Source: an uncultured bacterium (GTDB lineage Bacteria; Babelota; Babeliae; Babelales; Vermiphilaceae). Taken from it: a DNA stretch of 64,000 nucleotides. Below the pieces are notes generated by a model, which had not been told where the DNA came from, did not search any database, and saw only the letters and a program-made list of their open reading frames with translations. Every line of letters begins with the position of its first letter. Within the stretch, counting starts at the first letter, position 1. Shown in pieces: positions 1-64,000 of the stretch. The position numbers and the translations under genes were made by a program. The DNA is taken from contig CAWBEW010000002.1 in assembly GCA_963788045.1 (NCBI GenBank), positions 118,596 through 182,595 of the forward strand. The letters run 5' to 3'.

Positions 1-22
1 CAACAAGGCGCTCGAGGAGATC

Positions 23-1495
23 ATGAAGATACATAGCTATGATCTTGCAGCTGATTTAAATAAAATTTTCATTGATAAATCAGACGAAACAACGCCTATT
101 TGGGATATCTATATTGATGGCCATGGTACGTTTAGCCCTCCAATAATTGCCGGGCTTACTCCTGCTGCCTTTAATAAAGTACTTTCTTTCTTTGACCGCA
201 CTATAAAAGCTGGAACCGTATTTGTGCTCTCATGCTCTGCAGGAGGCCAAAATAGAACCTTATTAGAGACAACGCAGGATGGGGTTCAGATTAATCATAA
301 TTTTATACTGATCCTGGGATCTATATCTAATAGTATTGTTGTCAGTGACGTAGAAAATCGCTTTATGTCGATACGAAATTTTTTCAATATATCAGCTGCG
401 ATTGAAGATAAAGGAACCTCAATAAATAATTTATTACGTCACATTGTGCAATTTGCAGGGACATCTAAGTCTTACCATGGCGCTACTGGATTTCCTCAAA
501 TTTGGTTCCCCGGAGGGTATGGGTTTCAAACACCACAAATAGTTAATGGTACTCTAACGCTTGGAAATGTCTTTTTAAAAACTCATAAAGAAAATCGGCA
601 GTCAATTACTATTGAAAATGTGCTGATAGTGCTCTTATATCCTCGCTTAATAGATGTTCCTCTTTTAGTGAAACCGTTTAATGTGGGATCCCCTATAACA
701 AAAGAATGGAAAAATCTTGCATTTCTTTTTGAACATTCCTTTTTTAAAGATATTCCTGAATCGGCTCAGCAATCTGTAATAGATAAACTAAAAGCTGAAA
801 AAATATTACCTGATTTTTTATCTCAATTGCCAAGCCTTGCCAATGAAAATAATCCTGAAAATCCCAACTATTATTTATATCCTCAGTTCATTTCTATGGA
901 ACCAGGCCGCGCTGACTATTATTTTTCAAAAATTAACGTGAGCAGTGAATTACACGGCAAGCGCATTGCTCAAGGATTATTGCAATTTATCAGAGATAGC
1001 TTTTTTGATCCTTCAAAAGAATCTGATCATGAATACCTTATTGATTCTTTGACCGGTCTTAATGACATATCTCTCACGCTGGCCGCATCGCGAATGCTGG
1101 CCAATAAAGAAAAACATCCCCTAGAAGAAATAATGAAAGACCATATCGATAAAGAAATCACATTAAAAAATATTATTATTAGCTCTTTAAGCAATTATAT
1201 TGGATTCGAGTTTGATAATACCGTCTGGATATTTAGGTCTGAATATTTTACTCAGGATCCAACCAAAGAGATGCGATGGAATTTTCAGACATGGGATGTT
1301 AAAGAATATGAAAATTGGTATAAGATAGCTAAAGAAGCATTGCTCAGCGGCAAGCCTGTTCCTCAAAAAAGCATCTCCGAAATTCTGAAAGAAAAACAAC
1401 GCCAAACCATTCTAAAAAAAGCGATTGCAAGTGAAAGAAAAGAAGCAGCAGAATCTGCGATTAAGAAATATCAGGAAAAATTGTTAAAAAAGTAA
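23..1495 (+). CDS. hypothetical protein, possible caspase/CHAT-like (clan CD) cysteine peptidase fold
   Basis: 490-aa ORF. The frame stays open back to position 2, so the true 5' end may lie left of the window. WDIYIDGHG ... VFVLSCSAGG resembles a His-Gly / Cys dyad. Lys/Glu-rich C-terminal tail. Confidence 0.45.
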   Translation: MKIHSYDLAADLNKIFIDKSDETTPIWDIYIDGHGTFSPPIIAGLTPAAFNKVLSFFDRTIKAGTVFVLSCSAGGQNRTLLETTQDGVQINHNFILILGSISNSIVVSDVENRFMSIRNFFNISAAIEDKGTSINNLLRHIVQFAGTSKSYHGATGFPQIWFPGGYGFQTPQIVNGTLTLGNVFLKTHKENRQSITIENVLIVLLYPRLIDVPLLVKPFNVGSPITKEWKNLAFLFEHSFFKDIPESAQQSVIDKLKAEKILPDFLSQLPSLANENNPENPNYYLYPQFISMEPGRADYYFSKINVSSELHGKRIAQGLLQFIRDSFFDPSKESDHEYLIDSLTGLNDISLTLAASRMLANKEKHPLEEIMKDHIDKEITLKNIIISSLSNYIGFEFDNTVWIFRSEYFTQDPTKEMRWNFQTWDVKEYENWYKIAKEALLSGKPVPQKSISEILKEKQRQTILKKAIASERKEAAESAIKKYQEKLLKK

Positions 1496-1736
1496 CGCAG
1501 TAAAATGCCCTTTTGATCGCGTTATTGACAAAAGACAAAGAAGTGCGCTATTTTTTTTAGAGAGATTTCTACTCGCAATTATCAGCCGCAAAGTAATGGC
1601 AATGCCATTTGTACAGTAGAAAAAAAAGTAATGAAGCTCCGCATTGAAAAAAATCACTATTTGCTAGAGGCAATAGTTTTATTATAGTAACAAAGTGCGG
1701 TAAATAGACCACCCTCTAAAAAAAGGAGTTGTCCCA

Positions 1737-1916
1737 ATGAAGTGTAAAAAATGTGGGGGACTGATGGTTCTACAGTCCTTTTTCGATCATTTTTTAAATT
1801 TCGATGGATGGAAATGCCTCAATTGCGGTAAAATTGTCCTGAAGAAGGATAAATCCATCGAATTCGATACTTTTAGTATTTTTTATCAACAACAAAAGTG
1901 CCGGAATCGGCATTAA
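1737..1916 (+). CDS. small zinc-ribbon protein (59 aa), below the ORF-track cutoff
   Basis: ATG lies 8 nt after AAGGAG (1723-1728). MKCKKCGG ... WKCLNCGK gives two CxxC pairs. Stop TAA at 1914-1916. Confidence 0.55.
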   Translation: MKCKKCGGLMVLQSFFDHFLNFDGWKCLNCGKIVLKKDKSIEFDTFSIFYQQQKCRNRH

Positions 1917-1920
1917 CGCG

Positions 1921-2000
1921 CCTACGTTTATTCCGACTTTGCTGGGAGTTTATCCAGAGCAAGCAAAGCGAGTCGAAGGAGCGGGCGGCAGGGCAAACGG
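1921..2000. repeat. short palindromic repeat-family copy (CCAGAGCAAGC..GAGTCGAAGGAG type)
   Basis: Matches CCTGAGCAAGCCGAAGGCGCGTCGAAGGAGGCGAACGG inside gpmI and CCTGAGTGCGAGCAAGGCGAGCGTATCGAAGGAT at 38570-38601. Confidence 0.5.
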
Positions 2001-2006
2001 ACTGAT

Positions 2007-2672
2007 ATGACTCATTATTTAGCAATTCAAAACACCTATTCAACCATGCAAATGGCAATCTATAAAGATAGTTACGCATGCGCAACTATCGAGCTTGATA
2101 AAACCAAAGCAAGCAAGGAATGCATTCTCGCTTTACAACAACTGCTTAAACAATGCAATCTGTGTTTTGAAGATCTAGAATTCATAACAGCAAATCAAGG
2201 CCCTGGACCATTCACCACACTTCGAGTTGTAATTTCTACAATTAATGGATTAAGTTTTGCAAGCAATAAACCGTTAATTGGCATCAATGCCATTGAAGCT
2301 TTTTTATATGAACACCAACAACAACCATATCAAAACAAAGTTGTTCTATTAAATGCCTTTGGCGATGATCTTTATTACGCAATTCAAATCAATAACTCCA
2401 TAGATATGGGCTGTGCATCAACACAATCGGTGCTTTTGCAGATAGCTCAAAAAATTCCTGATCAACCGATTCTCTTTTTGGGTAATGGGATTCAGCGCTG
2501 CCTGCCTGCTCTTCAAACCACTTTTGGGAATCGAGCACACTTTCTTAACCCCAATCCCGAAACGGTATCTCTCAATCATATTGCTCAAATAGGCCTAGAA
2601 AAATGGCACAAGCAACAAGATATAAGCTTCCAATTGCAACCGCTCTATTTCAAAGCTGCGTTCCACCAATAA
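2007..2672 (+). CDS. tsaB: tRNA threonylcarbamoyladenosine biosynthesis protein TsaB (YeaZ)
   Basis: 221 aa. LAIQNTYSTMQMAIY N-terminus and NQGPGPFTTLRVVISTINGL motif are typical of TsaB. Confidence 0.75.
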   Translation: MTHYLAIQNTYSTMQMAIYKDSYACATIELDKTKASKECILALQQLLKQCNLCFEDLEFITANQGPGPFTTLRVVISTINGLSFASNKPLIGINAIEAFLYEHQQQPYQNKVVLLNAFGDDLYYAIQINNSIDMGCASTQSVLLQIAQKIPDQPILFLGNGIQRCLPALQTTFGNRAHFLNPNPETVSLNHIAQIGLEKWHKQQDISFQLQPLYFKAAFHQ

Positions 2673-2700
2673 TTACTTGTTCAGAAGCTATAACCTCCCA

Positions 2701-2774
2701 CCGTTCGCCTCGATAGAGGGCCGTAGGCCCGAGTGGAGAGGTCTCCATTCGCTTCGCTCCATCGACCCGAACGG
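2701..2774. repeat. module F palindromic element (74 nt)
   Basis: CCGTTCGCCTCGATAGAGG-hairpin-GAGTGGAGAGGTCTCCATTC-hairpin-CCATCGACCCGAACGG. Termini are inverted repeats. Reverse-complement copy at 36894-36976 has different but still self-pairing hairpin loops. Confidence 0.8.
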
Positions 2775-2785
2775 ATTTGAGTTAA

Positions 2786-3652
2786 TTATTCATGCGCCCC
2801 ATAATTTCGCAATAGTAGCTCCATATCAGAATTTTTCTTTTGTACACGCCATGCTGTTTGTAAAGGAGTGCCAACTTCCGGAGCAAAAAATTTGTTAATC
2901 TGTTCTTTGGCCCCATTTTTAAGCAATGTTTCAACCTGCGCAAGATCATTGTTTTCTACCGCAGCAATTAAAGGGGTTTTGCCTTGTTGCACACTGTTAA
3001 CATTGGCCCCTTTTTTTATGAGCGGCGCGATAAAATCAGAACTTTTTTTGCCCTTAACCACCTCCCATAATAATGTGGTCGCCAAATCGGTATTTAATGT
3101 GAGAAATCGCGACAATAATTTATTGGCGATGACCGGCTTATTTTCTTTGATCGCCTGATGAACACCTTTATAAAACCAGTCGGTAAAAATATCAGTGTGC
3201 GCCGAAAGCCAATCTGCAATACTGCCAACAAGATCTTCATAATTACCCTCAGCTGCAACATATAAGAGCGGTTTTTGATTGGCCACTTGCTCATTTTCAA
3301 TGAGGGTATTATAAAGATCAATGCGATGATTGCGGTTTTCGGTTTTGCGGGCGAGCTCTAATAATAATTTAATTTTATCAGTCACCTCTAACGGATTTTT
3401 CTGATCATCCAAAATCTGAGTCACAAGTCGCAATTGTTGCGATTGCGGTCTTTGTGCAATATATTCTGCTATTTTTTTTGTATTTCGCGCCATAAACAAC
3501 GGCGAAATCTGATTTAAAATGGTTTTATCAGCATTTAAGTCTGCCGATGCAACTTGAGCAGTTCCTGCTTTTGCAAGTAAACTAACACCCGCGCTCAGTA
3601 ACAACAAAAAACCTAATAATATCAGTATATCCAGATATTTTGGCTTCTTCAT
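2786..3652 (-). CDS. ankyrin-repeat protein with N-terminal signal/anchor
   Basis: MKKPKYLDILILLGFLLLL start preceded by AAGGA. C-terminal GKTPLIAAVENNDLAQVETLLKNGA ankyrin motif. Confidence 0.7.
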   Translation of the reverse strand: MKKPKYLDILILLGFLLLLSAGVSLLAKAGTAQVASADLNADKTILNQISPLFMARNTKKIAEYIAQRPQSQQLRLVTQILDDQKNPLEVTDKIKLLLELARKTENRNHRIDLYNTLIENEQVANQKPLLYVAAEGNYEDLVGSIADWLSAHTDIFTDWFYKGVHQAIKENKPVIANKLLSRFLTLNTDLATTLLWEVVKGKKSSDFIAPLIKKGANVNSVQQGKTPLIAAVENNDLAQVETLLKNGAKEQINKFFAPEVGTPLQTAWRVQKKNSDMELLLRNYGAHE

Positions 3653-3723
3653 ATAAATCCTTTTTTTATTCATTGAAGTTATCAAGAGAATAATCAAAAG
3701 GATAACGGTAACGCAAGCTTCAT

Positions 3724-4488
3724 TTATCTAATATATGATCTGATAATACCGGCCGAAACTGCCGCCGCTTGGCACGCACGTAAAATTGTGGGAGTAAGAG
3801 CACTAAAGTTAAATCCTGCCTGCTTTAATAGCTCTTTTTCTTGATTGGATAAATCCCCTTCAGGGCCAATTGCCAGAACGATTGGTTGTTTTGAGCTTTT
3901 TAAATGAGGCAAAAACATATCAATTGAAGATCCAGCTGGATCAAAAAATATTTTTTTGCATTCAGCGGACAGATTTTCAAGAGGGGAAGAAATGGATAAC
4001 GGAGCGCGCAATTGCGGGTAATTAAAATTTTTTGATTGCTCAGCCGCTGCAATGATAATCTTCTGGGATCGATCCAGATCTTTTTGGGTCCACCGCTGTT
4101 GACTCTTTTGAGTATAGATCAGTTGAATTGTGGTAACCCCAATCTCAGTAAGAGAATAGAGCGCCGCTTCTAACGATTCTTTTTTTAATAACGGTAAAAG
4201 ATAGGTTATTTCCGGCTTATAAATAGCATTACTACTTTTTTCTACAAGTTTTACTTTTATTAATTTATGTTTAACTGCACTCGTAAGCAAAAAAGTGGCA
4301 TGTATATTTCTATCAAAAAGAATAAATGATTCATCAACCGCAAGCCGTAAAATTGAAAGAATTCTATGCGCAAGATCAGGATCCGCGATGGTTATCTCAT
4401 GGCCGGGCCAAGCGGCGCCAATTTCATCGGCAAGATCACTATGATGCAATGCAAAAAGATGCTTCTCATTGAGCAGATGACTCTTCAT
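3724..4488 (-). CDS. rsmE: 16S rRNA (uracil1498-N3)-methyltransferase RsmE
   Basis: 254 aa. C-terminal IGPEGDLSNQEKELLKQAGF ... LTPTILRACQAAAV matches the RsmE SPOUT signature. Confidence 0.75.
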   Translation of the reverse strand: MKSHLLNEKHLFALHHSDLADEIGAAWPGHEITIADPDLAHRILSILRLAVDESFILFDRNIHATFLLTSAVKHKLIKVKLVEKSSNAIYKPEITYLLPLLKKESLEAALYSLTEIGVTTIQLIYTQKSQQRWTQKDLDRSQKIIIAAAEQSKNFNYPQLRAPLSISSPLENLSAECKKIFFDPAGSSIDMFLPHLKSSKQPIVLAIGPEGDLSNQEKELLKQAGFNFSALTPTILRACQAAAVSAGIIRSYIR

Positions 4489-4813
4489 GAATTTTTACAT
4501 TCGGTTTTAATTTAAAAAATGCCGCAATTTTATTAATCGAATTACGCATCACTCGTCGAACCGCAAAATAGGCATTAGCCATAGGGCATCCAATTATACG
4601 TATCCAAACAATAACCGGATGTGGCGGGATAGGCTTAATTGAATCAATGATATTCATTTTTACCATCTCATCTTCAAGCTCGTCAAGATTGAGCACCTTA
4701 TCAAAATCAGGCTCAATCTCGGCAAGTGATTCTTGGTGGCTCAATTCGTGAGCCTGAACTAATAACGGATTAGCAAACAAAACAATGGAAAACCATAAAC
4801 AAAATACTTTCAT
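4466..4813 (-). CDS. small secreted hypothetical protein
   Basis: Start placed at MKVFCLWFSIVLFANPLLVQA (signal-like). The longer ORF-track version would overlap the gpmI start. Confidence 0.45.
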   Translation of the reverse strand: MKVFCLWFSIVLFANPLLVQAHELSHQESLAEIEPDFDKVLNLDELEDEMVKMNIIDSIKPIPPHPVIVWIRIIGCPMANAYFAVRRVMRNSINKIAAFFKLKPNVKIHEESSAQ

Positions 4814-4905
4814 AAATCTCTTAATGATTACTATTTTAAAAGACAGAGGAATAATTGTAACTTTAGCAAGTATCTTGCCTATTGGCAAATTCAAAGGATT
4901 GGCAC

Positions 4906-6513
4906 ATGAGATCAAGTCCCTTAGCCCTTATTATTCTGGATGGTTTTGGCTATAGCCCAAATACTCAATACAATGCGATTGCGCACGCAAAAAAACCAAC
5001 CCTGGATGACTTAATGAACCACTATCCACATACTTTTTTGGCAGCATCCGGGGCTGCTGTCGGGCTTCCTGATGGTTACGTTGGCAATTCTGAGGTCGGC
5101 CATGAAACGATGGGAGCTGGAAGGATAATTCCCTCTTCTTTTTTGCGTCTTTATGACGCAATCAAAGATGGCAGTTTTTTAAGCAATCCTACACTCACCG
5201 CTGCCCTTGATGAGCTTGCACAAACAAATCATACGTTACATATTTTAGGAATACTTTCGGATGCCGGGGTTCAATGCCACGAGAAAATCATACAAGCGCT
5301 TATCTATGCAGGCGCTCAACATGCAATCAAAAAGATCGTAATTCATGCTTTTTTAGATGGCCGCGATGTTCCACCCAAAACAGCCGCAACCTATTTACAA
5401 AATCTTGAAGACTATTGCAAGCCGTTTGGCCAGGTGAGCTTAGGATCAATAACGGGCAGATACTATGCCACGGATCGCGATAACCATTGGGAACGTACCC
5501 AAAAAGCGTATGAAAATCTTATTACCAGTACTATTCCACAATTTTCTTCATGGCAGGACGCGCTTTCTTTTTATTATGGCAAAGATATCACTGATGAATA
5601 TATCCCACCAACAACCCTGCAAGCTGATAGCCAAATAAAGCCAAATGATGGAGTTATCTTTGCCAATTTTAGAGAAGATAGAGCGCGGCAATTGGCCGCA
5701 TGTTTTGTTGCACCGCAATTAACTATCTCTCCACTCGGCTCCCATGGAGCCTCTGGATTCGATACGGCTTCACCTACTCACGACAGGTCTTCGACTACTT
5801 TAGCCGACTGTCCTGAGCAAGCCGAAGGCGCGTCGAAGGAGGCGAACGGAGTGAGAGATCCATTCCCCTTACTCTTTTTCATCAGCGCAGTGCGCTATGA
5901 TCCTCGCTTTACTAATCCGGTTTTGCTTGAAAATCCTCCGATCCACAACACACTCAAGGAGCTCTTGAGCGAAGAAGGAAAAACAATATTCTCAATTGCC
6001 GAAACTGAAAAATATGCGCATATCACCTACTTTTTTGGTGGCGGACACGAAAAACCATTTCCGGGCGAAACGCAAATCTTGATCCCTTCTTTACCGGTCA
6101 AAAATTATAAAGATTATCCACAAATGTCTGCTCAAAAAATTACTGATGCAGTAATTACATCACTTCAAGAAAAACCGCGGGATTTCTATCTGATTAACTA
6201 TGCCAATGCAGATATGGTAGGGCACACGGGCGATCTGCATACAACTATCAAAGCCGTTGAGTGTATTGATCATCAGCTTGCACAACTCTATCAACAGATT
6301 GTGGTAAAAATGAATGGCACTCTCATGATTACCGCCGATCATGGAAATGCTGAATTAAAATTCGATGAAAAGACCGGGCAGCCAAACACGGCTCATACCA
6401 CCAATAAAGTCCCCTTTATTTGGGTCAAAAATGAACTAAGAGACAAAAAAATACATATGCCACTCCATGGCCTTGCTGATATTACGCCTTTTATTTTAAG
6501 CCAGAAAATCTAG
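4906..6513 (+). CDS. gpmI: 2,3-bisphosphoglycerate-independent phosphoglycerate mutase with in-frame repeat insertion
   Basis: LALIILDGFGYS, GNSEVGH, HAFLDGRDV and ITADHGNAE motifs. ATG at 4906 lies 9 nt after AAAGGA. About 45 extra residues (SPLGSHGASGFDTASPTHDRSSTTLADCPEQAEGASKEANGVRDP) are encoded by repeat DNA. Confidence 0.9.
   Translation: MRSSPLALIILDGFGYSPNTQYNAIAHAKKPTLDDLMNHYPHTFLAASGAAVGLPDGYVGNSEVGHETMGAGRIIPSSFLRLYDAIKDGSFLSNPTLTAALDELAQTNHTLHILGILSDAGVQCHEKIIQALIYAGAQHAIKKIVIHAFLDGRDVPPKTAATYLQNLEDYCKPFGQVSLGSITGRYYATDRDNHWERTQKAYENLITSTIPQFSSWQDALSFYYGKDITDEYIPPTTLQADSQIKPNDGVIFANFREDRARQLAACFVAPQLTISPLGSHGASGFDTASPTHDRSSTTLADCPEQAEGASKEANGVRDPFPLLFFISAVRYDPRFTNPVLLENPPIHNTLKELLSEEGKTIFSIAETEKYAHITYFFGGGHEKPFPGETQILIPSLPVKNYKDYPQMSAQKITDAVITSLQEKPRDFYLINYANADMVGHTGDLHTTIKAVECIDHQLAQLYQQIVVKMNGTLMITADHGNAELKFDEKTGQPNTAHTTNKVPFIWVKNELRDKKIHMPLHGLADITPFILSQKI
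5727..5865. repeat. composite palindromic repeat inside the gpmI reading frame
   Basis: CTCTCCACTCGGCTCC-loop-GGAGCCTCT matches module F. CCTGAGCAAGCCGAAGGCGCGTCGAAGGAGGCGAACGG matches other intergenic copies. Confidence 0.75.
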
Positions 6514-6635
6514 CGAACGGGTTTGGTATTCTAAGCCCAAAAATCCAGATAATTTTCATCCAACCATTGTTTTTAGATCGGCAAATAAATTATATTTCTA
6601 TTATAATTAATGCATTTAAACTTAGGGGGGACCCA

Positions 6636-8285
6636 ATGGAAATGAAATCATTATTTTCACGTATTTTCTTAGTGGTATGTACCATGTGTGCAGCCACTAT
6701 TTTTATGGGCATGGTCAAAGAAAAATCATTGGCGCAACAATTTCTAGAAATTAGAAATCATTTGCCGGCGCAAGCGGCAGGAAATCCCCAAATCTATAAC
6801 ACACTTAATACCGTCCGCATTGCACTCGAACAATCGCAACCGGATCTTGCACTTGCAAGCAAAATATTGGAAACCATGCAAGGTCCTATTAAATCCATGA
6901 ATTTCGCCACTGATTTTGGTACTTTAAACGGGCAAGAGCTGATAAATGTTTACTTTGGTGATTTCATAAACCAACTCAATAAAAAAAGTGCTCAGCAGCC
7001 TACTGCTCCTTCAATAAAAAAAGAAGCTCCTGTTGAAAAAATTGAAAAGCCAAGCCAATCAGCGCTCGCTCAAGAGTTTGCGCAAATCTTAGAGAATCTC
7101 CCTAAAACTGGTGAAAATATTCCATTACTCAGACAACCATTAATGGCGGTGCAAAATTTACTTTTACAACCAAAACCGAATTTATCTGAAGTATTACAAG
7201 CATTGCAAAAAATAAAGCAAAATAATGCAATAAAAAATGCCAAATTTAATACCCCAATGTTAGCAGATGTGACTGGCGAGCAGCTTTTTTCTATTTACTT
7301 TGATGACTTTATTAAAAAAATCTCATTGCAATTACAAGCAGATCAACCTCGCAAGGCCGGAATACCATTTGGTCTTGTAAACAAAAATCAAACTTGTTTC
7401 ATGAATTCTTCTATTCAAGCGCTCGCGTCTTTAGACAAGGTAACTAATGTATTGCTCAAACATGCGTATGATGATTATTATCTGCCAAACAGTATATCAG
7501 CATTATACATACAACTTCTGAATACCATGCAAACAGAAAAGAAATCAGTTATTAATCCATTGCCGTTCTGCTTGCAGGGTTGGAAATTGTTTCCCGGTCA
7601 AGAAGGCCGCCAACAAGATGCGGCCGAATTTGTAGAACTTTTATTGGGACGGTTAACTGAAAGTAATGATATTAATCCTGCTCGAAGTCCTGCAAAAATT
7701 AATCAAGAACTGCTTTCTTTATTAGAGGTAAAAATTCTTGAACTCACGTATGAAAAAATCGGTGAAAAATATATACGCACCAAAGACAAAGCGTTTAACC
7801 CGCCGCTCATTACCCCAGCTTTAGCGATAAAGCCCGAATATAAATCACTTTTAGATTGCTTAAAAGGGACTTTTAATCCTTCCAATCCAGAAGGAGAAAC
7901 CAAGAATATAATTAGAGCCATAGATGGAACCAGCAATTATTTTATCTGCAGCATCGGCCGATTAGTAATTGACTATGTTACTAAAAAATACATTAAAATA
8001 AATCAACCAATCTCATTTGAACTTGATAATTTTAATATTTCTTCTCTAACCCTAAGACCAAGCAAAGTTCTACCCCTCTATCGCTGTAAAGCATTCATTG
8101 CTCATAGTGGAGCAGAAGTGGGACACTATATTGCCTATATCCGCATGGGCAACAACTGGTATATGTGTGATGACACGAATATAATCCCGGTTTCTACCAG
8201 TGAAGTGAACAAGTTTGCACAAACAGGAATCTTCAAAGCTGTAGTGGATTATACGCCGGTTATGTTCTTCTACGAGCAACAGTAA
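6636..8285 (+). CDS. secreted eukaryote-like ubiquitin-specific protease (USP/UCH, C19-type) with duplicated N-terminal module
   Basis: Start MEMKSLFSRIFLVVCTMCAA after AGGGGG. Cys box GLVNKNQTCFMNSSIQAL (Cys codon 7395-7397), QQDAAEFVELLL, His box GHYIAYIRMGNNWYMCDDTNI (His codon 8124-8126). Confidence 0.8.
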   Translation: MEMKSLFSRIFLVVCTMCAATIFMGMVKEKSLAQQFLEIRNHLPAQAAGNPQIYNTLNTVRIALEQSQPDLALASKILETMQGPIKSMNFATDFGTLNGQELINVYFGDFINQLNKKSAQQPTAPSIKKEAPVEKIEKPSQSALAQEFAQILENLPKTGENIPLLRQPLMAVQNLLLQPKPNLSEVLQALQKIKQNNAIKNAKFNTPMLADVTGEQLFSIYFDDFIKKISLQLQADQPRKAGIPFGLVNKNQTCFMNSSIQALASLDKVTNVLLKHAYDDYYLPNSISALYIQLLNTMQTEKKSVINPLPFCLQGWKLFPGQEGRQQDAAEFVELLLGRLTESNDINPARSPAKINQELLSLLEVKILELTYEKIGEKYIRTKDKAFNPPLITPALAIKPEYKSLLDCLKGTFNPSNPEGETKNIIRAIDGTSNYFICSIGRLVIDYVTKKYIKINQPISFELDNFNISSLTLRPSKVLPLYRCKAFIAHSGAEVGHYIAYIRMGNNWYMCDDTNIIPVSTSEVNKFAQTGIFKAVVDYTPVMFFYEQQ

Positions 8286-8340
8286 GTTGCGATAGAAGAT
8301 GATCAGAGTTTTACATTTATAGCTTTGGAGAGAAAGAACC

Positions 8341-9738
8341 ATGCATTTATCAAAACGAATAGCGTTGCTTTTTGGTATGGCAATATCAAGCATGATTGAT
8401 CCCATGGAGCTTCCACCAAAACAGCCAGCCTTACTAAAACTGATAAGTTCTGATGGAAAAGAAATTAAACTTCCGTTAGAAATCATAAAGCAAACAGGGT
8501 TTTATAGAGAAATTCTTCAAAAATACAAAGCTGCCAATTTTACTCTTTCAAGCAATATTTCAAGCCAAGTATTAACAGAAATTTCCCAATTCATGCAAAT
8601 GCTTTACCAGAACCAAGATCTTGGTCAAGCGGAGCTCATCAATAAGGCCGAAAAAGAGATTCGCATTCACGATAATTATGCATTTGCAGTTGCTGTCAAA
8701 TATTGGGATTTTGAACCTGGTATTGCTCTCATTTCAGAAAAATATAGAAAATCTGATTATTTTTTTCCGCAAACAGATTATGAATATTATATGAAACTTA
8801 TTGAAGAACTAAATCCGAAAGCATATGAAAAACTCAAAAAATGTAGATCTGTAAATCGTCAACCATGTTTGGTAATATCTCTTAGTAAAGAATCTGAAGG
8901 GGTTATTGGAGGAAGTGAACTATACCAAGGTTATCCTATTCTTGCGATAAATCCCGGAATAAAATTATGGAATGAAAAAAGTAAGAAAAACTATCTGAAA
9001 AAATATCTTGATTATTATAATGAAAATCCAATAGCTTCTATACTTTTAATCGATGAATTAAAAACTTATATGAGCATAATAAAAGATCTTGCACCTTCTT
9101 TATATGAAGCGATTGTAGCAGTCGATCCTACCGGGGCTGACCATATTAAAAGAGATGATTCAAATGGATCAAAAAATGCTTTTGTTGGTTTTTCAAAAAA
9201 AGATGGATTACCAGTGCTTTTTGTAGGATCTGAAACAAATCAGACTCCAAGAGAACAACTTCGGTTCACCATTGCGCATGAATTAGGGCATTATGTATTA
9301 GATCATATTTTTGAGCAATCAGCCAAAAAACATAAAATTTTAGAAAAAATTATTATAGATAAAAGAATTTTAAAAAAAGGAAAAGAAAAGGCACCATTTG
9401 AGATTAGTGGTCAGTTGCCCTTTGAAAAAAGTTTTCAGCTTGCCTTTTCTCGGACACAAGAATTTGAAGCCGATAGGTTTGCAGTGATAGAATTGGGAGT
9501 ATCAATCGATGATGCAATTGCCACGGTAAAAAGTTGGATAACTGAAGATGAGGAACATAAATTGAAAGTTCCTGAAAAAGAAACATTTAAAAGCACTCAC
9601 CCATTTTCGACGGCGCGCATACTACAATTTGAAGATCTTCGCCGTGAAGTTGAATTACATCAAGCACAAAAAGGACAACCAAAGCCAATCAATTGGAAAG
9701 CATTGGCTGCTCAATATTTGAAAAAAAAGGAGCTCTAA
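8341..9738 (+). CDS. Skp1/BTB-POZ-like N-terminal domain fused to M48-like zinc metalloprotease
   Basis: LLKLISSDGKEIKLPLEIIKQTGFYREIL ... FTLSSNISSQVLTEISQFM resembles the Skp1 N-terminus. HELGH at 9277-9291 and downstream EFEADRFA are typical of peptidase M48. Confidence 0.6.
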   Translation: MHLSKRIALLFGMAISSMIDPMELPPKQPALLKLISSDGKEIKLPLEIIKQTGFYREILQKYKAANFTLSSNISSQVLTEISQFMQMLYQNQDLGQAELINKAEKEIRIHDNYAFAVAVKYWDFEPGIALISEKYRKSDYFFPQTDYEYYMKLIEELNPKAYEKLKKCRSVNRQPCLVISLSKESEGVIGGSELYQGYPILAINPGIKLWNEKSKKNYLKKYLDYYNENPIASILLIDELKTYMSIIKDLAPSLYEAIVAVDPTGADHIKRDDSNGSKNAFVGFSKKDGLPVLFVGSETNQTPREQLRFTIAHELGHYVLDHIFEQSAKKHKILEKIIIDKRILKKGKEKAPFEISGQLPFEKSFQLAFSRTQEFEADRFAVIELGVSIDDAIATVKSWITEDEEHKLKVPEKETFKSTHPFSTARILQFEDLRREVELHQAQKGQPKPINWKALAAQYLKKKEL

Positions 9739-9776
9739 ACACATAACTTCAACGCGATTTTTTTCATAGAGTAAAA

Positions 9777-10340
9777 TCATGATCTGAGATCAAAATAGAC
9801 ATACCCATCTTCTTCAAGTGTTTTTACAAAGCCCATCTTTTTGTAAACCGCTTGTGCCGCATGGTTTTCAGAGCGGGTTACCAAAGTAATGATACTTGCA
9901 CCCTGTTTTTTGAGCGCATCAATGGCATAGCGCATAAGCTGTTGGGCATATCCTTTGCCGCGGAATTCCGGTTTTACATCCAAGAAAAGTACCGTCCCGA
10001 TAAAGAAATTTTTCATATAATAGGCAACGAAACCCACAAATTTATCTGCTTCGCGCAATACTTTTATTGATAGCTTGCCAAAATAGCGCGCATCATCTTT
10101 ATTGGGCGATCGGGTTTTGAGCATACTCTCCGCAGAATAATCTGGGCTTGAAAGCAACCAATATTTATCTTGCTTGAAAATATCCAAAATTTCCTGCGTA
10201 TCACGCGTCTCATTATAATCTTGAATGAGGCCAGTTATTTGCGCTGCTTCTTGCGGTTGAGGAAGATAATAATAAATTGTAAGTCCCCCAAATGAGAGGG
10301 CAAGAATCAATGCGGTTATTTTTATTAATTTTTTAGTCAT
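9777..10340 (-). CDS. GNAT family N-acetyltransferase with signal/anchor
   Basis: MTKKLIKITALILALSFGGL N-terminus. VKPEFRGKGYAQQLMRYAIDALKKQG acetyl-CoA-binding motif. Confidence 0.75.
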   Translation of the reverse strand: MTKKLIKITALILALSFGGLTIYYYLPQPQEAAQITGLIQDYNETRDTQEILDIFKQDKYWLLSSPDYSAESMLKTRSPNKDDARYFGKLSIKVLREADKFVGFVAYYMKNFFIGTVLFLDVKPEFRGKGYAQQLMRYAIDALKKQGASIITLVTRSENHAAQAVYKKMGFVKTLEEDGYVYFDLRS

Positions 10341-10360
10341 TTATATCTCCATAATAAGAT

Positions 10361-10401
10361 GATTCGATACACTCGCTCCGCGAGCACTCATCATGTGTAA
10401 C
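10361..10401. repeat. module A repeat copy
   Basis: GATTCGATAC-ACTCGCTCCGCGAGC-ACTCATCATGTGT. Compare GGTTCGATACGATTGC..GCAATCACTCACCATGTG at 38514 and 27608. Confidence 0.65.
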
Positions 10402-10404
10402 TCT

Positions 10405-10989
10405 TCATTTTTTTAGCGTCACCACAACAGTTTGGGGTGCAGCAGGCACTCGGCCTTCTTCTTCAATGAAACTGATTTCTGTTTCACCGGCAGCAATTTT
10501 TTCCCAAATATGTTTTGCCACCACATCATTTTTCTTAATCCATGCCCAAACTTTGCTTACACCTTGGACCTTTACCTCTTGAATAGCCGATTTCAAAAGT
10601 GCCGAAGCAAAGCCTTTGTTTCGCTGTTCTTTTTTGACCGCAATAAGACCTATATGGCAAACCCTGATAGATGGGCAAGTTGGCTCATACATCATAAAAC
10701 CAGCCACTTCATTGTTATCACGCACAACTTTAATAAGCGCAGTTCCATTTTTTTTATCAGTATTTGGAGAAAGGGTACGATTTATTAATGCTTTCTCTTC
10801 ATCAAAACAAAGAGCATATTCGTTAGAAATTAATGCGTCCTTATTCATCTTTATAATGGCTAATACCTGTGCGCGATCTCGATCATCAACATAGTCCATT
10901 ACTTTTTCTTGTGTAGTTACCAATTGTTCCATAGCATTTATACTGATTGGGCTTGCCATAATCAAAAGAAGCGCTACTTTAACATTCAT
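10405..10989 (-). CDS. GNAT family N-acetyltransferase with signal peptide
   Basis: Start at MNVKVALLLIMASPISINA. VKKEQRNKGFASALLKSAIQEVKVQG motif. Paralog of 9777-10340. Confidence 0.7.
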   Translation of the reverse strand: MNVKVALLLIMASPISINAMEQLVTTQEKVMDYVDDRDRAQVLAIIKMNKDALISNEYALCFDEEKALINRTLSPNTDKKNGTALIKVVRDNNEVAGFMMYEPTCPSIRVCHIGLIAVKKEQRNKGFASALLKSAIQEVKVQGVSKVWAWIKKNDVVAKHIWEKIAAGETEISFIEEEGRVPAAPQTVVVTLKK

Positions 10990-11743
10990 TATTATTCCTT
11001 TTAATAGCATATTCAATATTATACAGCATCAATCCATGCGCTGGAGCCGTCGGCAAAAGCTGCAATGGATTTTTTGCATCAAGCGCTTTTTGCAAATCAT
11101 CAATCTTCAAGGTATCACGCGAGGCGACTTCCAAGCAAGCGCCAACTATTCTACGGATCATATACCGTAAAAAGCCCGGGCCTTTGATTATAATCCGATA
11201 CCCTTTAACCTCGCTAATGAATTCAACTCCCACTTCATCAATCGTGCGAACCGTATTTTCATACTCATCGCCGGTGCAAAATGACCGAAAATCATGGGTG
11301 CCTACAAAAATAGAAAGAGCCTTTTTTAATTTTTCTAATTTGACCGGATAGCGGTAGTAATAGCCGTACCGCGCACTCATGGGCAACGGGCGCTCTTGAA
11401 AAAAATGATAGTGATATGTTTTTTGTTTTACATTCTTGCGCGGATTCCAATCAAGTGGAACTTCTTGAATGCTTCGCAAAAGAATAGACTCTGGCAAAAT
11501 ATTTTGCCACGCACTGCGCAAATCTTCTGGCTTAATGTTTAAATCGATACTAAAGGCCGCAGTTTGGCCAAGCGCATGGACTCCTGCATCAGTGCGTGAT
11601 GCTCCGGCAATAGTAATCTCTTTGCCAAATACCTCTCTAAACGTATCTTGCAAAACTCCTGCAATAGTAGGATGGCCGGGTTGCACTTGCCACCCATAAA
11701 AATCGGTGCCATCATAGGCGACTATGATCTTATATTTTTTCAT
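10979..11743 (-). CDS. truA: tRNA pseudouridine38-40 synthase TruA
   Basis: MKKYKIIVAYDGTDFYGWQVQPG and RTDAGVHALGQ catalytic motif. Confidence 0.9.
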   Translation of the reverse strand: MKKYKIIVAYDGTDFYGWQVQPGHPTIAGVLQDTFREVFGKEITIAGASRTDAGVHALGQTAAFSIDLNIKPEDLRSAWQNILPESILLRSIQEVPLDWNPRKNVKQKTYHYHFFQERPLPMSARYGYYYRYPVKLEKLKKALSIFVGTHDFRSFCTGDEYENTVRTIDEVGVEFISEVKGYRIIIKGPGFLRYMIRRIVGACLEVASRDTLKIDDLQKALDAKNPLQLLPTAPAHGLMLYNIEYAIKRNNNEC

Positions 11744-11748
11744 TAGTA

Positions 11749-12033
11749 TTAATTCTGATGCGCCTCTAATAATATATGAATACGATGGTCTTTATGAAAG
11801 GTATGATGCAATTTTGCTTCTACAAAATATGCAACGATTTGAGTTAGGACAGCAATTTTATGATCTTTCGCCTCATTCGCTTTTTTATAATCGTGAATTA
11901 TTTCGTCTTTCTTTTCAATTACTCTTTTCTGTGCCTCAATAATTTCGTCCAATTCTTTATGGCAATGATGATCATGCGCAAAAACGAAAGAAGATGATAC
12001 AAGTAATACGATAGACCAAAATAAACGGTTCAT
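11749..12033 (-). CDS. small secreted His-rich hypothetical protein
   Basis: MNRLFWSIVLLVSSSFVFA signal followed by HDHHCH. Coiled-coil-like remainder. Confidence 0.45.
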   Translation of the reverse strand: MNRLFWSIVLLVSSSFVFAHDHHCHKELDEIIEAQKRVIEKKDEIIHDYKKANEAKDHKIAVLTQIVAYFVEAKLHHTFHKDHRIHILLEAHQN

Positions 12034-12070
12034 TAGCGATCCTTTCAAAATATTGTTTTTTTAGTCTTGG

Positions 12071-12373
12071 TTATCGGGTAGCGATATATATTACCAAAAA
12101 TGCAGCTGCACCAGAAACAGCGCCCACACTAAATGATTTGACGAGTGTCTTAAAAGTATACCCATCTTTTCTTGCTTCTTCCAAACTTTCAGCGAGACGA
12201 TGATTTTCAGAACATTTACCCAGATAGGCCTCAACAAGTTCATGTTTGGTGGCATTTTTTGCAAATATTATTTCATGCTGATGCGGATAATGATCGGCAT
12301 TAATGGTATTTGAAACTAAAGAAAGTAGAAGTCCCAGAAAAATATGTTTGCCAAATTGCTTTATTATTAGCAT
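12071..12373 (-). CDS. small hypothetical protein with signal peptide and C-terminal TM helix
   Basis: 100 aa. GKHIFLGLLLSLVSNTINA signal-like. C-terminal SVGAVSGAAAFLVIYIA hydrophobic segment. Confidence 0.45.
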   Translation of the reverse strand: MLIIKQFGKHIFLGLLLSLVSNTINADHYPHQHEIIFAKNATKHELVEAYLGKCSENHRLAESLEEARKDGYTFKTLVKSFSVGAVSGAAAFLVIYIATR

Positions 12374-12389
12374 ATAAAACCTCGTTGAT

Positions 12390-12425
12390 AAAAAAATAAA
12401 CCCATTACTTTAGAATAATGGGTTT
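12390..12425 (-). terminator. Rho-independent terminator downstream of typA
   Basis: 10-bp stem AAACCCATTA / TAATGGGTTT (12398-12407, 12416-12425), followed on the minus strand by a T-rich tract (12390-12397). Confidence 0.6.
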
Positions 12426-12443
12426 ACTAATTTTTGCGAATAT

Positions 12444-12469
12444 ATCCTTCGACTCAGCTCAGGATGAAC
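12444..12469. repeat. short module B repeat (ATCCTTCGAC..CTCAGGATGA)
   Basis: ATCCTTCGACTCAGCTCAGGATGAAC. Same core as 27515-27537 and 33361-33383. Confidence 0.65.
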
Positions 12470-12476
12470 ATTGAAA

Positions 12477-14277
12477 TTATTTTCTTAATGCAGCGCGTAA
12501 AACTTTCTTACGCAAACGAATATGGTCCGGAGTCACCTCGATAAGTTCATCAGGGCGAATCCATTCCATACACATTTCAAGATCCATAGGCTTAGGCGGT
12601 GCAAGTTTAATTGCATCATCAGAGCCAGAAGCACGCATATTGGTAAGTTTCTTTTCTTTGCACGGATTCACATCCATATCATCATCACGGCTTGATTCAC
12701 CAATGATCATACCTTCATAAACTTCATCGCCAGGCTTAATAAAGAGCGTTCCGCGTTCTTGCAAGTTATCAAGTGCAAAACCGGTCGCAACCCCGTTTTC
12801 CATAGAAACAATCGCACCTTTATTACGGGTTTGAATATCACCTTTATATGGCTCATATCCATGGAAGCTAAAGTTCACAATACCGTTTCCACGCGTATCA
12901 GTTAAAAATTGGCTTCTAAATCCAAGCAATGCGCGAGATGGAACATGAAATTCTAAACGCATACGGCCATCATCATACATATGCATGCCGATCATTTGGG
13001 CTTTTCGGCGACCCATATTTTCCATCACCACGCCTTGGTTTTCTTGCGGAATATCAAGCAACACATATTCAATCGGTTCATTTTTAACACCGTTGATCGT
13101 TTTATAAATTACTTCAGGTGCAGAAAGTTGCAATTCAAAGCCTTCACGGCGCATATTTTCAACCAATACACCCAAGTGCAATTGTCCACGGCCTGAAACT
13201 TTGAATGATTCAGGAGATTCGGTCGGCTCAACACGCAATGCAACGTTGATGCGTAATTCTTTTTCTAAGCGATCTTTTAAATGGCGCGAGGTTAAAAATT
13301 TGCCATCTCTGCCATTAAAAGGAGAATCGTTAACCGAGAAATAAATCGAAACGGTCGGCTCATCAACTTTTACATACGGATGCGGCAATGGATACGCCAA
13401 CTTCACAAATAGTGGTCCCAATAGAAACTGGTTCATCAAAACCGGTCATGGCAACAATATCGCCAAAGCCTGCATCATCAGTTTCAACACGTTTAAGCCC
13501 AACGAATTTATAAATTTTGGTAATTCTTATCGGTTGCGCTTACTTTATCATCTTTGCAGCAAATTACTTGTTGGCCAACTTTCATGAACCGCTAAAAATA
13601 CGGCCAATAGCAATAGGCCCTAAGAAATCTGAGTGATCAAGACTGGTGACTAAAAATTGTAAATGATCAGCTTTTGCAGTTGGAGCAGGAACGTGTTTAA
13701 TGATCGCTTCAAAAAGCGGAGTCATATCGCCCGAGCGTGCATTCGTATCAGTCGAAACATAGCCAGATCTACCCGAACCATATAAATGAGGGAAAACCAA
13801 TTGGTTTTCATCAGCTGCTAAATCTAAGAATAAGATCTTGAATTGCAGCTTTCAGTGCGTTCAATATCAGCATCTTTACGATCAATTTTATTAATCAAAA
13901 CAATCGGCTTTAAATTTAATTGGAGCGCCTTTTGCAACACAAATCGCGTGCCGGGCAATACCCCTTCAGCAGCATCCACCAATAATAAAAATCCTTCAAC
14001 CATCTGCAGAGTACGTTCAACTTCGCCACCAAAATCACTGTGGCCGGGAGTATCAACGATATTAATTGCATAATCTTTATACACAACTACCGGTATTTTT
14101 AGCCAAAATGGTAATACCACGTTCACGCTCAAGATCATTGGAGTCCATGACTCGCTCAGCAGATTCTGCCTTAATGGTTCCTGATTGCTTAAGCAATTGA
14201 TCAACCAAGGTTGTTTTACCATGGTCAACGTGGGCAATAATAGCAATATTTCGAATATGTGAACGATCATTATTCAT
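12477..14277 (-). pseudogene. typA: translational GTPase TypA/BipA, 5' third broken by multiple frameshifts
   Basis: [20 protein letters not shown] and NKIDR motifs. I count at least 6 frame changes between about 13410 and 14100 (pieces 14077-14277, 13824-14270, 13582-13800 plus unlisted short pieces). The C-terminal 320 aa (12477-13439) are intact. Confidence 0.8.
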
Positions 14278-14477
14278 GGTTTTTCTCGATATTTATTATT
14301 AATTAAGGGGGGAATTGATTAGCATCACAAAATACTAAATAACCTCTCCATTTACTCTTCAAGTTTTATCCTAACAGAATATTTCTATCTGTCAAGCACA
14401 AGATCCCATTTTTCCCTGTGGCCGGCATAACCGATCCTTAAGAAAAACGGGATCTTTGCTAATTTGCAACTATTTGT

Positions 14478-14762
14478 TTAGAAATGGCCCGCAGAATAAG
14501 GCAAAAGTGCCATTACGCGTGATTTTCTAATATTGCGTGCCAAATCTCGTTGGTGCAAGCTGCAATTGCCTGAAATACGTGCCGGTAAAATTTTGCCACG
14601 CTCAGTAGGAAATTCTTTAAAAATGCGCCATTTTTATAATCAAGAAGTAGCTTGTTCAGCATTTCCACAGAAACGGCAATGTTTTTTGCCGCCAAAACCT
14701 TGTTTACGGAATCTTTTCTTGAGTAAACGGGCATTAATCTTAAGTTTGATTTTCTTAGTCAT
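14478..14762 (-). pseudogene. rpsR: ribosomal protein S18, at least 2 frameshifts
   Basis: [46 protein letters not shown] and [37 protein letters not shown] lie in three different frames. Confidence 0.7.
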
Positions 14763-14787
14763 AAGTTACCTTTTAAAATTACCTTAG

Positions 14788-14842
14788 AAGCCTGCCCGCC
14801 GAAGCTTGCCGAGCCAGAAGGCCCGGATAAGCGTAGGCTGGA
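14788..14842. repeat. module C repeat copy
   Basis: CCTGCCCGCCGAAGCTTGCCGAGCCAGAAGGCCCGGATAAGCGTAGGCTGG. Near-identical internal hairpin at 59195-59241. Confidence 0.75.
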
Positions 14843-15295
14843 TTACGCCATCAATCGTCTGAAGAGTCCGTTATCATTATCATCAGACAGATCATCTATT
14901 CTGTTATCTTTCATGAATGAGCCAACTTCACGAGCCGGCGTTTCTTCCAGAGATTGTGGGCGTTGATATACCAAAGATTCATGTATCAAGCGCTGATAAT
15001 CATTGAACGCATAACTAAGCTTCATGCATTTTAACATCCAGCAAGGTTTTAACATCTATCAACCAATTCCGGTTGAGCCGTTTCAAAACGAGCCAAGAAA
15101 TAGACGCCGTAATCATTTTTTTTGACTGGGATAGGCCAGGCGATATTTGCCCCAGCGCTCAAAGGAGACCATTGATCCTTTTTTATCGGCAACCAAGCGA
15201 TCAAATTGTTGTTCGATCGATTTGGCTCTCATCCGCAGTAATTTCAGGAACGGTAAGCATAAACGCTTCGTAGCGACTATTAGTTGATTTGACAT
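14843..15295 (-). pseudogene. rpsF: ribosomal protein S6 with acidic tail, at least 3 frameshifts
   Basis: NSRYEAFMLTVPEI, FERWGKYRLAYP, NDYGVYFLARFETAQPELV and VLKCMKL plus the tail DDLSDDNDNG are found in different frames. Confidence 0.6.
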
Positions 15296-15572
15296 ATAAA
15301 AAAGCTCCTTAGGAACTAAATGGAAGTGTTATTACCACTATAAAGCGCACCATGCTGCTTATTTAGTCATATCCAGAAACGGCTATATAAATAAAATGTG
15401 CTCAGGAAACCTAGAATGGATACTAGTATTCCGGCCATTCATCTTCTGGATGGTTAGTCGAGGATCGAACTTACATAGCCTTACCGTAAGCTATGATGAA
15501 GGCATATTTACATAGTACCAGAAATACTGAAAGATCCACTTTCTGGCACTTAATTTTATGAGCGTATGATTT

Positions 15573-16250
15573 TTACGCAAATTTTTGATGGCGTTCAATC
15601 ACGCGACCAATAATTCTAAAATGATCTTTACCACGAACCAATGCGATTGGCGGAGATTTATGGTTCACTGATTCAAGAACAATAAAATCATCAGTATACG
15701 TAACTTGCATGACTGCTCTGAACGTGGTATCATTGCCATATTCTACTGCGGCAATATCACCTGAACGAATCCACACTTCTGGAGATACGATCAAGCAATC
15801 ACCTTTAACAAAGGTTGGCGCCATAAGATTATTATCGATGCACAATGAGAACATTGAGCTATCAGTGGTATTTAATACCGGGATAAAGACATCTTTATAA
15901 CCGGTGGTAATTTGCATTAATTGGTTGTTGTATGGTGATGGATTTGAAGGAATATCACCAACAACTGGCACGATTTGAACTTTTAATTCAACATCTGATT
16001 TTTCTGGCATGCTCACATTGCTATCAATGTTATCAGTACGTTTGCGACGTTGCGCAAATAAATCGATAGGGCTAATTTCAAATGCGTTTGCTAATTTACG
16101 AAGTGAATCTTCATTCCAACGGCGCGTTCCATTTTTAATGTGAGTTAAATAACTTTCAGACATTCCGGTCTTTTCAGCCAGAGTTTTAGTGGTCCAACCT
16201 TTTTCTCTTAAAAGCTCTTTTACTCGCAGTTCGGTAGATCTTGATGACAT
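15573..16250 (-). CDS. XRE-HTH / S24 (LexA-CI-like) repressor, catalytic residues apparently substituted
   Basis: AGGAGG 6 nt upstream. N-terminal HTH LREKGWTTKTLAEKTGMSESYLTHIKNG. C-terminal S24-like beta domain DNNLMAPTFVKGDCLIV ... TFRAVMQ. Intact 225-aa ORF. Confidence 0.7.
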   Translation of the reverse strand: MSSRSTELRVKELLREKGWTTKTLAEKTGMSESYLTHIKNGTRRWNEDSLRKLANAFEISPIDLFAQRRKRTDNIDSNVSMPEKSDVELKVQIVPVVGDIPSNPSPYNNQLMQITTGYKDVFIPVLNTTDSSMFSLCIDNNLMAPTFVKGDCLIVSPEVWIRSGDIAAVEYGNDTTFRAVMQVTYTDDFIVLESVNHKSPPIALVRGKDHFRIIGRVIERHQKFA

Positions 16251-16350
16251 AACGTTGCTCCTCCTGATATCTTATGTAAATTAGTTAATATATTTGGTTA
16301 ATACTTACTGCGCTTAATTCTAATAGTACACAATTATTAAGACTTGTCAA

Positions 16351-17071
16351 ATGGAAAACATCGCGCTATCAACACCTGGTCAATCTGATAAGGGTCAGAG
16401 AGCGTTTCAATAAGAATTATTTTGAACAGGAAGCCTGGGCAAGCCAATCAGGTTATTTGCGGCCTTGATGAAGTGGGCCGAGGATGCCTTGCCGGCCCTG
16501 TCGTTACCGCTGCCGTTATCTTCCTGCCGACAAAAGCACCCGGCTCTTAAAAGATTCCAAAATTATGACTCCTGAAGAACGGCTTAAAGCCTTTGAATGG
16601 ATCGATAAACATTGCTGGTATAGCATAGGAATAGTCCATCATAGCAATAGTGGATGAGCGCAAAATGTCTGGCATGCCACCCTAATCGCCATGAAAAAAG
16701 CCTTGGTTCATCTGCTTGCTCACCGCCCCAATAAAACCATCAAAAATCATCACCGATGCAATGCCTTTAAACCTGAAAGACACTCATTATAATGATATTC
16801 CGGTCCATTATTTTCCCTTTGGAGAGCGGCGATCAAGCACGATTGCCGCAGCCTCAATTGTTGCCAAGGTAAAACGAGATGCCATGATGCGCGCCTGGAT
16901 GCCCTGTTTCCGGGTTATTTACTGGCCACCCATAAAGGCTATAGCACCCCGCCCCATAAGCGAATTCTTCGAGAAGGAGGAAATCAGCTGATTATTCATA
17001 GAGACAGCTTTCTGGCTCGCCTTGAGACGATTACTGAGAATGATTCAGAGGGGCAAGGAACTATTTTATGA
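16351..17071 (+). pseudogene. rnhB: ribonuclease HII, at least 5 frameshifts
   Basis: [82 protein letters not shown] and IIHRDSF sit in alternating frames. Stop overlaps the next ATG (ATGA at 17068-17071). Confidence 0.7.
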
Positions 17072-17661
17072 ATAAAGCCTTCGCCGAAATAATCCAAAGT
17101 AACCTGCAAACTTTCATGGGCCAATGCTGGCACTGGAACCAAATCCCTGCTTTTGGCTCACTGGTGACCATAGAAGGCAAAAATAGGACGATTTTTGGCC
17201 TGGTTTACCAGATAGAAACGGGGTCCATGGAACCGGGCAGGTATCCTTTCCCCTATCAAAAGACCCATGAGGAGCTCTTGGCCGAACAACCTCAGATTTT
17301 CGAATTTTTAAAAACTACCTTTTTATGCGTATCCTTAGGATATGCGCAGACTAGCAAAATCTACTATCTTATGCCACCCGAACCCCCTCTCATTCACTCA
17401 TTTATAGCCCCAGCAACCTCAGAACAAGCGCGCCTCTTTTTCAGCCAAAATAGATATTTAAATCTACTTTTTGGAGCCGGCAACTTGGTGCCCAACCTGG
17501 ACGAACTCCTTTTGGCTCTTCTTAAGACTAAAAATACTCTCAATTCACTCAAAAATAGCCCTTTTTTGAACGATTTTATTGAAAATTACTCATTATTAAC
17601 CGGCAACGATTATCGACGTTTAAAGCTGTTTTTGCATAGAATTGAGGGAATATTGGACTAA
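17068..17661 (+). CDS. hypothetical protein
   Basis: 197-aa ORF translationally coupled to rnhB. No motif recognised. Confidence 0.5.
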   Translation: MNKAFAEIIQSNLQTFMGQCWHWNQIPAFGSLVTIEGKNRTIFGLVYQIETGSMEPGRYPFPYQKTHEELLAEQPQIFEFLKTTFLCVSLGYAQTSKIYYLMPPEPPLIHSFIAPATSEQARLFFSQNRYLNLLFGAGNLVPNLDELLLALLKTKNTLNSLKNSPFLNDFIENYSLLTGNDYRRLKLFLHRIEGILD

Positions 17662-17682
17662 ATTGAGGGGATATTGGACTAA
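17641..17682 (+). repeat. 21-nt tandem duplication spanning a stop codon
   Basis: ATTGAGGGAATATTGGACTAA followed immediately by ATTGAGGGGATATTGGACTAA. The first copy encodes the last 6 codons plus the stop of 17068-17661. Confidence 0.85.
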
Positions 17683-17780
17683 TATGTCTGCATTTTGACC
17701 AAAATTAGATAATAATATCTCTGATTTTTAACCAAGAGTTATTTTGGCTGTTGATACGATTTTCTTTATTTCTGTGTTTA

Positions 17781-17789
17781 TGGTATACT
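17781..17789 (+). promoter_or_regulatory. candidate extended -10 element for the toxin-antitoxin operon
   Basis: TGGTATACT lies 24 nt upstream of the antitoxin ATG. No clear -35. Confidence 0.3.
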
Positions 17790-17812
17790 CCAATTAAACA
17801 GAAAGGAATCCT

Positions 17813-18079
17813 ATGAAAAATGAAACTTCTCGCATGACTATCGATATGCCCGCTTCAACACATAAAAAATTTAAGCAGTTAGCAGCTCGCCAGGGTAGCA
17901 CTATGCGCCAGATGCTTGTTGATTTTATCAATGCTCAAATTGAACAAGAAAGCAGAGAATGCCCCTATGATCACATCCCGAATGCCGAAACACGCAAGGC
18001 TATGGAGAATACCGATAAGGGGAAAGGCTTAGTGCGCTGCAAAGATGCTAAGGATCTTTTTAAGAAGTTAGGCATTTAA
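17813..18079 (+). CDS. RelB/DinJ-type ribbon-helix-helix antitoxin
   Basis: MTIDMPASTHKKFKQLAARQGSTMRQMLVDFI RHH-like. C-terminal IPNAETRKAMEN...DLFKKLG. Stop overlaps the toxin start (TAATG). Confidence 0.7.
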   Translation: MKNETSRMTIDMPASTHKKFKQLAARQGSTMRQMLVDFINAQIEQESRECPYDHIPNAETRKAMENTDKGKGLVRCKDAKDLFKKLGI

Positions 18080-18348
18080 TGCTTGCTCCAACCTATCGAA
18101 ATAATTTTAAAAAAGATCTAAAAAAGGCAAAGGCTCGCAGTAAAAATCTGACTAAAATTACTGCAATAATGGAGCTTCTCATCGATGAAAAGCCTTTGGC
18201 AGCAAAACATAAAAACCATAAACTAAAAGGCGATTATATTGACCATTGGGAATGCCATGTTGAACCCGATTGGCTCTTAGTCTATAAAAAAACCAAAACA
18301 GAGATCTTTTTTGAACGGACAGGAACTCATTCCGATCTTTTCGAGTGA
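18079..18348 (+). CDS. YafQ/RelE-family mRNA interferase toxin
   Basis: 89 aa. FKKDLKKAKARSKNL ... HKLKGDYIDHWECHVEPDWLLVYKK ... RTGTHSDLF matches the YafQ signature. Confidence 0.8.
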   Translation: MLAPTYRNNFKKDLKKAKARSKNLTKITAIMELLIDEKPLAAKHKNHKLKGDYIDHWECHVEPDWLLVYKKTKTEIFFERTGTHSDLFE

Positions 18349-18447
18349 CTCTCTCTACCCAGAATTATTTGACAAATTGACAATATTTGGTAGCCTGATC
18401 TATAGCAAGAGCCTTATTAAAGGCAAAATATTGAATTGGAGGTTATC

Positions 18448-19275
18448 ATGTTCAAAAAATTATTATTTGCTCTTTTATTAATAAATCCACTCGCCAATGG
18501 AATGGTTGTATATCCTGAAGGCGTTAATGTAGTTGACGTCAGACAATCTCAAAAACAGTTGGCTTTGGACTATCATAATGTTTTAACAAAACAAGACCCT
18601 TATGCCTATTATTGGAGCTGGGCAAAAGCGCTTCCTGCAATGGCCAGCGCAGCCGCACAACTAGGTTTTAGCAAAGTAACGGGTATTCAAACTGCTCCCC
18701 AAAAAGCACTTAATGAAATTAAAGAACTGCCCAAAGAAGTAGCATCATCAGGAGAAGCGTTAATTACCATTTTCAACAATCATGGATTAACCGGATTGGC
18801 ATCATTTATTGTGAATATTAAAAATTCATATAAGCCATACCAGCCGATGGTTGATTTATTAAAACGAGTCAAAACTCATAATCAAAGTATGACCATGCGT
18901 GTGGCATCTAATATGGGACCACAAATATGGCAAAATTCACAAGCATCGCTTGCAAATAACAATCCTTTTAATGGATTACTCGAACAGCGCGGGCAAATTG
19001 TAGATTATCGCAAATATACGCCTTCTTCTCAACCGGTAACAACCGACCAATATTTGAGCCAGCACGCGAAACCAACCTCACAATTCTTTGACTCATTTCA
19101 GAACGAGTTTAATAAAGGTGATGAAAAAGTTACCATTTTTATTGATGATAAAGAATCAAATGTCAAAGCAGCCGCAGCGCGCGGATTGGTGGGAATCCAT
19201 TTTGATCGCAAGAAAGAAAATGCGATGACTATTTTTGAGCAAAATTTAGCAACCTTGGGCATTAAAGTTCACTAA
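18448..19275 (+). CDS. secreted hypothetical protein, weak HAD-like C-terminus
   Basis: GGAGG then ATG. MFKKLLFALLLINPLANG signal. VTIFIDDKESNVKAAAARGLVGIHF resembles a late HAD motif, but the DxDxT motif is not intact. Confidence 0.5.
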   Translation: MFKKLLFALLLINPLANGMVVYPEGVNVVDVRQSQKQLALDYHNVLTKQDPYAYYWSWAKALPAMASAAAQLGFSKVTGIQTAPQKALNEIKELPKEVASSGEALITIFNNHGLTGLASFIVNIKNSYKPYQPMVDLLKRVKTHNQSMTMRVASNMGPQIWQNSQASLANNNPFNGLLEQRGQIVDYRKYTPSSQPVTTDQYLSQHAKPTSQFFDSFQNEFNKGDEKVTIFIDDKESNVKAAAARGLVGIHFDRKKENAMTIFEQNLATLGIKVH

Positions 19276-19304
19276 TCGCTGTATATTAAAAATGGGAGGT
19301 TATC

Positions 19305-19880
19305 ATGAAGCATTATATATTACTCTTAACCGCTCTCTTTGCTATTCCCGGCTCACTGCCTGCTATGGAAAAAGAGGCAAAAATCCAGAGAATTAAGATT
19401 GATAAAAGTAAAGTGACTTACAACTATGAGGCAAGATCATTTTTAGATTCAGTGCCAGACAATCTTGCTGACTATGTAATTACCGCATTCTATCAGCAGT
19501 ACCAGAAAGTAGGGAAAGTTATATACCGCTCTCATTATGATCATGAAAATTGTGATCGAAATGACTTTAGCAAATGCCACGAATATCCGAAGTGCTGGGA
19601 AATTACTTATCTGCTTATTGAGCCGCAGTATCGCAATAACGGCATCGGGTTTGAACTCTTTAAACGATGCGTAGATGATGTGTGCAAAAAAAATTGCAAA
19701 ACCTTAATCTGGGATGCACGCCCTTTTGGCCAGGAGCGAGTATCCATTGATGAACTAATTGCCGTCTATGAAAAAATGATTAAAGAACTTAACAAGAAAG
19801 AACCTAAGAAGGCTGAACTACTCAAAGCTCAAAAAGATCCGACTGGTGACTATGCGGTGATGGCAATTGGCTTAACCTAA
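19305..19880 (+). CDS. GNAT family N-acetyltransferase with signal peptide
   Basis: GGAGG SD. MKHYILLLTALFAIPGSLPA signal. IEPQYRNNGIGFELFKRCVDDV motif. Confidence 0.65.
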   Translation: MKHYILLLTALFAIPGSLPAMEKEAKIQRIKIDKSKVTYNYEARSFLDSVPDNLADYVITAFYQQYQKVGKVIYRSHYDHENCDRNDFSKCHEYPKCWEITYLLIEPQYRNNGIGFELFKRCVDDVCKKNCKTLIWDARPFGQERVSIDELIAVYEKMIKELNKKEPKKAELLKAQKDPTGDYAVMAIGLT

Positions 19881-19967
19881 GAACAGCAAATTCCATACCT
19901 TCCCATTTATTCGATTGGTTTTATACTAAGCAATAAATAATAAAATTTTAGCATCGAAGGTTATCAC

Positions 19968-20849
19968 ATGGTTTTTGGTTTTATCAAAAAAACATTTCAA
20001 AAAATTTACGATAGCGTTACGTCTCCCATCAAAGCTCTTTTTGCTCGGCCGATCGATGAACAGGCGCTCGATGAGCTAGAGACAATTTTATTAAGCGCTG
20101 ACACCGGAATTAAAACTACCCGCCTGCTGGTTGATACGGTTAAAAATGCCTGGCAGCATGGCACCATCAAAGAAGGAACGGATCTCAAAGCGCTTTTGCA
20201 ATTGCAGATGGAACAATTGCTTCTGCAAAAAAAATTTAAACCACACAGTTCACTTTTTTTGCTTGTTGGTATCAATGGCAGCGGCAAAACAACTGCGGCG
20301 GCAAAATTGGCACACCAATTTCACGGTAAAAAAATTCTTTTCATCGCTGCCGATACCTTTCGAGCAGCTGCAACTGAGCAACTTGCTCGATGGGCTCAAA
20401 AACTGGGAGCCGATATTGTAATTGGCAAAGAAGGCCAAGATCCGGCTTCAGTGATTTTTGCAGGGATTCAGAAATTTAAGCAAGAACATTTTGATGTGCT
20501 CATCATTGATACGGCAGGCCGCTTACAAACTAAAATTAATTTGATGAAAGAGTTAGAAAAAATTAAGCGGGTAATTACCGCACAACTTCCTGATACGTCT
20601 ATCACCACCTTGCTGGCCATTGATGCGATGCTCGGACAAAACTCATTTGAACAGGCAAAATTATTCCATGAGAGTACGCCTATTGATGGCGTTATCCTCA
20701 CCAAAATGGATGGCACAGGCAAAGGGGGCATCGTGTTTGGCATCACCAATGAATTAAAAATTCCGGTTGCCTATATTTCTTTTGGTGAACAGCCGGAACA
20801 ATTTAAACTTTTTGATGCACATGAATATGTTCATGATTTATTGCATTAA
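19968..20849 (+). CDS. ftsY: signal recognition particle receptor FtsY
   Basis: GINGSGKTTAAAKLA, DTAGRLQ and TKMDGTGKGG motifs. Confidence 0.9.
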   Translation: MVFGFIKKTFQKIYDSVTSPIKALFARPIDEQALDELETILLSADTGIKTTRLLVDTVKNAWQHGTIKEGTDLKALLQLQMEQLLLQKKFKPHSSLFLLVGINGSGKTTAAAKLAHQFHGKKILFIAADTFRAAATEQLARWAQKLGADIVIGKEGQDPASVIFAGIQKFKQEHFDVLIIDTAGRLQTKINLMKELEKIKRVITAQLPDTSITTLLAIDAMLGQNSFEQAKLFHESTPIDGVILTKMDGTGKGGIVFGITNELKIPVAYISFGEQPEQFKLFDAHEYVHDLLH

Positions 20850-21010
20850 ACGACCATAAATCCAAGGACGACAAAAACTAAGACCAGAATCAAAAAGATA
20901 AAGAATAATCCTTTGGCGATCCCTGAAAAACTTGATGAAACGCCAGAAAATCCAAAAAATCCCGCAACAAGTGATAAAATGCCAAAAATAATAGCCCATT
21001 TTAATAACAT
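20846..21010 (-). CDS. UPF0391/DUF1328-like small membrane protein (54 aa), not in the ORF track
   Basis: MLLKWAIIFGILSLVAGFFGFSGVSSSFSGIAKGLFFIFLILVLVFVVLGFMVV. Its stop overlaps the ftsY stop convergently. Confidence 0.6.
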   Translation of the reverse strand: MLLKWAIIFGILSLVAGFFGFSGVSSSFSGIAKGLFFIFLILVLVFVVLGFMVV

Positions 21011-21104
21011 GGTATTTCCTTTTTTTTAAAAAACTTTTGCCATAATGTACTATAATAATTTAGGATAAAAAAAATCCATACATTTTTTATAAAAGCAAAA
21101 CATC

Positions 21105-22019
21105 ATGATTATTATAGGCCTCTTAATTTCACAAATCGAACAAAAATTAATTCCAAAATTTAATAATGCAACACTTTGCACCCAATATGCCTGGTGGCTT
21201 ATTGAAACTATTACCGGCAAAAAAGAAATCAATCTGATCAGTCAACAAGAATTTAAATGGACTGATACCAATCAAAAGAAACTTGATGAATATCTTGATC
21301 AGCTCATCAATAAAGATATGCCCCTGCAATATCTTTTGGGCTCAACTCCCTTTGGCAATCTTGATATTTTGTGCAGACCGCCAGTACTCATTCCACGCCC
21401 AGAAACTGAAGAATGGTGCATGAATGTGGCCCAACAATTACAATTTTTGAGCAATCAACAATTATGGATTTTAGATCTGTGCACCGGCAGTGGTTGCATT
21501 GCACTCGCACTTGCCAAAGCATTACCCAAGGCAAAAGTATTGGCCACCGATATTCATGATGAAGCGCTGGCCCTTGCGCAAGAAAATGCTGCTCATAATC
21601 ATATTACCAATGTAACATTTTTACGCTCAGATCTTTTTGCACAAATTCCAGGAGAGTTTACTTTTGATCTCATTGTAGCCAATCCGCCGTACATTCCCGA
21701 AAAAGATTGGGCAACTCTTGATAAATCAGTAAGCCAATGGGAAGATAAAAATGCATTAATTGCCAAAGATAGCGGGCTGGCACTTATTAAAAAAATTATC
21801 GATCGCGTACCCGAATATATTAAAACGAACGATGAACTCAAAAAGGCTCAACTTCCGCAATTAATGCTAGAAATTGATCATACCCAAGGTGCAGCAGTTG
21901 CTGAGTATATGAAGCAGCATGGTTACAACCAAATTAAGATCACAAAAGATCTTGAAGGTAATGATCGTGTGGCGAGTGGGAGAGTTGATAATGTGGCCAT
22001 TACCAAAAATACAGTATGA
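21105..22019 (+). CDS. prmC: release factor glutamine methyltransferase PrmC (HemK)
   Basis: LDLCTGSGCIALALA SAM motif and IVANPPYIP catalytic motif. Confidence 0.85.
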   Translation: MIIIGLLISQIEQKLIPKFNNATLCTQYAWWLIETITGKKEINLISQQEFKWTDTNQKKLDEYLDQLINKDMPLQYLLGSTPFGNLDILCRPPVLIPRPETEEWCMNVAQQLQFLSNQQLWILDLCTGSGCIALALAKALPKAKVLATDIHDEALALAQENAAHNHITNVTFLRSDLFAQIPGEFTFDLIVANPPYIPEKDWATLDKSVSQWEDKNALIAKDSGLALIKKIIDRVPEYIKTNDELKKAQLPQLMLEIDHTQGAAVAEYMKQHGYNQIKITKDLEGNDRVASGRVDNVAITKNTV

Positions 22020-22668
22020 ACAAATTTGCATAGTGCTTGATGCATGCCATGCAACATGCGGTTGGATTACTCAATCATCAAAAAAGCAACTCACGTTAAA
22101 AGCATATAAAATTATCGCCTGGGAAAAAAGCACACCAATTCTTACCAAAGAACTCAATGATTTTGTGCAACAATACCAATTGCACAATGCCTTGCTAACC
22201 TGCGCCGTTTCAAATCCACTGATTCATGAACAATTAATCAGAGTATCAACTGCATCACCCGCAGCTCACGAATTAGCACATCCGTTATTAAAAAAAATAC
22301 TCTGGGATTATCGGTATTTGCACACGCTTGATGATGGGCAATCATTATTTTATGTGTGCGGTATTTCCCGGCCACTTTTATTTTCCCATCATCTGTTGGC
22401 GCAGCAAACCATGTTGCATTTAATGAATATAACGAGCGGCTACATGGCGCTGATCAGCGCATACGCTAGATTATTTGGCACCGCATTTCGCCGATCGCAA
22501 CTGGCAATTGATTTGCTTGCGCATGATTATCAGTTAGAGAAAAGTATGAATGTGGATAGCATTGCCCGTCTTTTGCACATTGATCCTGCAGTTACTCTTG
22601 ATATGCATGAACAAAAAGTATCATTATTAACCATGATTGGTCTTTTAAATCAAGAAAGAATGAAATAA
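21991..22668 (+). CDS. hypothetical protein
   Basis: Start placed at MWPLPK, overlapping the prmC end. Stop overlaps the next start (ATGA-type coupling at 22668). A PilM/FtsA-like role is only a guess from context. Confidence 0.4.
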   Translation: MWPLPKIQYEQICIVLDACHATCGWITQSSKKQLTLKAYKIIAWEKSTPILTKELNDFVQQYQLHNALLTCAVSNPLIHEQLIRVSTASPAAHELAHPLLKKILWDYRYLHTLDDGQSLFYVCGISRPLLFSHHLLAQQTMLHLMNITSGYMALISAYARLFGTAFRRSQLAIDLLAHDYQLEKSMNVDSIARLLHIDPAVTLDMHEQKVSLLTMIGLLNQERMK

Positions 22669-23189
22669 TGGAATCAATAAATTTTTATAGTAATGGATCA
22701 CCAAAAAAACATAAAGCCGTTTCACGTTGGTTTTGCATGAGCTGCATCGCAGTTGCAACCATTGCAATAAGCCTAGCGAGTTTGCAGGTGCAGCAATGGC
22801 ATATTCATTCATCATTAGTATCAGAAAAAAATGAACTCAACGCACAATTGCATACACTTGATCATGTTGCAGCCTATCAAAAAAACCAAAAATCATTGCA
22901 GGCAAAACAAGAAAAAAAGGCAGAACATCTGAAAAACCATAATAAGTATCTAAAAAATCCGGTAGCGTTACTCAAAAATATCAAGGTATCGCTCAAGAAT
23001 GATGCGCGCCTTGAAGCAGTATCCTTGCATGAAAAAAATATTGAGCTAAAAATAACAAGCGAAAAAACAAAAACATTAATGCAGTGCGCTCAAGCATTGA
23101 GTGAAAACTCTTGCTATGCAGATCTGCAAATTACTGCACTTGAGTGTAGAGAAAAAAATCGATTTTTAGGGACTCTTAAAAATAATTAA
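22668..23189 (+). CDS. hypothetical single-pass membrane protein with coiled coil
   Basis: WFCMSCIAVATIAISLASL TM helix followed by a Lys/Gln-rich helical region. Confidence 0.45.
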   Translation: MESINFYSNGSPKKHKAVSRWFCMSCIAVATIAISLASLQVQQWHIHSSLVSEKNELNAQLHTLDHVAAYQKNQKSLQAKQEKKAEHLKNHNKYLKNPVALLKNIKVSLKNDARLEAVSLHEKNIELKITSEKTKTLMQCAQALSENSCYADLQITALECREKNRFLGTLKNN

Positions 23190-23232
23190 AAAAATATTTT
23201 TTTCCTGGCATACTTACAATATCAAAAAAATA

Positions 23233-23316
23233 ATCCTTCGATATGCTTCTACGCAGCTACTCAGGATGTGTGCTTGTACACATGGTGAGTGATTGCGCTA
23301 GCAATCGTATCGAACC
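23233..23316. repeat. composite repeat, module B plus module A
   Basis: ATCCTTCGATA-loop-TACTCAGGATGTGTG ... CACATGGTGAGTGATTGCGCTAGCAATCGTATCGAACC. Reverse complement of the 38514-38601 copy, with different loop sequences. Confidence 0.8.
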
Positions 23317-23337
23317 ACACCTTTTAATTATCGCATC

Positions 23338-25287
23338 ATGGCACGCATCAAACAATTATCCCCCCAAGAAGCACAAAAAATCGCCGCAGGCGAAGTCGTC
23401 GAACGCCCGGCAAACGTGGTGAAAGAACTTGTTGAAAATGCTTTGGATGCCGGCGCAACCCAAATCACCATTCATATTCAAGATGCCGGAAAAACATTAA
23501 TCAGAATTGTTGATAATGGATGTGGAATGGGGCAAGAAGATGCGCATCTATGTTTTAAACATCATGCAACCAGCAAAATTACTCGTGTTGACGATCTGCC
23601 AACACTTACCACATTTGGTTTTCGCGGTGAAGCACTTTCGAGTATTGCTGCCGTGAGTAATGTCACCCTCATCACCAAAGAAACTCATACACCGATGGGG
23701 ACCAAGCTGGTACTCCAACAAGGCACCGTTGTTTCTGATGAACAAGCCCCATGTAATAATGGAACTGATATCAGCATTGCTGATCTATTTTTTAATGTCC
23801 CCGCACGCAAAAAATTCTTAAAGACGCATGAAACCGAGTCTCGGCAAATTATGCTTCTGTTTCAAGCATTTTGCTTGGATTATTTGCAGGTTCATTTTAA
23901 ATTATTTTCCCAAGGAAGTTTATTATATAATTGCCCCGCCGTTGCAGACGTTGCACAACGAATTGCGCAACTTTGGGATCATACGGTTGCACAGCAGACA
24001 CTGCCCATCTCCGCTGAAAAAAACGGTACTCGCATTGAAGGCTGCATCTCAAATCATACCTTCTCACGCTATGATCGGTCTGCAATTTTTATTTTTGTTA
24101 ATCAACGATGGGTAAAAAATCATGCACTCAGCAAAGCACTCATCAAAGGATATATGAATGTCTTACAGTCTGATAAATTTCCACTTGCATGCATCTCTAT
24201 AACTATCGATCCGGCATTGGTTGATATTAATATTCATCCTCGAAAAGAAGAAATACAATTTTTAAATCCTCGGATTATTGAGCAATTGCTGCAAACTACG
24301 GTAAAAGAAAATTTAGAAAAACATCTTTCGGCGCAGCTTAATAAGAGGGTTGAGTTTGCAGAACCAAATCCTGGATTTAAAGGATTTGAGAATAAACATG
24401 GTTCGATACGATTGCTTCGCAATCACTCACCACGAACGGACTCCGTAATGCCAGGTTCTTCTGATATAACTCTTGCCCAATCCAAAGAAATTCCATTCCC
24501 ATTCATCCTGCCTGCCCGCCCCTTTGACTATGCTCAGGATAAACTCCACTCGAAGAACGACGGCTGGGAGAAAGCCAAAGGCGCGTCGATGGGGGCGAAC
24601 GGGGAGGATAACCCGTTCGTGCTGAGCCCGTCGAAGCATTCACCAAACGATTCCATTCAAATGCAAAAACCGATCATCGAAGCTCCAACCAAAAATACCC
24701 AACACACCGAATATCAAATAATCGGCCAATTTCATAAAACGTATATTCTCATCGAACAAGAAGAAAGTTTATTTTTAGTTGATCAACACGCAGCGCATGA
24801 AAGAATTTTATACGAACTCTTTTCAACGCGATTTGATGAAGTTGCGACGATCGGTCTTTTATTTCCGCAAATTATTACCCTCAATCCCGATGAAATTCAA
24901 CAGATTGAACCTCATCTGCAAATTTTTACCAGTAATCATATTTCCATTGAAATAATGGGCGCTCACCAACTCATAGTCAACGCAATTCCGGTACATTTAA
25001 AAGAAATAAATATAGAAGAATTAGTACGGCAGACCATCGGATGGATTACTGAATTTCAAAACCTTGAAGCTGATGCCTGGTATAAAAAGGTACATGAAAA
25101 ACTGCATGCGCAGATGGCATGCAAAGCAGCAGTGAAAGCCGGAGATGTTTTAACCATGGTGCAGATGCAGCAATTGTTGCAAGATCTTGAAAAAATAGAA
25201 AACCGCTTCACCTGCCCGCATGGCCGGCCAACCGGATGGGCGCTTCCTTTATATGAGATCGAGAAAAAATTTAAACGGAAATTGTAA
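23338..25287 (+). CDS. mutL: DNA mismatch repair protein MutL with repeat-derived linker insertion
   Basis: N-terminal GHKL ATPase motifs (VVKELVENALDAG, DNGCGM, GFRGEAL). C-terminal QFHKTYIL...DQHAAHERI. The linker contains repeat-derived PFDYAQDKLHSKNDGWEKAKGASMGANGEDNPFVLSPSKHS. Confidence 0.9.
   Translation: MARIKQLSPQEAQKIAAGEVVERPANVVKELVENALDAGATQITIHIQDAGKTLIRIVDNGCGMGQEDAHLCFKHHATSKITRVDDLPTLTTFGFRGEALSSIAAVSNVTLITKETHTPMGTKLVLQQGTVVSDEQAPCNNGTDISIADLFFNVPARKKFLKTHETESRQIMLLFQAFCLDYLQVHFKLFSQGSLLYNCPAVADVAQRIAQLWDHTVAQQTLPISAEKNGTRIEGCISNHTFSRYDRSAIFIFVNQRWVKNHALSKALIKGYMNVLQSDKFPLACISITIDPALVDINIHPRKEEIQFLNPRIIEQLLQTTVKENLEKHLSAQLNKRVEFAEPNPGFKGFENKHGSIRLLRNHSPRTDSVMPGSSDITLAQSKEIPFPFILPARPFDYAQDKLHSKNDGWEKAKGASMGANGEDNPFVLSPSKHSPNDSIQMQKPIIEAPTKNTQHTEYQIIGQFHKTYILIEQEESLFLVDQHAAHERILYELFSTRFDEVATIGLLFPQIITLNPDEIQQIEPHLQIFTSNHISIEIMGAHQLIVNAIPVHLKEINIEELVRQTIGWITEFQNLEADAWYKKVHEKLHAQMACKAAVKAGDVLTMVQMQQLLQDLEKIENRFTCPHGRPTGWALPLYEIEKKFKRKL
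24501..24640. repeat. nested repeat modules C, D and E inside the mutL reading frame
   Basis: CCTGCCCGCC (as at 14791). Module D at 24521-24555 (as at 50668). CGACGGCTGGG (as at 27580). CGTTCGTGCTGAGCCCGTCGAAGCAT at 24614-24639 is the reverse complement of the 59101 copy. Confidence 0.75.
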
Positions 25288-25289
25288 AT

Positions 25290-26162
25290 TTACTGTGGCA
25301 CAAATTGCTCTTCCTTTATCTCTTCCTGATATTCTTCTAACTTTTTGAAATCGCCATGAGGATTTTTTTGCATATGTACTTCAATTTGCAACAAGACGGG
25401 CGTCATTCGTAAATCGGTAATATATTGATTCTGCTCGTATCCGGGAGACTCCTCTTGAGATTCAAAAAATCTGAGCAAAAGTGCCTTTTGTTGGGAATAC
25501 AACTTTCTCACTGGCCAGGCAAGCGTCTCTGCCTGTTGTCTTCCGGTTATATTATTTTGATCAATATAGGTTAATCGATTTTTGAGCGCGAGTGCAATTT
25601 CATTCGCTCTCATTGCAAACGCTTCATCGGCTGCTTGTTTTTTCAGGATACTAAAATCATACGGCAATCCATTTTCTTCTTTCTTCTCTTTTGCGCAGGC
25701 CAATTGTTCCAGATCCTTTTTTTTCTTGTCCTGATTTTGCTCATGTCGGGAAGCCTCCAGTCGCGCTTTTAATTCCGATAATGTGATGGCAAAATCAGTG
25801 CTTTTCTCTCTGGCTAACTCATCTTTAAGATGGGCGGTATAGTCTCCAGAACCTCTTCTCCCTATGGTCTTTGAAATCCGCGAGCCGGTAGGGCTACTGC
25901 TAAAACTATGCGATTTGGAAGTGGGTTGATCATCACGGGCCGCCAAAGGTTTGGGTGAACTGGAGGAAGGAGAAGATAGTGGCGATGATGGGGATGATGG
26001 CAGTGCACTCGGACTTGAGGCACGATTAATAATCTTGGCAATAAATGCCAACCGCGACGGGCTGGATTCTTTTTTGTCTTTATCTTTATCCTCTGGTCTT
26101 TTCTCCATAGCTGAGCAGACGCCAACTGTTGCACACAATATCATACCAATAATCATTTTCAT
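25290..26162 (-). CDS. secreted Ser/Pro-rich hypothetical protein
   Basis: MKMIIGMILCATVGVCSA signal, a KDKDKDKK run, then SPSALPSSPSSPLSSPSSSSPKP low complexity. Confidence 0.55.
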   Translation of the reverse strand: MKMIIGMILCATVGVCSAMEKRPEDKDKDKKESSPSRLAFIAKIINRASSPSALPSSPSSPLSSPSSSSPKPLAARDDQPTSKSHSFSSSPTGSRISKTIGRRGSGDYTAHLKDELAREKSTDFAITLSELKARLEASRHEQNQDKKKKDLEQLACAKEKKEENGLPYDFSILKKQAADEAFAMRANEIALALKNRLTYIDQNNITGRQQAETLAWPVRKLYSQQKALLLRFFESQEESPGYEQNQYITDLRMTPVLLQIEVHMQKNPHGDFKKLEEYQEEIKEEQFVPQ

Positions 26163-26289
26163 AAAATTCCCCTCTAAAATTATGTCCTTTAATAATTCTA
26201 AAGGAGGGCACAAACTCTTTACAATACGTAACTCGATTCACTAGAATTTTTTCAGCATCTAAACCATTTTTTTATTAAAAGGATTTCTT

Positions 26290-26823
26290 ATGAATGCTCA
26301 ACAATTACGGTCACATGCTGGGGTATTTCTTGGCTTGGGTCTTGCGCTCATTGCGCTCGGATCTCTGGCAATTTACTCAGTTACGTTTGCCACCTTTGCA
26401 TCCGTGATTTTTTTCGGGTGGTTATTAGTATTTTCCGGTTTCATTCAATTTGGGCACGCATTATATGCACGCGAATGGAGTGGTTTTTTGCTTCAATTAC
26501 TCTTGGGCATTTTTGCCCTGGTTGCGGGCGGCTTAATTCTTTATAGACCAACAGCAGGAGCAATATCCCTTACGCTGTTATTATCGTTTTTATTTATTAT
26601 TCAAGGAACCATTCGCATTGTTTTAGCGCTTACTCGCCGCTTTGAGCATTGGGTTTGGGTGTTGGTGAGCGGAATTTTAACACTCATACTTGGTATTCTT
26701 ATTTTAAGACAATGGCCATACTCTGGGCTTTATATTATTGGCCTTTTTGTAGGAATTGATCTTATTTTTAATGGCTGGACATTGGTGATGCTCAGTTTTG
26801 CTGCAAAAAAATTTTCTAAATAA
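26290..26823 (+). CDS. HdeD/DUF308-like multi-pass membrane protein
   Basis: 177 aa with about six regularly spaced hydrophobic helices and Gly-rich turns. Family assignment is from general appearance only. Confidence 0.5.
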   Translation: MNAQQLRSHAGVFLGLGLALIALGSLAIYSVTFATFASVIFFGWLLVFSGFIQFGHALYAREWSGFLLQLLLGIFALVAGGLILYRPTAGAISLTLLLSFLFIIQGTIRIVLALTRRFEHWVWVLVSGILTLILGILILRQWPYSGLYIIGLFVGIDLIFNGWTLVMLSFAAKKFSK

Positions 26824-26863
26824 AACCAACCCATCCTGATTTTCTTCAGGATGGGTATTTTTA

Positions 26864-27481
26864 TCATTTTGAATGTAATTGCCGATAGGCATGAATCATC
26901 ATAAGCACAGAAACGGGGATCGTGATAACTAAATTGAGTAAAATTCCCGCAATAATAAGCAATCCAAATACTCGCCAAAAACTTCCGGTAGTCATTGCAT
27001 AACTTTTTTTAAATGCAGCAATGATGCCACAGTTAGTATCTAAAATCGTAAAGAAGGCAAAAATAAATTTAACCGCTAAATAGATACCCGGAATAATTAA
27101 TAAAATTAAACCAGCAGCCACAATAATATTAAAAAGAGCTGCAGCGAGCAGCAATTTAAGTATCATGGTAAAATCAAACTGGGAAAGAAAAAGCCCAAAT
27201 GAAAATGGCTCTGGGCCATTATCATAAAACCGCAATAACATCTTTGCAGGTAGAACCCAAACAAAAATCCCAAAAACATAGAGTATGAAATACCCTAGGG
27301 CTAGTAAAAGGGGAGAAAAATAGTGCATGGTAATTAACGCAAAAATAACCGCGGGAACGGCAAGAAAAAGAATTGAAAAACCTACCCATGCCAATGTGAG
27401 CTTTACAAAATACCAGGGATGAGAAACCAGCGCATTAACCGCGTATAAAATAGCCTTTTTGATTGATAATCGTTCATTCAT
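26864..27481 (-). CDS. multi-pass membrane protein
   Basis: Start placed at MNERLS. The upstream 15 codons of the ORF-track version read through repeat DNA (LSLSKGRMCG-type peptide). Confidence 0.5.
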   Translation of the reverse strand: MNERLSIKKAILYAVNALVSHPWYFVKLTLAWVGFSILFLAVPAVIFALITMHYFSPLLLALGYFILYVFGIFVWVLPAKMLLRFYDNGPEPFSFGLFLSQFDFTMILKLLLAAALFNIIVAAGLILLIIPGIYLAVKFIFAFFTILDTNCGIIAAFKKSYAMTTGSFWRVFGLLIIAGILLNLVITIPVSVLMMIHAYRQLHSK

Positions 27482-27504
27482 GTACAATTTCTCCTTGTAA
27501 GGCC

Positions 27505-27645
27505 CACACATCCTGCCCTTCGACAAGCTCAGGATGAAATCCGCCTTTGAGGCGCGCGCCCGCCATAGCTCGAAGAGCGACGGCTGGGTATCGAAGGATC
27601 GGCCAATGGTTCGATACGATCGCTATCGCGATCACTCACCATGTG
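27505..27645. repeat. composite repeat: short module B + module C + module B/A junction
   Basis: CACACATCCTGCCCTTCGACAAGCTCAGGATGA, CCCGCCATAGCTCGAAGAGCGACGGCTGGG, GTATCGAAGGATCGGCCAATGGTTCGATACGATCGCTATCGCGATCACTCACCATGTG. Confidence 0.8.
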
Positions 27646-27754
27646 TAAATACATCTAACACATCAAAATTTAATTTCTAAAATCTGTCCTTTATGATATA
27701 ATTATATCATAGAATTTTGTCACAAAATATAATTTATTTAAAAATACAAAAAGT

Positions 27755-28897
27755 ATGCAGCCACTCGCATCCAAAATCCGTCCTACCTCTCTTGATCACT
27801 TTGTTGGCCAAGATCATCTGGTTGGCCATGGCAAACCAGTACGAGTTGCCATGGAAAAAAAACATCTTTTTAGCTTTATTTTCTGGGGACCTCCCGGAGT
27901 CGGCAAAACAACCCTTGCGCGGATGTATGCCAAAGCTCTAGATGTACACTATTTTGAGCTCTCTGCTGTTTCGGCCAGTAAAGATGATATTAGAAAAATT
28001 GTAGAAATCGGCCCCAATTTAACTATAGATTCCAAACCAAAAGTTTTATTTCTCGATGAAATTCACCGCTTTAATAAAGCCCAACAGGATTATCTATTGC
28101 CTTTTGTGGAATCTGGTCGGCTGGTTCTTATTGGAGCAACCACTGAAAATCCCAGTTTTGAGGTAATTTCAGCATTACTTTCTCGTTGCAAAGTTTTTGT
28201 ACTCAAAGAGCTCAATCATGAAGATATGCAAAAAATTGTTGCAATGACCGGAATATCCGTCGATCAAGAATCTCAAGATTGGCTTATTTCCATGGCAAAT
28301 GGCGATGCACGCCAATTAATCTCAACGTTGGAAAACACCCATCAGCTGTATGGGCAAATCACGGTAGAAAATCTTAAAAGTGCCGTCCAAAATACTCATT
28401 TGCGCTATGATAAAAAAGCAGAAGAACATTACAATACCATATCAGCATTTATCAAATCGATGAGAGCAAGCCAACCCGATGCGGCACTCTATTATCTTGC
28501 TCGGATGATCCAAGCCGGAGAAGATCCAAAATTTATTGCACGCAGAATGGTGATTTTTGCTTCAGAAGATATTGGGCTTGAAGATCCCATGGCATTAACG
28601 ATCGCCAACAATGTTTTTCGAGCTGTCGAAATTATTGGTTATCCTGAATGCGGCATTAATTTGGCTCACGGGGTTTGCTATCTATCCCAATCCCCCAAAA
28701 GCAAAGCTTCCTATTATGCCTATCTTGCTGCAATGGAAGATGCAAAACATGGAGGCAATCTTCCCATCCCCCTAAAAATTCGCAATGCCCCCACTCAACT
28801 TATGAAAGAACTTGAGTATGGCAAAGGGTATGAAAAATACACCAAAGAAGATCTTTTGCCTGATGCATTAAAAGGTAAAAAATATTTGATACAGTAA
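27755..28897 (+). CDS. rarA: replication-associated recombination protein A (RarA/MgsA)
   Basis: [33 protein letters not shown] and [15 protein letters not shown] motifs. C-terminal MgsA helical domain. Confidence 0.85.
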
Positions 28898-28911
28898 AAA
28901 AGGATTTCCGG

Positions 28912-29619
28912 ATGATTATAAAGCGCATACAATTTTTGGTAATCGCAGTCTGTTTTAGCCACGGCGGGCAACTAAACATACAGGCAGATTCACAATTTGC
29001 GCCGTTCTCAACAAAACAAATGATTTTAAACGATATGCTTATAAAAGCAGCATCAAAAGGAAATAAAGCGTTAGTTGAGATACTGATTTGCCATGGAGCA
29101 CATATACATGCAAAAGATGATAATGGCGATACGTGCATAACTAAAGCAGCATTTTTTGGCCATGAGGCAATTGTATTGCTTTTGCTCAATAAAGGAGCTG
29201 ATAAAAACGCGGCCAACATATGGGGTTGCACTCCCCTTATATATGCTGCTCGAAATTGGAATAGTGAGGTTTTAAGGCTCTTACTTAAGAGTGGCGTTGA
29301 TATGGACAAAAAAGATTATAAGGGGCGTACCGCCCTTATTTTCGCTGCAATGAATGGCGATGAAGTAGCGGTGCAATCTTTACTTGAAGCTGATACCACT
29401 ATCAATATTCGCAACAATCTCGCCTGGGATATCTTAGATGCTCTCAGGTTTGCCATTGCATATTGGCACACAGAAGTAGTGAGACTTTTAATGCATCACA
29501 AAATTCCTGGCAAACAGGAATTTGCAATTTCTAAACAAGCCGCTGAAGACATCCTCAAAGAGCAGGTTAGTACTGAAATGAAAGAGTTGGTGAATGTTGA
29601 AATACGGCAAAGAAACTAG
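28912..29619 (+). CDS. ankyrin-repeat protein
   Basis: Repeats GNKALVEILICHGAHIHAKDDNGDT, GHEAIVLLLLNKGADKNAAN, LLLKSGVDMDKKDYKGRTALIFAAMNGDE. Confidence 0.8.
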   Translation: MIIKRIQFLVIAVCFSHGGQLNIQADSQFAPFSTKQMILNDMLIKAASKGNKALVEILICHGAHIHAKDDNGDTCITKAAFFGHEAIVLLLLNKGADKNAANIWGCTPLIYAARNWNSEVLRLLLKSGVDMDKKDYKGRTALIFAAMNGDEVAVQSLLEADTTINIRNNLAWDILDALRFAIAYWHTEVVRLLMHHKIPGKQEFAISKQAAEDILKEQVSTEMKELVNVEIRQRN

Positions 29620-29632
29620 GTAATGTAATAGC

Positions 29633-30079
29633 TTAATTATAATGAGCAAGAAGCAGCTCTGCCGCATGCCATTGGGTGCGTTCTTTATCAGAAAGCACTA
29701 TTCTGGGATTTTCTGAAATTCTCCGACGAATATCTTGGGTAATCTTACCCGCCTTGATCACTTGAAATAGCTTGGGCAATTGTTTCTTATAAGCTTTTGC
29801 CAAATCATACGGGGTCTGATCGTCTTTATCTTTGGCATCTACCTGTATATCAGTTTGTTCCAGGATTAAAACAGCAAGGCACGCTTTTTTTTCATCTTCC
29901 TCGGCTAGACTAATATTCAGAACATCTTTAAAGGGTAGGCCCGGAAGATAATGCAATAAATTTCTTTCGCGCGAATCCACTGCCCAATTCGGGGCATTTA
30001 TAGAAATGGTAAGGGACGTTTGCATCCCAAGCACGCTGCCATTTGCCAATAAAAAAAATATCATTACTCTCTGCATCAT
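29633..30079 (-). CDS. secreted hypothetical protein with one ankyrin-like repeat
   Basis: MMQRVMIFFLLANGSVLG signal-like. VDAKDKDDQTPYDLAKAYKK ankyrin-like turn. Confidence 0.45.
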   Translation of the reverse strand: MMQRVMIFFLLANGSVLGMQTSLTISINAPNWAVDSRERNLLHYLPGLPFKDVLNISLAEEDEKKACLAVLILEQTDIQVDAKDKDDQTPYDLAKAYKKQLPKLFQVIKAGKITQDIRRRISENPRIVLSDKERTQWHAAELLLAHYN

Positions 30080-30174
30080 ACCCTCATAACATAATCCACC
30101 AATTACTCTATATCTTGGCAATCACTTTTGGGAATATCTGCTCAGAGAAAAATATCCGTCTCTCTATTTTAAAG

Positions 30175-31665
30175 CTAATTTACCAATTGTTGCACATCAT
30201 GGGGATGGCTTTCTCGAATGCCTGCTGCGGTGATTTCAACAAATACCCCATTTCCGCGCAACTGTTCAATCGTGGTAGTGCCGCAATAACTCATGCCAGA
30301 GTATAATCCCCCCAGCAATTGCTGCACGCATTCAACCACGCTGCCTTTATACGGCGTTAATGCCTCAACTCCCTCAGGCACAAAATCATTAACATTGCGC
30401 TTTTCATTCAGTTTGCTCGTGCGAGCCAAATTTGCACCAAAAGATGCCATACCACGCACCACCTTATATTTTTTACCATTTTTCATGAAGGGGATGCCAG
30501 GGCTTTCATCAGTTCCTGCCAGCAAGCTGCCCAGCATCACTGTTGAGGCACCCGCTGCAATCGCTTTGGTAATATCGCCCGAATATTTAATGCCGCCATC
30601 TGCAATCACCGGCACGCCAAAGGCATCAGCTTCGTGCGCGCAATGGAGAACAGCGCTCAATTGCGGATAACCGCTTCCGGTAGTAATGCGGGTGGTGCAA
30701 ATTGATCCAGGCCCGATGCCTACTTTAATAGCATCTGCTCCTGCCTCAATAAGCTCTTGGGTGCCGGCAGCCGTGGCTACGTTTCCGGCAATCACATCAA
30801 CATGGGGAAATTTCTGCTTGAGCTGTTTTAAAACCTGTATTGCTAACTCCGAATGCCCATGCGCAATATCGATTACCAGAACATCAACCCCCGCCTCTAC
30901 CAGCGCCTTGGCACGATCAATGGCATCTTCTTTTACCCCAATTGCTGCACCAACTAATAATCTTCCGTGCGCATCAATCGAAGCTGAGGGATATTCTGCT
31001 TTTACATAAATATCTTTGCTGGTAATAAGACCCGCAATCGTATCATCAGGATTTACTAAAGGAAGTTTTTCAATACGATTTTCAATCATTAATTGTTTGG
31101 CATCAGCAATACTAATTTCAGGAGTTCCAACAATTAATTGATTGCGTGGGGTCATAAATTCACACACTAATCGCTTTTCATCAGGGCGAAAACGAATATC
31201 TCTGCTGGTAATAATTCCTATCAACTTCTGCTGTGCATTAATTACTAACAACCCTTTAATATCATGTTCTGCCATGAGCATACGCGCATCGGCCAATGTC
31301 GCATTGCATGAAACAGTAAGCGGATTCCTGATAATTGCATTGCGATACCGTTTTACTTTGGTAACCTCATATACTTGTTGTTCAATGGTATTAAATCGGT
31401 GAATAATACCGATCCCGCCCAATTGCGCCATGGTAATAGCCATGGATGATTCAGTCACCGTATCCATATTGGAACTTACGATCGGCATATTGAGCCAGAT
31501 ATTTTTTGAAAGTTTGGTTTTAGTACTCACCTGCTTGCGAGATTCAACCGTAGATTTTTGGGGAACCAAAAGCACATCATCATAACTGTACGCTTTTTCT
31601 AAAAATTCTACTTTCGCGCTTGCTTCGCAAAATACTAGGAATAAAATTATAATTAATTTATTCAT
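30175..31665 (-). CDS. guaB: IMP dehydrogenase with CBS pair and a hydrophobic N-terminal extension
   Basis: [14 protein letters not shown] region and [11 protein letters not shown] catalytic loop. The first ATG gives [17 protein letters not shown] ahead of the conserved start. AGGTGA SD. Confidence 0.9.
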
Positions 31666-31703
31666 TACTTCACCTTTATTAAAACATAAACAAAACGGGT
31701 TGT

Positions 31704-32798
31704 ATGATAGTTCAAAAAAAATCAAAATACAAGCTAAAAACTCATTTCTTATTTTTTAGTTTTTTATTTGCGTTCGCATCTCTTTGGGGATCGCAAGATC
31801 CCTCAAAACATCAAAAATATGAATCTTTCAAAAAACTTTTGCCGGCGGATGATACAACAATCACCTCAATTGAAGATCTTTGTGCCGGAGTGAACACCGA
31901 TATTTCATTATGTAAAACTTCTAAAATGCACTATCTTTTAAGAAGCCCTAAAGCAAAAAAACGGAGCGATTTTTTCACAAAAATGATGCATGTACACCAG
32001 GTGATTTCTGAGCAAAAAAACAGCCCCAAAGTTTATAACTATGACCATGATTCCCAACAAATTCTTATGGAATATATAGAAAATAAACAACCATGGCCCC
32101 GCTATGAAGAATCGCCTGCGCTCTATCATGAAACGGTAAGAGCCTTAAGGCAATTTCATGAAACTGTCTCTAATCCCAACTGCTTTAGCTGTAATTATCC
32201 TCGTGACTATTGGCCGTTTGGCTGGTTGTCCAAACATCCCTTTAATCAAAATCCCCAGGCATATAAAATCCCCGAACAATTAACACAGGCATATGCAAGA
32301 ATTAAAGTCATCGCAGGGAAATTTGCCCCTGCCCCTTCAAAGCGTCCGAGCGTGTGCCATGGGGATTTTCATCAAGGCAATATACTTCTTGAATCGAATG
32401 GGAATGGAATCCGCCCTAAAATAATTGATTTTGATACCATTGAGTATGGAGATCATTTTTATGACCTGGCACGATTTACCAATGAACTTCATAGCAATCA
32501 ACACCTGGCATTATTAAAAACATATTTAGGTGAACGCGAGCCCACCCAAGACGAAATTGAACATTATTCAGTTATTTATAGTATTCATACTGTTGTAGAT
32601 TCAACAATACGGCTTGAAACTTTAAACAACAAGCAGCAATTGCCCACTCAAACCAATCATAACGCCCAAGCACACGTTGACTTTACCTACGCAGTGAAAC
32701 GCCTTGATCAGTTTTTAAAAAATACACAGCATTATTCGAAGAACGAAACTATACAGGAAAAAAATCAAGCACAAACTCAAATGAAATACACATCCTGA
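31704..32798 (+). CDS. APH/choline-kinase-like phosphotransferase with signal-like N-terminus
   Basis: VCHGDFHQGNILL ... IIDFDTIEYGDHFYDLARF (catalytic loop plus DFD). THFLFFSFLFAFASLWG hydrophobic segment. The stop codon lies inside a repeat. Confidence 0.65.
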   Translation: MIVQKKSKYKLKTHFLFFSFLFAFASLWGSQDPSKHQKYESFKKLLPADDTTITSIEDLCAGVNTDISLCKTSKMHYLLRSPKAKKRSDFFTKMMHVHQVISEQKNSPKVYNYDHDSQQILMEYIENKQPWPRYEESPALYHETVRALRQFHETVSNPNCFSCNYPRDYWPFGWLSKHPFNQNPQAYKIPEQLTQAYARIKVIAGKFAPAPSKRPSVCHGDFHQGNILLESNGNGIRPKIIDFDTIEYGDHFYDLARFTNELHSNQHLALLKTYLGEREPTQDEIEHYSVIYSIHTVVDSTIRLETLNNKQQLPTQTNHNAQAHVDFTYAVKRLDQFLKNTQHYSKNETIQEKNQAQTQMKYTS

Positions 32799-32946
32799 GT
32801 AGCAGCCATTGGCTGCGTATCGAAGGATTGGCAAATAATGCCAAAGTTAAAACTGCGCTATCTATTTTTACAATGCAAAGCATTATTCTTTTTAGAACTG
32901 GCCCATCCTTCGATACGCGATGCACAGCATCTCTACTCAGGATGTG
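32789..32946. repeat. MITE-like unit: two inverted module B copies flanking about 75 nt
   Basis: CACATCCTGAGT-AGCAGCCATTGGCTGC-GTATCGAAGGAT (32789-32830) and ATCCTTCGATAC-GCGATGCACAGCATCTC-TACTCAGGATGTG (32905-32946). Confidence 0.75.
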
Positions 32947-33059
32947 TAATTGTGGTGCTAGTTGTGACCCTTCGGACTTTCCTGAAAAGATCTCTTGATT
33001 TTATCTAAATCAAAATGCCATTATATTCTTAGAATCTATTTAATTTAGGGGAGTTTTGT

Positions 33060-33341
33060 ATGATAAAGAATTTTATTTTGCTCGTTAGCATGGCATCATG
33101 CGTACTTATTACCGCTAATCCGGAAAAACAACTTTGCACACAAGGCCAATGCAGCAAAAGAAATGCAAATGCATGCAGCTGCTATTGCTCAGTAAAATGC
33201 GGACCGCGAAAAATTGAGCCAGAAGATACGCCAAAATATGATGAAGAAACCGGCCAATGTTTTTGCCAACCACGCGATAAATCTTTATACAAAAGAAATA
33301 GCTGCAATGTTAAAGAAGAAAGAAAATTGATGCGTAAATAA
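33060..33341 (+). CDS. small secreted Cys-rich protein
   Basis: 93 aa. Signal MIKNFILLVSMASCVLITA. 12 Cys in the mature part (CTQGQCSKRNANACSCYCSVKCG ... CFCQP ... C). Confidence 0.55.
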   Translation: MIKNFILLVSMASCVLITANPEKQLCTQGQCSKRNANACSCYCSVKCGPRKIEPEDTPKYDEETGQCFCQPRDKSLYKRNSCNVKEERKLMRK

Positions 33342-33360
33342 ATTTAAGCCGTTCATTTCG

Positions 33361-33490
33361 ATCCTTCGACAAGCTCAGGATGATCGGGGGTTATGCGAGC
33401 GTACCCGCCGAAGCTTTTAGCGTAGGCTGGGTCGAGAAATAAAAACTTCTCGATTCGGCCTTCGGCCTCACTCGAAGCGAACGGTGAGTA
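33361..33490. repeat. composite repeat: short module B + module C + GC hairpin module
   Basis: ATCCTTCGACAAGCTCAGGATGA, CCCGCCGAAGCTTTTAGCGTAGGCTGG, TTCGGCCTTCGGCCTCACTCGAAGCGAACGGTGAG. Confidence 0.75.
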
Positions 33491-33505
33491 CTTTTCATGC
33501 GCCTA

Positions 33506-33895
33506 TTACTCATCTACTTCTTTACTAAAAGGGCACGTTGATTGCCCGCAAATAGAACAAAGAACCATTCTTTTTTTCTTTTGAGCGCTATTTGCTGATA
33601 CCTGCGCTTTAATAAAATTATCAACCGAAGCATTGTTTTGAATGATGTTTTGCGCGATTGCAGCCATATCAGATTTTAAATCGGCAATACCATCATCCTC
33701 TTCTTGAGATTGAGGGTGTTGCTGGTGCTGATGATCGATTTGCTTATCATCATTTGAATACCACCGCTGCTTCTTTTGATCTTTCTTGGATTGAGTTTGC
33801 TGCTGGTCATGCTGCTGGCGCTGCTGCTGTTGTTGCATACCGGATGCGTTAACGCTAAAAAACATGCTTATCACTAAAATTATTATTTTATTCAT
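33506..33895 (-). CDS. secreted Gln-rich protein with C-terminal Cys cluster (paralog pair member)
   Basis: Signal MNKIIILVISMFFSVNA, MQQQQQRQQ, KKQRWYSNDDKQ, C-terminal CSICGQSTCP. Confidence 0.6.
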   Translation of the reverse strand: MNKIIILVISMFFSVNASGMQQQQQRQQHDQQQTQSKKDQKKQRWYSNDDKQIDHQHQQHPQSQEEDDGIADLKSDMAAIAQNIIQNNASVDNFIKAQVSANSAQKKKRMVLCSICGQSTCPFSKEVDE

Positions 33896-33908
33896 AATTA
33901 ACCTCTAT

Positions 33909-34313
33909 TTATACCTGCAATCCGCCACACAACGGGCAGCCGCAGAGCATAATATTACCATGAGCAATGCGATCTTTATCAGCTCCACAGACTTCTGCCG
34001 GTCTACCGCACGTCGGGCAAATCCGCTGATGTTCTTTGTGCTTTAATGTTTCAACCATAGTGGTAACTGCACCATGCTCTTGATTAATTTGATTCATGAT
34101 TACGGCAAGCATTGCATTCAAATCGGCAGTTTCAGGATCAGCTGCTGGCAGCTCGGGCTGCTTATCATCATTTGAATACCAGCGCGGTTTCTTTTGATTT
34201 TTCTGCTTTTCTTTTTGCTGGACTTGATCTGCTTGCTTTTGTGTTTGCTGCATCATGGCAGGCAAAGAGCCTGCCACGAGCATTGGCAATATTAGCAGTG
34301 CTATTTTATTCAT
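33909..34313 (-). CDS. secreted Gln-rich protein with C-terminal Cys cluster (paralog pair member)
   Basis: Signal MNKIALLILPMLVAGSLPA, KKPRWYSNDDKQ, C-terminal CPTCGRPAEVCG ... CGCPLCGG. Confidence 0.6.
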   Translation of the reverse strand: MNKIALLILPMLVAGSLPAMMQQTQKQADQVQQKEKQKNQKKPRWYSNDDKQPELPAADPETADLNAMLAVIMNQINQEHGAVTTMVETLKHKEHQRICPTCGRPAEVCGADKDRIAHGNIMLCGCPLCGGLQV

Positions 34314-34315
34314 GA

Positions 34316-37043
34316 TTAAAATACCTTATCAGGCAGAATATACGTGCCTTTCTTTTGACCTTCGGCAATCTTAAGATCAGCCAATGCCTGGTCAAAGTTA
34401 GCCTGAGTGATAAGCGTCTGGCGATTTCTCATAGCAAGTTGAGCCGCTTTATCAACCAGATTCTTAATATCGGCTGCGTTGCATCCTTCCATCGCTTTTG
34501 CAAGCACATCAAACGATATCGTGGTATCCACCGGCTTGCCTTTGCAATAGAATGCAAAGAGCGCCATACGTTTTTCATAGTTAGGCAATGCAACTTCAAT
34601 AATGGTGTCGAACCTACCCGCACGCATTAATGCAGGATCCAAGAGTGTTGGGGCATTGGTTGCCGCCATTACTATCACCGATTCGTCTTTATAGAATCCA
34701 TCCATTTGCGTGAGTAATTCGGTGATCGTTTGATTCGTTTCAGAAGTATCAGCGGTAGCACGGGATCCGATCGCATCAATTTCATCGATGAAGATAATCG
34801 TTTTACCAAAACGGTTACCTTCTGCTTTGGTACGCGCATCATTAAAGAGATCTCGCACACGCTGAGCCCCGACACCAACATATTTTTCTATAAATTCAGA
34901 ACCTTTTGCTTGAATAAACTCGCACCCGGTTTCTTCAGCAATTGCACGCGCAAGCGCCGTTTTACCGGTTCCTGGAGGGCCTGCTAATAAGACACCTTTT
35001 GGAAATGGAACTCCAAAAGCCGAATAGTTATATTCTCCCTTGATCATCTTGACCAAGTCTTCAATAGATGGATCAACCCCACCTACCAAACGCTTAAATC
35101 CTTTGACAGCATCTTTGCCGCCAAAGATTACATCAAGCGCATCCAACTGCTGTTGAATATCTTTATCACCTTTGATCATACGTTCTTTAAGAGTCTTTCT
35201 GATCGCTTCCACAAAATGCTTTTGCTTAAGGCTTTTAATACCCTCTTTTAACGCTGCTGCAGATGCCTTTTGAACCAATTCTTTTAAATCAGCCGGACTA
35301 AAATTATTAGCAGCTTCAGCTATTTTTCTCAGGTTAACATCAGGATCAAGCGGAATATTGGCAGTATAAAGCTTTAACACCTGCTCACGTTTATTAAGAT
35401 CAGGCAAGCCAATTTTGATAATCTTGCTGAATCTGCCCGGACGCAATAATGCTGGATCAATATTATTTGGGTGATTTGAAGCAGCCATCACGATGATAGA
35501 ATTATCTTCTTCAAATCCATCCATCTGGGTTAATAATTCAGTAATGGTCGCATCAAGAGAGTTACCTTGGCGCTTACCAATTGAATCAAGCTCATCAATA
35601 AAGATTATCGTTTTCTTTGACTCGCTATTTACTGCTTTTTGGCGTGCTTCTTTAAAAAGATCGCGGACCTTTTGAGCACCCGCGCCCACAAATTGGTCCA
35701 CAAATTCTGCAGCCGAAACTGCCATAAATTCGCAACCGGCCTCTTCTGAAAGCGCTCGCACTAATGAAGTCTTACCCGTTCCTGGAGGGCCAGAGAGCAA
35801 GATCCCTTTTGGCAAATCTAAGCCATACTTTTTATACACTTCATCATTCTTGATCTGTTTTACCAACTCAGTGATCTCATCAGGAACCTCACCAACTAGG
35901 CGCGCAAATCCCTTCTTTTCTTCTTTTTTTTGATTAAGAAGACTCAACATTACTTTTACCCGTACTGATACATCTTTATCAATACGCCCTTTAGCTTGAA
36001 GCACTTTTATGATTGCCTCAATCATATGTTTTTCAGTAATAAATGATGCTTGGTCTCGTTTAGCAAATATATGCGCATAGTTTATTAATTGTTTTAAATC
36101 CGCGGGAGTAAAGTTATAGGTAAATTGCGCAATCCTGCTTACATTCAGACGAGAATCAAAGGGAACGTTGCCCGCTTGATTAAATTTGATAAGCATTGCT
36201 TCCCGTTCTGCCGGGTTAGGCAATTGCATTTCAATTATTTTATCAAAACGGCCAGAACGTAAAAATGATTTTTCAAAATTTTCTGTGCTTGTACTTGCTC
36301 CGATGACAATTACTGAATCATCTTTAGCAAATCCATCCATCTCATTTAACAATGCGATCGCATCATTGGATAGTTTTTGATGTCGCAAAAACATCAAGAT
36401 CATCGAGAAATAAAACGGTTTTGCCATGTCTATTTGATTGAGCCTTCTTTCGTGCCGCTTCAAAAACTTTCTGGATATCTTCAGCGGTGATGCCTGCAGC
36501 ACTTTGATACATAAAGGGGCAGTCTAATTCTTCTGAAAGCGCCTTTGCTACACTCGTTTTACCGCTGCCAGTTTGCCCTATCAAAAAAATGCCGCGCGAT
36601 TGCTTGATAGCATATCGTGTATTTGTGCTGATGTTTGCATCTTTAAAATAACTTGCAAACTCGATAATCTCTTGCGGAACGGATCCTTCCAGAGCCGCAA
36701 AACCCTTGGGTGCCACTGGAACATTTACAACCGGGCTTGGATTTTGATTGTAGGGATTGCCAAATTGGTTATTCCTATTACCGCCTAAATTATTAGGATT
36801 ATAAGAATTATAGGGTTGATTATTATTCTGATACATTCCTGCATGCGCCGGCACTATCGCCATGATACTTGCAAGAAAAATAAACTTACCAAACCGTTCG
36901 GGTCGATGGAAGCCTGCAAGGCTGAATGGAGACCTCTCCACTCGGCTCCTTTCGGAGCCTCTATCGAGGCGAACGGAGGATGGAAAATATAGCTTCGAAG
37001 GGGATTTAAGTAGTGAATAATAATTCATGAGTAAAATCTCCAT
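34316..37043 (-). CDS. three-module classic-clade AAA+ ATPase (Cdc48/FtsH-like), interrupted by one frameshift
   Basis: ORFs 36363-37043 and 34316-36502 overlap by 140 nt. Walker A GQTGSGKT and Walker B LFLDDLD of module 1 are in the first ORF; its continuation SNDAIALLNEMDGF ... RSGRFD is in the second. Modules 2 and 3 are intact (GPPGTGKT, IFIDELD/IFIDEID, RPGRF/RAGRF). ATG abuts the upstream stop (TAAATG). Confidence 0.8.
36894..36976. repeat. module F palindromic element inside the 5' coding region of the AAA+ gene
   Basis: Reverse complement of 2701-2774, with different loop sequences that still self-pair. Translated as SSVRLDRGSERSRVERSPFSLAGFHRPER. Confidence 0.8.
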
Positions 37044-37748
37044 TTAGGATAGGGTAATTAAATTTTTATTGAGTAACGTTTGCTGAATATCAGTTGGCTG
37101 CGCATTAAATATATCTTTTAAATGCGCGGTATTTAGTGGTAACGGCTTTTTTAATGTTTCTTGATAAAAATCGATGAGCACAAAAAAAGCACGCCTTGAA
37201 TCTGCTGTTGAAGAATCATAAAGACCGAAATAATTTGACGAAATTCCACTGTTATTAAGCTCCTTGTTCAAATATTTATTAGCGAGCGTATCATATCGTC
37301 CATTCCAATTTAGATACTTGTGAGCAATAAATTCTTTCATGACCTCATCGGGCATTTCAGCTAATTTTTGTAACTGAGGATTTTTAATCATTTTGTATTT
37401 GAGCAAATTAGAAATTCGCTTTTCTTGCAGTAGTTGAGCATAAAAGCTTACTAAGCGAAATGTCTGCTCATCTAATGCATCGATAAAAGTAAATAACCGG
37501 GCATCAGTTTTGGCTGCCAGCACCATCATGAATGCAAAACCTTTTGAATCAATGGGCAGTTTAAGAGCTTCTTCAGGCGAACGCTTTCCAAATTCGATCA
37601 TTACCGCGTTACTTTTTAACACATTGAGGAGCTCTTGATCTTCATATTCAATTATTCTATCAGTACATTGCACTTTAATAGGCTTGGCGCAAAGCGGCAG
37701 GCAAAGCCCAGTAAGTGAGACCGCAAAAAATGTTTTAATCAAATTCAT
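37044..37748 (-). CDS. secreted Skp1/BTB-like protein (paralog 2)
   Basis: Signal MNLIKTFFAVSLTGLCLPLCA. IKVQCTDRIIEYEDQELL, LKLPIDSKGFAFMMVL and LDEQTFRLVSFYAQLLQEKRISNLL align by eye with Skp1. C-terminus shared with 37762-38481. Confidence 0.5.
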   Translation of the reverse strand: MNLIKTFFAVSLTGLCLPLCAKPIKVQCTDRIIEYEDQELLNVLKSNAVMIEFGKRSPEEALKLPIDSKGFAFMMVLAAKTDARLFTFIDALDEQTFRLVSFYAQLLQEKRISNLLKYKMIKNPQLQKLAEMPDEVMKEFIAHKYLNWNGRYDTLANKYLNKELNNSGISSNYFGLYDSSTADSRRAFFVLIDFYQETLKKPLPLNTAHLKDIFNAQPTDIQQTLLNKNLITLS

Positions 37749-37761
37749 AAAAAACCTCTAT

Positions 37762-38481
37762 TTAGGGAATAATAACCAATTGCTTTTTGAGCAATTCATT
37801 TTGAAGAGCCAAATCAAAACTGTTAAAAACATCTTTTAAATGCTGAGTAGTAAGCCTTAAGGGCTTTTTGATCACGCGTTGATAGAAATCGATCAATACA
37901 AAAAAAGCACGCGTATCATTGCCAGCGGCACCGGTTGGTATTTTCATAAATCCGGCAAACTCTAGCACATATTTCTCAAAAAGATCTACCAACTTCCATT
38001 TACCCGCATCAGAGCCTACCCCCTCAATGAATTGGAAGGTGGTATATTTTGAGTCTACAAAATCGGTAATGGCTTGGTTGCCCTGAGGGCTATATTCTTT
38101 TACATATTTATATTTAAAGAGCAGATCGATCTCATGATACACCCGCAAATATTTTGCATAGTAATCAAATATTCTAAATTCATCCGGATTTAATGAATCG
38201 ATAAATGCAAAAACTTTAGCATCGCTTAATTTGGATAGTTTTATAAATAAGTTAAGAGATCGAGTATCAATACCAGTAAGTGAAAATTCCGTAGTTTCAT
38301 ACTGCGAATTCATCTGATACATAGGGTTGATCAGAGTATCTTGAGTAATCCTGAGGCACTTAGATCCACGCAAATCGGCCATTTCAAATTGAGCCTGGCC
38401 GTCAGAGCATGTTACCGTGACCATTTGTGCATTCGCAAAGGAAAAAGAGGCAAGCAAAAGCGGTAGAAATAATCGAATCAT
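37762..38481 (-). CDS. secreted Skp1/BTB-like protein (paralog 1)
   Basis: GAGGA SD. MIRLFLPLLLASFSFANA signal. VTVTCSDGQAQFEMADL, LNPDEFRIFDYYAKYLRVYHEIDLL. C-terminal RAFFVLIDFYQRVIKKPLRL. Confidence 0.5.
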   Translation of the reverse strand: MIRLFLPLLLASFSFANAQMVTVTCSDGQAQFEMADLRGSKCLRITQDTLINPMYQMNSQYETTEFSLTGIDTRSLNLFIKLSKLSDAKVFAFIDSLNPDEFRIFDYYAKYLRVYHEIDLLFKYKYVKEYSPQGNQAITDFVDSKYTTFQFIEGVGSDAGKWKLVDLFEKYVLEFAGFMKIPTGAAGNDTRAFFVLIDFYQRVIKKPLRLTTQHLKDVFNSFDLALQNELLKKQLVIIP

Positions 38482-38513
38482 GTAATCCTCACATTTTGAG
38501 AAACTTTTTCTAT

Positions 38514-38601
38514 GGTTCGATACGATTGCTGAGGCAATCACTCACCATGTGTGTGCTATCTACACATCCTGAGTGCGAGCAAGGCGAGCGTATCGAAGGA
38601 T
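38514..38601. repeat. composite repeat, module A plus module B
   Basis: GGTTCGATACGATTGCTGAGGCAATCACTCACCATGTGTG ... CACATCCTGAGTGCGAGCAAGGCGAGCGTATCGAAGGAT. Confidence 0.8.
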
Positions 38602-38847
38602 TCTCTATACCATGAGAATACCAAATTAATAATTATAATCAAATTTAGTATTTTTATTTTTTATATTAATTTTTAATAGAAAATATTATTCACCTTTATT
38701 TGCCAGATAAAGGGGGAGAAAAGGGCCAAAATACACGAGATTCAGGCGCCTTTATTTATAATATTGCCTATTTGAATATTTTTATAGTAGGCTAACAATT
38801 AAAGAGCATAATGCTCTGGCAATGCCTATAAAAAGAAGGATTTTTAT

Positions 38848-39630
38848 ATGAACTATTACTCAAGAATTTCACTTTTTCTGCTTATACTAGCGGGATTTAT
38901 CCCTGCTGTTACTCGGGCGATGATCCCAGCAGCAACTCCTATTGCCATTCGGGTGATAAATCAAAGAAAACAGACTGATTATGCAGTACGCTACGGGCTT
39001 GACGAGACTTTTGCCCTGGCGGCTGGCCAAACGATCGTTATTAATGATTCTCTGAGAAATCAAGGCAGATATAACTCACCGACAAGCAAAGACTTATTCT
39101 TGCTTGAAAGTGATAAATTGAAAAACTATTTAGGAATTTTTGTTTTAAATGGCTCTGAATTGCAATATATGGGGTTCGATGATAAAAAAGGAAGAACAAC
39201 AATCGCTCTACCTGCCGGCGCCAGACCTATAGGCACCATCACCATCTATGATGCTCCTCGAGGAATTGGATACAATTATACGGTTAATCTTGCCCTTCAG
39301 GAAGAACCAGTCGCTTCGCGCCGTCCCTTACCTCCATTACCCATAAAAGGTGCCGAAAGCCAAGAAGAATTACTTAAAGAAGACGCAGAATATGATTTGT
39401 TAAAGACACAAATAGAAGCAGCAGAGAAAAACCTTAAAGAACTACAAATAGCAAAAAATCGCGCAATACCTGTTGGCGTTCTAAAAATGACTGATGAGCA
39501 AACAAAAAAATATAATGCAGCAAGCGCAGCACTTGAAAAGAAATATGAAGAATTAGCAGCATTAACCAAGCGGTTAAAGAGCATACAAGAAAAAAGAGTA
39601 CAGCGGGCTAAATTATCTAATAATCATTGA
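38848..39630 (+). CDS. secreted hypothetical protein with C-terminal coiled coil
   Basis: MNYYSRISLFLLILAGFIPAVTRA signal. Proline linker RRPLPPLP. Glu/Lys-rich helical tail. Confidence 0.55.
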   Translation: MNYYSRISLFLLILAGFIPAVTRAMIPAATPIAIRVINQRKQTDYAVRYGLDETFALAAGQTIVINDSLRNQGRYNSPTSKDLFLLESDKLKNYLGIFVLNGSELQYMGFDDKKGRTTIALPAGARPIGTITIYDAPRGIGYNYTVNLALQEEPVASRRPLPPLPIKGAESQEELLKEDAEYDLLKTQIEAAEKNLKELQIAKNRAIPVGVLKMTDEQTKKYNAASAALEKKYEELAALTKRLKSIQEKRVQRAKLSNNH

Positions 39631-39915
39631 ATGCATGCCCACCAGGAAAGAAGCAACTCTACCGTAATTAGGATAGAAGAACATGACTGATAATCGGAGC
39701 AGAATTTACGAGGCACAAAACAGTCTATTATCTTCCATTTTATGCGCATCCTTTAGGTTTTTCTTAAGTTTTTGAATATCGGGACTGGCGCTCGTAATTG
39801 AGTGCCATTTTTAATTTATATCGATGATACGCCTTAATTCTGCAGCGTTTTATTTATAATTCTTCATTTGCACATCTATATTCAGTATTATTTTCATAAC
39901 TGATACAAAAAAGGA

Positions 39916-42480
39916 ATGGGTATGCCTGAAGAGAAAAATCTCAAACGTGCGCCAGAAGGCACATTTATACAATATGCTGCACAATCTATACAACAAACCG
40001 CTTCAGAATTTAAAACAGATCTTACGAATGGATTAACTACTGCGCAAGCAACTCAAGCGCACAAAGAATTTGGGCCGAATACTATTACCGGGCACGAAGT
40101 TACTGCATGGCATATTTTTTTTAATCAGATTAAGTCTCCGTTTATTTATTTGTTGCTTATCATCGCGCTCATAAATTTCATTCTAGGAGAATCGCTTGAT
40201 GGTCTTATGATTCTGTTTTTGGTTGCCATCAACACTATTTTTAGTTTTTTTCAAGAATACCGCTCTCACCATTCACTCCAGCTGCTTCAAAAATATATTG
40301 TAGACACCATTCGCATTATTCGCGATGGCAAAGAGGTTGAAGTTACTACTGATCAGCTGGTTCCAGGAGATATTATTAAATTATATCCGGGTGATAAAAT
40401 TCCGGCCGATGTGCGTTTAACCAGCACTGAAAATCTCACCATCGATGAATCAATCTTAACCGGTGAATCTGCGCCAGTACAAAAAGATGCCAAACCAATT
40501 GAAAATAAAAATATCACCATCTTTAACGCTTCTAATATCGGGTTTAGTGGAACTACCATTTTGAATGGCAGAGGAATTGGAATTGTTTTTGCAACCGGAA
40601 ATAGTTCACATTTTGGCTCAATCGCTACGAGCGCAAAAGATGCCCCTAAATTAAGCAGCTTCACCAAAGGCATTGCTCAATTTAGCCGCTTCATTCTTTA
40701 TTTGGTGGTGATCACCGTTGCATGCGTTTTTATTGCGCATCTTCTTTTGAATCCCCAAAAATTTGATGCGATTAGTTTACTTATTTTCTCTATGGCCTTA
40801 GGAGTTTCTATTATTCCAGAAGCATTGCCCATTGTTATCACCGCCTCACTTTCTCGCGGTGCTTTGCACCTTGCAAAACATAAGCTCGTTGCAAAGCGGC
40901 TTTCTGCCATAGAAGATCTGGGCAGCATGGAAATATTATGCACTGATAAAACCGGTACCATCACGCAAAACTCATTATCCTTGGCCGCAATCAAATCATC
41001 TAATGAACGCCAAACTCTTATCTATGGATTATTAGCATCAGGACTTCCGGTTAGCGCACTTGCAAAAGATCAAGGATTTAATGGGCCAATTTGGCAAAAA
41101 CTCACGCTGCCAGAACGCGCATCACTTGAACACTATACCGTTGTGGCAGAACATCCTTTTGACCCTCTCTTGCGCTATTCATCGGTGCTTGCCAAGAACG
41201 ATGACCAGTATATTCTTTTACTTCGCGGGAACGTTCAAGAAGTAATTAATCGTTGCGCCAATCTGGACGCCGCGCACAAAGAAGAAATAACCGCATGGAG
41301 CTCAAAAGAAGGATCCTTAGGACGCCGAGTGCTTGCTTTTGCAAAAAAAGAATTGGCAAAACCTTTGACCACAATTACTCAAAATGATGAAACAGATTTA
41401 GAATATCTTGGATTAATTTCTTATGAGGATCCTCTCAAGCCAACCGCTCTTGATGCACTTACACGCGCACATAATTTAGGTGTTGAGGTTAAAATTATTA
41501 GTGGTGATACTCAAGAAGTAAATTATGCAATTGCTAAAAGCATTAATCTCGTAACAAATAAAGATCAAATGATCAGCGGCGAAGAACTCGCTCAAAAAAA
41601 TGATGCCGATAAAGAAAAGGCCATTGAACAGTGCACCGTGTTTGCTCATATTGTTCCGAATCAAAAAGTCCAGATCATCCAAACATTAGAAGAAAAATAT
41701 GATGTTGGATATTTGGGCGATGGAATTAATGACGCGCCGGCATTAAAAATCGCGCACGTTTCAATGGCGGTTGATACCGCAGCCGATATCGCCCGCGATG
41801 TTGCTGATATTATTTTGTTGCATAAAAGCTTACGCGTTATTGTTAACGGTATTCATGAAGGTCGCATTATTGTTGCCAACATGGTTAAATATATTAAATC
41901 AACACTTGCCCCGAATTTTGGCCATTTTTATTCATTGGCAATTGCATCACTTTTAATAGATTTTTTACCGATGCTTCCGGTGCAACTATTACTGGTAAGC
42001 TTGATTACTGATTTTCCACTCATTGCAATTTCGACTGATACCGTCAGCTTTGCCGATATTAATAAGCCTCAAAAATATGACTTTAAAGATATTGCCTTGG
42101 TTACTATGATTCTTGGCCTGGTAGTAATGGTTGCAGATTTTATTATCTTCAGCCTTTTTTACCGTGCGCAACCGGCGATATTGCAAACCAATTGGTTTGT
42201 TACCAGTGTGTTGGTTGAAATAAGTTTCTTTTACTCAATCCGCACCACACTTCCTTTTTATAAAGCACCACGACCATCCTGGATTGTGGCATCACTCTCA
42301 GCCATGGTTGCCATCATTACTCTTGCATTGCCATTCACTGCATTTGGGCAAAAGTTTCTCCATTTTACACCGCTCTCGGCAAACAATTTGCTTTTGATTG
42401 GAATAATCGTAGCGTGCTATTTTATTATTACTGATCTTGTTAAAGTACTTTTTTATAGAATATACAAATCCAATGGTTAA
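39916..42480 (+). CDS. cation-transporting P-type ATPase (MgtA-like)
   Basis: 854 aa. TGES, ICTDKTGTITQN phosphorylation motif, GDGINDAPALK hinge motif, about 10 TM segments. Confidence 0.85.
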   Translation: MGMPEEKNLKRAPEGTFIQYAAQSIQQTASEFKTDLTNGLTTAQATQAHKEFGPNTITGHEVTAWHIFFNQIKSPFIYLLLIIALINFILGESLDGLMILFLVAINTIFSFFQEYRSHHSLQLLQKYIVDTIRIIRDGKEVEVTTDQLVPGDIIKLYPGDKIPADVRLTSTENLTIDESILTGESAPVQKDAKPIENKNITIFNASNIGFSGTTILNGRGIGIVFATGNSSHFGSIATSAKDAPKLSSFTKGIAQFSRFILYLVVITVACVFIAHLLLNPQKFDAISLLIFSMALGVSIIPEALPIVITASLSRGALHLAKHKLVAKRLSAIEDLGSMEILCTDKTGTITQNSLSLAAIKSSNERQTLIYGLLASGLPVSALAKDQGFNGPIWQKLTLPERASLEHYTVVAEHPFDPLLRYSSVLAKNDDQYILLLRGNVQEVINRCANLDAAHKEEITAWSSKEGSLGRRVLAFAKKELAKPLTTITQNDETDLEYLGLISYEDPLKPTALDALTRAHNLGVEVKIISGDTQEVNYAIAKSINLVTNKDQMISGEELAQKNDADKEKAIEQCTVFAHIVPNQKVQIIQTLEEKYDVGYLGDGINDAPALKIAHVSMAVDTAADIARDVADIILLHKSLRVIVNGIHEGRIIVANMVKYIKSTLAPNFGHFYSLAIASLLIDFLPMLPVQLLLVSLITDFPLIAISTDTVSFADINKPQKYDFKDIALVTMILGLVVMVADFIIFSLFYRAQPAILQTNWFVTSVLVEISFFYSIRTTLPFYKAPRPSWIVASLSAMVAIITLALPFTAFGQKFLHFTPLSANNLLLIGIIVACYFIITDLVKVLFYRIYKSNG

Positions 42481-42495
42481 TTTGCCTCTAATTTC

Positions 42496-42520
42496 AACTA
42501 TCGACAAATTGTCGATAGTT
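42496..42520. promoter_or_regulatory. 25-nt palindrome P1 (AACTATCGACAAATTGTCGATAGTT)
   Basis: Near-perfect inverted repeat 16 nt after the ATPase stop. Its core TCGACAAATTGTCGA recurs exactly 240 bp downstream. Confidence 0.6.
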
Positions 42521-42535
42521 CAAGTCTTCAACAAT

Positions 42536-42706
42536 CTATTTTCCCATAAACATTCGCGCTATACCAATGCTAAAAGGGAGAACTAAAATTCCAATCAGCA
42601 TCAAATTCCAAGGAAATGAAAATTTTGCCAAAATAAAGCCAACGATAATGATCGAAAAAATTCCATCAAAAAGCTCGATAAGAATATTTGTGTAATTTAA
42701 AAACAT
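42536..42706 (-). CDS. small two-helix membrane protein (56 aa), not in the ORF track
   Basis: MFLNYTNILIELFDGIFSIIIVGFILAKFSFPWNLMLIGILVLPFSIGIARMFMGK. Bracketed by palindromes P1 and P2. Weak SD. Confidence 0.4.
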   Translation of the reverse strand: MFLNYTNILIELFDGIFSIIIVGFILAKFSFPWNLMLIGILVLPFSIGIARMFMGK

Positions 42707-42735
42707 GATATTTCCAGCCTGAAGCTTCTTTATTC

Positions 42736-42760
42736 AGTTGTCGACAAATTGTCGACAACT
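42736..42760. promoter_or_regulatory. 25-nt palindrome P2 (AGTTGTCGACAAATTGTCGACAACT)
   Basis: Near-perfect inverted repeat 60 nt upstream of the arfB ATG. Same 15-nt core as P1. Confidence 0.6.
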
Positions 42761-42820
42761 CTCAATTACCTCACAAAACCCTTTTATTTCAAAGCTCAAC
42801 TCAGATATCATATTATTACT

Positions 42821-43258
42821 ATGAATATAAAAAACGATGTATCAGTTAAAAATGGAATCATTATTCCCGAACATGAGCTTGAGATCACCTCAAGCAGATC
42901 CGGCGGCGCCGGCGGGCAGCATGTTAATAAAACAAGCACCAAAATTACGGTCCGCTGGAATGTAAAAAATACCAACGCACTCAATGATGATCAAAAACAG
43001 CGAGTACTAGAAAAGCTGTCCTCTCAATTAACCGCAGAAGGCGATCTCATTATTCACAGCAGCGCAACCAGAAGCCAAGAACAAAATAGAAAAATGGCAC
43101 TCGTGCGCCTCGCGCAGATCATAAGTAAAGCATTACATGTCCCCAAAAAACGAATGGCAACCCGCGTATCACAAGGGGCCAAAGCGGCACGCTTAGAAGA
43201 GAAATCTCATCGTGGGATGATTAAAAAATTGCGCACTAAAAAGTTTTTTGAAGAGTAG
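42821..43258 (+). CDS. arfB: alternative ribosome-rescue factor ArfB (peptidyl-tRNA hydrolase, GGQ)
   Basis: IPEHELEITSSRSGGAGGQHVNKTSTKITVRW and a basic C-terminal tail. Start placed at MNIKND; the ORF-track TTG start lies inside palindrome P2. Confidence 0.85.
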   Translation: MNIKNDVSVKNGIIIPEHELEITSSRSGGAGGQHVNKTSTKITVRWNVKNTNALNDDQKQRVLEKLSSQLTAEGDLIIHSSATRSQEQNRKMALVRLAQIISKALHVPKKRMATRVSQGAKAARLEEKSHRGMIKKLRTKKFFEE

Positions 43259-43298
43259 AAAAACTATCATAGAAATCCTTTAGGAAAGGAAGATTCTC

Positions 43299-44138
43299 AT
43301 GAAGCATAGCATTCTTATGTTTGCGTTTTTAGTGTCACCATTACTAGCAGATGGCCCAGGGGATAGCAAAGATGCTGCCCTAAAATATTTACGCAGTTAC
43401 AGTGGCTTTAGAACATTTTTATTATCATACCCGCGCTCAGGAAACACCTGGCTTAGGTATATATGCGAAAGAACTACCCATTGTCCAACCTTTATGAAAG
43501 CAGGACTGGGCAAGAGAATAGATCAACCACTGGCATGGAGTTGCGGTTTTGATGATCTTGATTGGAGCAAGCCTCCTATTGAAAAAGCACATTTGCGCAG
43601 AGAGCTCAACGGCAGTAATAGTGCTCCTGGCAATAAGCTGATCGTACTCATACGAAATCCAAAAGAAGCACTCATGAGAACTCAACACAAACTTATTACT
43701 ATGGATATTCTTTTAGGCAAAGAAAAGGGATACGTTAAAGGTTCCGATTACTTTGACGCCATAAGCGTGTATGACTCTTGGGATGCGGATAAACGGCTCT
43801 TGGTCTATTATGAAAATTTACTCACCAATCCTGGCCCAGAGATAGCTCGCATTCTTAATTTTTTAAATGAGCCGCTCACCGCGCTGGACGATTTTATGAG
43901 AGACTATCAAAAACATAAAAAAATATGTTTGGATCTTTATAAAGATGGAGAATCAAAAGGCGAAGACCTTTTGTTTCATTCCAAAAAAACATATCCGGCA
44001 TATCGCCTTTTAGTTGACCAATGGATCGAACAGCTGTATCCGGTCTGGTGGAATAAATACCTCAAGCAATATTATGCAGAAGAAGTTCTTAATTATGAAG
44101 ACTCAAGGATCGTTACAATCGATTGGGAAAATGAGTAG
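43299..44138 (+). CDS. secreted sulfotransferase (paralog 1)
   Basis: Signal MKHSILMFAFLVSPLLA. LLSYPRSGNTWLRY (5'-PSB loop like PKSGTTW) and VLIRNPKEALMR (3'-PB like RNPKD). Confidence 0.7.
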   Translation: MKHSILMFAFLVSPLLADGPGDSKDAALKYLRSYSGFRTFLLSYPRSGNTWLRYICERTTHCPTFMKAGLGKRIDQPLAWSCGFDDLDWSKPPIEKAHLRRELNGSNSAPGNKLIVLIRNPKEALMRTQHKLITMDILLGKEKGYVKGSDYFDAISVYDSWDADKRLLVYYENLLTNPGPEIARILNFLNEPLTALDDFMRDYQKHKKICLDLYKDGESKGEDLLFHSKKTYPAYRLLVDQWIEQLYPVWWNKYLKQYYAEEVLNYEDSRIVTIDWENE

Positions 44139-44252
44139 GAGGTATTTCTTTTATTTTCTAAAAAAAATTGTTATGTTGTCTGACAATTCGAATGAAGCCC
44201 TGAGAGAAGTAGTTGCAGCATTGGTTAAACAATTAATCCCTGAGAGGGTCTT

Positions 44253-44765
44253 ATGATCTGGAAGCCTAAATTGCTACTGATTTGTTTATTTCTTTCTCCG
44301 CTTATGAACGGTCAAGATAGAAATAAACAAATCCAAGAATTGAAGGACTGTCGCTTAAAGAAAATGCAAGCTTTATCAAATTTAGGAAAGAAAATTGTTA
44401 AAAAAGATCAACTTTTACGGTCAATTCCACAGACAATGGATATGCTCACTGATCAATCTGGATTAAATATAAATCTGCACAACGAAAAATCTGAAGAATT
44501 TAGAAACGCAACACGTAACATGATTGAAATATTAGCAAAAACTTTAGAAGAAAAAATTTTTGCTAAGAGAAATGTTAAACATTTTCTGGTTAAAGAACTT
44601 CTTACACGTAACAATGATCGACAGAATTTTGAAACATTAAAGTTTTTTGCCGTCAGATACATTTTTGAAGAATCACATTTAAAAGCGCTGGTTGAACAAT
44701 ATGAAGAAGACCAGCAAGAACTAATAGAAATTGAAGAAAGATTAGCTGAGCTACAAAAACAATAG
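44253..44765 (+). CDS. secreted coiled-coil hypothetical protein
   Basis: Signal-like MIWKPKLLLICLFLSPLMNG. The remainder is helical and charged. Confidence 0.5.
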   Translation: MIWKPKLLLICLFLSPLMNGQDRNKQIQELKDCRLKKMQALSNLGKKIVKKDQLLRSIPQTMDMLTDQSGLNINLHNEKSEEFRNATRNMIEILAKTLEEKIFAKRNVKHFLVKELLTRNNDRQNFETLKFFAVRYIFEESHLKALVEQYEEDQQELIEIEERLAELQKQ

Positions 44766-44838
44766 CCAACTCTTGCAGTACAAATACTTTTATCATTAAT
44801 ATCATGAAAAAGTGACCCACTAAAAAAGGTGTTTTTTG

Positions 44839-45654
44839 ATGAAAGAACGCAAAACGTTCAAAAAGTACGACTTCTTATTTTTGCTTCTTGTTGCATCATC
44901 GGTAAGATGCCAATCTAAAGATCAGATGATTGAGTATCTGCGCATGTATAATGGTCCCCATACTTTCCTATTATCATATCCCCGCTCGGGAAACACCTGG
45001 TTACGCTATTGTTTAGAATATCTTACTCATTGCCCGAGTTTTATGAGAACAATGCTCAAAAATATGAGAGATCAGCCGCTTGCCTGGAGTGTTGGATTTG
45101 AAATTGATATGGCCAAGCCGCCCATTGAAAAGATTCATATTCGCACGCAATTAAATGATGCGAACACCCATTCGGATAATAAACTCATTCTTATTATTCG
45201 TAATCCAAAAGAAGCGATTACCAGAAATGAGCACAATCTTATTACGTTAGAAATTTTGCAGGGCAAAGAAAGTGTCTCACTGTATAATAGAGCACCCAAT
45301 TATTTTGATAACATTGCCATTTATGATGAATGGGATGCAAGCAAACGGCTCTTAGTATATTATGAAGATCTTTTAACAAAACCACGAAAAACATTGATTC
45401 GCATTCTGGAATTTTTGGACGAGCCGACCTCCGGCGTTCATGATTTTATGAAAACGTATAAAAAACATCAAAAAAAGTGCCTTCATGCGTATAAAGAAGG
45501 CGAATCAAATGGCGATCTTCTTTTTCATTCTAAAAATACCCCACCCGAATATCGCCGACTCATTGATGAATGGATCGAACAATTTTATCCAAAAATATGG
45601 AAAAAATATTTAAGGCATCGGTATTCAGAGAACGTACTTAACTATACGCCATGA
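44839..45654 (+). CDS. secreted sulfotransferase (paralog 2)
   Basis: LLSYPRSGNTWLRYCLEY and LIIRNPKEAITR. Collinear with 43299-44138 through to the C-terminus (DEWIEQFYP / DQWIEQLYP). Confidence 0.7.
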   Translation: MKERKTFKKYDFLFLLLVASSVRCQSKDQMIEYLRMYNGPHTFLLSYPRSGNTWLRYCLEYLTHCPSFMRTMLKNMRDQPLAWSVGFEIDMAKPPIEKIHIRTQLNDANTHSDNKLILIIRNPKEAITRNEHNLITLEILQGKESVSLYNRAPNYFDNIAIYDEWDASKRLLVYYEDLLTKPRKTLIRILEFLDEPTSGVHDFMKTYKKHQKKCLHAYKEGESNGDLLFHSKNTPPEYRRLIDEWIEQFYPKIWKKYLRHRYSENVLNYTP

Positions 45655-45673
45655 GATCATGCGCCAAGTGAAC

Positions 45674-46675
45674 TTATGAATGCTCAGCCAGGTATTCCTT
45701 TATAGCTTTTACGCGATCCTCTGGGCTTGGGTGTCCGTCAAGCGATGTATTATGAAAAACCCATTTAATACCTTGAATAAACAAATGCAATCCTTTTGCT
45801 AAGTAATAATTCATCATTAAGGACTGATAATCATTATCAGAAAGCACTGGCTTATTTTCTTGTAGAAATTCATATGCAGAATCAAGTGCTGCATCATCAG
45901 CCTTTTCATGTTCTAACATATCATCGCAAAATTCAATTAACCCTTTGCCTTTACCTGCATCTTTATAGGCAAACTCGTCTGCTTCTTTTTCAAACTGTTT
46001 ACCAATTGTTAATTGTGTAACTGTGCCAGCAACTACATTTCCGAGCATATAGCGCAGAAATAGTTCATAAAAATTTAGACCGGAAGCTTTGGAGTAGACT
46101 GGACTATTTTTTCTCAAGTAACTCAATCCTATTTGTACCGCAATGTAAAAAGGCACAAGACGAACCAGTATTTTATTAGTGTGATTACATTTAATATGCC
46201 CTAATTCGTGGGCAATAACCGCTTCTAGTGCAGTATCGGAAGTATCTTCAATCATTTTTTGACAAATAAGTATGCCACCGGTAGTCGCAAAAAATTTAGC
46301 TGCAAATGCATTTAAAATCCCTTTTTCTCGCGTAATAAAAACAGTAGGAACTGCCATGCTCTGTTGATTACAAGTGGTTTCAATAAAGCCATATAGCTTT
46401 GGCATAGTTTCTGCTGTAACCACAATCACGTCTTCTGCTAAAAACAGAAAGCGCGATAAGCGTTGCAGAAAAGGTAATTGTTTATAATTGTGGATATCGC
46501 GGTAGATATCTGGAATTAACAGTGGCATATCTGCATCAAAGATCGCGTGATATTTAGGATTTATTTTTAGTGCGTGAAGCTCCTTGCAATAAGAGCTTTC
46601 AGATTTTTCTTTGCCATTTACCATTGAAGAACTTAGAAGCAATCCAACAAGGCATAAGAAAGATACATTTTTCAT
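45674..46675 (-). CDS. secreted M48-like zinc metalloprotease
   Basis: Signal MKNVSFLCLVGLLLSSSMVNG. HELGH (46196-46210) followed by FEKEADEFAYK. Same motif spacing as 8341-9738. Confidence 0.65.
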   Translation of the reverse strand: MKNVSFLCLVGLLLSSSMVNGKEKSESSYCKELHALKINPKYHAIFDADMPLLIPDIYRDIHNYKQLPFLQRLSRFLFLAEDVIVVTAETMPKLYGFIETTCNQQSMAVPTVFITREKGILNAFAAKFFATTGGILICQKMIEDTSDTALEAVIAHELGHIKCNHTNKILVRLVPFYIAVQIGLSYLRKNSPVYSKASGLNFYELFLRYMLGNVVAGTVTQLTIGKQFEKEADEFAYKDAGKGKGLIEFCDDMLEHEKADDAALDSAYEFLQENKPVLSDNDYQSLMMNYYLAKGLHLFIQGIKWVFHNTSLDGHPSPEDRVKAIKEYLAEHS

Positions 46676-46794
46676 AATTCCCCCTAAATACATATTTTAA
46701 AGTCTACGATGAGAACTCATAATAGACTTTTTGCTGCCTTTATCAATACTTTTATCATGAAAATGTAAGGGGTGCTTTAATGATAAAAATATTG

Positions 46795-47439
46795 TCATTT
46801 ATTATGCGCTTCTAGAAGTTTCACAATTTCTTTATGTTTCATCTCTTTTGCATAATCAAGCGCCGTTTTATTATCCATCTTATTTACCGCATTCGCATCT
46901 GCTCCGGCTTCCAGTAGCACCTTCACTGCTTCTATATTGCCTTTCATCGCAGCTATCATGAGCGGGCTCCAATCGCCATAAATTTTTGGCGAACCATCAA
47001 GATGCGCACCATATTTTATTAATTCTTTAATAATAGCGGTGGGTGAACCAGAATTAACAGCATGCGAAAGGAGAGAGAGATTGCGCATAACTGCTGGTTG
47101 AAATTCATTGTTGCCATAAAGAAGTGGCGACTCAGTAAAATCATTAGGATTTGCGCCGGCTTTTAGCAAAATCTGTACCGCTTGCAAGCAACCACTATCA
47201 ATTGCATATCGCAAAACTGGGTTACCACCATGAGGTTGGTCCCGAAAAGCAACCGCATTTACATTTGCACCAGCTTTAATTTCCTTTTTGATTTTAGAAA
47301 TATCGGCTTTGAGAGCTGCTTTCATAAGTGCCGTTTCTCCCGGAATAAAATACATATTTTTGGAGAGATCTTTGCAGAGAGAGATATTACTCATAACAAG
47401 CAAAGTTATAGCGAAGAATTCGATTTTAGATGTGATCAT
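46795..47439 (-). CDS. ankyrin-repeat protein
   Basis: KKEIKAGANVNAV, AVQILLKAGANPND, GNIEAVKVLLEAGADANAVN, KHKEIVKLLEAH. Confidence 0.8.
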   Translation of the reverse strand: MITSKIEFFAITLLVMSNISLCKDLSKNMYFIPGETALMKAALKADISKIKKEIKAGANVNAVAFRDQPHGGNPVLRYAIDSGCLQAVQILLKAGANPNDFTESPLLYGNNEFQPAVMRNLSLLSHAVNSGSPTAIIKELIKYGAHLDGSPKIYGDWSPLMIAAMKGNIEAVKVLLEAGADANAVNKMDNKTALDYAKEMKHKEIVKLLEAHNK

Positions 47440-47640
47440 AAAAAAACTCCATTGGTTTATTTATCTAGAAATACTAAGTTTGAGTATAGCACGCGCTTAA
47501 CTCATATGCAAAAATGCACTTTCTTCTTCAGCGCAAATTGACAAATTGCTAATTTGCAAAATAGCGAAGCTCGTGCAATGCTTGAACAAGTTTTTCAAAT
47601 TTGTCGCGCAAACTGCGCGACTATTAAAGGATTGAGAATC

Positions 47641-48633
47641 ATGAAAATGCAATGGCACATATTTTTAGCAGGCATATTTTTAACTGCAAGCCTTCATAGC
47701 CAAAGCTTGCAGCCATCATACGATGTTAAAACCGGCGGCATACAACTTATAGAACTAGACAATGGCTATAAAGTCTGGACAAAAAAAGTAGCGGGTGGAA
47801 CGATTCCTGTCCTGATGCTTCATGGTGGTCCTGGCTGCACCCATGAATATTTCGAATGCTTTGAGGATTTTCTTCCCGAGGCAGGATATCAGATTATTTA
47901 TTATGACCAGCTTGGTTCTCATTTTTCAGATCAGCCAAAGGATAACTCTCTATGGAAAATTGAACGTTTTGTAGAAGAGCTAGAACAAGTAAGAAAAGCG
48001 CTTGGGCTTGAAAACTTTTATCTTTATGGGCAATCATGGGGGGCAATGCTGGCAATTGAGTATGCACTTGCGCATCAAGAACATTTAAAAGGACTTATTA
48101 TTTCTAATATGACTGCAAGCATAGATTCCTATGTGCGTTATGCAAACCAGCTAAGAAACGATTTCCCTTTAGAAATTCAAAATATTTTAAAAAAATATGA
48201 AGATGCAGGAGATTTTCATGCTCCTGAATATGAAAAAATCATGTTTGACATAGTCTACAAAAAACACTTATGCCGTGTTTTACCATGGCCTGATCCACTT
48301 ATAAGAGCATTTAAGCATATGAATTTTGAGGTATACAATGAAATGCAAGGCCCCAACGAGTTTGTAATAACGGGCAGTATGAAATACTGGAACCGATGGC
48401 ACGATATTGCAAAAATTACCGTTCCAACATTAGTGATGGGGGCAGCCTATGATACGATGGACCCTAAAGATATACTGAAAATGGCAGAACTTATACCAAA
48501 TGCGAGCCTCTCGATTTGTAATAACGGAAGTCATTTGGCGCTGTATGATGATCAAGCGCACTATTTTCAAGATCTTATTAATTTTTTGGATGCTGTTGAA
48601 TCGGACGAGCTTTCTAAAGTGAGTTGCTCGTGA
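47641..48633 (+). CDS. proline iminopeptidase-family alpha/beta hydrolase with signal peptide
   Basis: MKMQWHIFLAGIFLTASLHS. LHGGPGCTHEYFE and the nucleophile elbow YGQSWGAML. Confidence 0.7.
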   Translation: MKMQWHIFLAGIFLTASLHSQSLQPSYDVKTGGIQLIELDNGYKVWTKKVAGGTIPVLMLHGGPGCTHEYFECFEDFLPEAGYQIIYYDQLGSHFSDQPKDNSLWKIERFVEELEQVRKALGLENFYLYGQSWGAMLAIEYALAHQEHLKGLIISNMTASIDSYVRYANQLRNDFPLEIQNILKKYEDAGDFHAPEYEKIMFDIVYKKHLCRVLPWPDPLIRAFKHMNFEVYNEMQGPNEFVITGSMKYWNRWHDIAKITVPTLVMGAAYDTMDPKDILKMAELIPNASLSICNNGSHLALYDDQAHYFQDLINFLDAVESDELSKVSCS

Positions 48634-49476
48634 GTGCCCAAGCCAAACTATAATAAACCTATTCTTATAATAAAGGATTCCATGCAACTAAAATCTCGCT
48701 ATCACATCCTAAAAGATTTCCTTTTTTACTATGGCTGCACATTGAGTATTATCTATGCAATGCAAATAGCAAGCAATTTGCTCGGCAAGAAATTGCCATT
48801 TAGCGATTCAAATCAAAATCCTTATGCCTTTTTTGCAATATTACTACTGATTTTAATTACTCAGCCATATTTTGAAGCATGGGGCAGAAAAAAGACGATT
48901 GCCGATTATTTTCCTGAAGGCATCAAAGAAACAAATACGAATGATCAAGAAATCACTATTCCATTTCAAAAAGAAGGCATGAAGACCGGATTGTCTATTT
49001 GCTTCTTGATGATCATCTTCTTTCTCGGACTTTTCTACATGAGCAGCGACCTCTATAAATTTCTGGGCCACTACATCACCTTTTTCTTGCAAAGCATTAT
49101 AGTCATCACTACTTTGCTATTTCTTGTTGTATTTATATATGGAATTCTCCAAAACAAAAAACTAGAAGACTTAGCACGACTCACTCATCAAGGCATATGG
49201 GTTAGATACTTTGGATTTATCCCATGGACTGATATCGTCGTACTCGATAAATTCCAATATGGAACCCCTTTGATTAGTATCGGCATTCGAGTAAAAGACT
49301 TAGAAAAGTTATCCAAACAGGCCTCATTTAACGGAAAAATGGCAATCTTTTGGTCAAAATTCTTCGGCTATCCACCTATAATAATTGCAAATACCCAGAT
49401 GGATAATGAGCAGATAATAGCTTTTGCTCGAAGATTTATATCGCATGAGAATAATCAAGATGCCTTCAGGGATTAA
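48634..49476 (+). CDS. multi-pass membrane hypothetical protein; last codons derived from a toxin-gene remnant
   Basis: GTG start abuts the previous stop (alternative ATG at 48682). The final 6 codons and the stop fall inside DNA homologous to the 3' end of the 54124-54507 toxin gene. Confidence 0.45.
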   Translation: MPKPNYNKPILIIKDSMQLKSRYHILKDFLFYYGCTLSIIYAMQIASNLLGKKLPFSDSNQNPYAFFAILLLILITQPYFEAWGRKKTIADYFPEGIKETNTNDQEITIPFQKEGMKTGLSICFLMIIFFLGLFYMSSDLYKFLGHYITFFLQSIIVITTLLFLVVFIYGILQNKKLEDLARLTHQGIWVRYFGFIPWTDIVVLDKFQYGTPLISIGIRVKDLEKLSKQASFNGKMAIFWSKFFGYPPIIIANTQMDNEQIIAFARRFISHENNQDAFRD

Positions 49477-49861
49477 GGAAAAGGCCTTAAAATTAAAATC
49501 TGATTATTTAAAAATGAGTAAAAGAAGGGACTTATTATGACTAAGAAAATCAAATCAACCTATGGCAAGCTCATGGAATCAATGAGCGCTAAAGAAAAAA
49601 AAGAATACGAAAAAGATCTTAAGGATTTCATCATTTCTGAGCTTATTTTAGCTGCCATGGAAGAAGACAATATCTCAGTAAGAAAATTGGCAAGGCTTGC
49701 AGATATCACCTACTATTGTTCAGGAAATGAGAAGTGGCGTAAAAAAGAGTCTCAATACTGATACTTTTTTTAAAGTACTTAAAGGTCTTGGCTATAACGT
49801 CTTTTTAGAAAGAAATGGGCATGTTACTCCCTTGGGTGTTTCTCATATTCACAAAAAATAG
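49457..49861 (+). pseudogene. degraded copy of the Gp49/HigB-HTH toxin-antitoxin module (toxin deleted, antitoxin frameshifted)
   Basis: Collinear with 54422-54826. MTKKIKSTYGKLMESMSAKEKKEYEKDLKDFIISELILAAMEEDNISVRKLA matches the intact antitoxin, then the frame is lost. FFKVLKGLGYNVFLERNGHVTPLGVSHIHKK is recovered in another frame. Confidence 0.8.
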
Positions 49862-50024
49862 CGCACTTATTTAGAAACACTCGAAGCAAAATAAAGTGAA
49901 ATTATTGTAACCATATCTCAGAATGCTTAAAAGAGGCTTTCCCAGCAGACTACGATGAATATCAGTAAAGAAATTGAATGATAAAATATTTAATAATTGA
50001 TTGATTATTTTTTTAGCAAAATCT

Positions 50025-50639
50025 TTAGTTGATCACAATGTTGTTGAAGCAAAGCATCATTTTTTCACTTATAGGATCGATGAATGCTTTATAGGGACTC
50101 GTGTATTGATTAATCAAATTTAAAATATAAAGAGGACGATGAGCGTAATATTCACTTGCGTATAATGAAAATATCGCCCCGGCAATACATGTTAGCCCTC
50201 CTAATAAACTTAACCCTAAATATTTTTTATCTACTGGAGCAAGAGACTTAAGTTCTTTAAAAAAAGATACTTTCACTCCTGGCTTAACATCATATATGAG
50301 AGCTAGACATGAAAGATTGCCCAGACACATCAATCCCATTCCAATCAATGCCACACAACTTGTCGCAAAAACCCCCTTTTTAGTTTCAAGAGAGAGCCAT
50401 GCCTTTTGCTCATATTCTTTAAATTGCTCTAAAGCCTTCGAGATGAGCAAATATTTTTCTTGGTCCGCAAAAGATCGTTCCTTAAGCTCTCGCTCTAATG
50501 TTTTAATATCTTGTTCCTCAATAGCTTTGATTAATTGAGAGATCGAAGATGAATTTTTTGTCACTTCTTGTTGAGGTTCATTACAATGAGATTGAGAAGC
50601 AAATATTAGAAATGCAATTACAAGATAAAAAATTTTCAT
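50025..50639 (-). CDS. hypothetical membrane protein with signal peptide
   Basis: MKIFYLVIAFLIFASQSHC signal, a coiled-coil segment, then two hydrophobic helices. Confidence 0.5.
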   Translation of the reverse strand: MKIFYLVIAFLIFASQSHCNEPQQEVTKNSSSISQLIKAIEEQDIKTLERELKERSFADQEKYLLISKALEQFKEYEQKAWLSLETKKGVFATSCVALIGMGLMCLGNLSCLALIYDVKPGVKVSFFKELKSLAPVDKKYLGLSLLGGLTCIAGAIFSLYASEYYAHRPLYILNLINQYTSPYKAFIDPISEKMMLCFNNIVIN

Positions 50640-50667
50640 GATAACCTCTTAAAAAATACGGAAGACG

Positions 50668-50702
50668 CTTTCGACTGTGCTCAGGATAAACTCCGCTCGA
50701 AG
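50668..50702. repeat. module D repeat copy
   Basis: CTTTCGACTGTGCTCAGGATAAACTCCGCTCGAAG versus CCTTTGACTATGCTCAGGATAAACTCCACTCGAAG inside mutL (24521-24555). Confidence 0.8.
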
Positions 50703-50759
50703 TCAGAAAATTCAAAGTCAATTCCAAGCCTATTTTTTTAATGAGGTACTCCAAGAAAA

Positions 50760-51599
50760 TCATTTTCTTTTTATTGCCTTATCAATTAGCTGAACAATCT
50801 CTTTGTGCCCATTACTTTTGGCAATCTCCAAAGCTGTAGCACCCATTATGTTTCTAATGCGAGGATCAGCACCGCTATCAAGAAGTAACTTGACAATATC
50901 TTTATGGCCTTTCCAAGAAGCTCTGCTCAAAGCAGTACAGGATGAGATGGTTGTTTCAACATTAGGATTAGCGCCCTTATCAAGAAGCAGCTTAACTATG
51001 TTTTTATGACCTCCCATAGAAGCTGCTATTAAAGCCGTACTACCGGTATCAGGGCCTCGGTGGGAATCAGCTTCAACATTAGGATCGGCACCCTTATCGA
51101 GAAGTAACTCTACCATATCTTTATTGCCTTTTTTAGCGGCCTCTACCAAAGCATAACCCATGCTAAGCCGAGCACCAGTATCACGTTTATCAAGTAGTAG
51201 CTTTACAATTTCTGTATGGCCTCCTTTAACAGCTTCTCTTAAAGCCGCATTGTCGCCCCATCCACATATAATATGAGGATGAGCTCCCTTATTAAGAAGC
51301 AACTCCACCATATCTTTATGCCCATTTCCACACGCATGCATTAATGCTGTCATTTCTGACTTTTGACCTATCTCATTAATGTTGGTTTTGGGATCATTCA
51401 AAGCGCTTTTCAAGTCCTCCAAATTACCTTTTTTAGCTGCTTCTATTAATTTTGAATCAGATTTACTTGCAAACAACTCACAAGCTTCTGCTATGTTCTG
51501 CCCCCGCTCAGCCCAATCATTCCCACGTGCAAAGCCTATGCCAACTTGTAGCAGCAATACTACACCCATTAATAATTTAATATTTTTTATAGATTTCAT
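50760..51599 (-). CDS. ankyrin-repeat protein with six near-consensus repeats
   Basis: GHKDMVELLLNKGAHPH, GHTEIVKLLLDKRD, GNKDMVELLLDKGADPN, GHKNIVKLLLDKGANPN, GHKDIVKLLLDSGADPR, GHKEIVQLI. Signal-like N-terminus. Confidence 0.85.
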   Translation of the reverse strand: MKSIKNIKLLMGVVLLLQVGIGFARGNDWAERGQNIAEACELFASKSDSKLIEAAKKGNLEDLKSALNDPKTNINEIGQKSEMTALMHACGNGHKDMVELLLNKGAHPHIICGWGDNAALREAVKGGHTEIVKLLLDKRDTGARLSMGYALVEAAKKGNKDMVELLLDKGADPNVEADSHRGPDTGSTALIAASMGGHKNIVKLLLDKGANPNVETTISSCTALSRASWKGHKDIVKLLLDSGADPRIRNIMGATALEIAKSNGHKEIVQLIDKAIKRK

Positions 51600-51741
51600 A
51601 ATATTAGACCTTCTGTTCTTATTTGCTTTTAAAATTTTAGAATTGTTTTGCCTTTAGTACTGGCAAGCCAGACGAAGTTCCAAAGGACCCAAGACTTGAG
51701 TTGCTTGGTTGTCTGTCCGCAGTAATCTTGATGAAAGCGGA

Positions 51742-51828
51742 ACTCATTCAGAAACTATGAAATTAAGTATACCATTAGCTCAACCCACATTCAAACGGTG
51801 TTTTCAGTGCTTAAACTTCAGTCACCAA
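51742..51828 (+). repeat. 87-nt dispersed repeat, copy 1
   Basis: Gap-free alignment with 53936-54022. The first 66 nt differ at 4 positions (core GAAATTAAGTATACCATTAGCTCAACCCACATTCAAACGGT). Confidence 0.85.
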
Positions 51829-51853
51829 ATTGGTAACATTAACACTTACTAAA

Positions 51854-51873
51854 ATTAGCACAGCTGTGCTAAT
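51854..51873. promoter_or_regulatory. perfect 20-nt palindrome ATTAGCACAGCTGTGCTAAT
   Basis: Lies 26 nt after repeat copy 1, in an ORF-free stretch. Operator-like. Confidence 0.4.
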
Positions 51874-52236
51874 TTCTTCATATCGATAGAAATACATGCA
51901 ATGGAATGTCAATGAGCGCCAAGCCAAAGTTATATCTAAAAAGTCTTTTAATATCAAAAGTTATGCTTCTTTTATGGAAGGCAAGTGAGAGAAAGACTTT
52001 GCAACGCTCAGTGGAACTTTTTTTGACCTGCTAATTTTTTTTGTGACCAAAAAGCATGGTATTTTTACTTACGGGCAGATTCCTTTAAATATCGCTCTTC
52101 CATTTCTTCCCGTAATTTTTTTACTGTCTTATAGTCGGTATAAAATTCTCTATTTTGTTCTATGACTCCAGGAAGAACAATTAGAACCTACGCGAGTAAT
52201 CCTATATACAGGACCAGAATGGCTCCGTATTATCCT

Positions 52237-52905
52237 TCAGGGCTGATGCCCGCGTTGGCGTAACAGCTCTTGTTGCTCTTTTACATACTTTTTTTGGCGC
52301 TCTATGAGGGCATTCTTTAAGAGGTTGTAAACTTCTTGCGTATTTTTATCATCGGGCTTTTGTTCTAATCTTTCTTCAGATATGGCTAGCGGAGTCTTAT
52401 TAGCCTTATTACGCGCTCCTATATTTGCGCCACGTTTTATAAGGAGATCGGCAATTTCGGGGGCTGTAATTTCTGCGGCATTATGCAAAGGAGTATTTCC
52501 CTCTATGTCATCAGTTATATTTATATCGGCCCCCCTATCAAGAAGCTTTGTAATTAAATCAATGATCACTGCTTTATACATTGGTCGGTAAAAAAAAACA
52601 GCTTGAGATAAAGGATTATAACCCCCGTAAGCTCGAATAGAGTAATCAGCTCCAGCATTTAATAATTTTAATGCGATAGTAAAGTTTCCTGCATACATGG
52701 CAGCAAGCAGTGGAGTTAGCCGATTTGCATACTTAATAATATTTAAATCACCTTTATTGGCAATATATTTGTCTACGCCGGCCTCATTTCCCCATTGAAT
52801 GTCATCAAACAGCTTTTGTTGCTCAGGGGTGAGTGGAGCTCTTTCCATGGAAGCTATCGCAACGGGTATGAGCAATGATATTAAAAACATTTTATAAATA
52901 TGCAT
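52237..52905 (-). CDS. ankyrin-repeat protein, island paralog family
   Basis: LTPEQQKLFDDIQWGNEAGVDKYIANKGDLN. Ankyrin repeats. Conserved tail LLKNALIERQKKYVKEQQELLRQRGHQP. Confidence 0.8.
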   Translation of the reverse strand: MHIYKMFLISLLIPVAIASMERAPLTPEQQKLFDDIQWGNEAGVDKYIANKGDLNIIKYANRLTPLLAAMYAGNFTIALKLLNAGADYSIRAYGGYNPLSQAVFFYRPMYKAVIIDLITKLLDRGADINITDDIEGNTPLHNAAEITAPEIADLLIKRGANIGARNKANKTPLAISEERLEQKPDDKNTQEVYNLLKNALIERQKKYVKEQQELLRQRGHQP

Positions 52906-52923
52906 AAAAAAATCCCTTTTAAA

Positions 52924-53571
52924 TTAATGGCCTCGTAATTTCAGCATTTCTTTTTGCTCATTTACGTGCTTTTGTTGGCGCTCTATGAGGGCATTTTTCA
53001 AAAGTTCAAATAATTCTTTTCTTTCTGCTGTTGGGGTTACCGATACTAAATCATGTGCAAGTTGTATCGGAGTAAGGCCATTTGCATTTTTAGCCATTAC
53101 ATTTGCACCCCGCTCAAGAAGAAGCTTTACAACTCGAGGATCTCCAGCATTTACTGCCACATGTAAAGGAAGATTGATTTCATCAACTCTTGCATTTACA
53201 TCAATTCCTTTATCAAGAATTGCGGCAATAACTGAAATACTATTGGCAAATTTGTTCGTCAGAATTGGTATATATAAGTCGTTAGCTGAAGGTATTGCAC
53301 CAGCATATAATAATTTTAATGCGATTTTGTTTTCAGAAGAATGGATGGCGACATATAATGGAGTCTCGCCGAAAGAATTGACAACATTAAGATCACCTTT
53401 ATTTGCTATATATTTTTCTACTATTTGTTCATCTCCATTTTGAATAGCTTTAAAGAGCTGTTCTTGCTCAGGCGTGAGCGTTGTAGCAGTTTCTCGTATC
53501 ATTGGCGCCATTGTTGCAGGCATTATCAGCAACGATAAAAGAAGTGCGTTATGCATGCGCAATACATTCAT
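52924..53571 (-). CDS. ankyrin-repeat protein, island paralog family
   Basis: LTPEQEQLFKAIQNGDEQIVEKYIANKGDLN. Tail LLKNALIERQQKHVNEQKEMLKLRGH. Confidence 0.8.
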   Translation of the reverse strand: MNVLRMHNALLLSLLIMPATMAPMIRETATTLTPEQEQLFKAIQNGDEQIVEKYIANKGDLNVVNSFGETPLYVAIHSSENKIALKLLYAGAIPSANDLYIPILTNKFANSISVIAAILDKGIDVNARVDEINLPLHVAVNAGDPRVVKLLLERGANVMAKNANGLTPIQLAHDLVSVTPTAERKELFELLKNALIERQQKHVNEQKEMLKLRGH

Positions 53572-53754
53572 AAATAATTCTCCTGGTTATTGGGGCTATT
53601 AATTTTATACTTTTATATTATCATAATATTTTATATTTGTAAATATTGATTTTTAAAAAGATGAGGCAATGGCCATAAATAAAGGCTTTTTTAATCAAGA
53701 CAAAGAGGCGCCTACCAGGCACTCATTCATGAAAGTAATTCTTATCACACAGTA

Positions 53755-53803
53755 AAACGGGCATGTTACCCATTTGGGAACTGCTCATATGCATAAAAAA
53801 TAG
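53755..53803 (+). pseudogene. orphan 3' fragment of the HTH antitoxin gene
   Basis: AAACGGGCATGTTACCCATTTGGGAACTGCTCATATGCATAAAAAATAG encodes NGHVTHLGTAHMHKK-stop. Compare NGHITPLEVAHMHKK-stop at 54779-54826. Confidence 0.7.
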
Positions 53804-53860
53804 AGCATACCTATATAAAAAAATTCTATGAATATTAGTTCCTAAAGAAAAAGGCGCTGC

Positions 53861-53889
53861 GTCCGCCGAAGCTCGAAGAGCGTAGACTG
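53861..53889. repeat. module C repeat copy (short)
   Basis: GTCCGCCGAAGCTCGAAGAGCGTAGACTG. Compare CCCGCCATAGCTCGAAGAGCGACGGCTGG at 27558-27586. Confidence 0.65.
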
Positions 53890-53935
53890 AATAGCCAAAT
53901 TTTTAACGTATTAAAAATTTGGCGTTACTTAGTTG

Positions 53936-54022
53936 ACTCATTCAGGAACGGTGAAATTAAGTATACCATTAGCTCAACCCACATTCAAACGGTATTTTCA
54001 GCATTTAAGTTAAAATCACCAG
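53936..54022 (+). repeat. 87-nt dispersed repeat, copy 2
   Basis: See 51742-51828. Lies about 100 nt upstream of the intact toxin gene. Confidence 0.85.
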
Positions 54023-54063
54023 GATCGTAAAAAATTTATCGTTTTTATCTATATTCTATACAT

Positions 54064-54083
54064 CGTACCGCAAATATGGTACG
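54064..54083. promoter_or_regulatory. candidate operator for the TA operon
   Basis: CGTACC-GCAAATAT-GGTACG inverted repeat 41 nt upstream of the toxin ATG. Confidence 0.35.
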
Positions 54084-54123
54084 CTTGTGTTATATTTCAG
54101 AACATATCTAGCGAGAGAGTCTA

Positions 54124-54507
54124 ATGGATGAAAAATTTATAGCCTATAAAGGCAAAAAGTTCACCATTGAATGGTATTATAATGCCAAGAAAGAAAGTAC
54201 AGCTCAGGAGTATTTTGAAGAACTAACTTTGGATCGTAAAAAGAAATTCGCCCAATTACTCAAAGTGATGGGAGAGATGGGGCAGATAAGAAATAGAGAA
54301 AAATTTACTACTGAAGACGATCAGATATATGCTTTTAAGCCGCAGCCTGATAGATTTCTCTGCTTTTTCTTTACGGGAGGCAAAATTATCATAACCAATG
54401 CCTATGAAAAGAAATCACAAAAGATGCCTCCAGGGATAAAGGAAAAGGCCTTAAAATTAAAAGCTAATTATATAAAAAGAGTAAAAGAAGGGACTTATTA
54501 TGACTAA
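54124..54507 (+). CDS. Gp49-like (DUF891) RelE/HigB-family toxin
   Basis: 127 aa. ...YAFKPQPDRFLCFFFTGGKIIITNAYEKKSQKMPPGIKEKA pattern. Overlaps the downstream HTH gene by 8 nt (toxin-first order as in HigBA). Confidence 0.7.
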   Translation: MDEKFIAYKGKKFTIEWYYNAKKESTAQEYFEELTLDRKKKFAQLLKVMGEMGQIRNREKFTTEDDQIYAFKPQPDRFLCFFFTGGKIIITNAYEKKSQKMPPGIKEKALKLKANYIKRVKEGTYYD

Positions 54508-54826
54508 GAAAATCAAATCAACCTATGACAAGCTCATGGAATCAATGAGCGCTAAAGAAAAAAAAGAATACGAAAAAGAGCTTAAGGATTTTATCATTTC
54601 TGAGCTTATTTTAGCTGCCATGGAAGAAGATAATATCTCAGTAAGAAAATTGGCAAAACTTGCAGGAGTATCGCCTACTATTGTTCAAGAAATGCGGACA
54701 GGCGTCAAAAAAAGTTTTAATACTGATACTTTTTTCAAAGTACTTAAAGGCCTTGGCTACAATGTTTTTTTGGAACGAAACGGGCATATTACTCCTTTAG
54801 AAGTTGCTCATATGCATAAAAAATAA
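54500..54826 (+). CDS. XRE-family HTH antitoxin (HigA-like)
   Basis: 108 aa. NISVRKLAKLAGVSPTIVQEMRTG helix-turn-helix. Confidence 0.7.
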   Translation: MTKKIKSTYDKLMESMSAKEKKEYEKELKDFIISELILAAMEEDNISVRKLAKLAGVSPTIVQEMRTGVKKSFNTDTFFKVLKGLGYNVFLERNGHITPLEVAHMHKK

Positions 54827-55105
54827 AAAAATTTCGCTTGCTTTCATTGTAAATCCTGCATATAATCACCGCAATTGTAATAGAAGCATCACTGCATCAA
54901 AGGATACACAATGAACCATATCAAACTCATCAGGATTCAATACCTGATATCTCATTATGGGCTGCCACTCAATTTAACGCAGAGCGATTTATATTTGCTC
55001 ACCGAGTGCCAATAAGCTCAATCCATACAATCGTAATTTGTTTATTTCCCTGCTGATATTAAATCAGCCTGATGATACTCGAGCATCGAAATCGAGAAGA
55101 TATAT

Positions 55106-64000: not shown

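Follow-up and report, generated by a model that had tools for sequence, protein, structure and literature searches.

How does a glycolytic gene come to carry a palindromic repeat inside its reading frame, and what becomes of the enzyme that it encodes? The question is posed by gpmI, the gene for cofactor-independent phosphoglycerate mutase (iPGM), in a 64,000-nt stretch of DNA from an uncultured bacterium (hereafter the window). An earlier note had proposed that about 45 residues encoded at 5727-5865 derive from a repeat that also occurs between genes. The observation of an in-frame palindromic repeat in gpmI was confirmed as real: the segment is absent from syntenic orthologues, repeat copies occur elsewhere and the DNA folds into hairpins. 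Very probably, it represents a non-autonomous 123-bp hairpin repeat, similar to REP, MITE and RPE elements, that inserted into gpmI and is tolerated there as a selfish passenger.

The insert in gpmI and its predicted effect on the enzyme

The gene and the insert comprise the following features:
4906..6513, + strand, gpmI (cofactor-independent phosphoglycerate mutase), from Pfam, structure alignment and homologues
5716..5726, + strand, native left flank CAATTAACTAT (orthologues: CAATTAACT), from orthologue DNA comparison
5727..5849, + strand, inserted palindromic element of 123 nt (41 codons), from orthologue DNA and a second copy on contig L130
5737..5751, + strand, small hairpin GGCTCC-CAT-GGAGCC, also present in the M1 element at 36944-36959
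5758..5842, + strand, long imperfect hairpin forming the body of the element, from folding
5809..5842, + strand, TGAG…TCGAA module (tgtcc TGAG CAA-GCC-GAA-GGC-GCG TCGAA ggagg) with an inner mini-hairpin, from a pattern scan
5850..5865, + strand, native right flank coding (G)VRDPF (orthologues: V-I-K-D-P-F), from orthologue alignment and DNA

The gpmI reading frame (4882-6513, + strand) is open from a TTG at 4882, giving 543 aa; the database form of the product, P0001, starts at the ATG at 4906 and has 535 aa. The product matches the Pfam families Metalloenzyme (2.7e-65) and iPGM_N (1.5e-58), solved iPGM structures align to it with E of about 1e-113, and its named homologues belong to Candidatus Dependentiae or Babeliales. 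Residues of catalysis and substrate binding are kept throughout (in P0001 numbering D12, S62, R153/D154, R185, R191, R256, R259, K369, D436, H440, D478, H479 and H497), among them the Ser62 nucleophile, all metal ligands and the arginines that bind substrate. The sole exception, a Gln where B. stearothermophilus has His123, is common to the whole clade. Elsewhere in the window, rnhB appears fragmented.

The four closest proteins (P0002-P0005; 79-82% amino acid identity) read APQLT-SLVIKDPFPLLFF and lack the insert, whereas the window protein reads APQLT-ISPLGSH…KEANG-VRDPFPLLFF at the same place. Three contigs, L001, L002 and L003, are syntenic with the window, in the order rsmE (-), small ORF (-), gpmI (+) and UCH-family gene (+), and the segment from NFREDRARQL to NPV measures 141 nt in each of them against 258 nt in the window. 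The alignment with orthologues, proposed earlier as a check, thus defines an insertion by which the window gains a net 117 nt, or 39 codons. Among 120 homologues, the loop between the anchors CF… and …AV has its modal length of 24 aa in 88 and reaches at least 40 aa in only five. No close relatives of the locus were found in species-representative genomes; a search of metagenome contigs for near-identical strains, using a 21-mer of the left flank, returned a single unrelated chance match, and no public sequencing run contained this sequence (word share only 0.04).

The element splits a presumed ATA codon into ATC…GGA, and its excision leaves CAA TTA ACT ATA GTG AGA GAT, which encodes QLTIVRD. 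The start given in the earlier note therefore stands, while its end moves from 5865 to 5849 with VRDPF recognized as native, and the extra residues are real but number 41 codons (123 nt) rather than about 45. The left junction is ambiguous by a few nucleotides, as orthologues have TCTCTC where the element opens with CTCTCC.

Within the insert, the terminal CTCTCC (5727-5732) pairs with GGAGG (5838-5842); these 5-6 nt are the only terminal inverted repeats of the unit. The insert folds as RNA with a minimum free energy of -43.1 kcal/mol (z = -1.8), and with its flanks under DNA parameters at -27.4 kcal/mol (z = -2.6), values only modestly better than those of shuffled sequences. A hairpin of -43 kcal/mol within a coding region could affect translation. 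GC content is 0.579 in the insert, 0.421 in the remainder of gpmI and 0.385 in the window, and GC3 is 0.52 against 0.37 in the rest of the gene. As the earlier note had stated, neither a stop codon nor a frameshift is introduced: the length is a multiple of three and the used frame is stop-free, while each of the five other frames contains at least one stop. At this base composition, the probability that a given frame is open is 0.23; combined with a length of 3n, an estimated 8% or so of random insertions of such a unit would keep the ORF, so that frequent insertion should leave a survivor in frame.

The encoded peptide, which includes ISPLGSHGASGFDTASPTHDR…, consists of 83% small or polar residues, with a GRAVY of -0.71 and a net charge of -4. 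Its words, and the loop strings of the DNA, returned nothing relevant in the literature. Identification of the TGAG…TCGAA motif as a hammerhead or other ribozyme was rejected on misfitting core nucleotides and the lack of an Rfam match; an intein or self-splicing intron was rejected likewise, 41 aa being far under intein size, with the junction residues absent and no Rfam match.

Structural comparison places the insert in a loop. The alignment with 1EJJ breaks at query 276/chain 273 and restarts at query 330/chain 289, which leaves about 38 extra residues at that point. An AlphaFold2 model built with 120 aligned homologues (pLDDT 92.2, pTM 0.91) superposes on B. stearothermophilus iPGM (1EJJ/1O98) with TM-scores of 0.86 (query-normalised) and 0.90 (target-normalised), and its only segment with pLDDT below 50 comprises residues 279-309, a coil between helix 257-268 and strand 324-327. 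The iPGM fold is accordingly predicted to remain intact with the insert as a disordered loop, and the expectation that the site would map to a surface loop agrees with the model and the 1EJJ alignment. The insertion point lies in the transferase domain, beyond the helix that begins with the substrate-binding R256 and R259, and the insert presumably projects away from the active site.

The repeat family and a second copy of the unit

Relatives of the insert within the window include the following:
36893..36983, + strand, full M1 element with terminal inverted repeats CCGTTCG…CGAACGG (7 nt)
2692..2775, - strand, second copy of M1, between the convergently oriented TsaD and Ank genes, at a site that is empty in L002 and L003
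24396..24650, + strand, repeat modules arrayed in frame within the linker of mutL, including the insert's best match in the window for its 3' part
1950..2000, + strand, intergenic relative of the 3' module (TCCAGAG…GTCGAAGGA…CAAACGG), a looser match
38565..38602, + strand, intergenic TGAG…TCGAA hairpin with an inner hairpin, a looser relative

The 3' half of M1 supplies the first 29-33 nt of the gpmI insert. Positions 5727-5742 equal 36934-36949 at 16/16 (E = 0.002 in the window), the match near 36940 reported earlier, and the identity is 90% over 29 nt when extended (36934-36962). The last 35 nt of the insert (5815-5849) match 24568-24602, inside mutL, at 89% (E = 1.5e-6). The earlier note, which spoke of intergenic modules, had not listed this best in-window match, itself intragenic; its matches at 1955 and 38570 are real and share the TGAG…TCGAA architecture, as looser relatives.

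Pattern scanning revealed an architecture that unites most modules, 5'-C(A/G)Tss TGAG [optional hypervariable inner hairpin] TCGAA ssAT-3'. It occurs 38 times in 190.7 kb (the window and seven related loci) against 0-4 times in 20 block-shuffled controls. Of these 38 instances, about seven represent a conserved coding segment and another one overlies part of a tRNA. The window holds about 14 such hairpins, three of them in coding sequence, and others lie at or just past stop codons (12443, 32791) or between convergent genes (2692-2775). Modules are often nested inside each other's loops. The spacer between TsaD and Ank, empty in L002 and L003, holds M1 in the window; in L001 and L006, other modules fill it. 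Some inner hairpins start TGAGTAGC… (GTAG) or end …GCGTCTCGAA (CGTC), and many stems read CGTCC; the GTAG/CGTC tag is absent from other inner hairpins, the gpmI copy included. Searched against Rfam at the gathering threshold, the window yielded nothing but two tRNAs, and by E-value the eight loci gave only tRNAs and sub-threshold matches to generic long-hairpin families. No RAYT/TIRYT gene was detected by tblastn with seven sequences from PMC3733652 (nothing below E = 0.4 in 195 kb, comprising the window and Dependentiae loci). Judged by sequence, the gpmI insert is a member of a GC-rich mosaic family built on the TGAG…TCGAA hairpin.

The limits of the unit emerged from a second copy. A HMMER search of 1.8 billion representative proteins with the 42-aa insert peptide returned a single match, P0241, a 61-aa 'protein' on L130, another Dependentiae contig whose PotA is 72-75% identical to proteins named Dependentiae. 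There, positions 2250-2370, between potA and potB, align with 5727-5849 of the window at 84.6% identity over 123 nt (E = 3.7e-33), with one compensatory pair change between the two copies, and the alignment fixes the ends of the element as CTCTC(C/T)ACTCGG … GGAGG(C/T)GA(A/T)CGG. In L131 and L132, whose PotA proteins are 90-91% identical to that of L130, potA and potB overlap by ATGA; in L130, they are separated by about 200 nt that include the element. The empty site in L131 and L132 indicates that the L130 copy is also a recent insertion, and the inserted DNA gives potB a new SD and ATG. As read from these alignments, the same 123-nt unit occupies two unrelated sites, each empty in close relatives.

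Neither filled site, in gpmI or between potA and potB, shows a direct repeat indicative of target-site duplication. No more than these two full copies of the unit were found: none occurred in the other 190 kb of Dependentiae loci, and none in the viral contigs searched. A TTAAC/CAATTA target preference near the left junctions was considered and dropped, TTAAC being native in gpmI and part of the inserted DNA at both the TsaD-Ank spacer and the L130 potA/potB site; no claim of target preference is made.

Other inserts, rival explanations and known repeat systems

The same iPGM loop carries unrelated inserts in four further proteins, P0006, P0007, P0010 and P0015, all from the same repeat family. 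The gpmI insert of L005 consists of a full M1 element and a TGAG…TCGAG hairpin, that of L006 combines a hairpin with a module identical at 36/36 positions to 14806-14841 of the window, and those of L007 and L008 contain hairpins on the opposite strand. A hairpin of the TGAG…TCGAA type is thus present in 5/5 gpmI inserts. In a neighbour-joining tree of iPGM homologues computed with the loop masked, P0001 falls inside a clade with 25-aa loops, P0010 and P0015 each adjoin a protein with a 24-aa loop, and P0006, P0007 and P0008 form one clade; these scattered positions imply at least four gains. No similar inserts were found at other internal positions of the aligned iPGM proteins.

The second protein affected is MutL. 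In the window, mutL (23338-25287) has an in-frame array of 255 nt in the linker between its domains, and its orthologues contain other repeat-derived peptides in the same linker, one of which agrees with the L006 gpmI insert in 24 of 27 residues (ARRPSRCTFGAPQDDRKDAFTPELAEG against ARRPSRRTFGAPQDDRKDAFTPEFAEG). The used frame is likewise stop-free in the four other gpmI inserts and in the mutL array. To us, this pattern suggests that insertions are frequent and that selection retains those at permissive sites, with target preference a possible alternative.

The sequence of events that we favour would then be as follows. The 123-bp repeat would have entered gpmI after the lineage split from its closest sampled relatives, and this copy may have survived through its length of 3n, an open frame as it landed and its position in a transferase-domain surface loop that is permissive to insertion. 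Transcription and translation are most likely, and would yield an acidic disordered loop of ~41 residues rich in Ser, Ala and Gly with little effect on catalysis. The repeat would then be a selfish passenger that selection tolerates rather than an adaptive module. The gpmI loop and the mutL linker, apparently colonised repeatedly, are likely among the few places in such proteins where insertion is non-lethal. We infer that the insert is translated, that it is neutral and that an enzyme moves the element.

Long loops occur here in several lineages of the clade, and some hairpin transposons are known to excise precisely. A long ancestral loop, precisely lost in the close relatives and resembling the repeat only secondarily, is nevertheless scarcely credible: the long loops are entirely different in sequence between lineages and interspersed on the tree with loops of 24-25 aa, an intergenic element of another genome is 85% identical to the insert, and the GC and GC3 of the insert show no drift toward host gene values. 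The metagenome-type source contig invites the suspicion that assembly mis-spliced a repeat into gpmI, which is hard to sustain, as the gene runs on in one frame on either side, the insert is exactly 3n and analogous inserts occupy the orthologous loop in independent assemblies of other projects. That the insertion inactivated gpmI and left a young pseudogene would suit a reduced genome, given the fragmented look of rnhB in the same window and the host dependence and reduced metabolism of Dependentiae (PMC4776705). We consider this improbable in view of the intact 535-codon ORF, the retention of all metal, nucleophile and arginine residues, the intact predicted fold and the intact gpmI with inserts retained in four other lineages; moreover, that only the used frame is open points to continued selection.

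Two further readings accept the insertion in a working gene. The loop or its mRNA hairpin might have been co-opted for regulation, protein-protein contact, translational pausing between domains or mRNA stability. Repeated colonisation of the same loop, structure-preserving covariation in the hairpin family and the new SD and ATG of potB in L130 speak for such a role, which we nonetheless judge unlikely: inserts of different lineages are unrelated in sequence, the model predicts disorder for this one, and insertions also accumulate in the mutL linker and in intergenic spacers, so that tolerance fits better than function. It is also conceivable, though on balance we doubt it, that no transposase took part and that the copy stems from microhomology between hairpins, through a process such as recombination, gene conversion or template switching. 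The lack of a target-site duplication, the failure to find a transposase in 195 kb, the nesting of modules in each other's loops and the TCTCTC microhomology at the left junction are all compatible with this route. The microhomology amounts to just 5-6 nt, however, and clean filled and empty sites with the same boundaries at two unrelated loci are better explained by a discrete mobile unit.

A discrete repeat moving into genes has precedents, the nearest in Rickettsia. RPE-1 to RPE-10 (Ogata et al., as related in PMC10969869 and PMC3733652) are palindromes found in frame in Rickettsia genes. The resemblance drawn in the earlier note holds as a statement about how the element appears to work: both are palindromic and about 100-150 bp long (here 123 nt, 41 codons, no stop), occur in obligate intracellular bacteria, enter unrelated housekeeping genes in frame and add a peptide at fold-compatible sites. 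The host phylum here is, by contrast, Dependentiae rather than Rickettsiales, the element is GC-rich in an AT-rich genome, and no frame is fixed, the modules being read in varied frames and orientations in different genes. The earlier statement that the sequence family differs is borne out by the R. conorii CGTC-1/CGTC-4 (RPE-6/RPE-4) peptides SFLRKQES…, LDSRFRGND and WIPWSNHGMT, which are unrelated to ISPLGSHGASGFDT…; the comparison covered these two families.

In-frame insertions of REPs and RPEs are documented, many of them in repair genes (PMC3733652; PMC10969869). GTAG- and CGTC-tagged REPs constitute two superfamilies of which a minority is intragenic, above all in DNA repair genes, and different REPs occupy the same recB site in two Xanthomonas species; the phyla covered by that survey do not include Dependentiae (Di Nocera et al. 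2013, PMC3733652). The peptide signatures PELVEG, LSLSK and FDKLR are absent from the list of intragenic REPs in PMC3733652. Like REPs, the present elements are short GC-rich stem-loops, often paired or clustered and mostly past stop codons or between convergent genes; a GTAG start or CGTC end occurs in some inner hairpins and is lacking in others. Unlike in REPs, the conserved part is the loop and the frame TGAG…TCGAA instead of a terminal tag, and no RAYT was found by tblastn in 195 kb.

The BIMEs of E. coli are mosaics of palindromic units with variable linkers, extragenic and with combinations at a given site that vary among strains. The mosaic palindromic combinations and the variable filling of the same intergenic sites appear to be shared with the present family, which differs in its sequence and in not being confined to extragenic DNA. 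QMITE1/2 of Coxiella burnetii and the enterobacterial RU/ERIC are non-autonomous repeats that overlap genes, some in frame, and extend or truncate ORFs (PMC5896051; PMC2759123). They have long terminal inverted repeats and direct repeats and lie mostly at gene ends or in hypothetical ORFs, whereas the insert described here sits mid-gene in a conserved glycolytic enzyme. Filled and empty sites among relatives and the lack of a transposase ORF in the element recall MITEs; the lack of a target-site duplication at either filled site does not.

Our literature search found no report of such elements in Dependentiae. The gpmI insert thus appears to work like RPEs and intragenic REPs while standing outside those families, its phylum being new for such elements and its sequence family distinct. 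Protein-coding palindromes would thereby extend from Rickettsia and a few proteobacteria to a candidate phylum that is also obligate intracellular. Because repeats have entered the loop of one essential enzyme on at least four occasions and close orthologues with empty sites are at hand, the locus offers a clean natural experiment, in which it can be tested how selfish DNA makes disordered segments, which sites tolerate them and whether they are later co-opted. It also carries a warning for annotation, as length variants of iPGM and MutL and many small 'hypothetical proteins', such as P0241, derive from repeats in these genomes.

A simple hairpin form across bacterial phyla

In its simple form, the TGAG…TCGAA hairpin has a 13-nt loop, TGAGCYTGTCGAA, and covarying stems, and it matched no Rfam family in the window and the eight loci. 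A 21-mer made up of loop and stem, CCTTCGACAAGCTCAGGATGA, is found, among the matches listed in species-representative genomes, at more than 120 loci in more than 10 phyla. These include Alpha- and Betaproteobacteria, Bacteroidota, Verrucomicrobiota, Acidobacteriota, Chloroflexota and Nitrospirota as well as Patescibacteria, Eremiobacterota, Elusimicrobiota and Dependentiae. The deep conservation of the hairpin could reflect one shared trans-acting partner or horizontal spread.

Tentatively, the TGAG…TCGAA core may represent an uncatalogued pan-bacterial repeat superfamily that has repeatedly become protein-coding in permissive loops and linkers, a possibility to which we assign limited weight. 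Essential proteins gaining hairpin-derived segments may then include, besides iPGM and MutL here, possibly FtsK in another phylum. The same 21-mer occurs in 40 viral contigs. Among 85 distinct hairpin copies that lack the search seed, pairing at the four inner positions of the stem amounts to 86-93%, with many two-sided changes, and the stem covariation score is 0.504, compared with 0.224 in shuffles (0/500 as high) and at most 0.144 in slid controls. G·U pairs in the stems are confined to one strand.

Repeat modules within and between genes

The repeat family to which the gpmI insert belongs recurs inside a second coding sequence and at gene boundaries:

24396–24650, in-frame array of about 255 nt in the interdomain linker of mutL (23338–25287)
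32791–32829, repeat hairpin on the stop codon of ORF 31704–32798 (TGA, 32796–32798)
2672–2786, M1 element (the member with CCGTTCG/CGAACGG terminal inverted repeats) with AT-rich tails, in the spacer between convergent TsaD-like and ankyrin genes
L130 (another Dependentiae contig) 2243–2443, the 123-nt element found in gpmI plus one further module between potA and potB, compared with 4105–4120 in its close relatives L131 and L132

The modules of the mutL array are of the same family as the gpmI insert and encode the peptides HGSIRLLRNHSPRTD … FDYAQDKLHSKNDGWEKAKGASMGANGEDNPFVLSPSKHS; the linker of MutL orthologues holds different repeat-derived peptides. At gene ends, the TGA stop codon of ORF 31704–32798 is itself the TGA of the hairpin's TGAG, and the repeat either adjoins the gene end or sets it. 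The TsaD-like/ankyrin site is empty in the syntenic loci L002 and L003, where the two stop codons lie 1 nt apart, and the spacer carries modules other than M1 in L001, a third such locus, and in the related locus L006.

In L131 and L132, potA and potB overlap by ATGA. The inserted DNA of L130 ends in GAGGA-N11-ATG, which provides potB with a ribosome-binding site and a start codon that are both new; the former potB start now begins a spurious 61-aa ORF (P0241).

The simple hairpin across bacteria and viruses

In its simple form, with a 13-nt loop, the TGAG…TCGAA hairpin is widespread:

33360–33382 and 27510–27545, C(A/G)Tss-TGAGCYTGTCGAA-ssAT, also in genome contigs L009–L128 and viral contigs L135–L174

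It was found at more than 120 loci from more than 10 bacterial phyla among the genome contigs, and in the 40 viral contigs as well. Copies are often paired in inverted orientation at a spacing of 50–100 nt, their stems display strong covariation and G·U pairs are confined to one strand. No matching family was present in Rfam, and full-text literature searches with the loop DNA string and the encoded peptides returned nothing relevant.

In L118, from another phylum, a simple hairpin at ~3108 lies in frame (VLRQAQDD) within a long ORF resembling an FtsK linker (…LPDLSMFD…), which hints that in-frame capture of the hairpin family may extend beyond Dependentiae.

Other genes of the window

Four further features were recorded:

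~16300–17000, RNase HII-like coding sequence with motifs DSKIMTPEER, SSTIAAASIVAKVKRD and HKGYSTPP
6512–6520, AGCGAACGG, covering the final two bases of the stop codon of gpmI (6511–6513) and continuing just beyond it
6567–8285, gene 3' of gpmI; its orthologues in the syntenic loci match PF00443 (UCH, ubiquitin C-terminal hydrolase)
50.8–51.4 kb, tandem repeats with a period of ~100 nt, within the 50–57 kb region

The RNase HII-like sequence, of unusually high GC content (~0.6), is broken across several frames, possibly as a pseudogene or through sequencing errors. In length, the ~100-nt period would fit ankyrin repeats; if borne out, these candidate ankyrin repeats and the UCH-type gene would represent eukaryote-like traits typical of intracellular symbionts.

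Independently of the insert, residue 123 of gpmI (P0001 numbering; ~5272–5274) is Gln (VQCH) throughout the clade; in the iPGM of Bacillus stearothermophilus this position is His123 (VHSH), which contacts the substrate.

Follow-up and report, generated by a model that had tools for sequence, protein, structure and literature searches.

A predicted exported USP-type (C19) cysteine isopeptidase with orphan N-terminal modules in a Dependentiae-like bacterium

Introduction

The bacterial USP-type deubiquitinases that have been studied are few, comprising TssM of Burkholderia and SnUSP1-3 of Simkania negevensis. TssM is a USP-type deubiquitinase secreted by the type II pathway (PMC10719079), while SnUSP1-3 are active, canonical USPs that carry hydrophobic regions (PMC10643670). 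In Dependentiae, three secreted C19 ubiquitin hydrolases of Babela massiliensis were reported in 2015, on the basis of genome annotation only (PMC4378268). No report of a Dependentiae USP-type deubiquitinase being assayed was found in the literature. The Dependentiae in culture live as obligate intracellular parasites (PMC4378268, PMC6561590), and their hosts are protists.

Here, a gene encoding a protein of this type is described from a 64,000-nucleotide stretch of bacterial DNA (hereafter the window). The original prediction, made from the sequence, had proposed a signal peptide, a duplicated N-terminal module and a C-terminal USP domain, and had suggested a candidate host-targeting effector of a kind seldom found in bacteria; the literature agrees that USP-type enzymes are rare among described bacterial effectors (PMC10719079, PMC10643670). 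The gene probably specifies a Sec-exported, host-directed enzyme of a Dependentiae bacterium, a USP (C19) cysteine isopeptidase of eukaryotic origin that is predicted to be catalytically competent. Ubiquitin is the presumed substrate, attached to presumed targets in the host.

The gene and its source

The coding sequence is complete and is preceded by recognizable signals on the same strand.

6636..8285, + strand: complete coding sequence of 549 aa plus stop, in which an export signal is followed by two orphan modules and a USP domain
6624..6630, + strand: Shine-Dalgarno-like AGGGGGG, 5 nt ahead of the start codon, read directly off the sequence
6578..6607, + strand: promoter-like TCGGCA-18-TATAAT, 29 nt upstream of the ATG, a consensus match and as such weak evidence

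The promoter-like site agrees with the consensus at 10 of 12 positions, and the region around it holds fewer such sites than its shuffled versions. Because the site lies downstream of an alternative TTG codon at 6567, it favors the ATG at 6636; the Shine-Dalgarno-like motif and the alignment of orthologue N-termini point the same way, and the longer TTG start was dropped. Orthologues of 548-558 aa start and stop at the same alignment positions as the 549-aa protein. The reading frame is single and uninterrupted, its GC content is 37.0% against 38.5% for the window, and a 3.65-kb Logan contig from a separate assembly encodes an identical protein.

The source bacterium appears to be Dependentiae (TM6)/Babeliales-like, an assignment that rests on MutL similarity (best named matches in Candidatus Dependentiae and Babeliales, 51-54% identity), abundant ankyrin-repeat proteins (at least five in the window) and many export signals, with hydrophobic N-termini in 29 of the 54 open reading frames of the window. 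Two Sulfotransfer_1 proteins are also encoded. Signal peptides are found in 44% of the coding sequences of Chromulinavorax (PMC6561590), and those of Babela massiliensis have been described as 'somewhat atypical' (PMC4378268). By analogy with cultured members, the bacterium probably has a host-associated lifestyle. The idea of a candidate host-targeting effector sits well with such an organism, from which the protein would be secreted.

The gene is embedded among bacterial housekeeping genes on a 540-kb contig, its neighbors in the window being iPGM, an M48 peptidase, GNATs and TruA, none of which is an E1 or E2. The order iPGM - USP - GNAT is kept in three related assemblies (L001, L002 and L007), and in L001 and L007 it is followed by TruA as well; eukaryotic contamination was ruled out by this synteny. 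At that slot, the USP proteins of the three assemblies are 41-43% identical to the present one, compared with 62-97% for the flanking proteins, a rate pattern that we read as consistent with a host-interaction protein. The gene is syntenic, confined to its lineage and fast-evolving. The window encodes no paralogue of the USP or of its modules, and no secretion-system genes were found in it.

The M48 gene next to the USP gene encodes a metalloprotease with a possible Skp1-like N-terminus. Its Pfam match scores 17.1 bits (E=0.0064), below the threshold of 21.9, and a BLASTP comparison with an approximate human SKP1 sequence gave E=0.003 over 29 aa; a PDB sequence search gave no match for this N-terminus. 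The typA gene of the window is broken by frameshifts, a sign of assembly error or of decay.

The USP catalytic domain

The C-terminal region holds the three sequence boxes of USP enzymes in their expected order.

7365..8282, + strand: USP (MEROPS C19) catalytic domain, aa 244-549, from the PF00443 profile, PDB sequence matches and Foldseek, with modelled Thumb, Palm and zinc-less Fingers
7371-7424, + strand: Cys box GLVNKNQTCFMNSSIQAL, aa 246-263, read from the sequence
7380..7382, + strand: Asn249, the oxyanion-hole position five residues N-terminal of the catalytic Cys, aligned to USP2 and invariant in alignments A2 and A5
7395..7397, + strand: catalytic Cys254, codon TGT, aligned to the Cys-box cysteine of USP2 and invariant across the family
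7611..7646, + strand: QQD box QQDAAEFVELLL, aa 326-337, aligned to QQDAQEF of USP2, with Q326, D328 and E331 invariant
8121-8183, + strand: His box GHYIAYIRMGNNWYMCDDTNI, aa 496-516, containing H497 and the pair D512-D513
8124..8129, + strand: catalytic His497 and, next to it, Tyr498 as aromatic gatekeeper, aligned to GHYTAY of USP2 and invariant across the family
8169..8174, + strand: Asp512, the third catalytic residue, then invariant Asp513, with mcDDtni aligned to tfNDssv of USP2

A USP-family profile search, set beforehand as a test of the original prediction, returned a strong full-length match. Pfam PF00443 (UCH) covers aa 245-546 with profile positions 1-254 of 254 (E=1e-25, 91.2 bits against a cut-off of 23.9), and a match over the full profile places the USP features far above chance. 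This upholds the C19 domain that had been placed at 7365-8285. The Cys, QQD and His boxes are likewise all present at or close to the predicted positions, and the cysteine codon named at 7395-7397 is the TGT of Cys254.

Sequence matches in the PDB include USP2, USP4, USP15 and USP21 at E ~4e-10, and in these alignments the Cys, QQD and His boxes coincide. A search of 1.84 billion representative proteins gave a family of 10 relatives besides the query (nine full-length and one 103-aa fragment), and the nearest relatives outside it include eukaryotic USPs. N249, C254, Q326, D328, E331, H497, Y498 and D513 are invariant in the nine full-length relatives. Position 512 varies between D and N among family members, with N in the relatives P0006, P0142 and P0143. 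Asn249 presumably contributes to the oxyanion hole, a role that we assign by analogy with N218 and C223 of USP7. The sequence of the Fingers region shows no CxxC pairs.

The predicted structure agrees with the sequence alignments. An AlphaFold2 model of the protein (pLDDT 86.9) superposes in Foldseek on solved USP catalytic domains with E ~1e-18, target TM of 0.72-0.79 and ~330-350 aligned columns, the best matches being USP35, USP4, USP18, USP46 and USP2 at 17-22% identity in the structural alignments. As the superposition extends over whole USP catalytic domains, the model includes the Thumb, the Palm and the Fingers; two stretches of strand, at aa 366-387 and 423-446, are located where Fingers strands are expected. 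The domain can thus be assigned, as a prediction, to the Thumb-Palm-Fingers fold, and its alignment over complete USP domains together with the predicted helical N-terminal region places it outside the fingerless, TssM-type class. The structural test attached to the original prediction, like the profile search, came out in its favor: the model superposes on solved USPs, and the catalytic residues align with those of USP2 in sequence.

The orphan N-terminal modules

Between the export signal and the enzyme lie two copies of a module that is peculiar to this family.

6717..7040, + strand: orphan module copy 1, aa 28-135, with a core of four to five helices, a beta-hairpin and a long helix
7041..7364, + strand: orphan module copy 2, aa 136-243, with the same predicted order of secondary structure as copy 1

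The internal duplication, seen between aa 28-134 and aa 135-242 (30% identity, E=9e-11), has a unit of ~107 aa including its linker and a structured core of ~85-90 aa, which agrees with the module of ~85 aa recognized originally. The N-terminal region is predicted to be helical, and the model is confident in the core of copy 1 (pLDDT 85-93) and falls below 50 in a disordered linker at ~aa 121-140. An exhaustive HMMER search of the 1.84 billion representative proteins with the modules returned members of the USP family alone, so that the module is not common to other enzyme types; within the family its copy number is 1, 2 or 4. Pfam gave noise alone for the N-terminal modules (SWIRM E=0.047, NolB E=0.068), and a model built for the modules separately matched no structure in the PDB (best E=0.11) or among the viral proteins of BFVD (best E=0.26).

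A more speculative proposal, which we consider rather doubtful, is that the module of ~90 residues constitutes a new fold or domain for host targeting, membrane binding or ubiquitin-chain binding, with copy number setting substrate or linkage specificity. In the same vein, the iPGM-TruA slot may also be a small, variable 'islet' for host interaction, here with an added M48 gene.

The hydrophobic N-terminus and a possible mode of action

The protein begins with a hydrophobic segment that would direct it to the Sec pathway.

6636..6716, + strand: hydrophobic N-terminus, aa 1-27, MEMKSLFSRIFLVVCTMCAATIFMGMV, by hydropathy either a signal anchor or a Sec signal peptide

Over aa 5-27, the Kyte-Doolittle mean reaches 2.1 in windows of 19 residues. 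The hydrophobic run extends ~18 residues after R9 (~18-22 overall) with no clear AxA cleavage site beyond it, and aa 2-26 are modelled as one helix. All members of the family keep a hydrophobic N-terminus, A20 and M26 being invariant in an alignment of seven sequences. These features are compatible, as far as sequence can tell, with a cleaved signal peptide and with an uncleaved signal anchor alike. The signal peptide of the original prediction is consequently retained in part: the conserved hydrophobic segment stands, whereas its cleavage is less secure, since a long hydrophobic N-terminus that has no obvious AxA site could leave the protein anchored in the bacterial inner membrane.

A plausible mode of action may be outlined from these features. 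The conserved N-terminal segment would take the protein through the Sec pathway, from which it might leave the cell by type II secretion or on outer-membrane vesicles, as proposed for other Dependentiae; export and its route beyond Sec are both presumed. The one to four family-specific helical modules between export signal and enzyme would most likely form a targeting, binding or spacer region. In the Thumb-Palm-Fingers domain, Cys254, His497 and Asp512 would perform catalysis together with the oxyanion hole of Asn249. Ubiquitin may then be cleaved off host proteins, or off ubiquitinated bacterial or vacuolar surfaces, which would blunt ubiquitin-dependent degradation or autophagy in a protist host.

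Alternative explanations

The absence of a clear signal-peptidase site bears on where such an enzyme would act. With its hydrophobic stretch of ~18-22 residues and single modelled helix (aa 2-26), the N-terminus might be an uncleaved anchor that tethers the USP to the envelope, to vesicles or to a host membrane, making it a shield against xenophagy that strips surface ubiquitin rather than a soluble effector. Across the aligned family, a bulky residue (F or I) frequently occupies the third position N-terminal of the invariant A20, and the relative P0140, judged by eye, has a signal-peptide-like start followed by a second hydrophobic segment. The hydrophobic regions of the Simkania USPs are thought to attach them to membranes (PMC10643670), and a preprint proposes that dedicated bacterial esterases, TssM prominent among them, undo the ubiquitylation of lipopolysaccharide (PMC10371091). 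However, an inner-membrane anchor in a cell with two membranes would yield a periplasmic enzyme, which would not meet host ubiquitin unless vesicles carried it out. The other exported proteins of the window, moreover, differ in having shorter, classical signals, yet those of Babela are 'somewhat atypical' (PMC4378268). Tethering is a possibility to be taken seriously, albeit the less likely one. That the substrate is a host ubiquitin-like modifier (NEDD8, SUMO-like or ISG15-like) in place of ubiquitin is unlikely. USPL1 cleaves SUMO (PMC10719079), SnUSP2 is reactive towards an ISG15 probe as well (PMC10643670), and USP18, which acts on ISG15, is among the best structural matches, though as one of many that are equally good. 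The closest sequence matches are ubiquitin-specific (USP2, 4, 15, 21, 12 and 46), and the invariant Glu331 of the QQD box is a candidate equivalent of a highly conserved USP glutamate important for binding (PMC10719079).

Ubiquitin-like conjugation systems that come with dedicated deconjugating proteases exist in bacteria, which are thus not strictly free of ubiquitin-like chemistry, a point overlooked in the original statement that bacteria have no ubiquitin. That the enzyme serves such a system, or an anti-phage system, inside the bacterium is nonetheless very improbable. A PADLOC scan of six proteins (the USP, its three downstream neighbors and two AAA open reading frames at 34-37 kb) found no ubiquitin-like conjugation system, and no defence family for the USP at E<=0.001. 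A tblastn search with ubiquitin found no ubiquitin-like open reading frame in the window. The genes nearby (iPGM, M48, GNATs, TruA) include neither E1 nor E2, the export signal points away from the cytoplasm, and eukaryotic USPs are among the nearest relatives outside the family. The last observation, along with the frameshifted typA, could equally be raised in favor of an artefact, in which a host gene was misbinned or misassembled into a bacterial contig or survives as a decayed, inactive remnant. This can be set aside almost completely, given the position among housekeeping genes on a 540-kb contig, the same gene order in three other assemblies and the identical protein on another assembled contig. 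The intact frame, its Shine-Dalgarno-like motif and a GC content near that of the window also argue against it, as do the catalytic residues, all invariant in the family. An exported, host-directed USP remains the preferred reading, and the protein is a credible host-manipulation protein with predicted enzyme activity and a possibly cleaved export signal.

Comparison with known systems

Exported C19/USP enzymes have already been reported from Dependentiae, and the novelty of the present protein is modest; the original prediction overrated it, as the three secreted C19 ubiquitin hydrolases of Babela massiliensis date from 2015 (PMC4378268). The likeness to these, going by their description, lies in the apparent phylum, the C19/USP family and a predicted N-terminal export signal, as well as in the proposed role, in which the enzyme would pass through Sec and type II secretion and then disturb ubiquitin signalling in the host (PMC4378268). 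The present protein adds one member and an unusual N-terminal module to that picture, which itself is unchanged. Distant relatives occur in another Babeliales assembly (L003); they score 63 bits, whereas scores between members of the family are 200-350 bits. There, adjacent USP genes encode, by eye, short signal-peptide-like N-termini directly before the USP domain and lack the orphan module, of which the present family carries one to four copies.

A canonical USP that has Fingers and a simple architecture should be easy to express, and would allow one to study how these parasites handle host ubiquitin, how specific the enzyme is and what role the orphan repeat module has.

Beyond the phylum, SnUSP1-3 offer a parallel by description, sharing a canonical USP domain, all active-site residues, an aromatic gatekeeper and hydrophobic regions outside the catalytic domain (PMC10643670). 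Simkania is an intracellular bacterium of amoebae that apparently acquired these enzymes from eukaryotes; it differs in belonging to the phylum Chlamydiota and in having type III and IV secretion (PMC10643670). Reaction with ubiquitin probes is documented for SnUSP1-3 and cleavage of ubiquitin chains for SnUSP1-2 (PMC10643670), while the present protein is known from its sequence and a model. TssM is likewise USP-type, with a Cys-His-Asp triad and general (type II) export rather than type III, IV or VI (PMC10719079). In contrast to the fingerless TssM, the present protein can be aligned to USP domains in their entirety, Fingers included, and has an N-terminal region predicted to be helical. 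The eukaryotic USPs (USP2, USP4/15, USP21, USP12/46 and USP35) have the same fold and catalytic motifs and provide the best sequence and structure matches. Compared with them, the present protein lacks DUSP, UBL and zf-UBP domains and the zinc-binding CxxC pairs of the Fingers, and has a bacterial export signal and orphan N-terminal modules.

The gene and its catalytic domain

The USP region occurs once in the window, within a single plus-strand ORF that mechanically opens at TTG 6567. The gene likely starts instead at ATG 6636, because a Shine-Dalgarno-like AGGGGGG finishes 5 nt before this codon, gene callers picked it on another assembly, the alignment start common to the protein and its orthologues matches it, and a promoter-like TCGGCA-18-TATAAT (6578-6607; weak evidence) lies 3' of the TTG. 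All of the USP motifs quoted in the original prediction are present in the 549-aa product.

USP motifs, read from sequence
7371-7424, +, Cys box (aa 246-263)
7395-7397, +, catalytic Cys254 (TGT; aa 254)
7611-7646, +, QQD box (aa 326-337)
8121-8183, +, His box (aa 496-516)

Membership of the USP family, proposed from these motifs, was borne out by a full-length Pfam match to PF00443 (UCH, the USP family; profile 1-254/254 on aa 245-546) at 91.2 bits and E=1e-25, the cut-off being 23.9 bits. The top matches among PDB sequences are USP2, USP4, USP15, and USP21 (E ~4e-10). Their alignments place GLVNKNQTCFMNS opposite GLRNLGNTCFMNS, QQDAAEF of the USP protein opposite QQDAQEF, and GHYIAY...CDDTNI opposite GHYTAY...FNDSSV of USP2, so that C254 and H497 fall on catalytic residues and D512 falls on the third one, which is Asn or Asp. 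N249 lies five residues N-terminal of C254, at the position of the USP7 oxyanion Asn. These four assignments presume the catalytic and oxyanion roles of the USP7 and USP2 residues.

An AlphaFold2 model built from a 14-sequence alignment (mean pLDDT 86.9) predicts a complete hand-shaped USP domain. As the original prediction would require, it superposes on USP catalytic domains in Foldseek (USP35, USP4, USP18, USP46, USP2, and others; E ~1e-18), with a target-normalised TM of 0.72-0.79 over 330-350 aligned columns. Modelled beta-strands at aa 366-387 and 423-446 occupy the expected place of the Fingers, which probably bind no zinc, as the sequence of this region has no CxxC pairs. Each testable defining feature of the USP (C19) family is found in the protein.

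Close relatives are few. Only six (43-51% identity) emerged when 5.8 billion proteins were searched by word index, and one USP-family member carries the JGI label 'ubiquitin carboxyl-terminal hydrolase'. A profile search found no closer member beyond these six; eukaryotic USPs, among its next matches, score no better than E=1e-17. Residues N249, C254, Q261, Q326, D328, E331, G496, H497, Y498, W508, C511, and D513 are unchanged in all nine full-length family members, and position 512 is D or N, a pattern of invariance that speaks for an active enzyme and against a pseudoenzyme.

Repeated N-terminal modules

The internal duplication proposed for the N-terminal half is evident from the comparison of aa 28-134 with aa 135-242 (30% identity, E=9e-11). 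Each module is predicted to form four to five helices, a beta-hairpin, and a long helix (pLDDT 80-93), with a disordered linker between the two copies. Ten proteins were retrieved when the module region was run exhaustively by HMMER against 1.84 billion representatives: nine are full-length, with the same C-terminal USP domain, and the tenth is a 103-aa fragment (P0141). The full-length proteins end in ...FFYE(Q/R), except for a truncated relative, P0005. Most family members have two modules, three have one, and the relative P0002 has four. Since these matches are confined to the USP family, and the modules have no credible Pfam match and no match among PDB (best E=0.11) or viral (best E=0.26) structures, the module is an orphan restricted to this family. 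It may serve in targeting, binding, or spacing. Across relatives the modules diverge faster (28-47% identity) than the catalytic domain (42-58%).

Genomic context

A bacterium of the Dependentiae (TM6) appears to be the source of the window. Among named proteins, those closest to the MutL encoded there come from Candidatus Dependentiae and Candidatus Babeliales (51-54% identity), and unnamed metagenomic proteins reach 73%. Housekeeping genes fall short of many NCBIfam equivalog cut-offs, which is to be expected of a deep lineage. A crude hydropathy test found hydrophobic N-termini in 29 of 54 ORFs; in Chromulinavorax, 44% of CDS have signal peptides (PMC6561590), and its 1.17-Mb genome (PMC6561590) is close in size to the 1.21-Mb contig bearing L001, one of three syntenic loci from related assemblies (L001, L002, L007). 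L002 (CAYMRF010000014.1) is labelled 'uncultured Pseudomonadota bacterium', probably wrongly; its flanking proteins share 62-81% identity with their counterparts in the window.

The order TsaB - RsmE - iPGM - USP - GNAT is the same in all three loci, and TruA, TypA, and an HTH/S24 regulator follow in L001 and L007 as in the window, both contigs extending further. Flanking proteins are 62-97% identical to those of the window, whereas the USP proteins are only 41-43% identical; GC content is 37.0% in the USP gene, 42-43% in its housekeeping neighbours, and 38.5% in the window. The synteny rules out eukaryotic contamination as the source of the gene, and together with these identities, the GC content, and the module divergence, its fast divergence fits a host-interaction protein.

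Directly 3' of the USP gene, the product of 8341-9738 (+) is 465 aa long, is hydrophobic at its N-terminus, and contains a Peptidase_M48 domain (E=3.6e-15; HExxH within AHELGHY). Its residues 32-81 match Skp1_POZ below threshold (Pfam E=0.0064, 17.1 bits vs 21.9), and it shares 38% identity over 29 aa with the N-terminus of human SKP1. It is possibly a second protein related to the ubiquitin system. Missing from the three syntenic loci and very low in GC3 (22%), the gene may be a recent insertion. Three GNAT acetyltransferases have signal-like hydrophobic N-termini: 9777-10340 (-), which is 81-83% identical in all syntenic loci, 10405-11016 (-), and 19305-19880 (+). Exported acetyltransferases are unusual, and these could be host-directed too. 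The typA (bipA) gene at 12477-14276 (-) is broken, with only the C-terminal 320 aa as an ORF and several frameshifts and stops in the N-terminal GTPase part; TypA is intact in L001 and L007 (599 aa, 92% identical). Either assembly indel errors or a true pseudogene would account for this.

Proposed function and alternatives

The best-supported reading is that the USP protein would be exported through Sec and then deubiquitinate host ubiquitin conjugates. The candidate host-targeting role originally predicted is sound as a reading; secretion is something we infer. Those Dependentiae that have been cultured are obligate parasites living inside protist cells (PMC4378268, PMC6561590). No secretion system other than type II was detected in Babela, whose exported proteins are believed to arrive in the amoebal cytoplasm (PMC4378268). 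The strongly hydrophobic aa 5-27, kept across the family and modelled as one helix, agree in part with the predicted signal peptide. The basic residues K4 and R9 come ahead of the hydrophobic stretch, as fits a topology in which the N-terminus stays inside and the remainder is exported. Beyond R9 this stretch is ~18 residues long, with no clear AxA site after it. A cleaved signal peptide and a signal anchor both suit the sequence and cannot be told apart. The main alternative is a membrane-tethered enzyme that strips ubiquitin from the surface of the bacterium or vacuole.

The enzyme may instead be specific for another ubiquitin-like modifier, though this is less likely. Service in a bacterial ubiquitin-like system is unlikely, because no ubiquitin-like ORF was found in the window, the protein has no PADLOC defence match, and the genes around it act in metabolism or tRNA modification or encode the M48 peptidase and two GNATs.

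Other proteins and elements in the window

At least five ankyrin-repeat proteins and two Sulfotransfer_1 proteins are Pfam-confirmed in the window, which counts among the evidence for its Dependentiae origin. Most of the listed ankyrin-repeat proteins have signal-like N-termini.

Ankyrin-repeat proteins (five by Pfam, two by eye)
2786-3697, -, ankyrin-repeat protein
28912-29619, +, ankyrin-repeat protein
46795-47439, -, ankyrin-repeat protein
50760-51599, -, ankyrin-repeat protein
52237-52905, -, ankyrin-repeat protein
52924-53571, -, ankyrin-repeat protein
56524-57207, -, ankyrin-repeat protein

The paralogues at 52924-53571 and 56524-57207 bracket ~3 kb of short ORFs. What looks like a mobile-element remnant covers 54124-54826 (+), 55106-56533 (+), and 57541-58642 (+), with tRNAs at 58992-59315 (-). 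An overlapping, toxin-antitoxin-like pair of small ORFs, nearby fragmentary ORFs, and a serine-recombinase-like N-terminus (MKAILIARVSTEEQ, by eye) adjoin tRNA-Glu and tRNA-Lys.

The Sulfotransfer_1 family is known chiefly from eukaryotes, and the two paralogues at 43299-44138 (+) and 44836-45654 (+), with hydrophobic N-termini (domain E ~1e-11), are candidates for further host-directed enzymes. A 728-aa protein at 34316-36502 (-) has two AAA+ domains without a protease domain; models for FtsH, the proteasome ATPase, and CDC48 match it, as does the defence ATPase IetA (PADLOC E=4e-85). Directly upstream and overlapping it, a 226-aa ORF at 36363-37043 (-) contains half of a further AAA domain, and the two may be a single longer gene split by a frameshift. 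Adjacent small paralogues at 33506-33895 (-) and 33909-34313 (-) have signal-like N-termini, long Gln-rich stretches, and C-terminal Cys motifs.

Comparison with known bacterial USPs

What the analysis adds is a small family of orthologues that occupies a conserved position in the genome, together with an orphan module at the N-terminus whose copy number varies. A specialist would not be surprised by the enzyme, which is worth biochemical work by a deubiquitinase laboratory. In a separate Babeliales assembly (L003), two adjacent USP genes, 7935-10487 (+) and 10490-12580 (+), encode N-termini that are signal-peptide-like by eye. Two USP domains are present in the 850-aa product, the second probably inactive because Arg stands for the catalytic Cys (NVGNTRFLNAS). 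These are only distant relatives, at 63 bits compared with 200-350 bits within the present family. A TssM-type enzyme was rejected, as the model has Fingers and no immunoglobulin-like domain. TssM leaves its cell through type II secretion (PMC10719079), the kind of system detected in Babela. Simkania SnUSP1-3 (PMC10643670) share with the present protein a canonical USP domain and a hydrophobic region.

Follow-up and report, generated by a model that had tools for sequence, protein, structure and literature searches.

Locus and gene organization

The window, i.e. the whole 64,000-nucleotide stretch of DNA analysed here, contains a block of five minus-strand genes (Table 1). Their coordinates in the ORF listing give intergenic gaps of 13, 0, 2 and 13 nt, as stated in the first-pass annotation. 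Genes 1 and 2 are paralogs with a predicted BTB/Skp1-like fold, gene 3 encodes a triple-AAA ATPase, and genes 4 and 5 are paralogs with Cys-rich tails. All five products have a signal-peptide-like start, with 1–3 K/R, 10–17 uncharged residues and a small-x-small site; signal peptides were called by inspection and with a crude script.

Table 1. Coordinates of the operon, its repeat elements and its flanking features in the window
Feature	Position	Strand	Remarks
AT-rich non-coding block upstream of gene 1	38605-38690	-	conserved; putative operon promoter/operator
REP/MITE-like repeat element	38512-38602		between the conserved upstream block and the gene 1 ribosome-binding site
Gene 1	37762-38481	-	exported (predicted) 239-aa paralog of gene 2; BTB/Skp1-like-fold family (predicted)
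Gene 2	37044-37748	-	exported (predicted) 234-aa protein; predicted N-terminal BTB/POZ fold, ~aa 23-130
Gene 3 (triple AAA), 5' part, frame A	36363-37043	-	226 aa; signal peptide, Asn/Gln/Pro-rich linker, module 1 to Walker B
Palindromic repeat element, 132 nt, in frame	36876-37007	-	inside the signal-peptide coding region of gene 3
A5 run, one extra base, +1 frameshift	36374-36378	-	splits gene 3; from the sequence and three frames
Gene 3 (triple AAA), 3' part, frame B	34316-36373	-	rest of module 1 (sensor 1, Arg fingers, lid), modules 2 and 3
Gene 4	33909-34313	-	exported (predicted) 134-aa protein
Gene 5	33506-33895	-	exported (predicted) 129-aa paralog of gene 4; shorter C-terminal motif
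Convergent gene	33060-33341	+	exported (predicted) 93-aa protein, 10 Cys; syntenic with the block

The tightly packed unit, with a predicted export signal on each product, is conserved across genomes. The same gene order recurs in at least six other metagenomic genomes, and the full block is found in L001, L003, L004, L005–L008, L010 and L018; in L018 the gene 1/2 homologs are only ~25% identical to those of the window. A smaller core, which consists of the signal-peptide triple AAA and small "A/MQQQ...Cys-knuckle" proteins (slash, predicted cleavage site), has a wider reach than the full block and is present in L011 (a Candidatus Babeliales MAG), L012, L014 and L017. Since this core also occurs in genomes without adjacent genes 1/2, the BTB-fold genes are, judging by gene distribution, a lineage-specific addition rather than a central part of the system. 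Purifying selection acts on all five genes (dN/dS 0.05–0.30), and the accessory genes evolve 2–3 times faster than the AAA gene.

The AT-rich block is found by blastn to precede every gene 1 ortholog (L001, L003–L010). Alignment of the upstream regions of five genomes reveals a near-invariant stretch (...AAATTAAT...GATTTGATTATAATTATTAATTTGTTATTCTCATGGTATAG), and the proteins that adjoin the block are only 55–65% identical. A promoter consensus scan did not flag the block on the minus strand; it is a putative promoter/operator of the operon. The REP/MITE-like repeat appears in the upstream alignment as a ~100-nt insertion seen in the window only, and it has relatives at 27556-27646, 23232-23317, 24398-24432 and 32787-32829. 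The ATG of gene 1, at 38481, and a GAGGA Shine-Dalgarno sequence at 38486-38490 are conserved and common to the orthologs.

At the other end of the block, the convergent gene has orthologs with matching position and convergent orientation in L003 and L004 (49–57% identical), and a further one, of 87 aa, in L010. Its product has no family match in NCBIfam, PADLOC or PHROGs, and its membership in the operon system is uncertain.

Genes 1 and 2

The gene 1 and gene 2 proteins are 29% identical across 224 aa (E=1e-24), which bears out the paralogy proposed earlier, and the RAFFVLIDFYQ..KKPL motif is found in both. The N-terminus of the gene 1 product is MIRLFLPLLLASFSFANA/Q. Orthologs of gene 1 that are 57–61% identical lie in the same position in L001, L003 and L004 (dN/dS 0.14–0.26), and no match to the protein is present in Pfam, NCBIfam, PADLOC or PHROGs. 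The family of gene 2 is tiny, with 8 and 19 matches in two sequence searches. The most conserved motif of the gene 1/2 family, LIDFYQETLKKPLPLNT.HLK, is in the C-terminal helical domain of gene 2.

The first-pass annotation described genes 1 and 2 as Skp1/BTB-like. This holds at the level of predicted fold, but not of sequence, as no Skp1, Skp1_POZ or BTB sequence model is matched at E<=1. The AF2 model of gene 2, which rests on a 9-sequence alignment, has a pLDDT of 82.8 and a pTM of 0.80, and shows the element order b-b-a-a-b-a-a-a-a, which equals that of Skp1 element for element. In a Foldseek search of the PDB with this model, all of the top 50 matches are Skp1/KCTD/KBTBD/SPOP/gigaxonin-type/Kelch13 chains. 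Among these 50, probabilities reach 0.99 and TM scores normalised to target are 0.54–0.64, E-values are weak (0.01–1), and the best matches are Skp1 chains. In BFVD, a library of viral structures, the leading matches are, with few exceptions, BTB/POZ/Kelch proteins encoded by giant viruses and poxviruses. An N-terminal BTB/POZ fold can be predicted with good confidence for gene 2 and, through its homology, for gene 1.

The by-eye alignment with Skp1 offered earlier fares in a similar way. Profile comparison with human SKP1 by hhalign is insignificant (probability 0.3%), yet the resulting alignment pairs the same b1-b2-b3 segments, and these coincide with the strand/helix order of the predicted structure.

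The triple-AAA protein

Pfam finds three PF00004 AAA stretches (E=6.7e-91) and three AAA_lid_3 stretches in the frame B product of gene 3, in agreement with the three classic-clade AAA modules noted earlier. The Walker A (GQTGSGKT, GPPGTGKT, GPPGTGKT), Walker B (LFLDDLD, IFIDELD, IFIDEID) and RSGRF, RPGRF and RAGRF motifs are all present, and the signal-like segment and Asn/Gln-rich stretch ahead of the modules are seen as a signal peptide and an Asn/Gln/Pro-rich linker. All three modules had been called complete, which is the case for modules 2 and 3, whereas module 1 is degenerate and is split by a frameshift in the window. Among the 32 family representatives compared, modules 2 and 3 show invariant Walker A/B (DE), sensor-1 Asn, Arg fingers and an aromatic-V-G pore loop, and they are predicted to be fully competent translocating modules. 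Module 1 has a D-D Walker B and a variable sensor 1 in these representatives; it can probably bind ATP, but has no pore loop and no catalytic Glu. A signal-peptide-like N-terminal segment is found in ~28 of the 32 representatives, and the length of its uncharged run (median 12 aa) is insufficient for a membrane anchor.

The closest solved structures are those of VAT, Cdc48/p97, AFG2/SPATA5 and NVL, followed by FtsH; the best PDB sequence matches of modules 2 and 3 have E-values of 1e-75 to 1e-92. Pfam shows no CDC48_N or CDC48_2 domain, and the NCBIfam CDC48 score is 400 bits against a cut-off of 803. Judged from its sequence, the protein is Cdc48-like only at the level of the AAA modules. The top NCBIfam model is FtsH_fam, with 586 bits summed over the three modules and a cut-off of 600. 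A Babeliales MAG encodes a 57% identical homolog; the next relatives in the protein search are 1124–1438 aa in length, with several AAA modules and Peptidase_M41, one of them named Acidimicrobiales.

Genes 4 and 5

Genes 4 and 5 had been described as paralogs, and their products are 33% identical over 119 aa (E=4e-13), with the RWYSNDDKQ and CxxCG knuckle motifs found in both. In the gene 4 protein, the signal peptide is followed by MQQ..., a disordered region rich in Gln and Lys, a helix and, at the C-terminus, a cluster of knuckles (HxRICPTCG...C...RIAHG...CGCPxCGG). Its AF2 model has a pLDDT of 54.7, and thus no fold can be assigned. Orthologs of gene 4 lie directly 3' of the AAA gene in L001, L003–L008, L010, L017 and L018 (dN/dS 0.14–0.24), and those of gene 5 are found in L001, L004, L005 and L018 (dN/dS 0.13–0.20). 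The C-terminal motif of gene 5, LCxICxxxxCPFSKEV[DE]E, is also present in small proteins that follow the AAA gene in L011 (Babeliales) and L012. The Cys/His knuckle clusters of both proteins probably bind metal.

Disruption of gene 3 in the window

Gene 3, which the first-pass annotation treated as one ORF, is split into two frames at the A5 run, which falls in module 1, past Walker B and ahead of sensor 1. The 5' part has PF00004 at aa 153–223, with Walker A GQTGSGKT and Walker B LFLDDLD, and is 64% identical to the N-termini of intact orthologs; the ORF of frame B extends over 34316-36502 (728 aa). Orthologs are uninterrupted across this point (...VFANPKLSNDAIALL...), and module 1 is therefore complete only after a 1-nt correction. 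With one base deleted, the gene reads as one uninterrupted ORF of 908 aa, whose product is 84% identical to the 869-aa protein of L001. In addition, the 132-nt repeat element, which folds at -51.5 kcal/mol, is inserted in the signal-peptide region, where the gene reads MNYYSLL[44 aa]LASIMAIVPAHAG and the orthologs read MNRYSLLIIITGAMAIMPAHAG. Copies of this element are found at 2701-2774 and 5727-5851 of the window and at 8932-9008 of L003 (96% over 54 nt). Both the frameshift and the insertion had been passed over in the first-pass annotation.

The one-base insertion and the repeat insertion indicate that the AAA copy of the window is either very recently inactivated or mis-assembled. Perhaps the block here is a decaying remnant; the AAA gene would then be a genuine pseudogene, and the small genes beside it would be in the process of being lost. 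In keeping with this are the split ORF, the in-frame repeat together with the second repeat in the 5' leader, and the deposited annotation, which gives a 692-aa product for gene 3. The BipA/TypA housekeeping gene in the window has at least four frameshifts, which shows that gene decay or local assembly error occurs in this DNA. However, the 2.7 kb of the AAA gene have no stop codons and no further indels, genes 1, 2, 4 and 5 are intact, and selection on the window copy shows no relaxation (dN/dS 0.047 relative to L001, at 91% amino-acid identity). The AAA gene is not a pseudogene throughout its relatives either; orthologs are intact, with dN/dS of 0.05–0.11. Sister long-read metagenome assemblies (L010, L018) have many single-base indels in the AAA gene, and a homopolymer assembly error is thus equally plausible. 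Decay of the block is a somewhat unlikely explanation.

Genomic context

The window also encodes a secreted-type USP/UCH protease (6567-8285), at least seven ankyrin proteins and eukaryote-type sulfotransferases. The protease and the abundance of ankyrin proteins had been noticed before; the F-box-like protein also reported was not detected among the ~40 larger ORFs scanned. These genes fit a host-dependent bacterium, one that probably lives in protists. Its lineage is probably Dependentiae/Babeliales-like, a placement based on gene content and on one named homolog, the 57% identical AAA protein of a Babeliales MAG. No secretion-system gene is found in the window, and in two loci, L018 and P0045, type II/type IV-pilus secretin and ATPase genes are a few kb from the block.

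A possible role in the host

The operon looks like an undescribed host-directed machine. We propose that, in a host-dependent bacterial lineage, it encodes an unfoldase module that is exported by Sec and directed at the host, and whose BTB-fold and Cys-tail partners evolve fast, a proposal that seems to us evenly poised between right and wrong. The conserved upstream control region would drive the operon and all products would be exported through Sec, after which they might exit by the type II pathway or in vesicles, the route proposed for Dependentiae effectors. The site of action would be the host cytosol, with its ATP and reducing conditions. There the AAA protein, made up of nothing but a predicted signal peptide, a linker of low complexity and three AAA modules of the classic clade, might form a ring unfoldase or segregase. 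Its adaptors, partners or clients would be the two fast-evolving paralogs, with their predicted BTB/POZ (Skp1-like) N-terminal fold and family-specific C-terminal helical domain, and the small proteins with mature MQQQ ends, a disordered region rich in Gln and Lys, and Cys/His knuckles clustered at the C-terminus. The BTB-fold proteins could possibly dock onto host cullin or F-box machinery.

In amoeba-associated Chlamydiae, BTB- and F-box proteins are reportedly among the expanded gene families. Ubiquitination-related gene families are described as expanded in these bacteria (PMC4209131). Babela massiliensis has signal-peptide AAA-Ulp1 fusions that are predicted to be secreted into the amoeba, with type II as the sole secretion system (PMC4378268), and 44% of Chromulinavorax CDS carry signal peptides, putative effectors among them (PMC6561590). 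It should be pointed out that an 860-aa ring ATPase would be an unusual cargo, which speaks against export.

A more specific possibility, in line with the ubiquitin link drawn in the first-pass annotation, is ubiquitin-ligase mimicry, whereby genes 1/2 encode functional Skp1/BTB-adaptor mimics with host Cul1, Cul3 or F-box proteins as binding partners, and the AAA protein extracts ubiquitylated targets in the role of Cdc48/p97. The top PDB matches of gene 2 are Skp1 in SCF complexes and Cul3 adaptors, and the shared element order, the hhalign pairing (insignificant as it is) and the nearest solved relatives of modules 2 and 3 (VAT, Cdc48, p97, AFG2, NVL) point the same way. So do the secreted-type UCH protease and a report that Dependentiae target host ubiquitin signalling (PMC4378268). 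BTB domains, however, are general oligomerisation modules, and no Skp1, BTB or F-box sequence signal is present. Moreover, conservation in genes 1/2 is strongest in the C-terminal motif, outside the BTB part; the core of AAA and Cys-tail proteins occurs without them; and the AAA protein falls short of the CDC48 cut-off and has neither the Cdc48 N-domain nor the cofactor-binding tail. On this evidence mimicry is unlikely.

The AAA protein and its partners might instead remain in the envelope of an energy parasite, either in the periplasm or at the cell surface, and the triple-AAA ring would there act on the small Cys-tail proteins or other envelope proteins by unfolding, disaggregating or translocating them. 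All components have Sec-type signals and no other effector mark. In the core, an AAA protein lacking a substrate-binding N-domain is paired with small proteins whose N-terminal tail is disordered, and such a tail is a typical site of unfoldase engagement. ATP from the host has to pass the outer membrane anyway before it reaches ATP/ADP translocases, but the window shows no such translocase and the presence of ATP in the periplasm is assumed. The nearby secretin and ATPase genes are found in just two loci and could equally mean secretion, and reducing settings such as the eukaryotic cytosol are where CPxCG-type knuckles and a BTB/Skp1-like fold are typically met. To our knowledge, a periplasmic AAA+ unfoldase is without precedent in bacteria; the AAA protein would be one if this explanation, which we regard as quite unlikely, were true.

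An anti-phage defence system like Iet, in which the AAA ATPase IetA has a partner, is highly improbable and effectively refuted by the absent partner genes, as no IetS-like protease is present, genes 1, 2, 4 and 5 have no PADLOC match, all components have export signals, and the scores of the AAA modules with PADLOC IetA models (284 bits) and NCBIfam IteA (215 bits, cut-off 510) reflect generic classic-AAA similarity.

Comparison with known systems

With regard to the host-directed unfoldase proposed here, the AAA protein resembles Cdc48/p97/VAT and AFG2/NVL in its tandem AAA and AAA_lid_3 domains, its aromatic-hydrophobic-Gly pore loop, and the DE Walker B, sensor-1 Asn and Arg fingers of modules 2 and 3; a degenerate module is likewise found in several type II AAA proteins. 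It differs from these proteins in having three modules, not two, no N-domain, an N-terminal Sec-type signal (predicted), and a place in a bacterial operon with unrelated small proteins. FtsH is also a classic-clade bacterial AAA protein and gives the top NCBIfam model, but the window protein scores below the 600-bit cut-off, has no Peptidase_M41, FtsH_ext or paired transmembrane helices, and its hydrophobic N-terminal run of 10–17 aa is of signal-peptide length.

Torsins are signal-peptide AAA+ ATPases of the ER lumen with small activating partner proteins; they are eukaryotic, belong to a Clp/Hsp100-related clade and have a single module. The likeness would lie in the signal peptide, work outside the cytosol and small partners, with no homology beyond the AAA+ core.

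Gene 2 has the same predicted N-terminal fold as Skp1/BTB adaptors, with no detectable sequence homology, and genes 1/2 add a ~100-aa C-terminal domain that has no counterpart there, as well as signal peptides. The BTB proteins of Chlamydiae are said to be Pfam-recognisable, usually fused to repeat domains and in large paralog families, whereas genes 1/2 are small, not recognisable by sequence and operon-linked to an AAA ATPase. Common to both are bacterial proteins with a eukaryote-type BTB fold (predicted for genes 1/2) in protist symbionts; those of Chlamydiae are reportedly read as modulators of host ubiquitination (PMC4209131).

Babela massiliensis is similar in having signal-peptide AAA proteins alongside secreted UCH hydrolases, F-box proteins and ankyrins (PMC4378268). 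Its AAA-Ulp1 protein is a Babela-specific fusion of a single AAA with a permuted Ulp1 peptidase (PMC4378268); the window protein instead contains three AAA modules and lacks a peptidase, and its dedicated partners in the operon are the BTB-fold (predicted) and Cys-tail proteins.

Operon layout and conservation

The five-gene block, at 33506-38481 on the minus strand, keeps the order g1-g2-AAA-g4-g5, and the ORF coordinates (see table) give exactly the intergenic gaps reported in the first-pass annotation, i.e. 13, 0, 2 and 13 nt. The two paralog pairs proposed there are upheld as well: identity is 29% between g1 and g2 (224 residues aligned, E=1e-24) and 33% between g4 and g5 (119 residues, E=4e-13). 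The motifs quoted are all found in the block ORFs. The observation is largely right; its interpretation as a host-directed ubiquitin or unfoldase module holds in part.

A search of related genomes finds the same layout at every g1/g2 locus fetched: a g1-like gene, one to four g2-like genes (four in L001), an AAA gene of 862-869 aa and two or three Cys-tail genes. Loci with the full block are L001, L003, L004, L005-L008, L010 and L018, all from other metagenomic genomes, and the AAA gene is intact in these except in L010 and L018. L005-L008 come from MAG MFD01828.bin.2.56 and sister assemblies, and L010 represents a sister genome, 91% identical, with many indels. Identity between the BTB-like proteins of L018 and their counterparts in the window clade is only about 25%, but the order of three BTB-like, one AAA and three Cys-tail genes is retained. 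Among the GTDB species genomes scanned, the block occurs in only one, MAG MFD01828.bin.2.56, and metagenome contigs scanned with g1/g2 and AAA-linker patterns gave no match. In this MAG the locus is present twice, on different contigs and in versions that are 91% identical to each other, possibly a sign of mixed binning.

The surroundings of L003 are syntenic with the window (Nramp, IMP dehydrogenase, MutL). An M48 peptidase upstream of the block and a convergent small Cys-rich protein are common to L003 and L004; in the window the peptidase is present farther upstream. The convergent gene, which follows the operon directly, encodes a predicted exported protein with about ten Cys and no family match. 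Some genomes carry a putatively exported 650-685-aa protein upstream of the block, absent from the window, which has dozens of NxxxG-type repeats and resembles a tail-fibre protein or adhesin; a Peptidase_S74 match is seen only on a 322-aa C-terminal fragment of its counterpart in L007. L018 and the P0045 locus are unrelated, and in both the block is preceded, within 2-8 kb, by type II/type IV-pilus genes. Their proximity could be due to chance or to a functional link to secretion.

Features of the window and of related loci (nucleotide positions)
Feature	Sequence	Position	Strand	Remarks
g1	Window	37762-38481	minus	ORF, 239 aa
g2	Window	37044-37748	minus	ORF, 234 aa
g3a, AAA gene	Window	36363-37043		226 aa, ending LFLDDLDVFATSKTIQ at the stop
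g3b, AAA gene	Window	34316-36502		728 aa
g4	Window	33909-34313	minus	ORF, 134 aa
g5	Window	33506-33895	minus	ORF, 129 aa
Small exported protein, about 10 Cys	Window; L003; L004; L010	33060-33341; 7213-7518; 8309-8602; 14938-15201	plus (window)	Convergent, right after operon
Conserved non-coding block 5′ of g1	Window; L001; L003; L004; L005	38605-38690; ~9200-9270; ~1730-1790; ~2530-2580; ~5390-5450
GC-rich palindromic repeat, about 85-130 nt	Window; L003	36876-37007, 2701-2774, 5727-5851; 8932-9008		36876-37007 in AAA signal-peptide region
Short REP/MITE-like repeats	Window	38512-38602, 27556-27646, 23232-23317, 24398-24432, 32787-32829		Intergenic
Further short REP/MITE-like repeat families	Window	14794-14841 / 59195-59242; 53859-53898
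Repeat of about 390 nt	Window	49474-49860 / 54437-54825		Duplicated 5 kb apart among tandem ankyrin genes
UCH/USP-type deubiquitinase	Window	6567-8285
Eukaryote-type sulfotransferases	Window	43299-44138, 44836-45654		Two paralogs
BipA/TypA	Window	12477-14277	minus
g2-like paralog	L001	11474-12229		251 aa
AAA gene	L001	12959-15568
Fragmented genes	L010; L018	10247-14421; 10404-12858		AAA gene in both; also g2 and a g4-type gene in L010
Exported 650-685-aa protein	L001; L005; L010	7152-9104; 3242-5299; 7099-9156		Upstream of block
Two secretins and PilM	L018	1-5552
T2SSE ATPase	P0045 locus
Small proteins after AAA gene	L011 (Babeliales)			119 and 110 aa
Small proteins after AAA gene	L012			103 and 172 aa
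Small proteins after AAA gene	L014			Seven paralogs
Small protein after AAA gene	L017			181 aa, ending HERICPYC...RLAHG...CGCKDCQG; then ankyrin proteins
AAA gene alone	L016			One family member

The region 5′ of g1 is more highly conserved than the adjoining proteins. In five genomes an AT-rich block of about 60-80 nt and a GAGGA ribosome-binding site are near-invariant, whereas the proteins are about 55-65% identical; g1 is therefore the first gene of a predicted co-regulated unit. This AT-rich block is probably a promoter plus an operator for a regulator. Within it, AAATTAAT and ATTAATTT form an inverted pair with a spacing of about 30 nt.

Ratios of dN/dS are 0.05-0.11 for the AAA gene and 0.11-0.30 for g1, g2, g4 and g5; synonymous sites are near saturation in most pairs, and the L003-L004 pair (dS 0.5-0.8) gives the same picture. 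The low values throughout the block indicate real genes, with accessory proteins that evolve two to three times faster than the motor. In L001, a g2-like paralog and the AAA protein have an identical 21-residue signal peptide (MNRYSLLIIITGAMAIMPAHA), which indicates recent recombination or duplication within the block.

Predicted BTB/Skp1-like fold of g1 and g2

The first two genes had been likened by eye to eukaryotic Skp1. Sequence models do not bear this out: with Pfam (Skp1_POZ PF03931, Skp1 PF01466), neither g1 or g2 nor any of ten distant members matches a family at E<=1, hhalign against human SKP1 gives a probability of 0.3%, and profile searches of PDB sequences with 9- and 21-sequence g1/g2 alignments find no Skp1 or BTB chain. 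Armadillo and ETV6 matches from these profile searches are spurious. The family is very narrow, with only 19 members in a full HMMER scan of 1.84 billion cluster representatives, and in that scan nothing connects the family with eukaryotic BTB proteins; for g2 itself, a search of 5.8 billion proteins gives only eight homologs. Searches of g1, g2, g4, g5 and two flanking small proteins against Pfam, NCBIfam, PADLOC and PHROGs return no meaningful match.

The predicted fold of g2, however, does support the likeness. The AlphaFold2 model, based on a nine-sequence alignment, has a pLDDT of 82.8 (82-96 over aa 21-140) and a pTM of 0.80. All 50 of the top 50 Foldseek matches in the PDB are Skp1 or BTB/POZ chains, and these include Skp1 in SCF complexes, KCTD, KBTBD/KLHL, SPOP, gigaxonin and Kelch13. 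Probabilities reach 0.99, with TM (target) of 0.54-0.64 and best rmsd of 3.7-4.2 Å over 103-118 columns. In the viral structure library BFVD the top class consists of BTB/POZ/Kelch proteins of giant viruses and poxviruses. The order of elements is b-b-a-a-b-a-a-a-a, which we take to match that of Skp1. As the Foldseek E-values are weak (0.01-1), it is the uniformity of the matches together with the element order that leads us to assign the modelled g2 protein a BTB/POZ core at the fold level.

On the model, the three segments of the original by-eye alignment coincide with b1-b2, b3 and the fifth helix; b1-b3 are paired likewise in the hhalign alignment, insignificant though it is. The C-terminal 100 residues of g1/g2, which carry the most conserved motif of the family (LIDFYQETLKKPLPLNT.HLK), are without counterpart in the matched Skp1/BTB structures. 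With a fold that is invisible to sequence methods, g1/g2 are candidates for deep structural mimicry of eukaryotic ubiquitin-ligase adaptors.

The triple-AAA protein

Pfam agrees with the three AAA domains that had been proposed and pairs each with AAA_lid_3. PF00004 is above its gathering score in g3b (302 bits, three stretches) and g3a (47 bits), and so is AAA_lid_3 (PF17862; 104 bits, three stretches). The proposal that all three modules are complete stands for modules 2 and 3, which are canonical by motif: all 32 representatives keep Walker A, the Walker B DE, the sensor-1 Asn and the two Arg fingers unchanged, and the pore loop is F/L/Y-V-G in module 2 and YVG in module 3. Module 1 is degenerate. 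In the same representatives it keeps Walker A and the Arg fingers, but the pore loop is absent, Walker B has Asp for the catalytic Glu (D-D) in 24 of 32, and sensor 1 varies between H, N and Q. Nucleotide-binding assembly modules are found in other tandem AAA proteins, and to judge from its motifs module 1 is probably one of these.

The family comprises about 32 clusters of 790-870 aa, with 43-100% identity and at least 87% coverage; one cluster, at 57% identity, carries the name Candidatus Babeliales bacterium. Module 1 of most relatives begins right after the signal peptide with the motif KGF.AL.G..P.E, as at the start of modules 2 and 3, and the Asn/Gln/Pro-rich linker is confined to the window clade.

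Of solved structures, VAT, Cdc48/p97, AFG2/SPATA5 and NVL come closest and FtsH next, but the protein belongs to neither the CDC48/p97 nor the FtsH model. It scores 399.8 bits with the former (NCBIfam TIGR01243; cut-off 802.65), and CDC48_N and CDC48_2 are absent from the best 25 of 39 (g3a) and best 25 of 71 (g3b) Pfam matches. With the latter (TIGR01241; cut-off 600) it scores 585.8 bits summed over three modules; there is no Peptidase_M41 or FtsH_ext among the Pfam matches listed, and instead of two membrane helices the protein has a single hydrophobic run of 10-17 aa. A set of longer proteins (P0049-P0061, 1124-1438 aa, one named Acidimicrobiales) combines several classic AAA modules with Peptidase_M41. 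These FtsH-like proteases with additional AAA modules stand next to the triple-AAA family in relatedness, so that family is not alone in having several classic AAA modules. The Iet anti-phage system was also considered and is rejected: the match of PADLOC IetA models to the AAA modules is generic similarity (NCBIfam IteA 215 bits, cut-off 510), and the neighbours show no IetS and no other PADLOC match.

All products of the block have a predicted export-type N-terminus. By inspection, with the slash at the putative cleavage site, these are SFANA/Q in g1, LPLCA/K in g2, PAHA/G in the AAA protein, SLPA/MMQQ in g4 and NASG/MQQQ in g5. In about 28 of 32 AAA representatives, one to three Lys/Arg precede an uncharged stretch of 7-17 residues (median 12); the remaining ones, without a signal-like N-terminus, appear to be truncated gene calls. 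The alternative of a membrane anchor is rejected, as hydrophobic runs of this size are of signal-peptide length, and a lipoprotein is rejected because the lipobox is absent.

Frameshift and repeat elements

The AAA gene had been described as a single ORF. In the window it is split into g3a and g3b, which are in different frames, and across the split point intact orthologs read LFIDDLDVFANPKLSNDAIALLNEMDGF. The window has a run of five A at 36374-36378, where four would preserve the frame; deletion of one base results in a single 908-aa ORF with no stops, 84% identical to the 869-aa L001 ortholog. The rest of the gene (2.7 kb) has no other lesion, and the window copy shows no relaxed constraint relative to L001 (dN/dS 0.047, 91% amino-acid identity). 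Thus the frameshift is either an assembly error or very recent.

Many single-base indels are present in the AAA gene of the L010 and L018 assemblies, and substitutions in the fragmented genes are mostly synonymous. These indels fit long-read assembly error, which suggests that this material is often affected by such errors. In the BipA/TypA gene of the window, at least four frameshifts occur outside homopolymers (e.g. an extra G in CCGGT), and the gene is either a real pseudogene or in a locally poor stretch of assembly. Local decay or low quality therefore occurs here, and this bears on how the AAA frameshift is read; the window copy may be defective. Two other explanations of the A5 run, programmed +1 frameshifting and transcriptional slippage, are rejected: the frame is kept in orthologs, whose sequence is equivalent to A4, the run itself is short, and there is neither a stimulatory stop nor a rare codon after it.

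The signal-peptide region of the AAA gene contains a 44-codon in-frame insertion (MNYYSLL...LASIMAIVPAHAG), which is a copy of a palindromic repeat element with a fold of -51.5 kcal/mol. The L003 copy of the element is intergenic, and the element is thus common to different genomes. In-frame palindromic elements are known in Rickettsia, and the copy inside the AAA gene is reminiscent of those. Further families of short REP/MITE-like repeats are dispersed over intergenic regions, and one such element, different from the palindromic one, is in the g1 5′ leader between the conserved upstream block and the ribosome-binding site.

Cys-tail proteins and the ancestral core

The AlphaFold2 model of g4 is unreliable (pLDDT 54.7, pTM 0.22) and shows a small knot at the C-terminus besides long segments that are disordered or helical. 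Six Cys and two His are contained in the g4 motif, HxRICPxCG-x6-C-x8-AHG-x5-CGCPxCGG; g5 has a shorter one, LCxICxxxxCP. CPxCG knuckles are typical of zinc ribbons, and g4 may bind metal.

In distant genomes of the AAA family, g1/g2 do not adjoin the AAA gene, and small g4/g5-type proteins usually follow it instead. These share one plan: a signal peptide, MQQQ after the predicted cleavage site, a Gln/Lys-rich stretch and a C-terminal Cys cluster. The Ala/MQQQ junction occurs in nearly every member, i.e. g4/g5 and the small proteins of L001, L003-L005, L011, L012, L014, L017 and L018, and suggests a conserved mature N-terminus or a sorting/recognition motif. The presence of this core without g1/g2 indicates that the ancestral unit is the putatively exported triple-AAA protein plus MQQQ/Cys-tail proteins, and that the BTB-fold genes are an addition in one sub-lineage.

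Genomic setting

The window has a GC content of about 38%, and related contigs reach 1.1-1.2 Mb. Of the other window genes that had been listed, the USP protease is present as a UCH/USP-type deubiquitinase and at least seven ankyrin proteins are found, but the F-box-like protein is not among the roughly 40 ORFs scanned. The deubiquitinase, the sulfotransferases and the repeat of about 390 nt among the ankyrin genes also speak for a gene island devoted to host interaction. The window encodes two more M48 peptidases, tRNAs and ordinary bacterial housekeeping genes as well. Gene content and the Babeliales-named homolog suggest a Dependentiae-like, host-dependent bacterium. Eukaryotic contamination is rejected: genes are tightly packed and have Shine-Dalgarno sequences, and bacterial housekeeping genes and tRNAs flank the block.

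Possible function and comparison with known systems

The reading that we favour, with about even confidence, is that the block proteins are secreted and would act in the host cytosol, where ATP and reducing conditions are available. The AAA protein would be a ring unfoldase or segregase, and the fast-evolving BTB-fold and Cys-tail proteins would provide its specificity or be its clients. In a more specific form, the block would mimic Skp1/BTB components of host cullin-RING ligases, with the motor in a Cdc48-like role. The predicted g2 fold argues for this, but support is confined to the fold level, and the BTB-fold genes are missing from some instances of the core system; for these two reasons we consider it improbable. 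Still less probable is an envelope-resident machine that uses host ATP as fuel in the periplasm of an energy parasite, although it would be the more radical finding if true.

AAA+ unfoldases are regarded as cytoplasmic machines, since ATP is found there. A three-module AAA protein that is under strong purifying selection and has an export-type signal in some 28 of 32 representatives challenges this picture, and its usual location beside small, putatively exported partners points to a new way in which bacteria that infect protists manipulate hosts or their own envelope. The most novel proposal, tentative and rather doubtful in our estimation, is that of a three-module bacterial AAA+ unfoldase outside the cytoplasm. 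It might be secreted and serve as a Cdc48-like segregase, connected by BTB/Skp1-fold adaptors of its own to cullin-RING or other complexes of the host, or it might be the first periplasmic AAA+ machine, enabled by a host ATP supply to the parasite's periplasm. With either variant the MQQQ/Cys-knuckle proteins would be dedicated clients or cofactors. The system is small and modular, and intact orthologs give expressible sequences.

A literature search for three-module AAA proteins or the block operon yielded nothing relevant, and the operon, the g1/g2 family and the MQQQ/Cys-tail family are without description in the literature searched or the family libraries. The surprising elements are the apparently exported three-module classic AAA ATPase and the predicted BTB/Skp1-like fold that sequence methods do not see. 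As a related precedent, BTB-box and F-box genes are reportedly among the families expanded in amoeba-associated Chlamydiae. Expansion of ubiquitination-related gene families in these Chlamydiae is described (PMC4209131). Babela has signal peptides on 79 of 126 ankyrin proteins and on an AAA-Ulp1 fusion family, and type II is the sole secretion system detected in it (PMC4378268); in Chromulinavorax, the share of genes that code for signal peptides is 44% (PMC6561590). Dependentiae effectors have been proposed to leave the cell by way of Sec signal peptides. The block fits this known theme of eukaryote-like, signal-peptide-bearing effectors of protist-associated bacteria.
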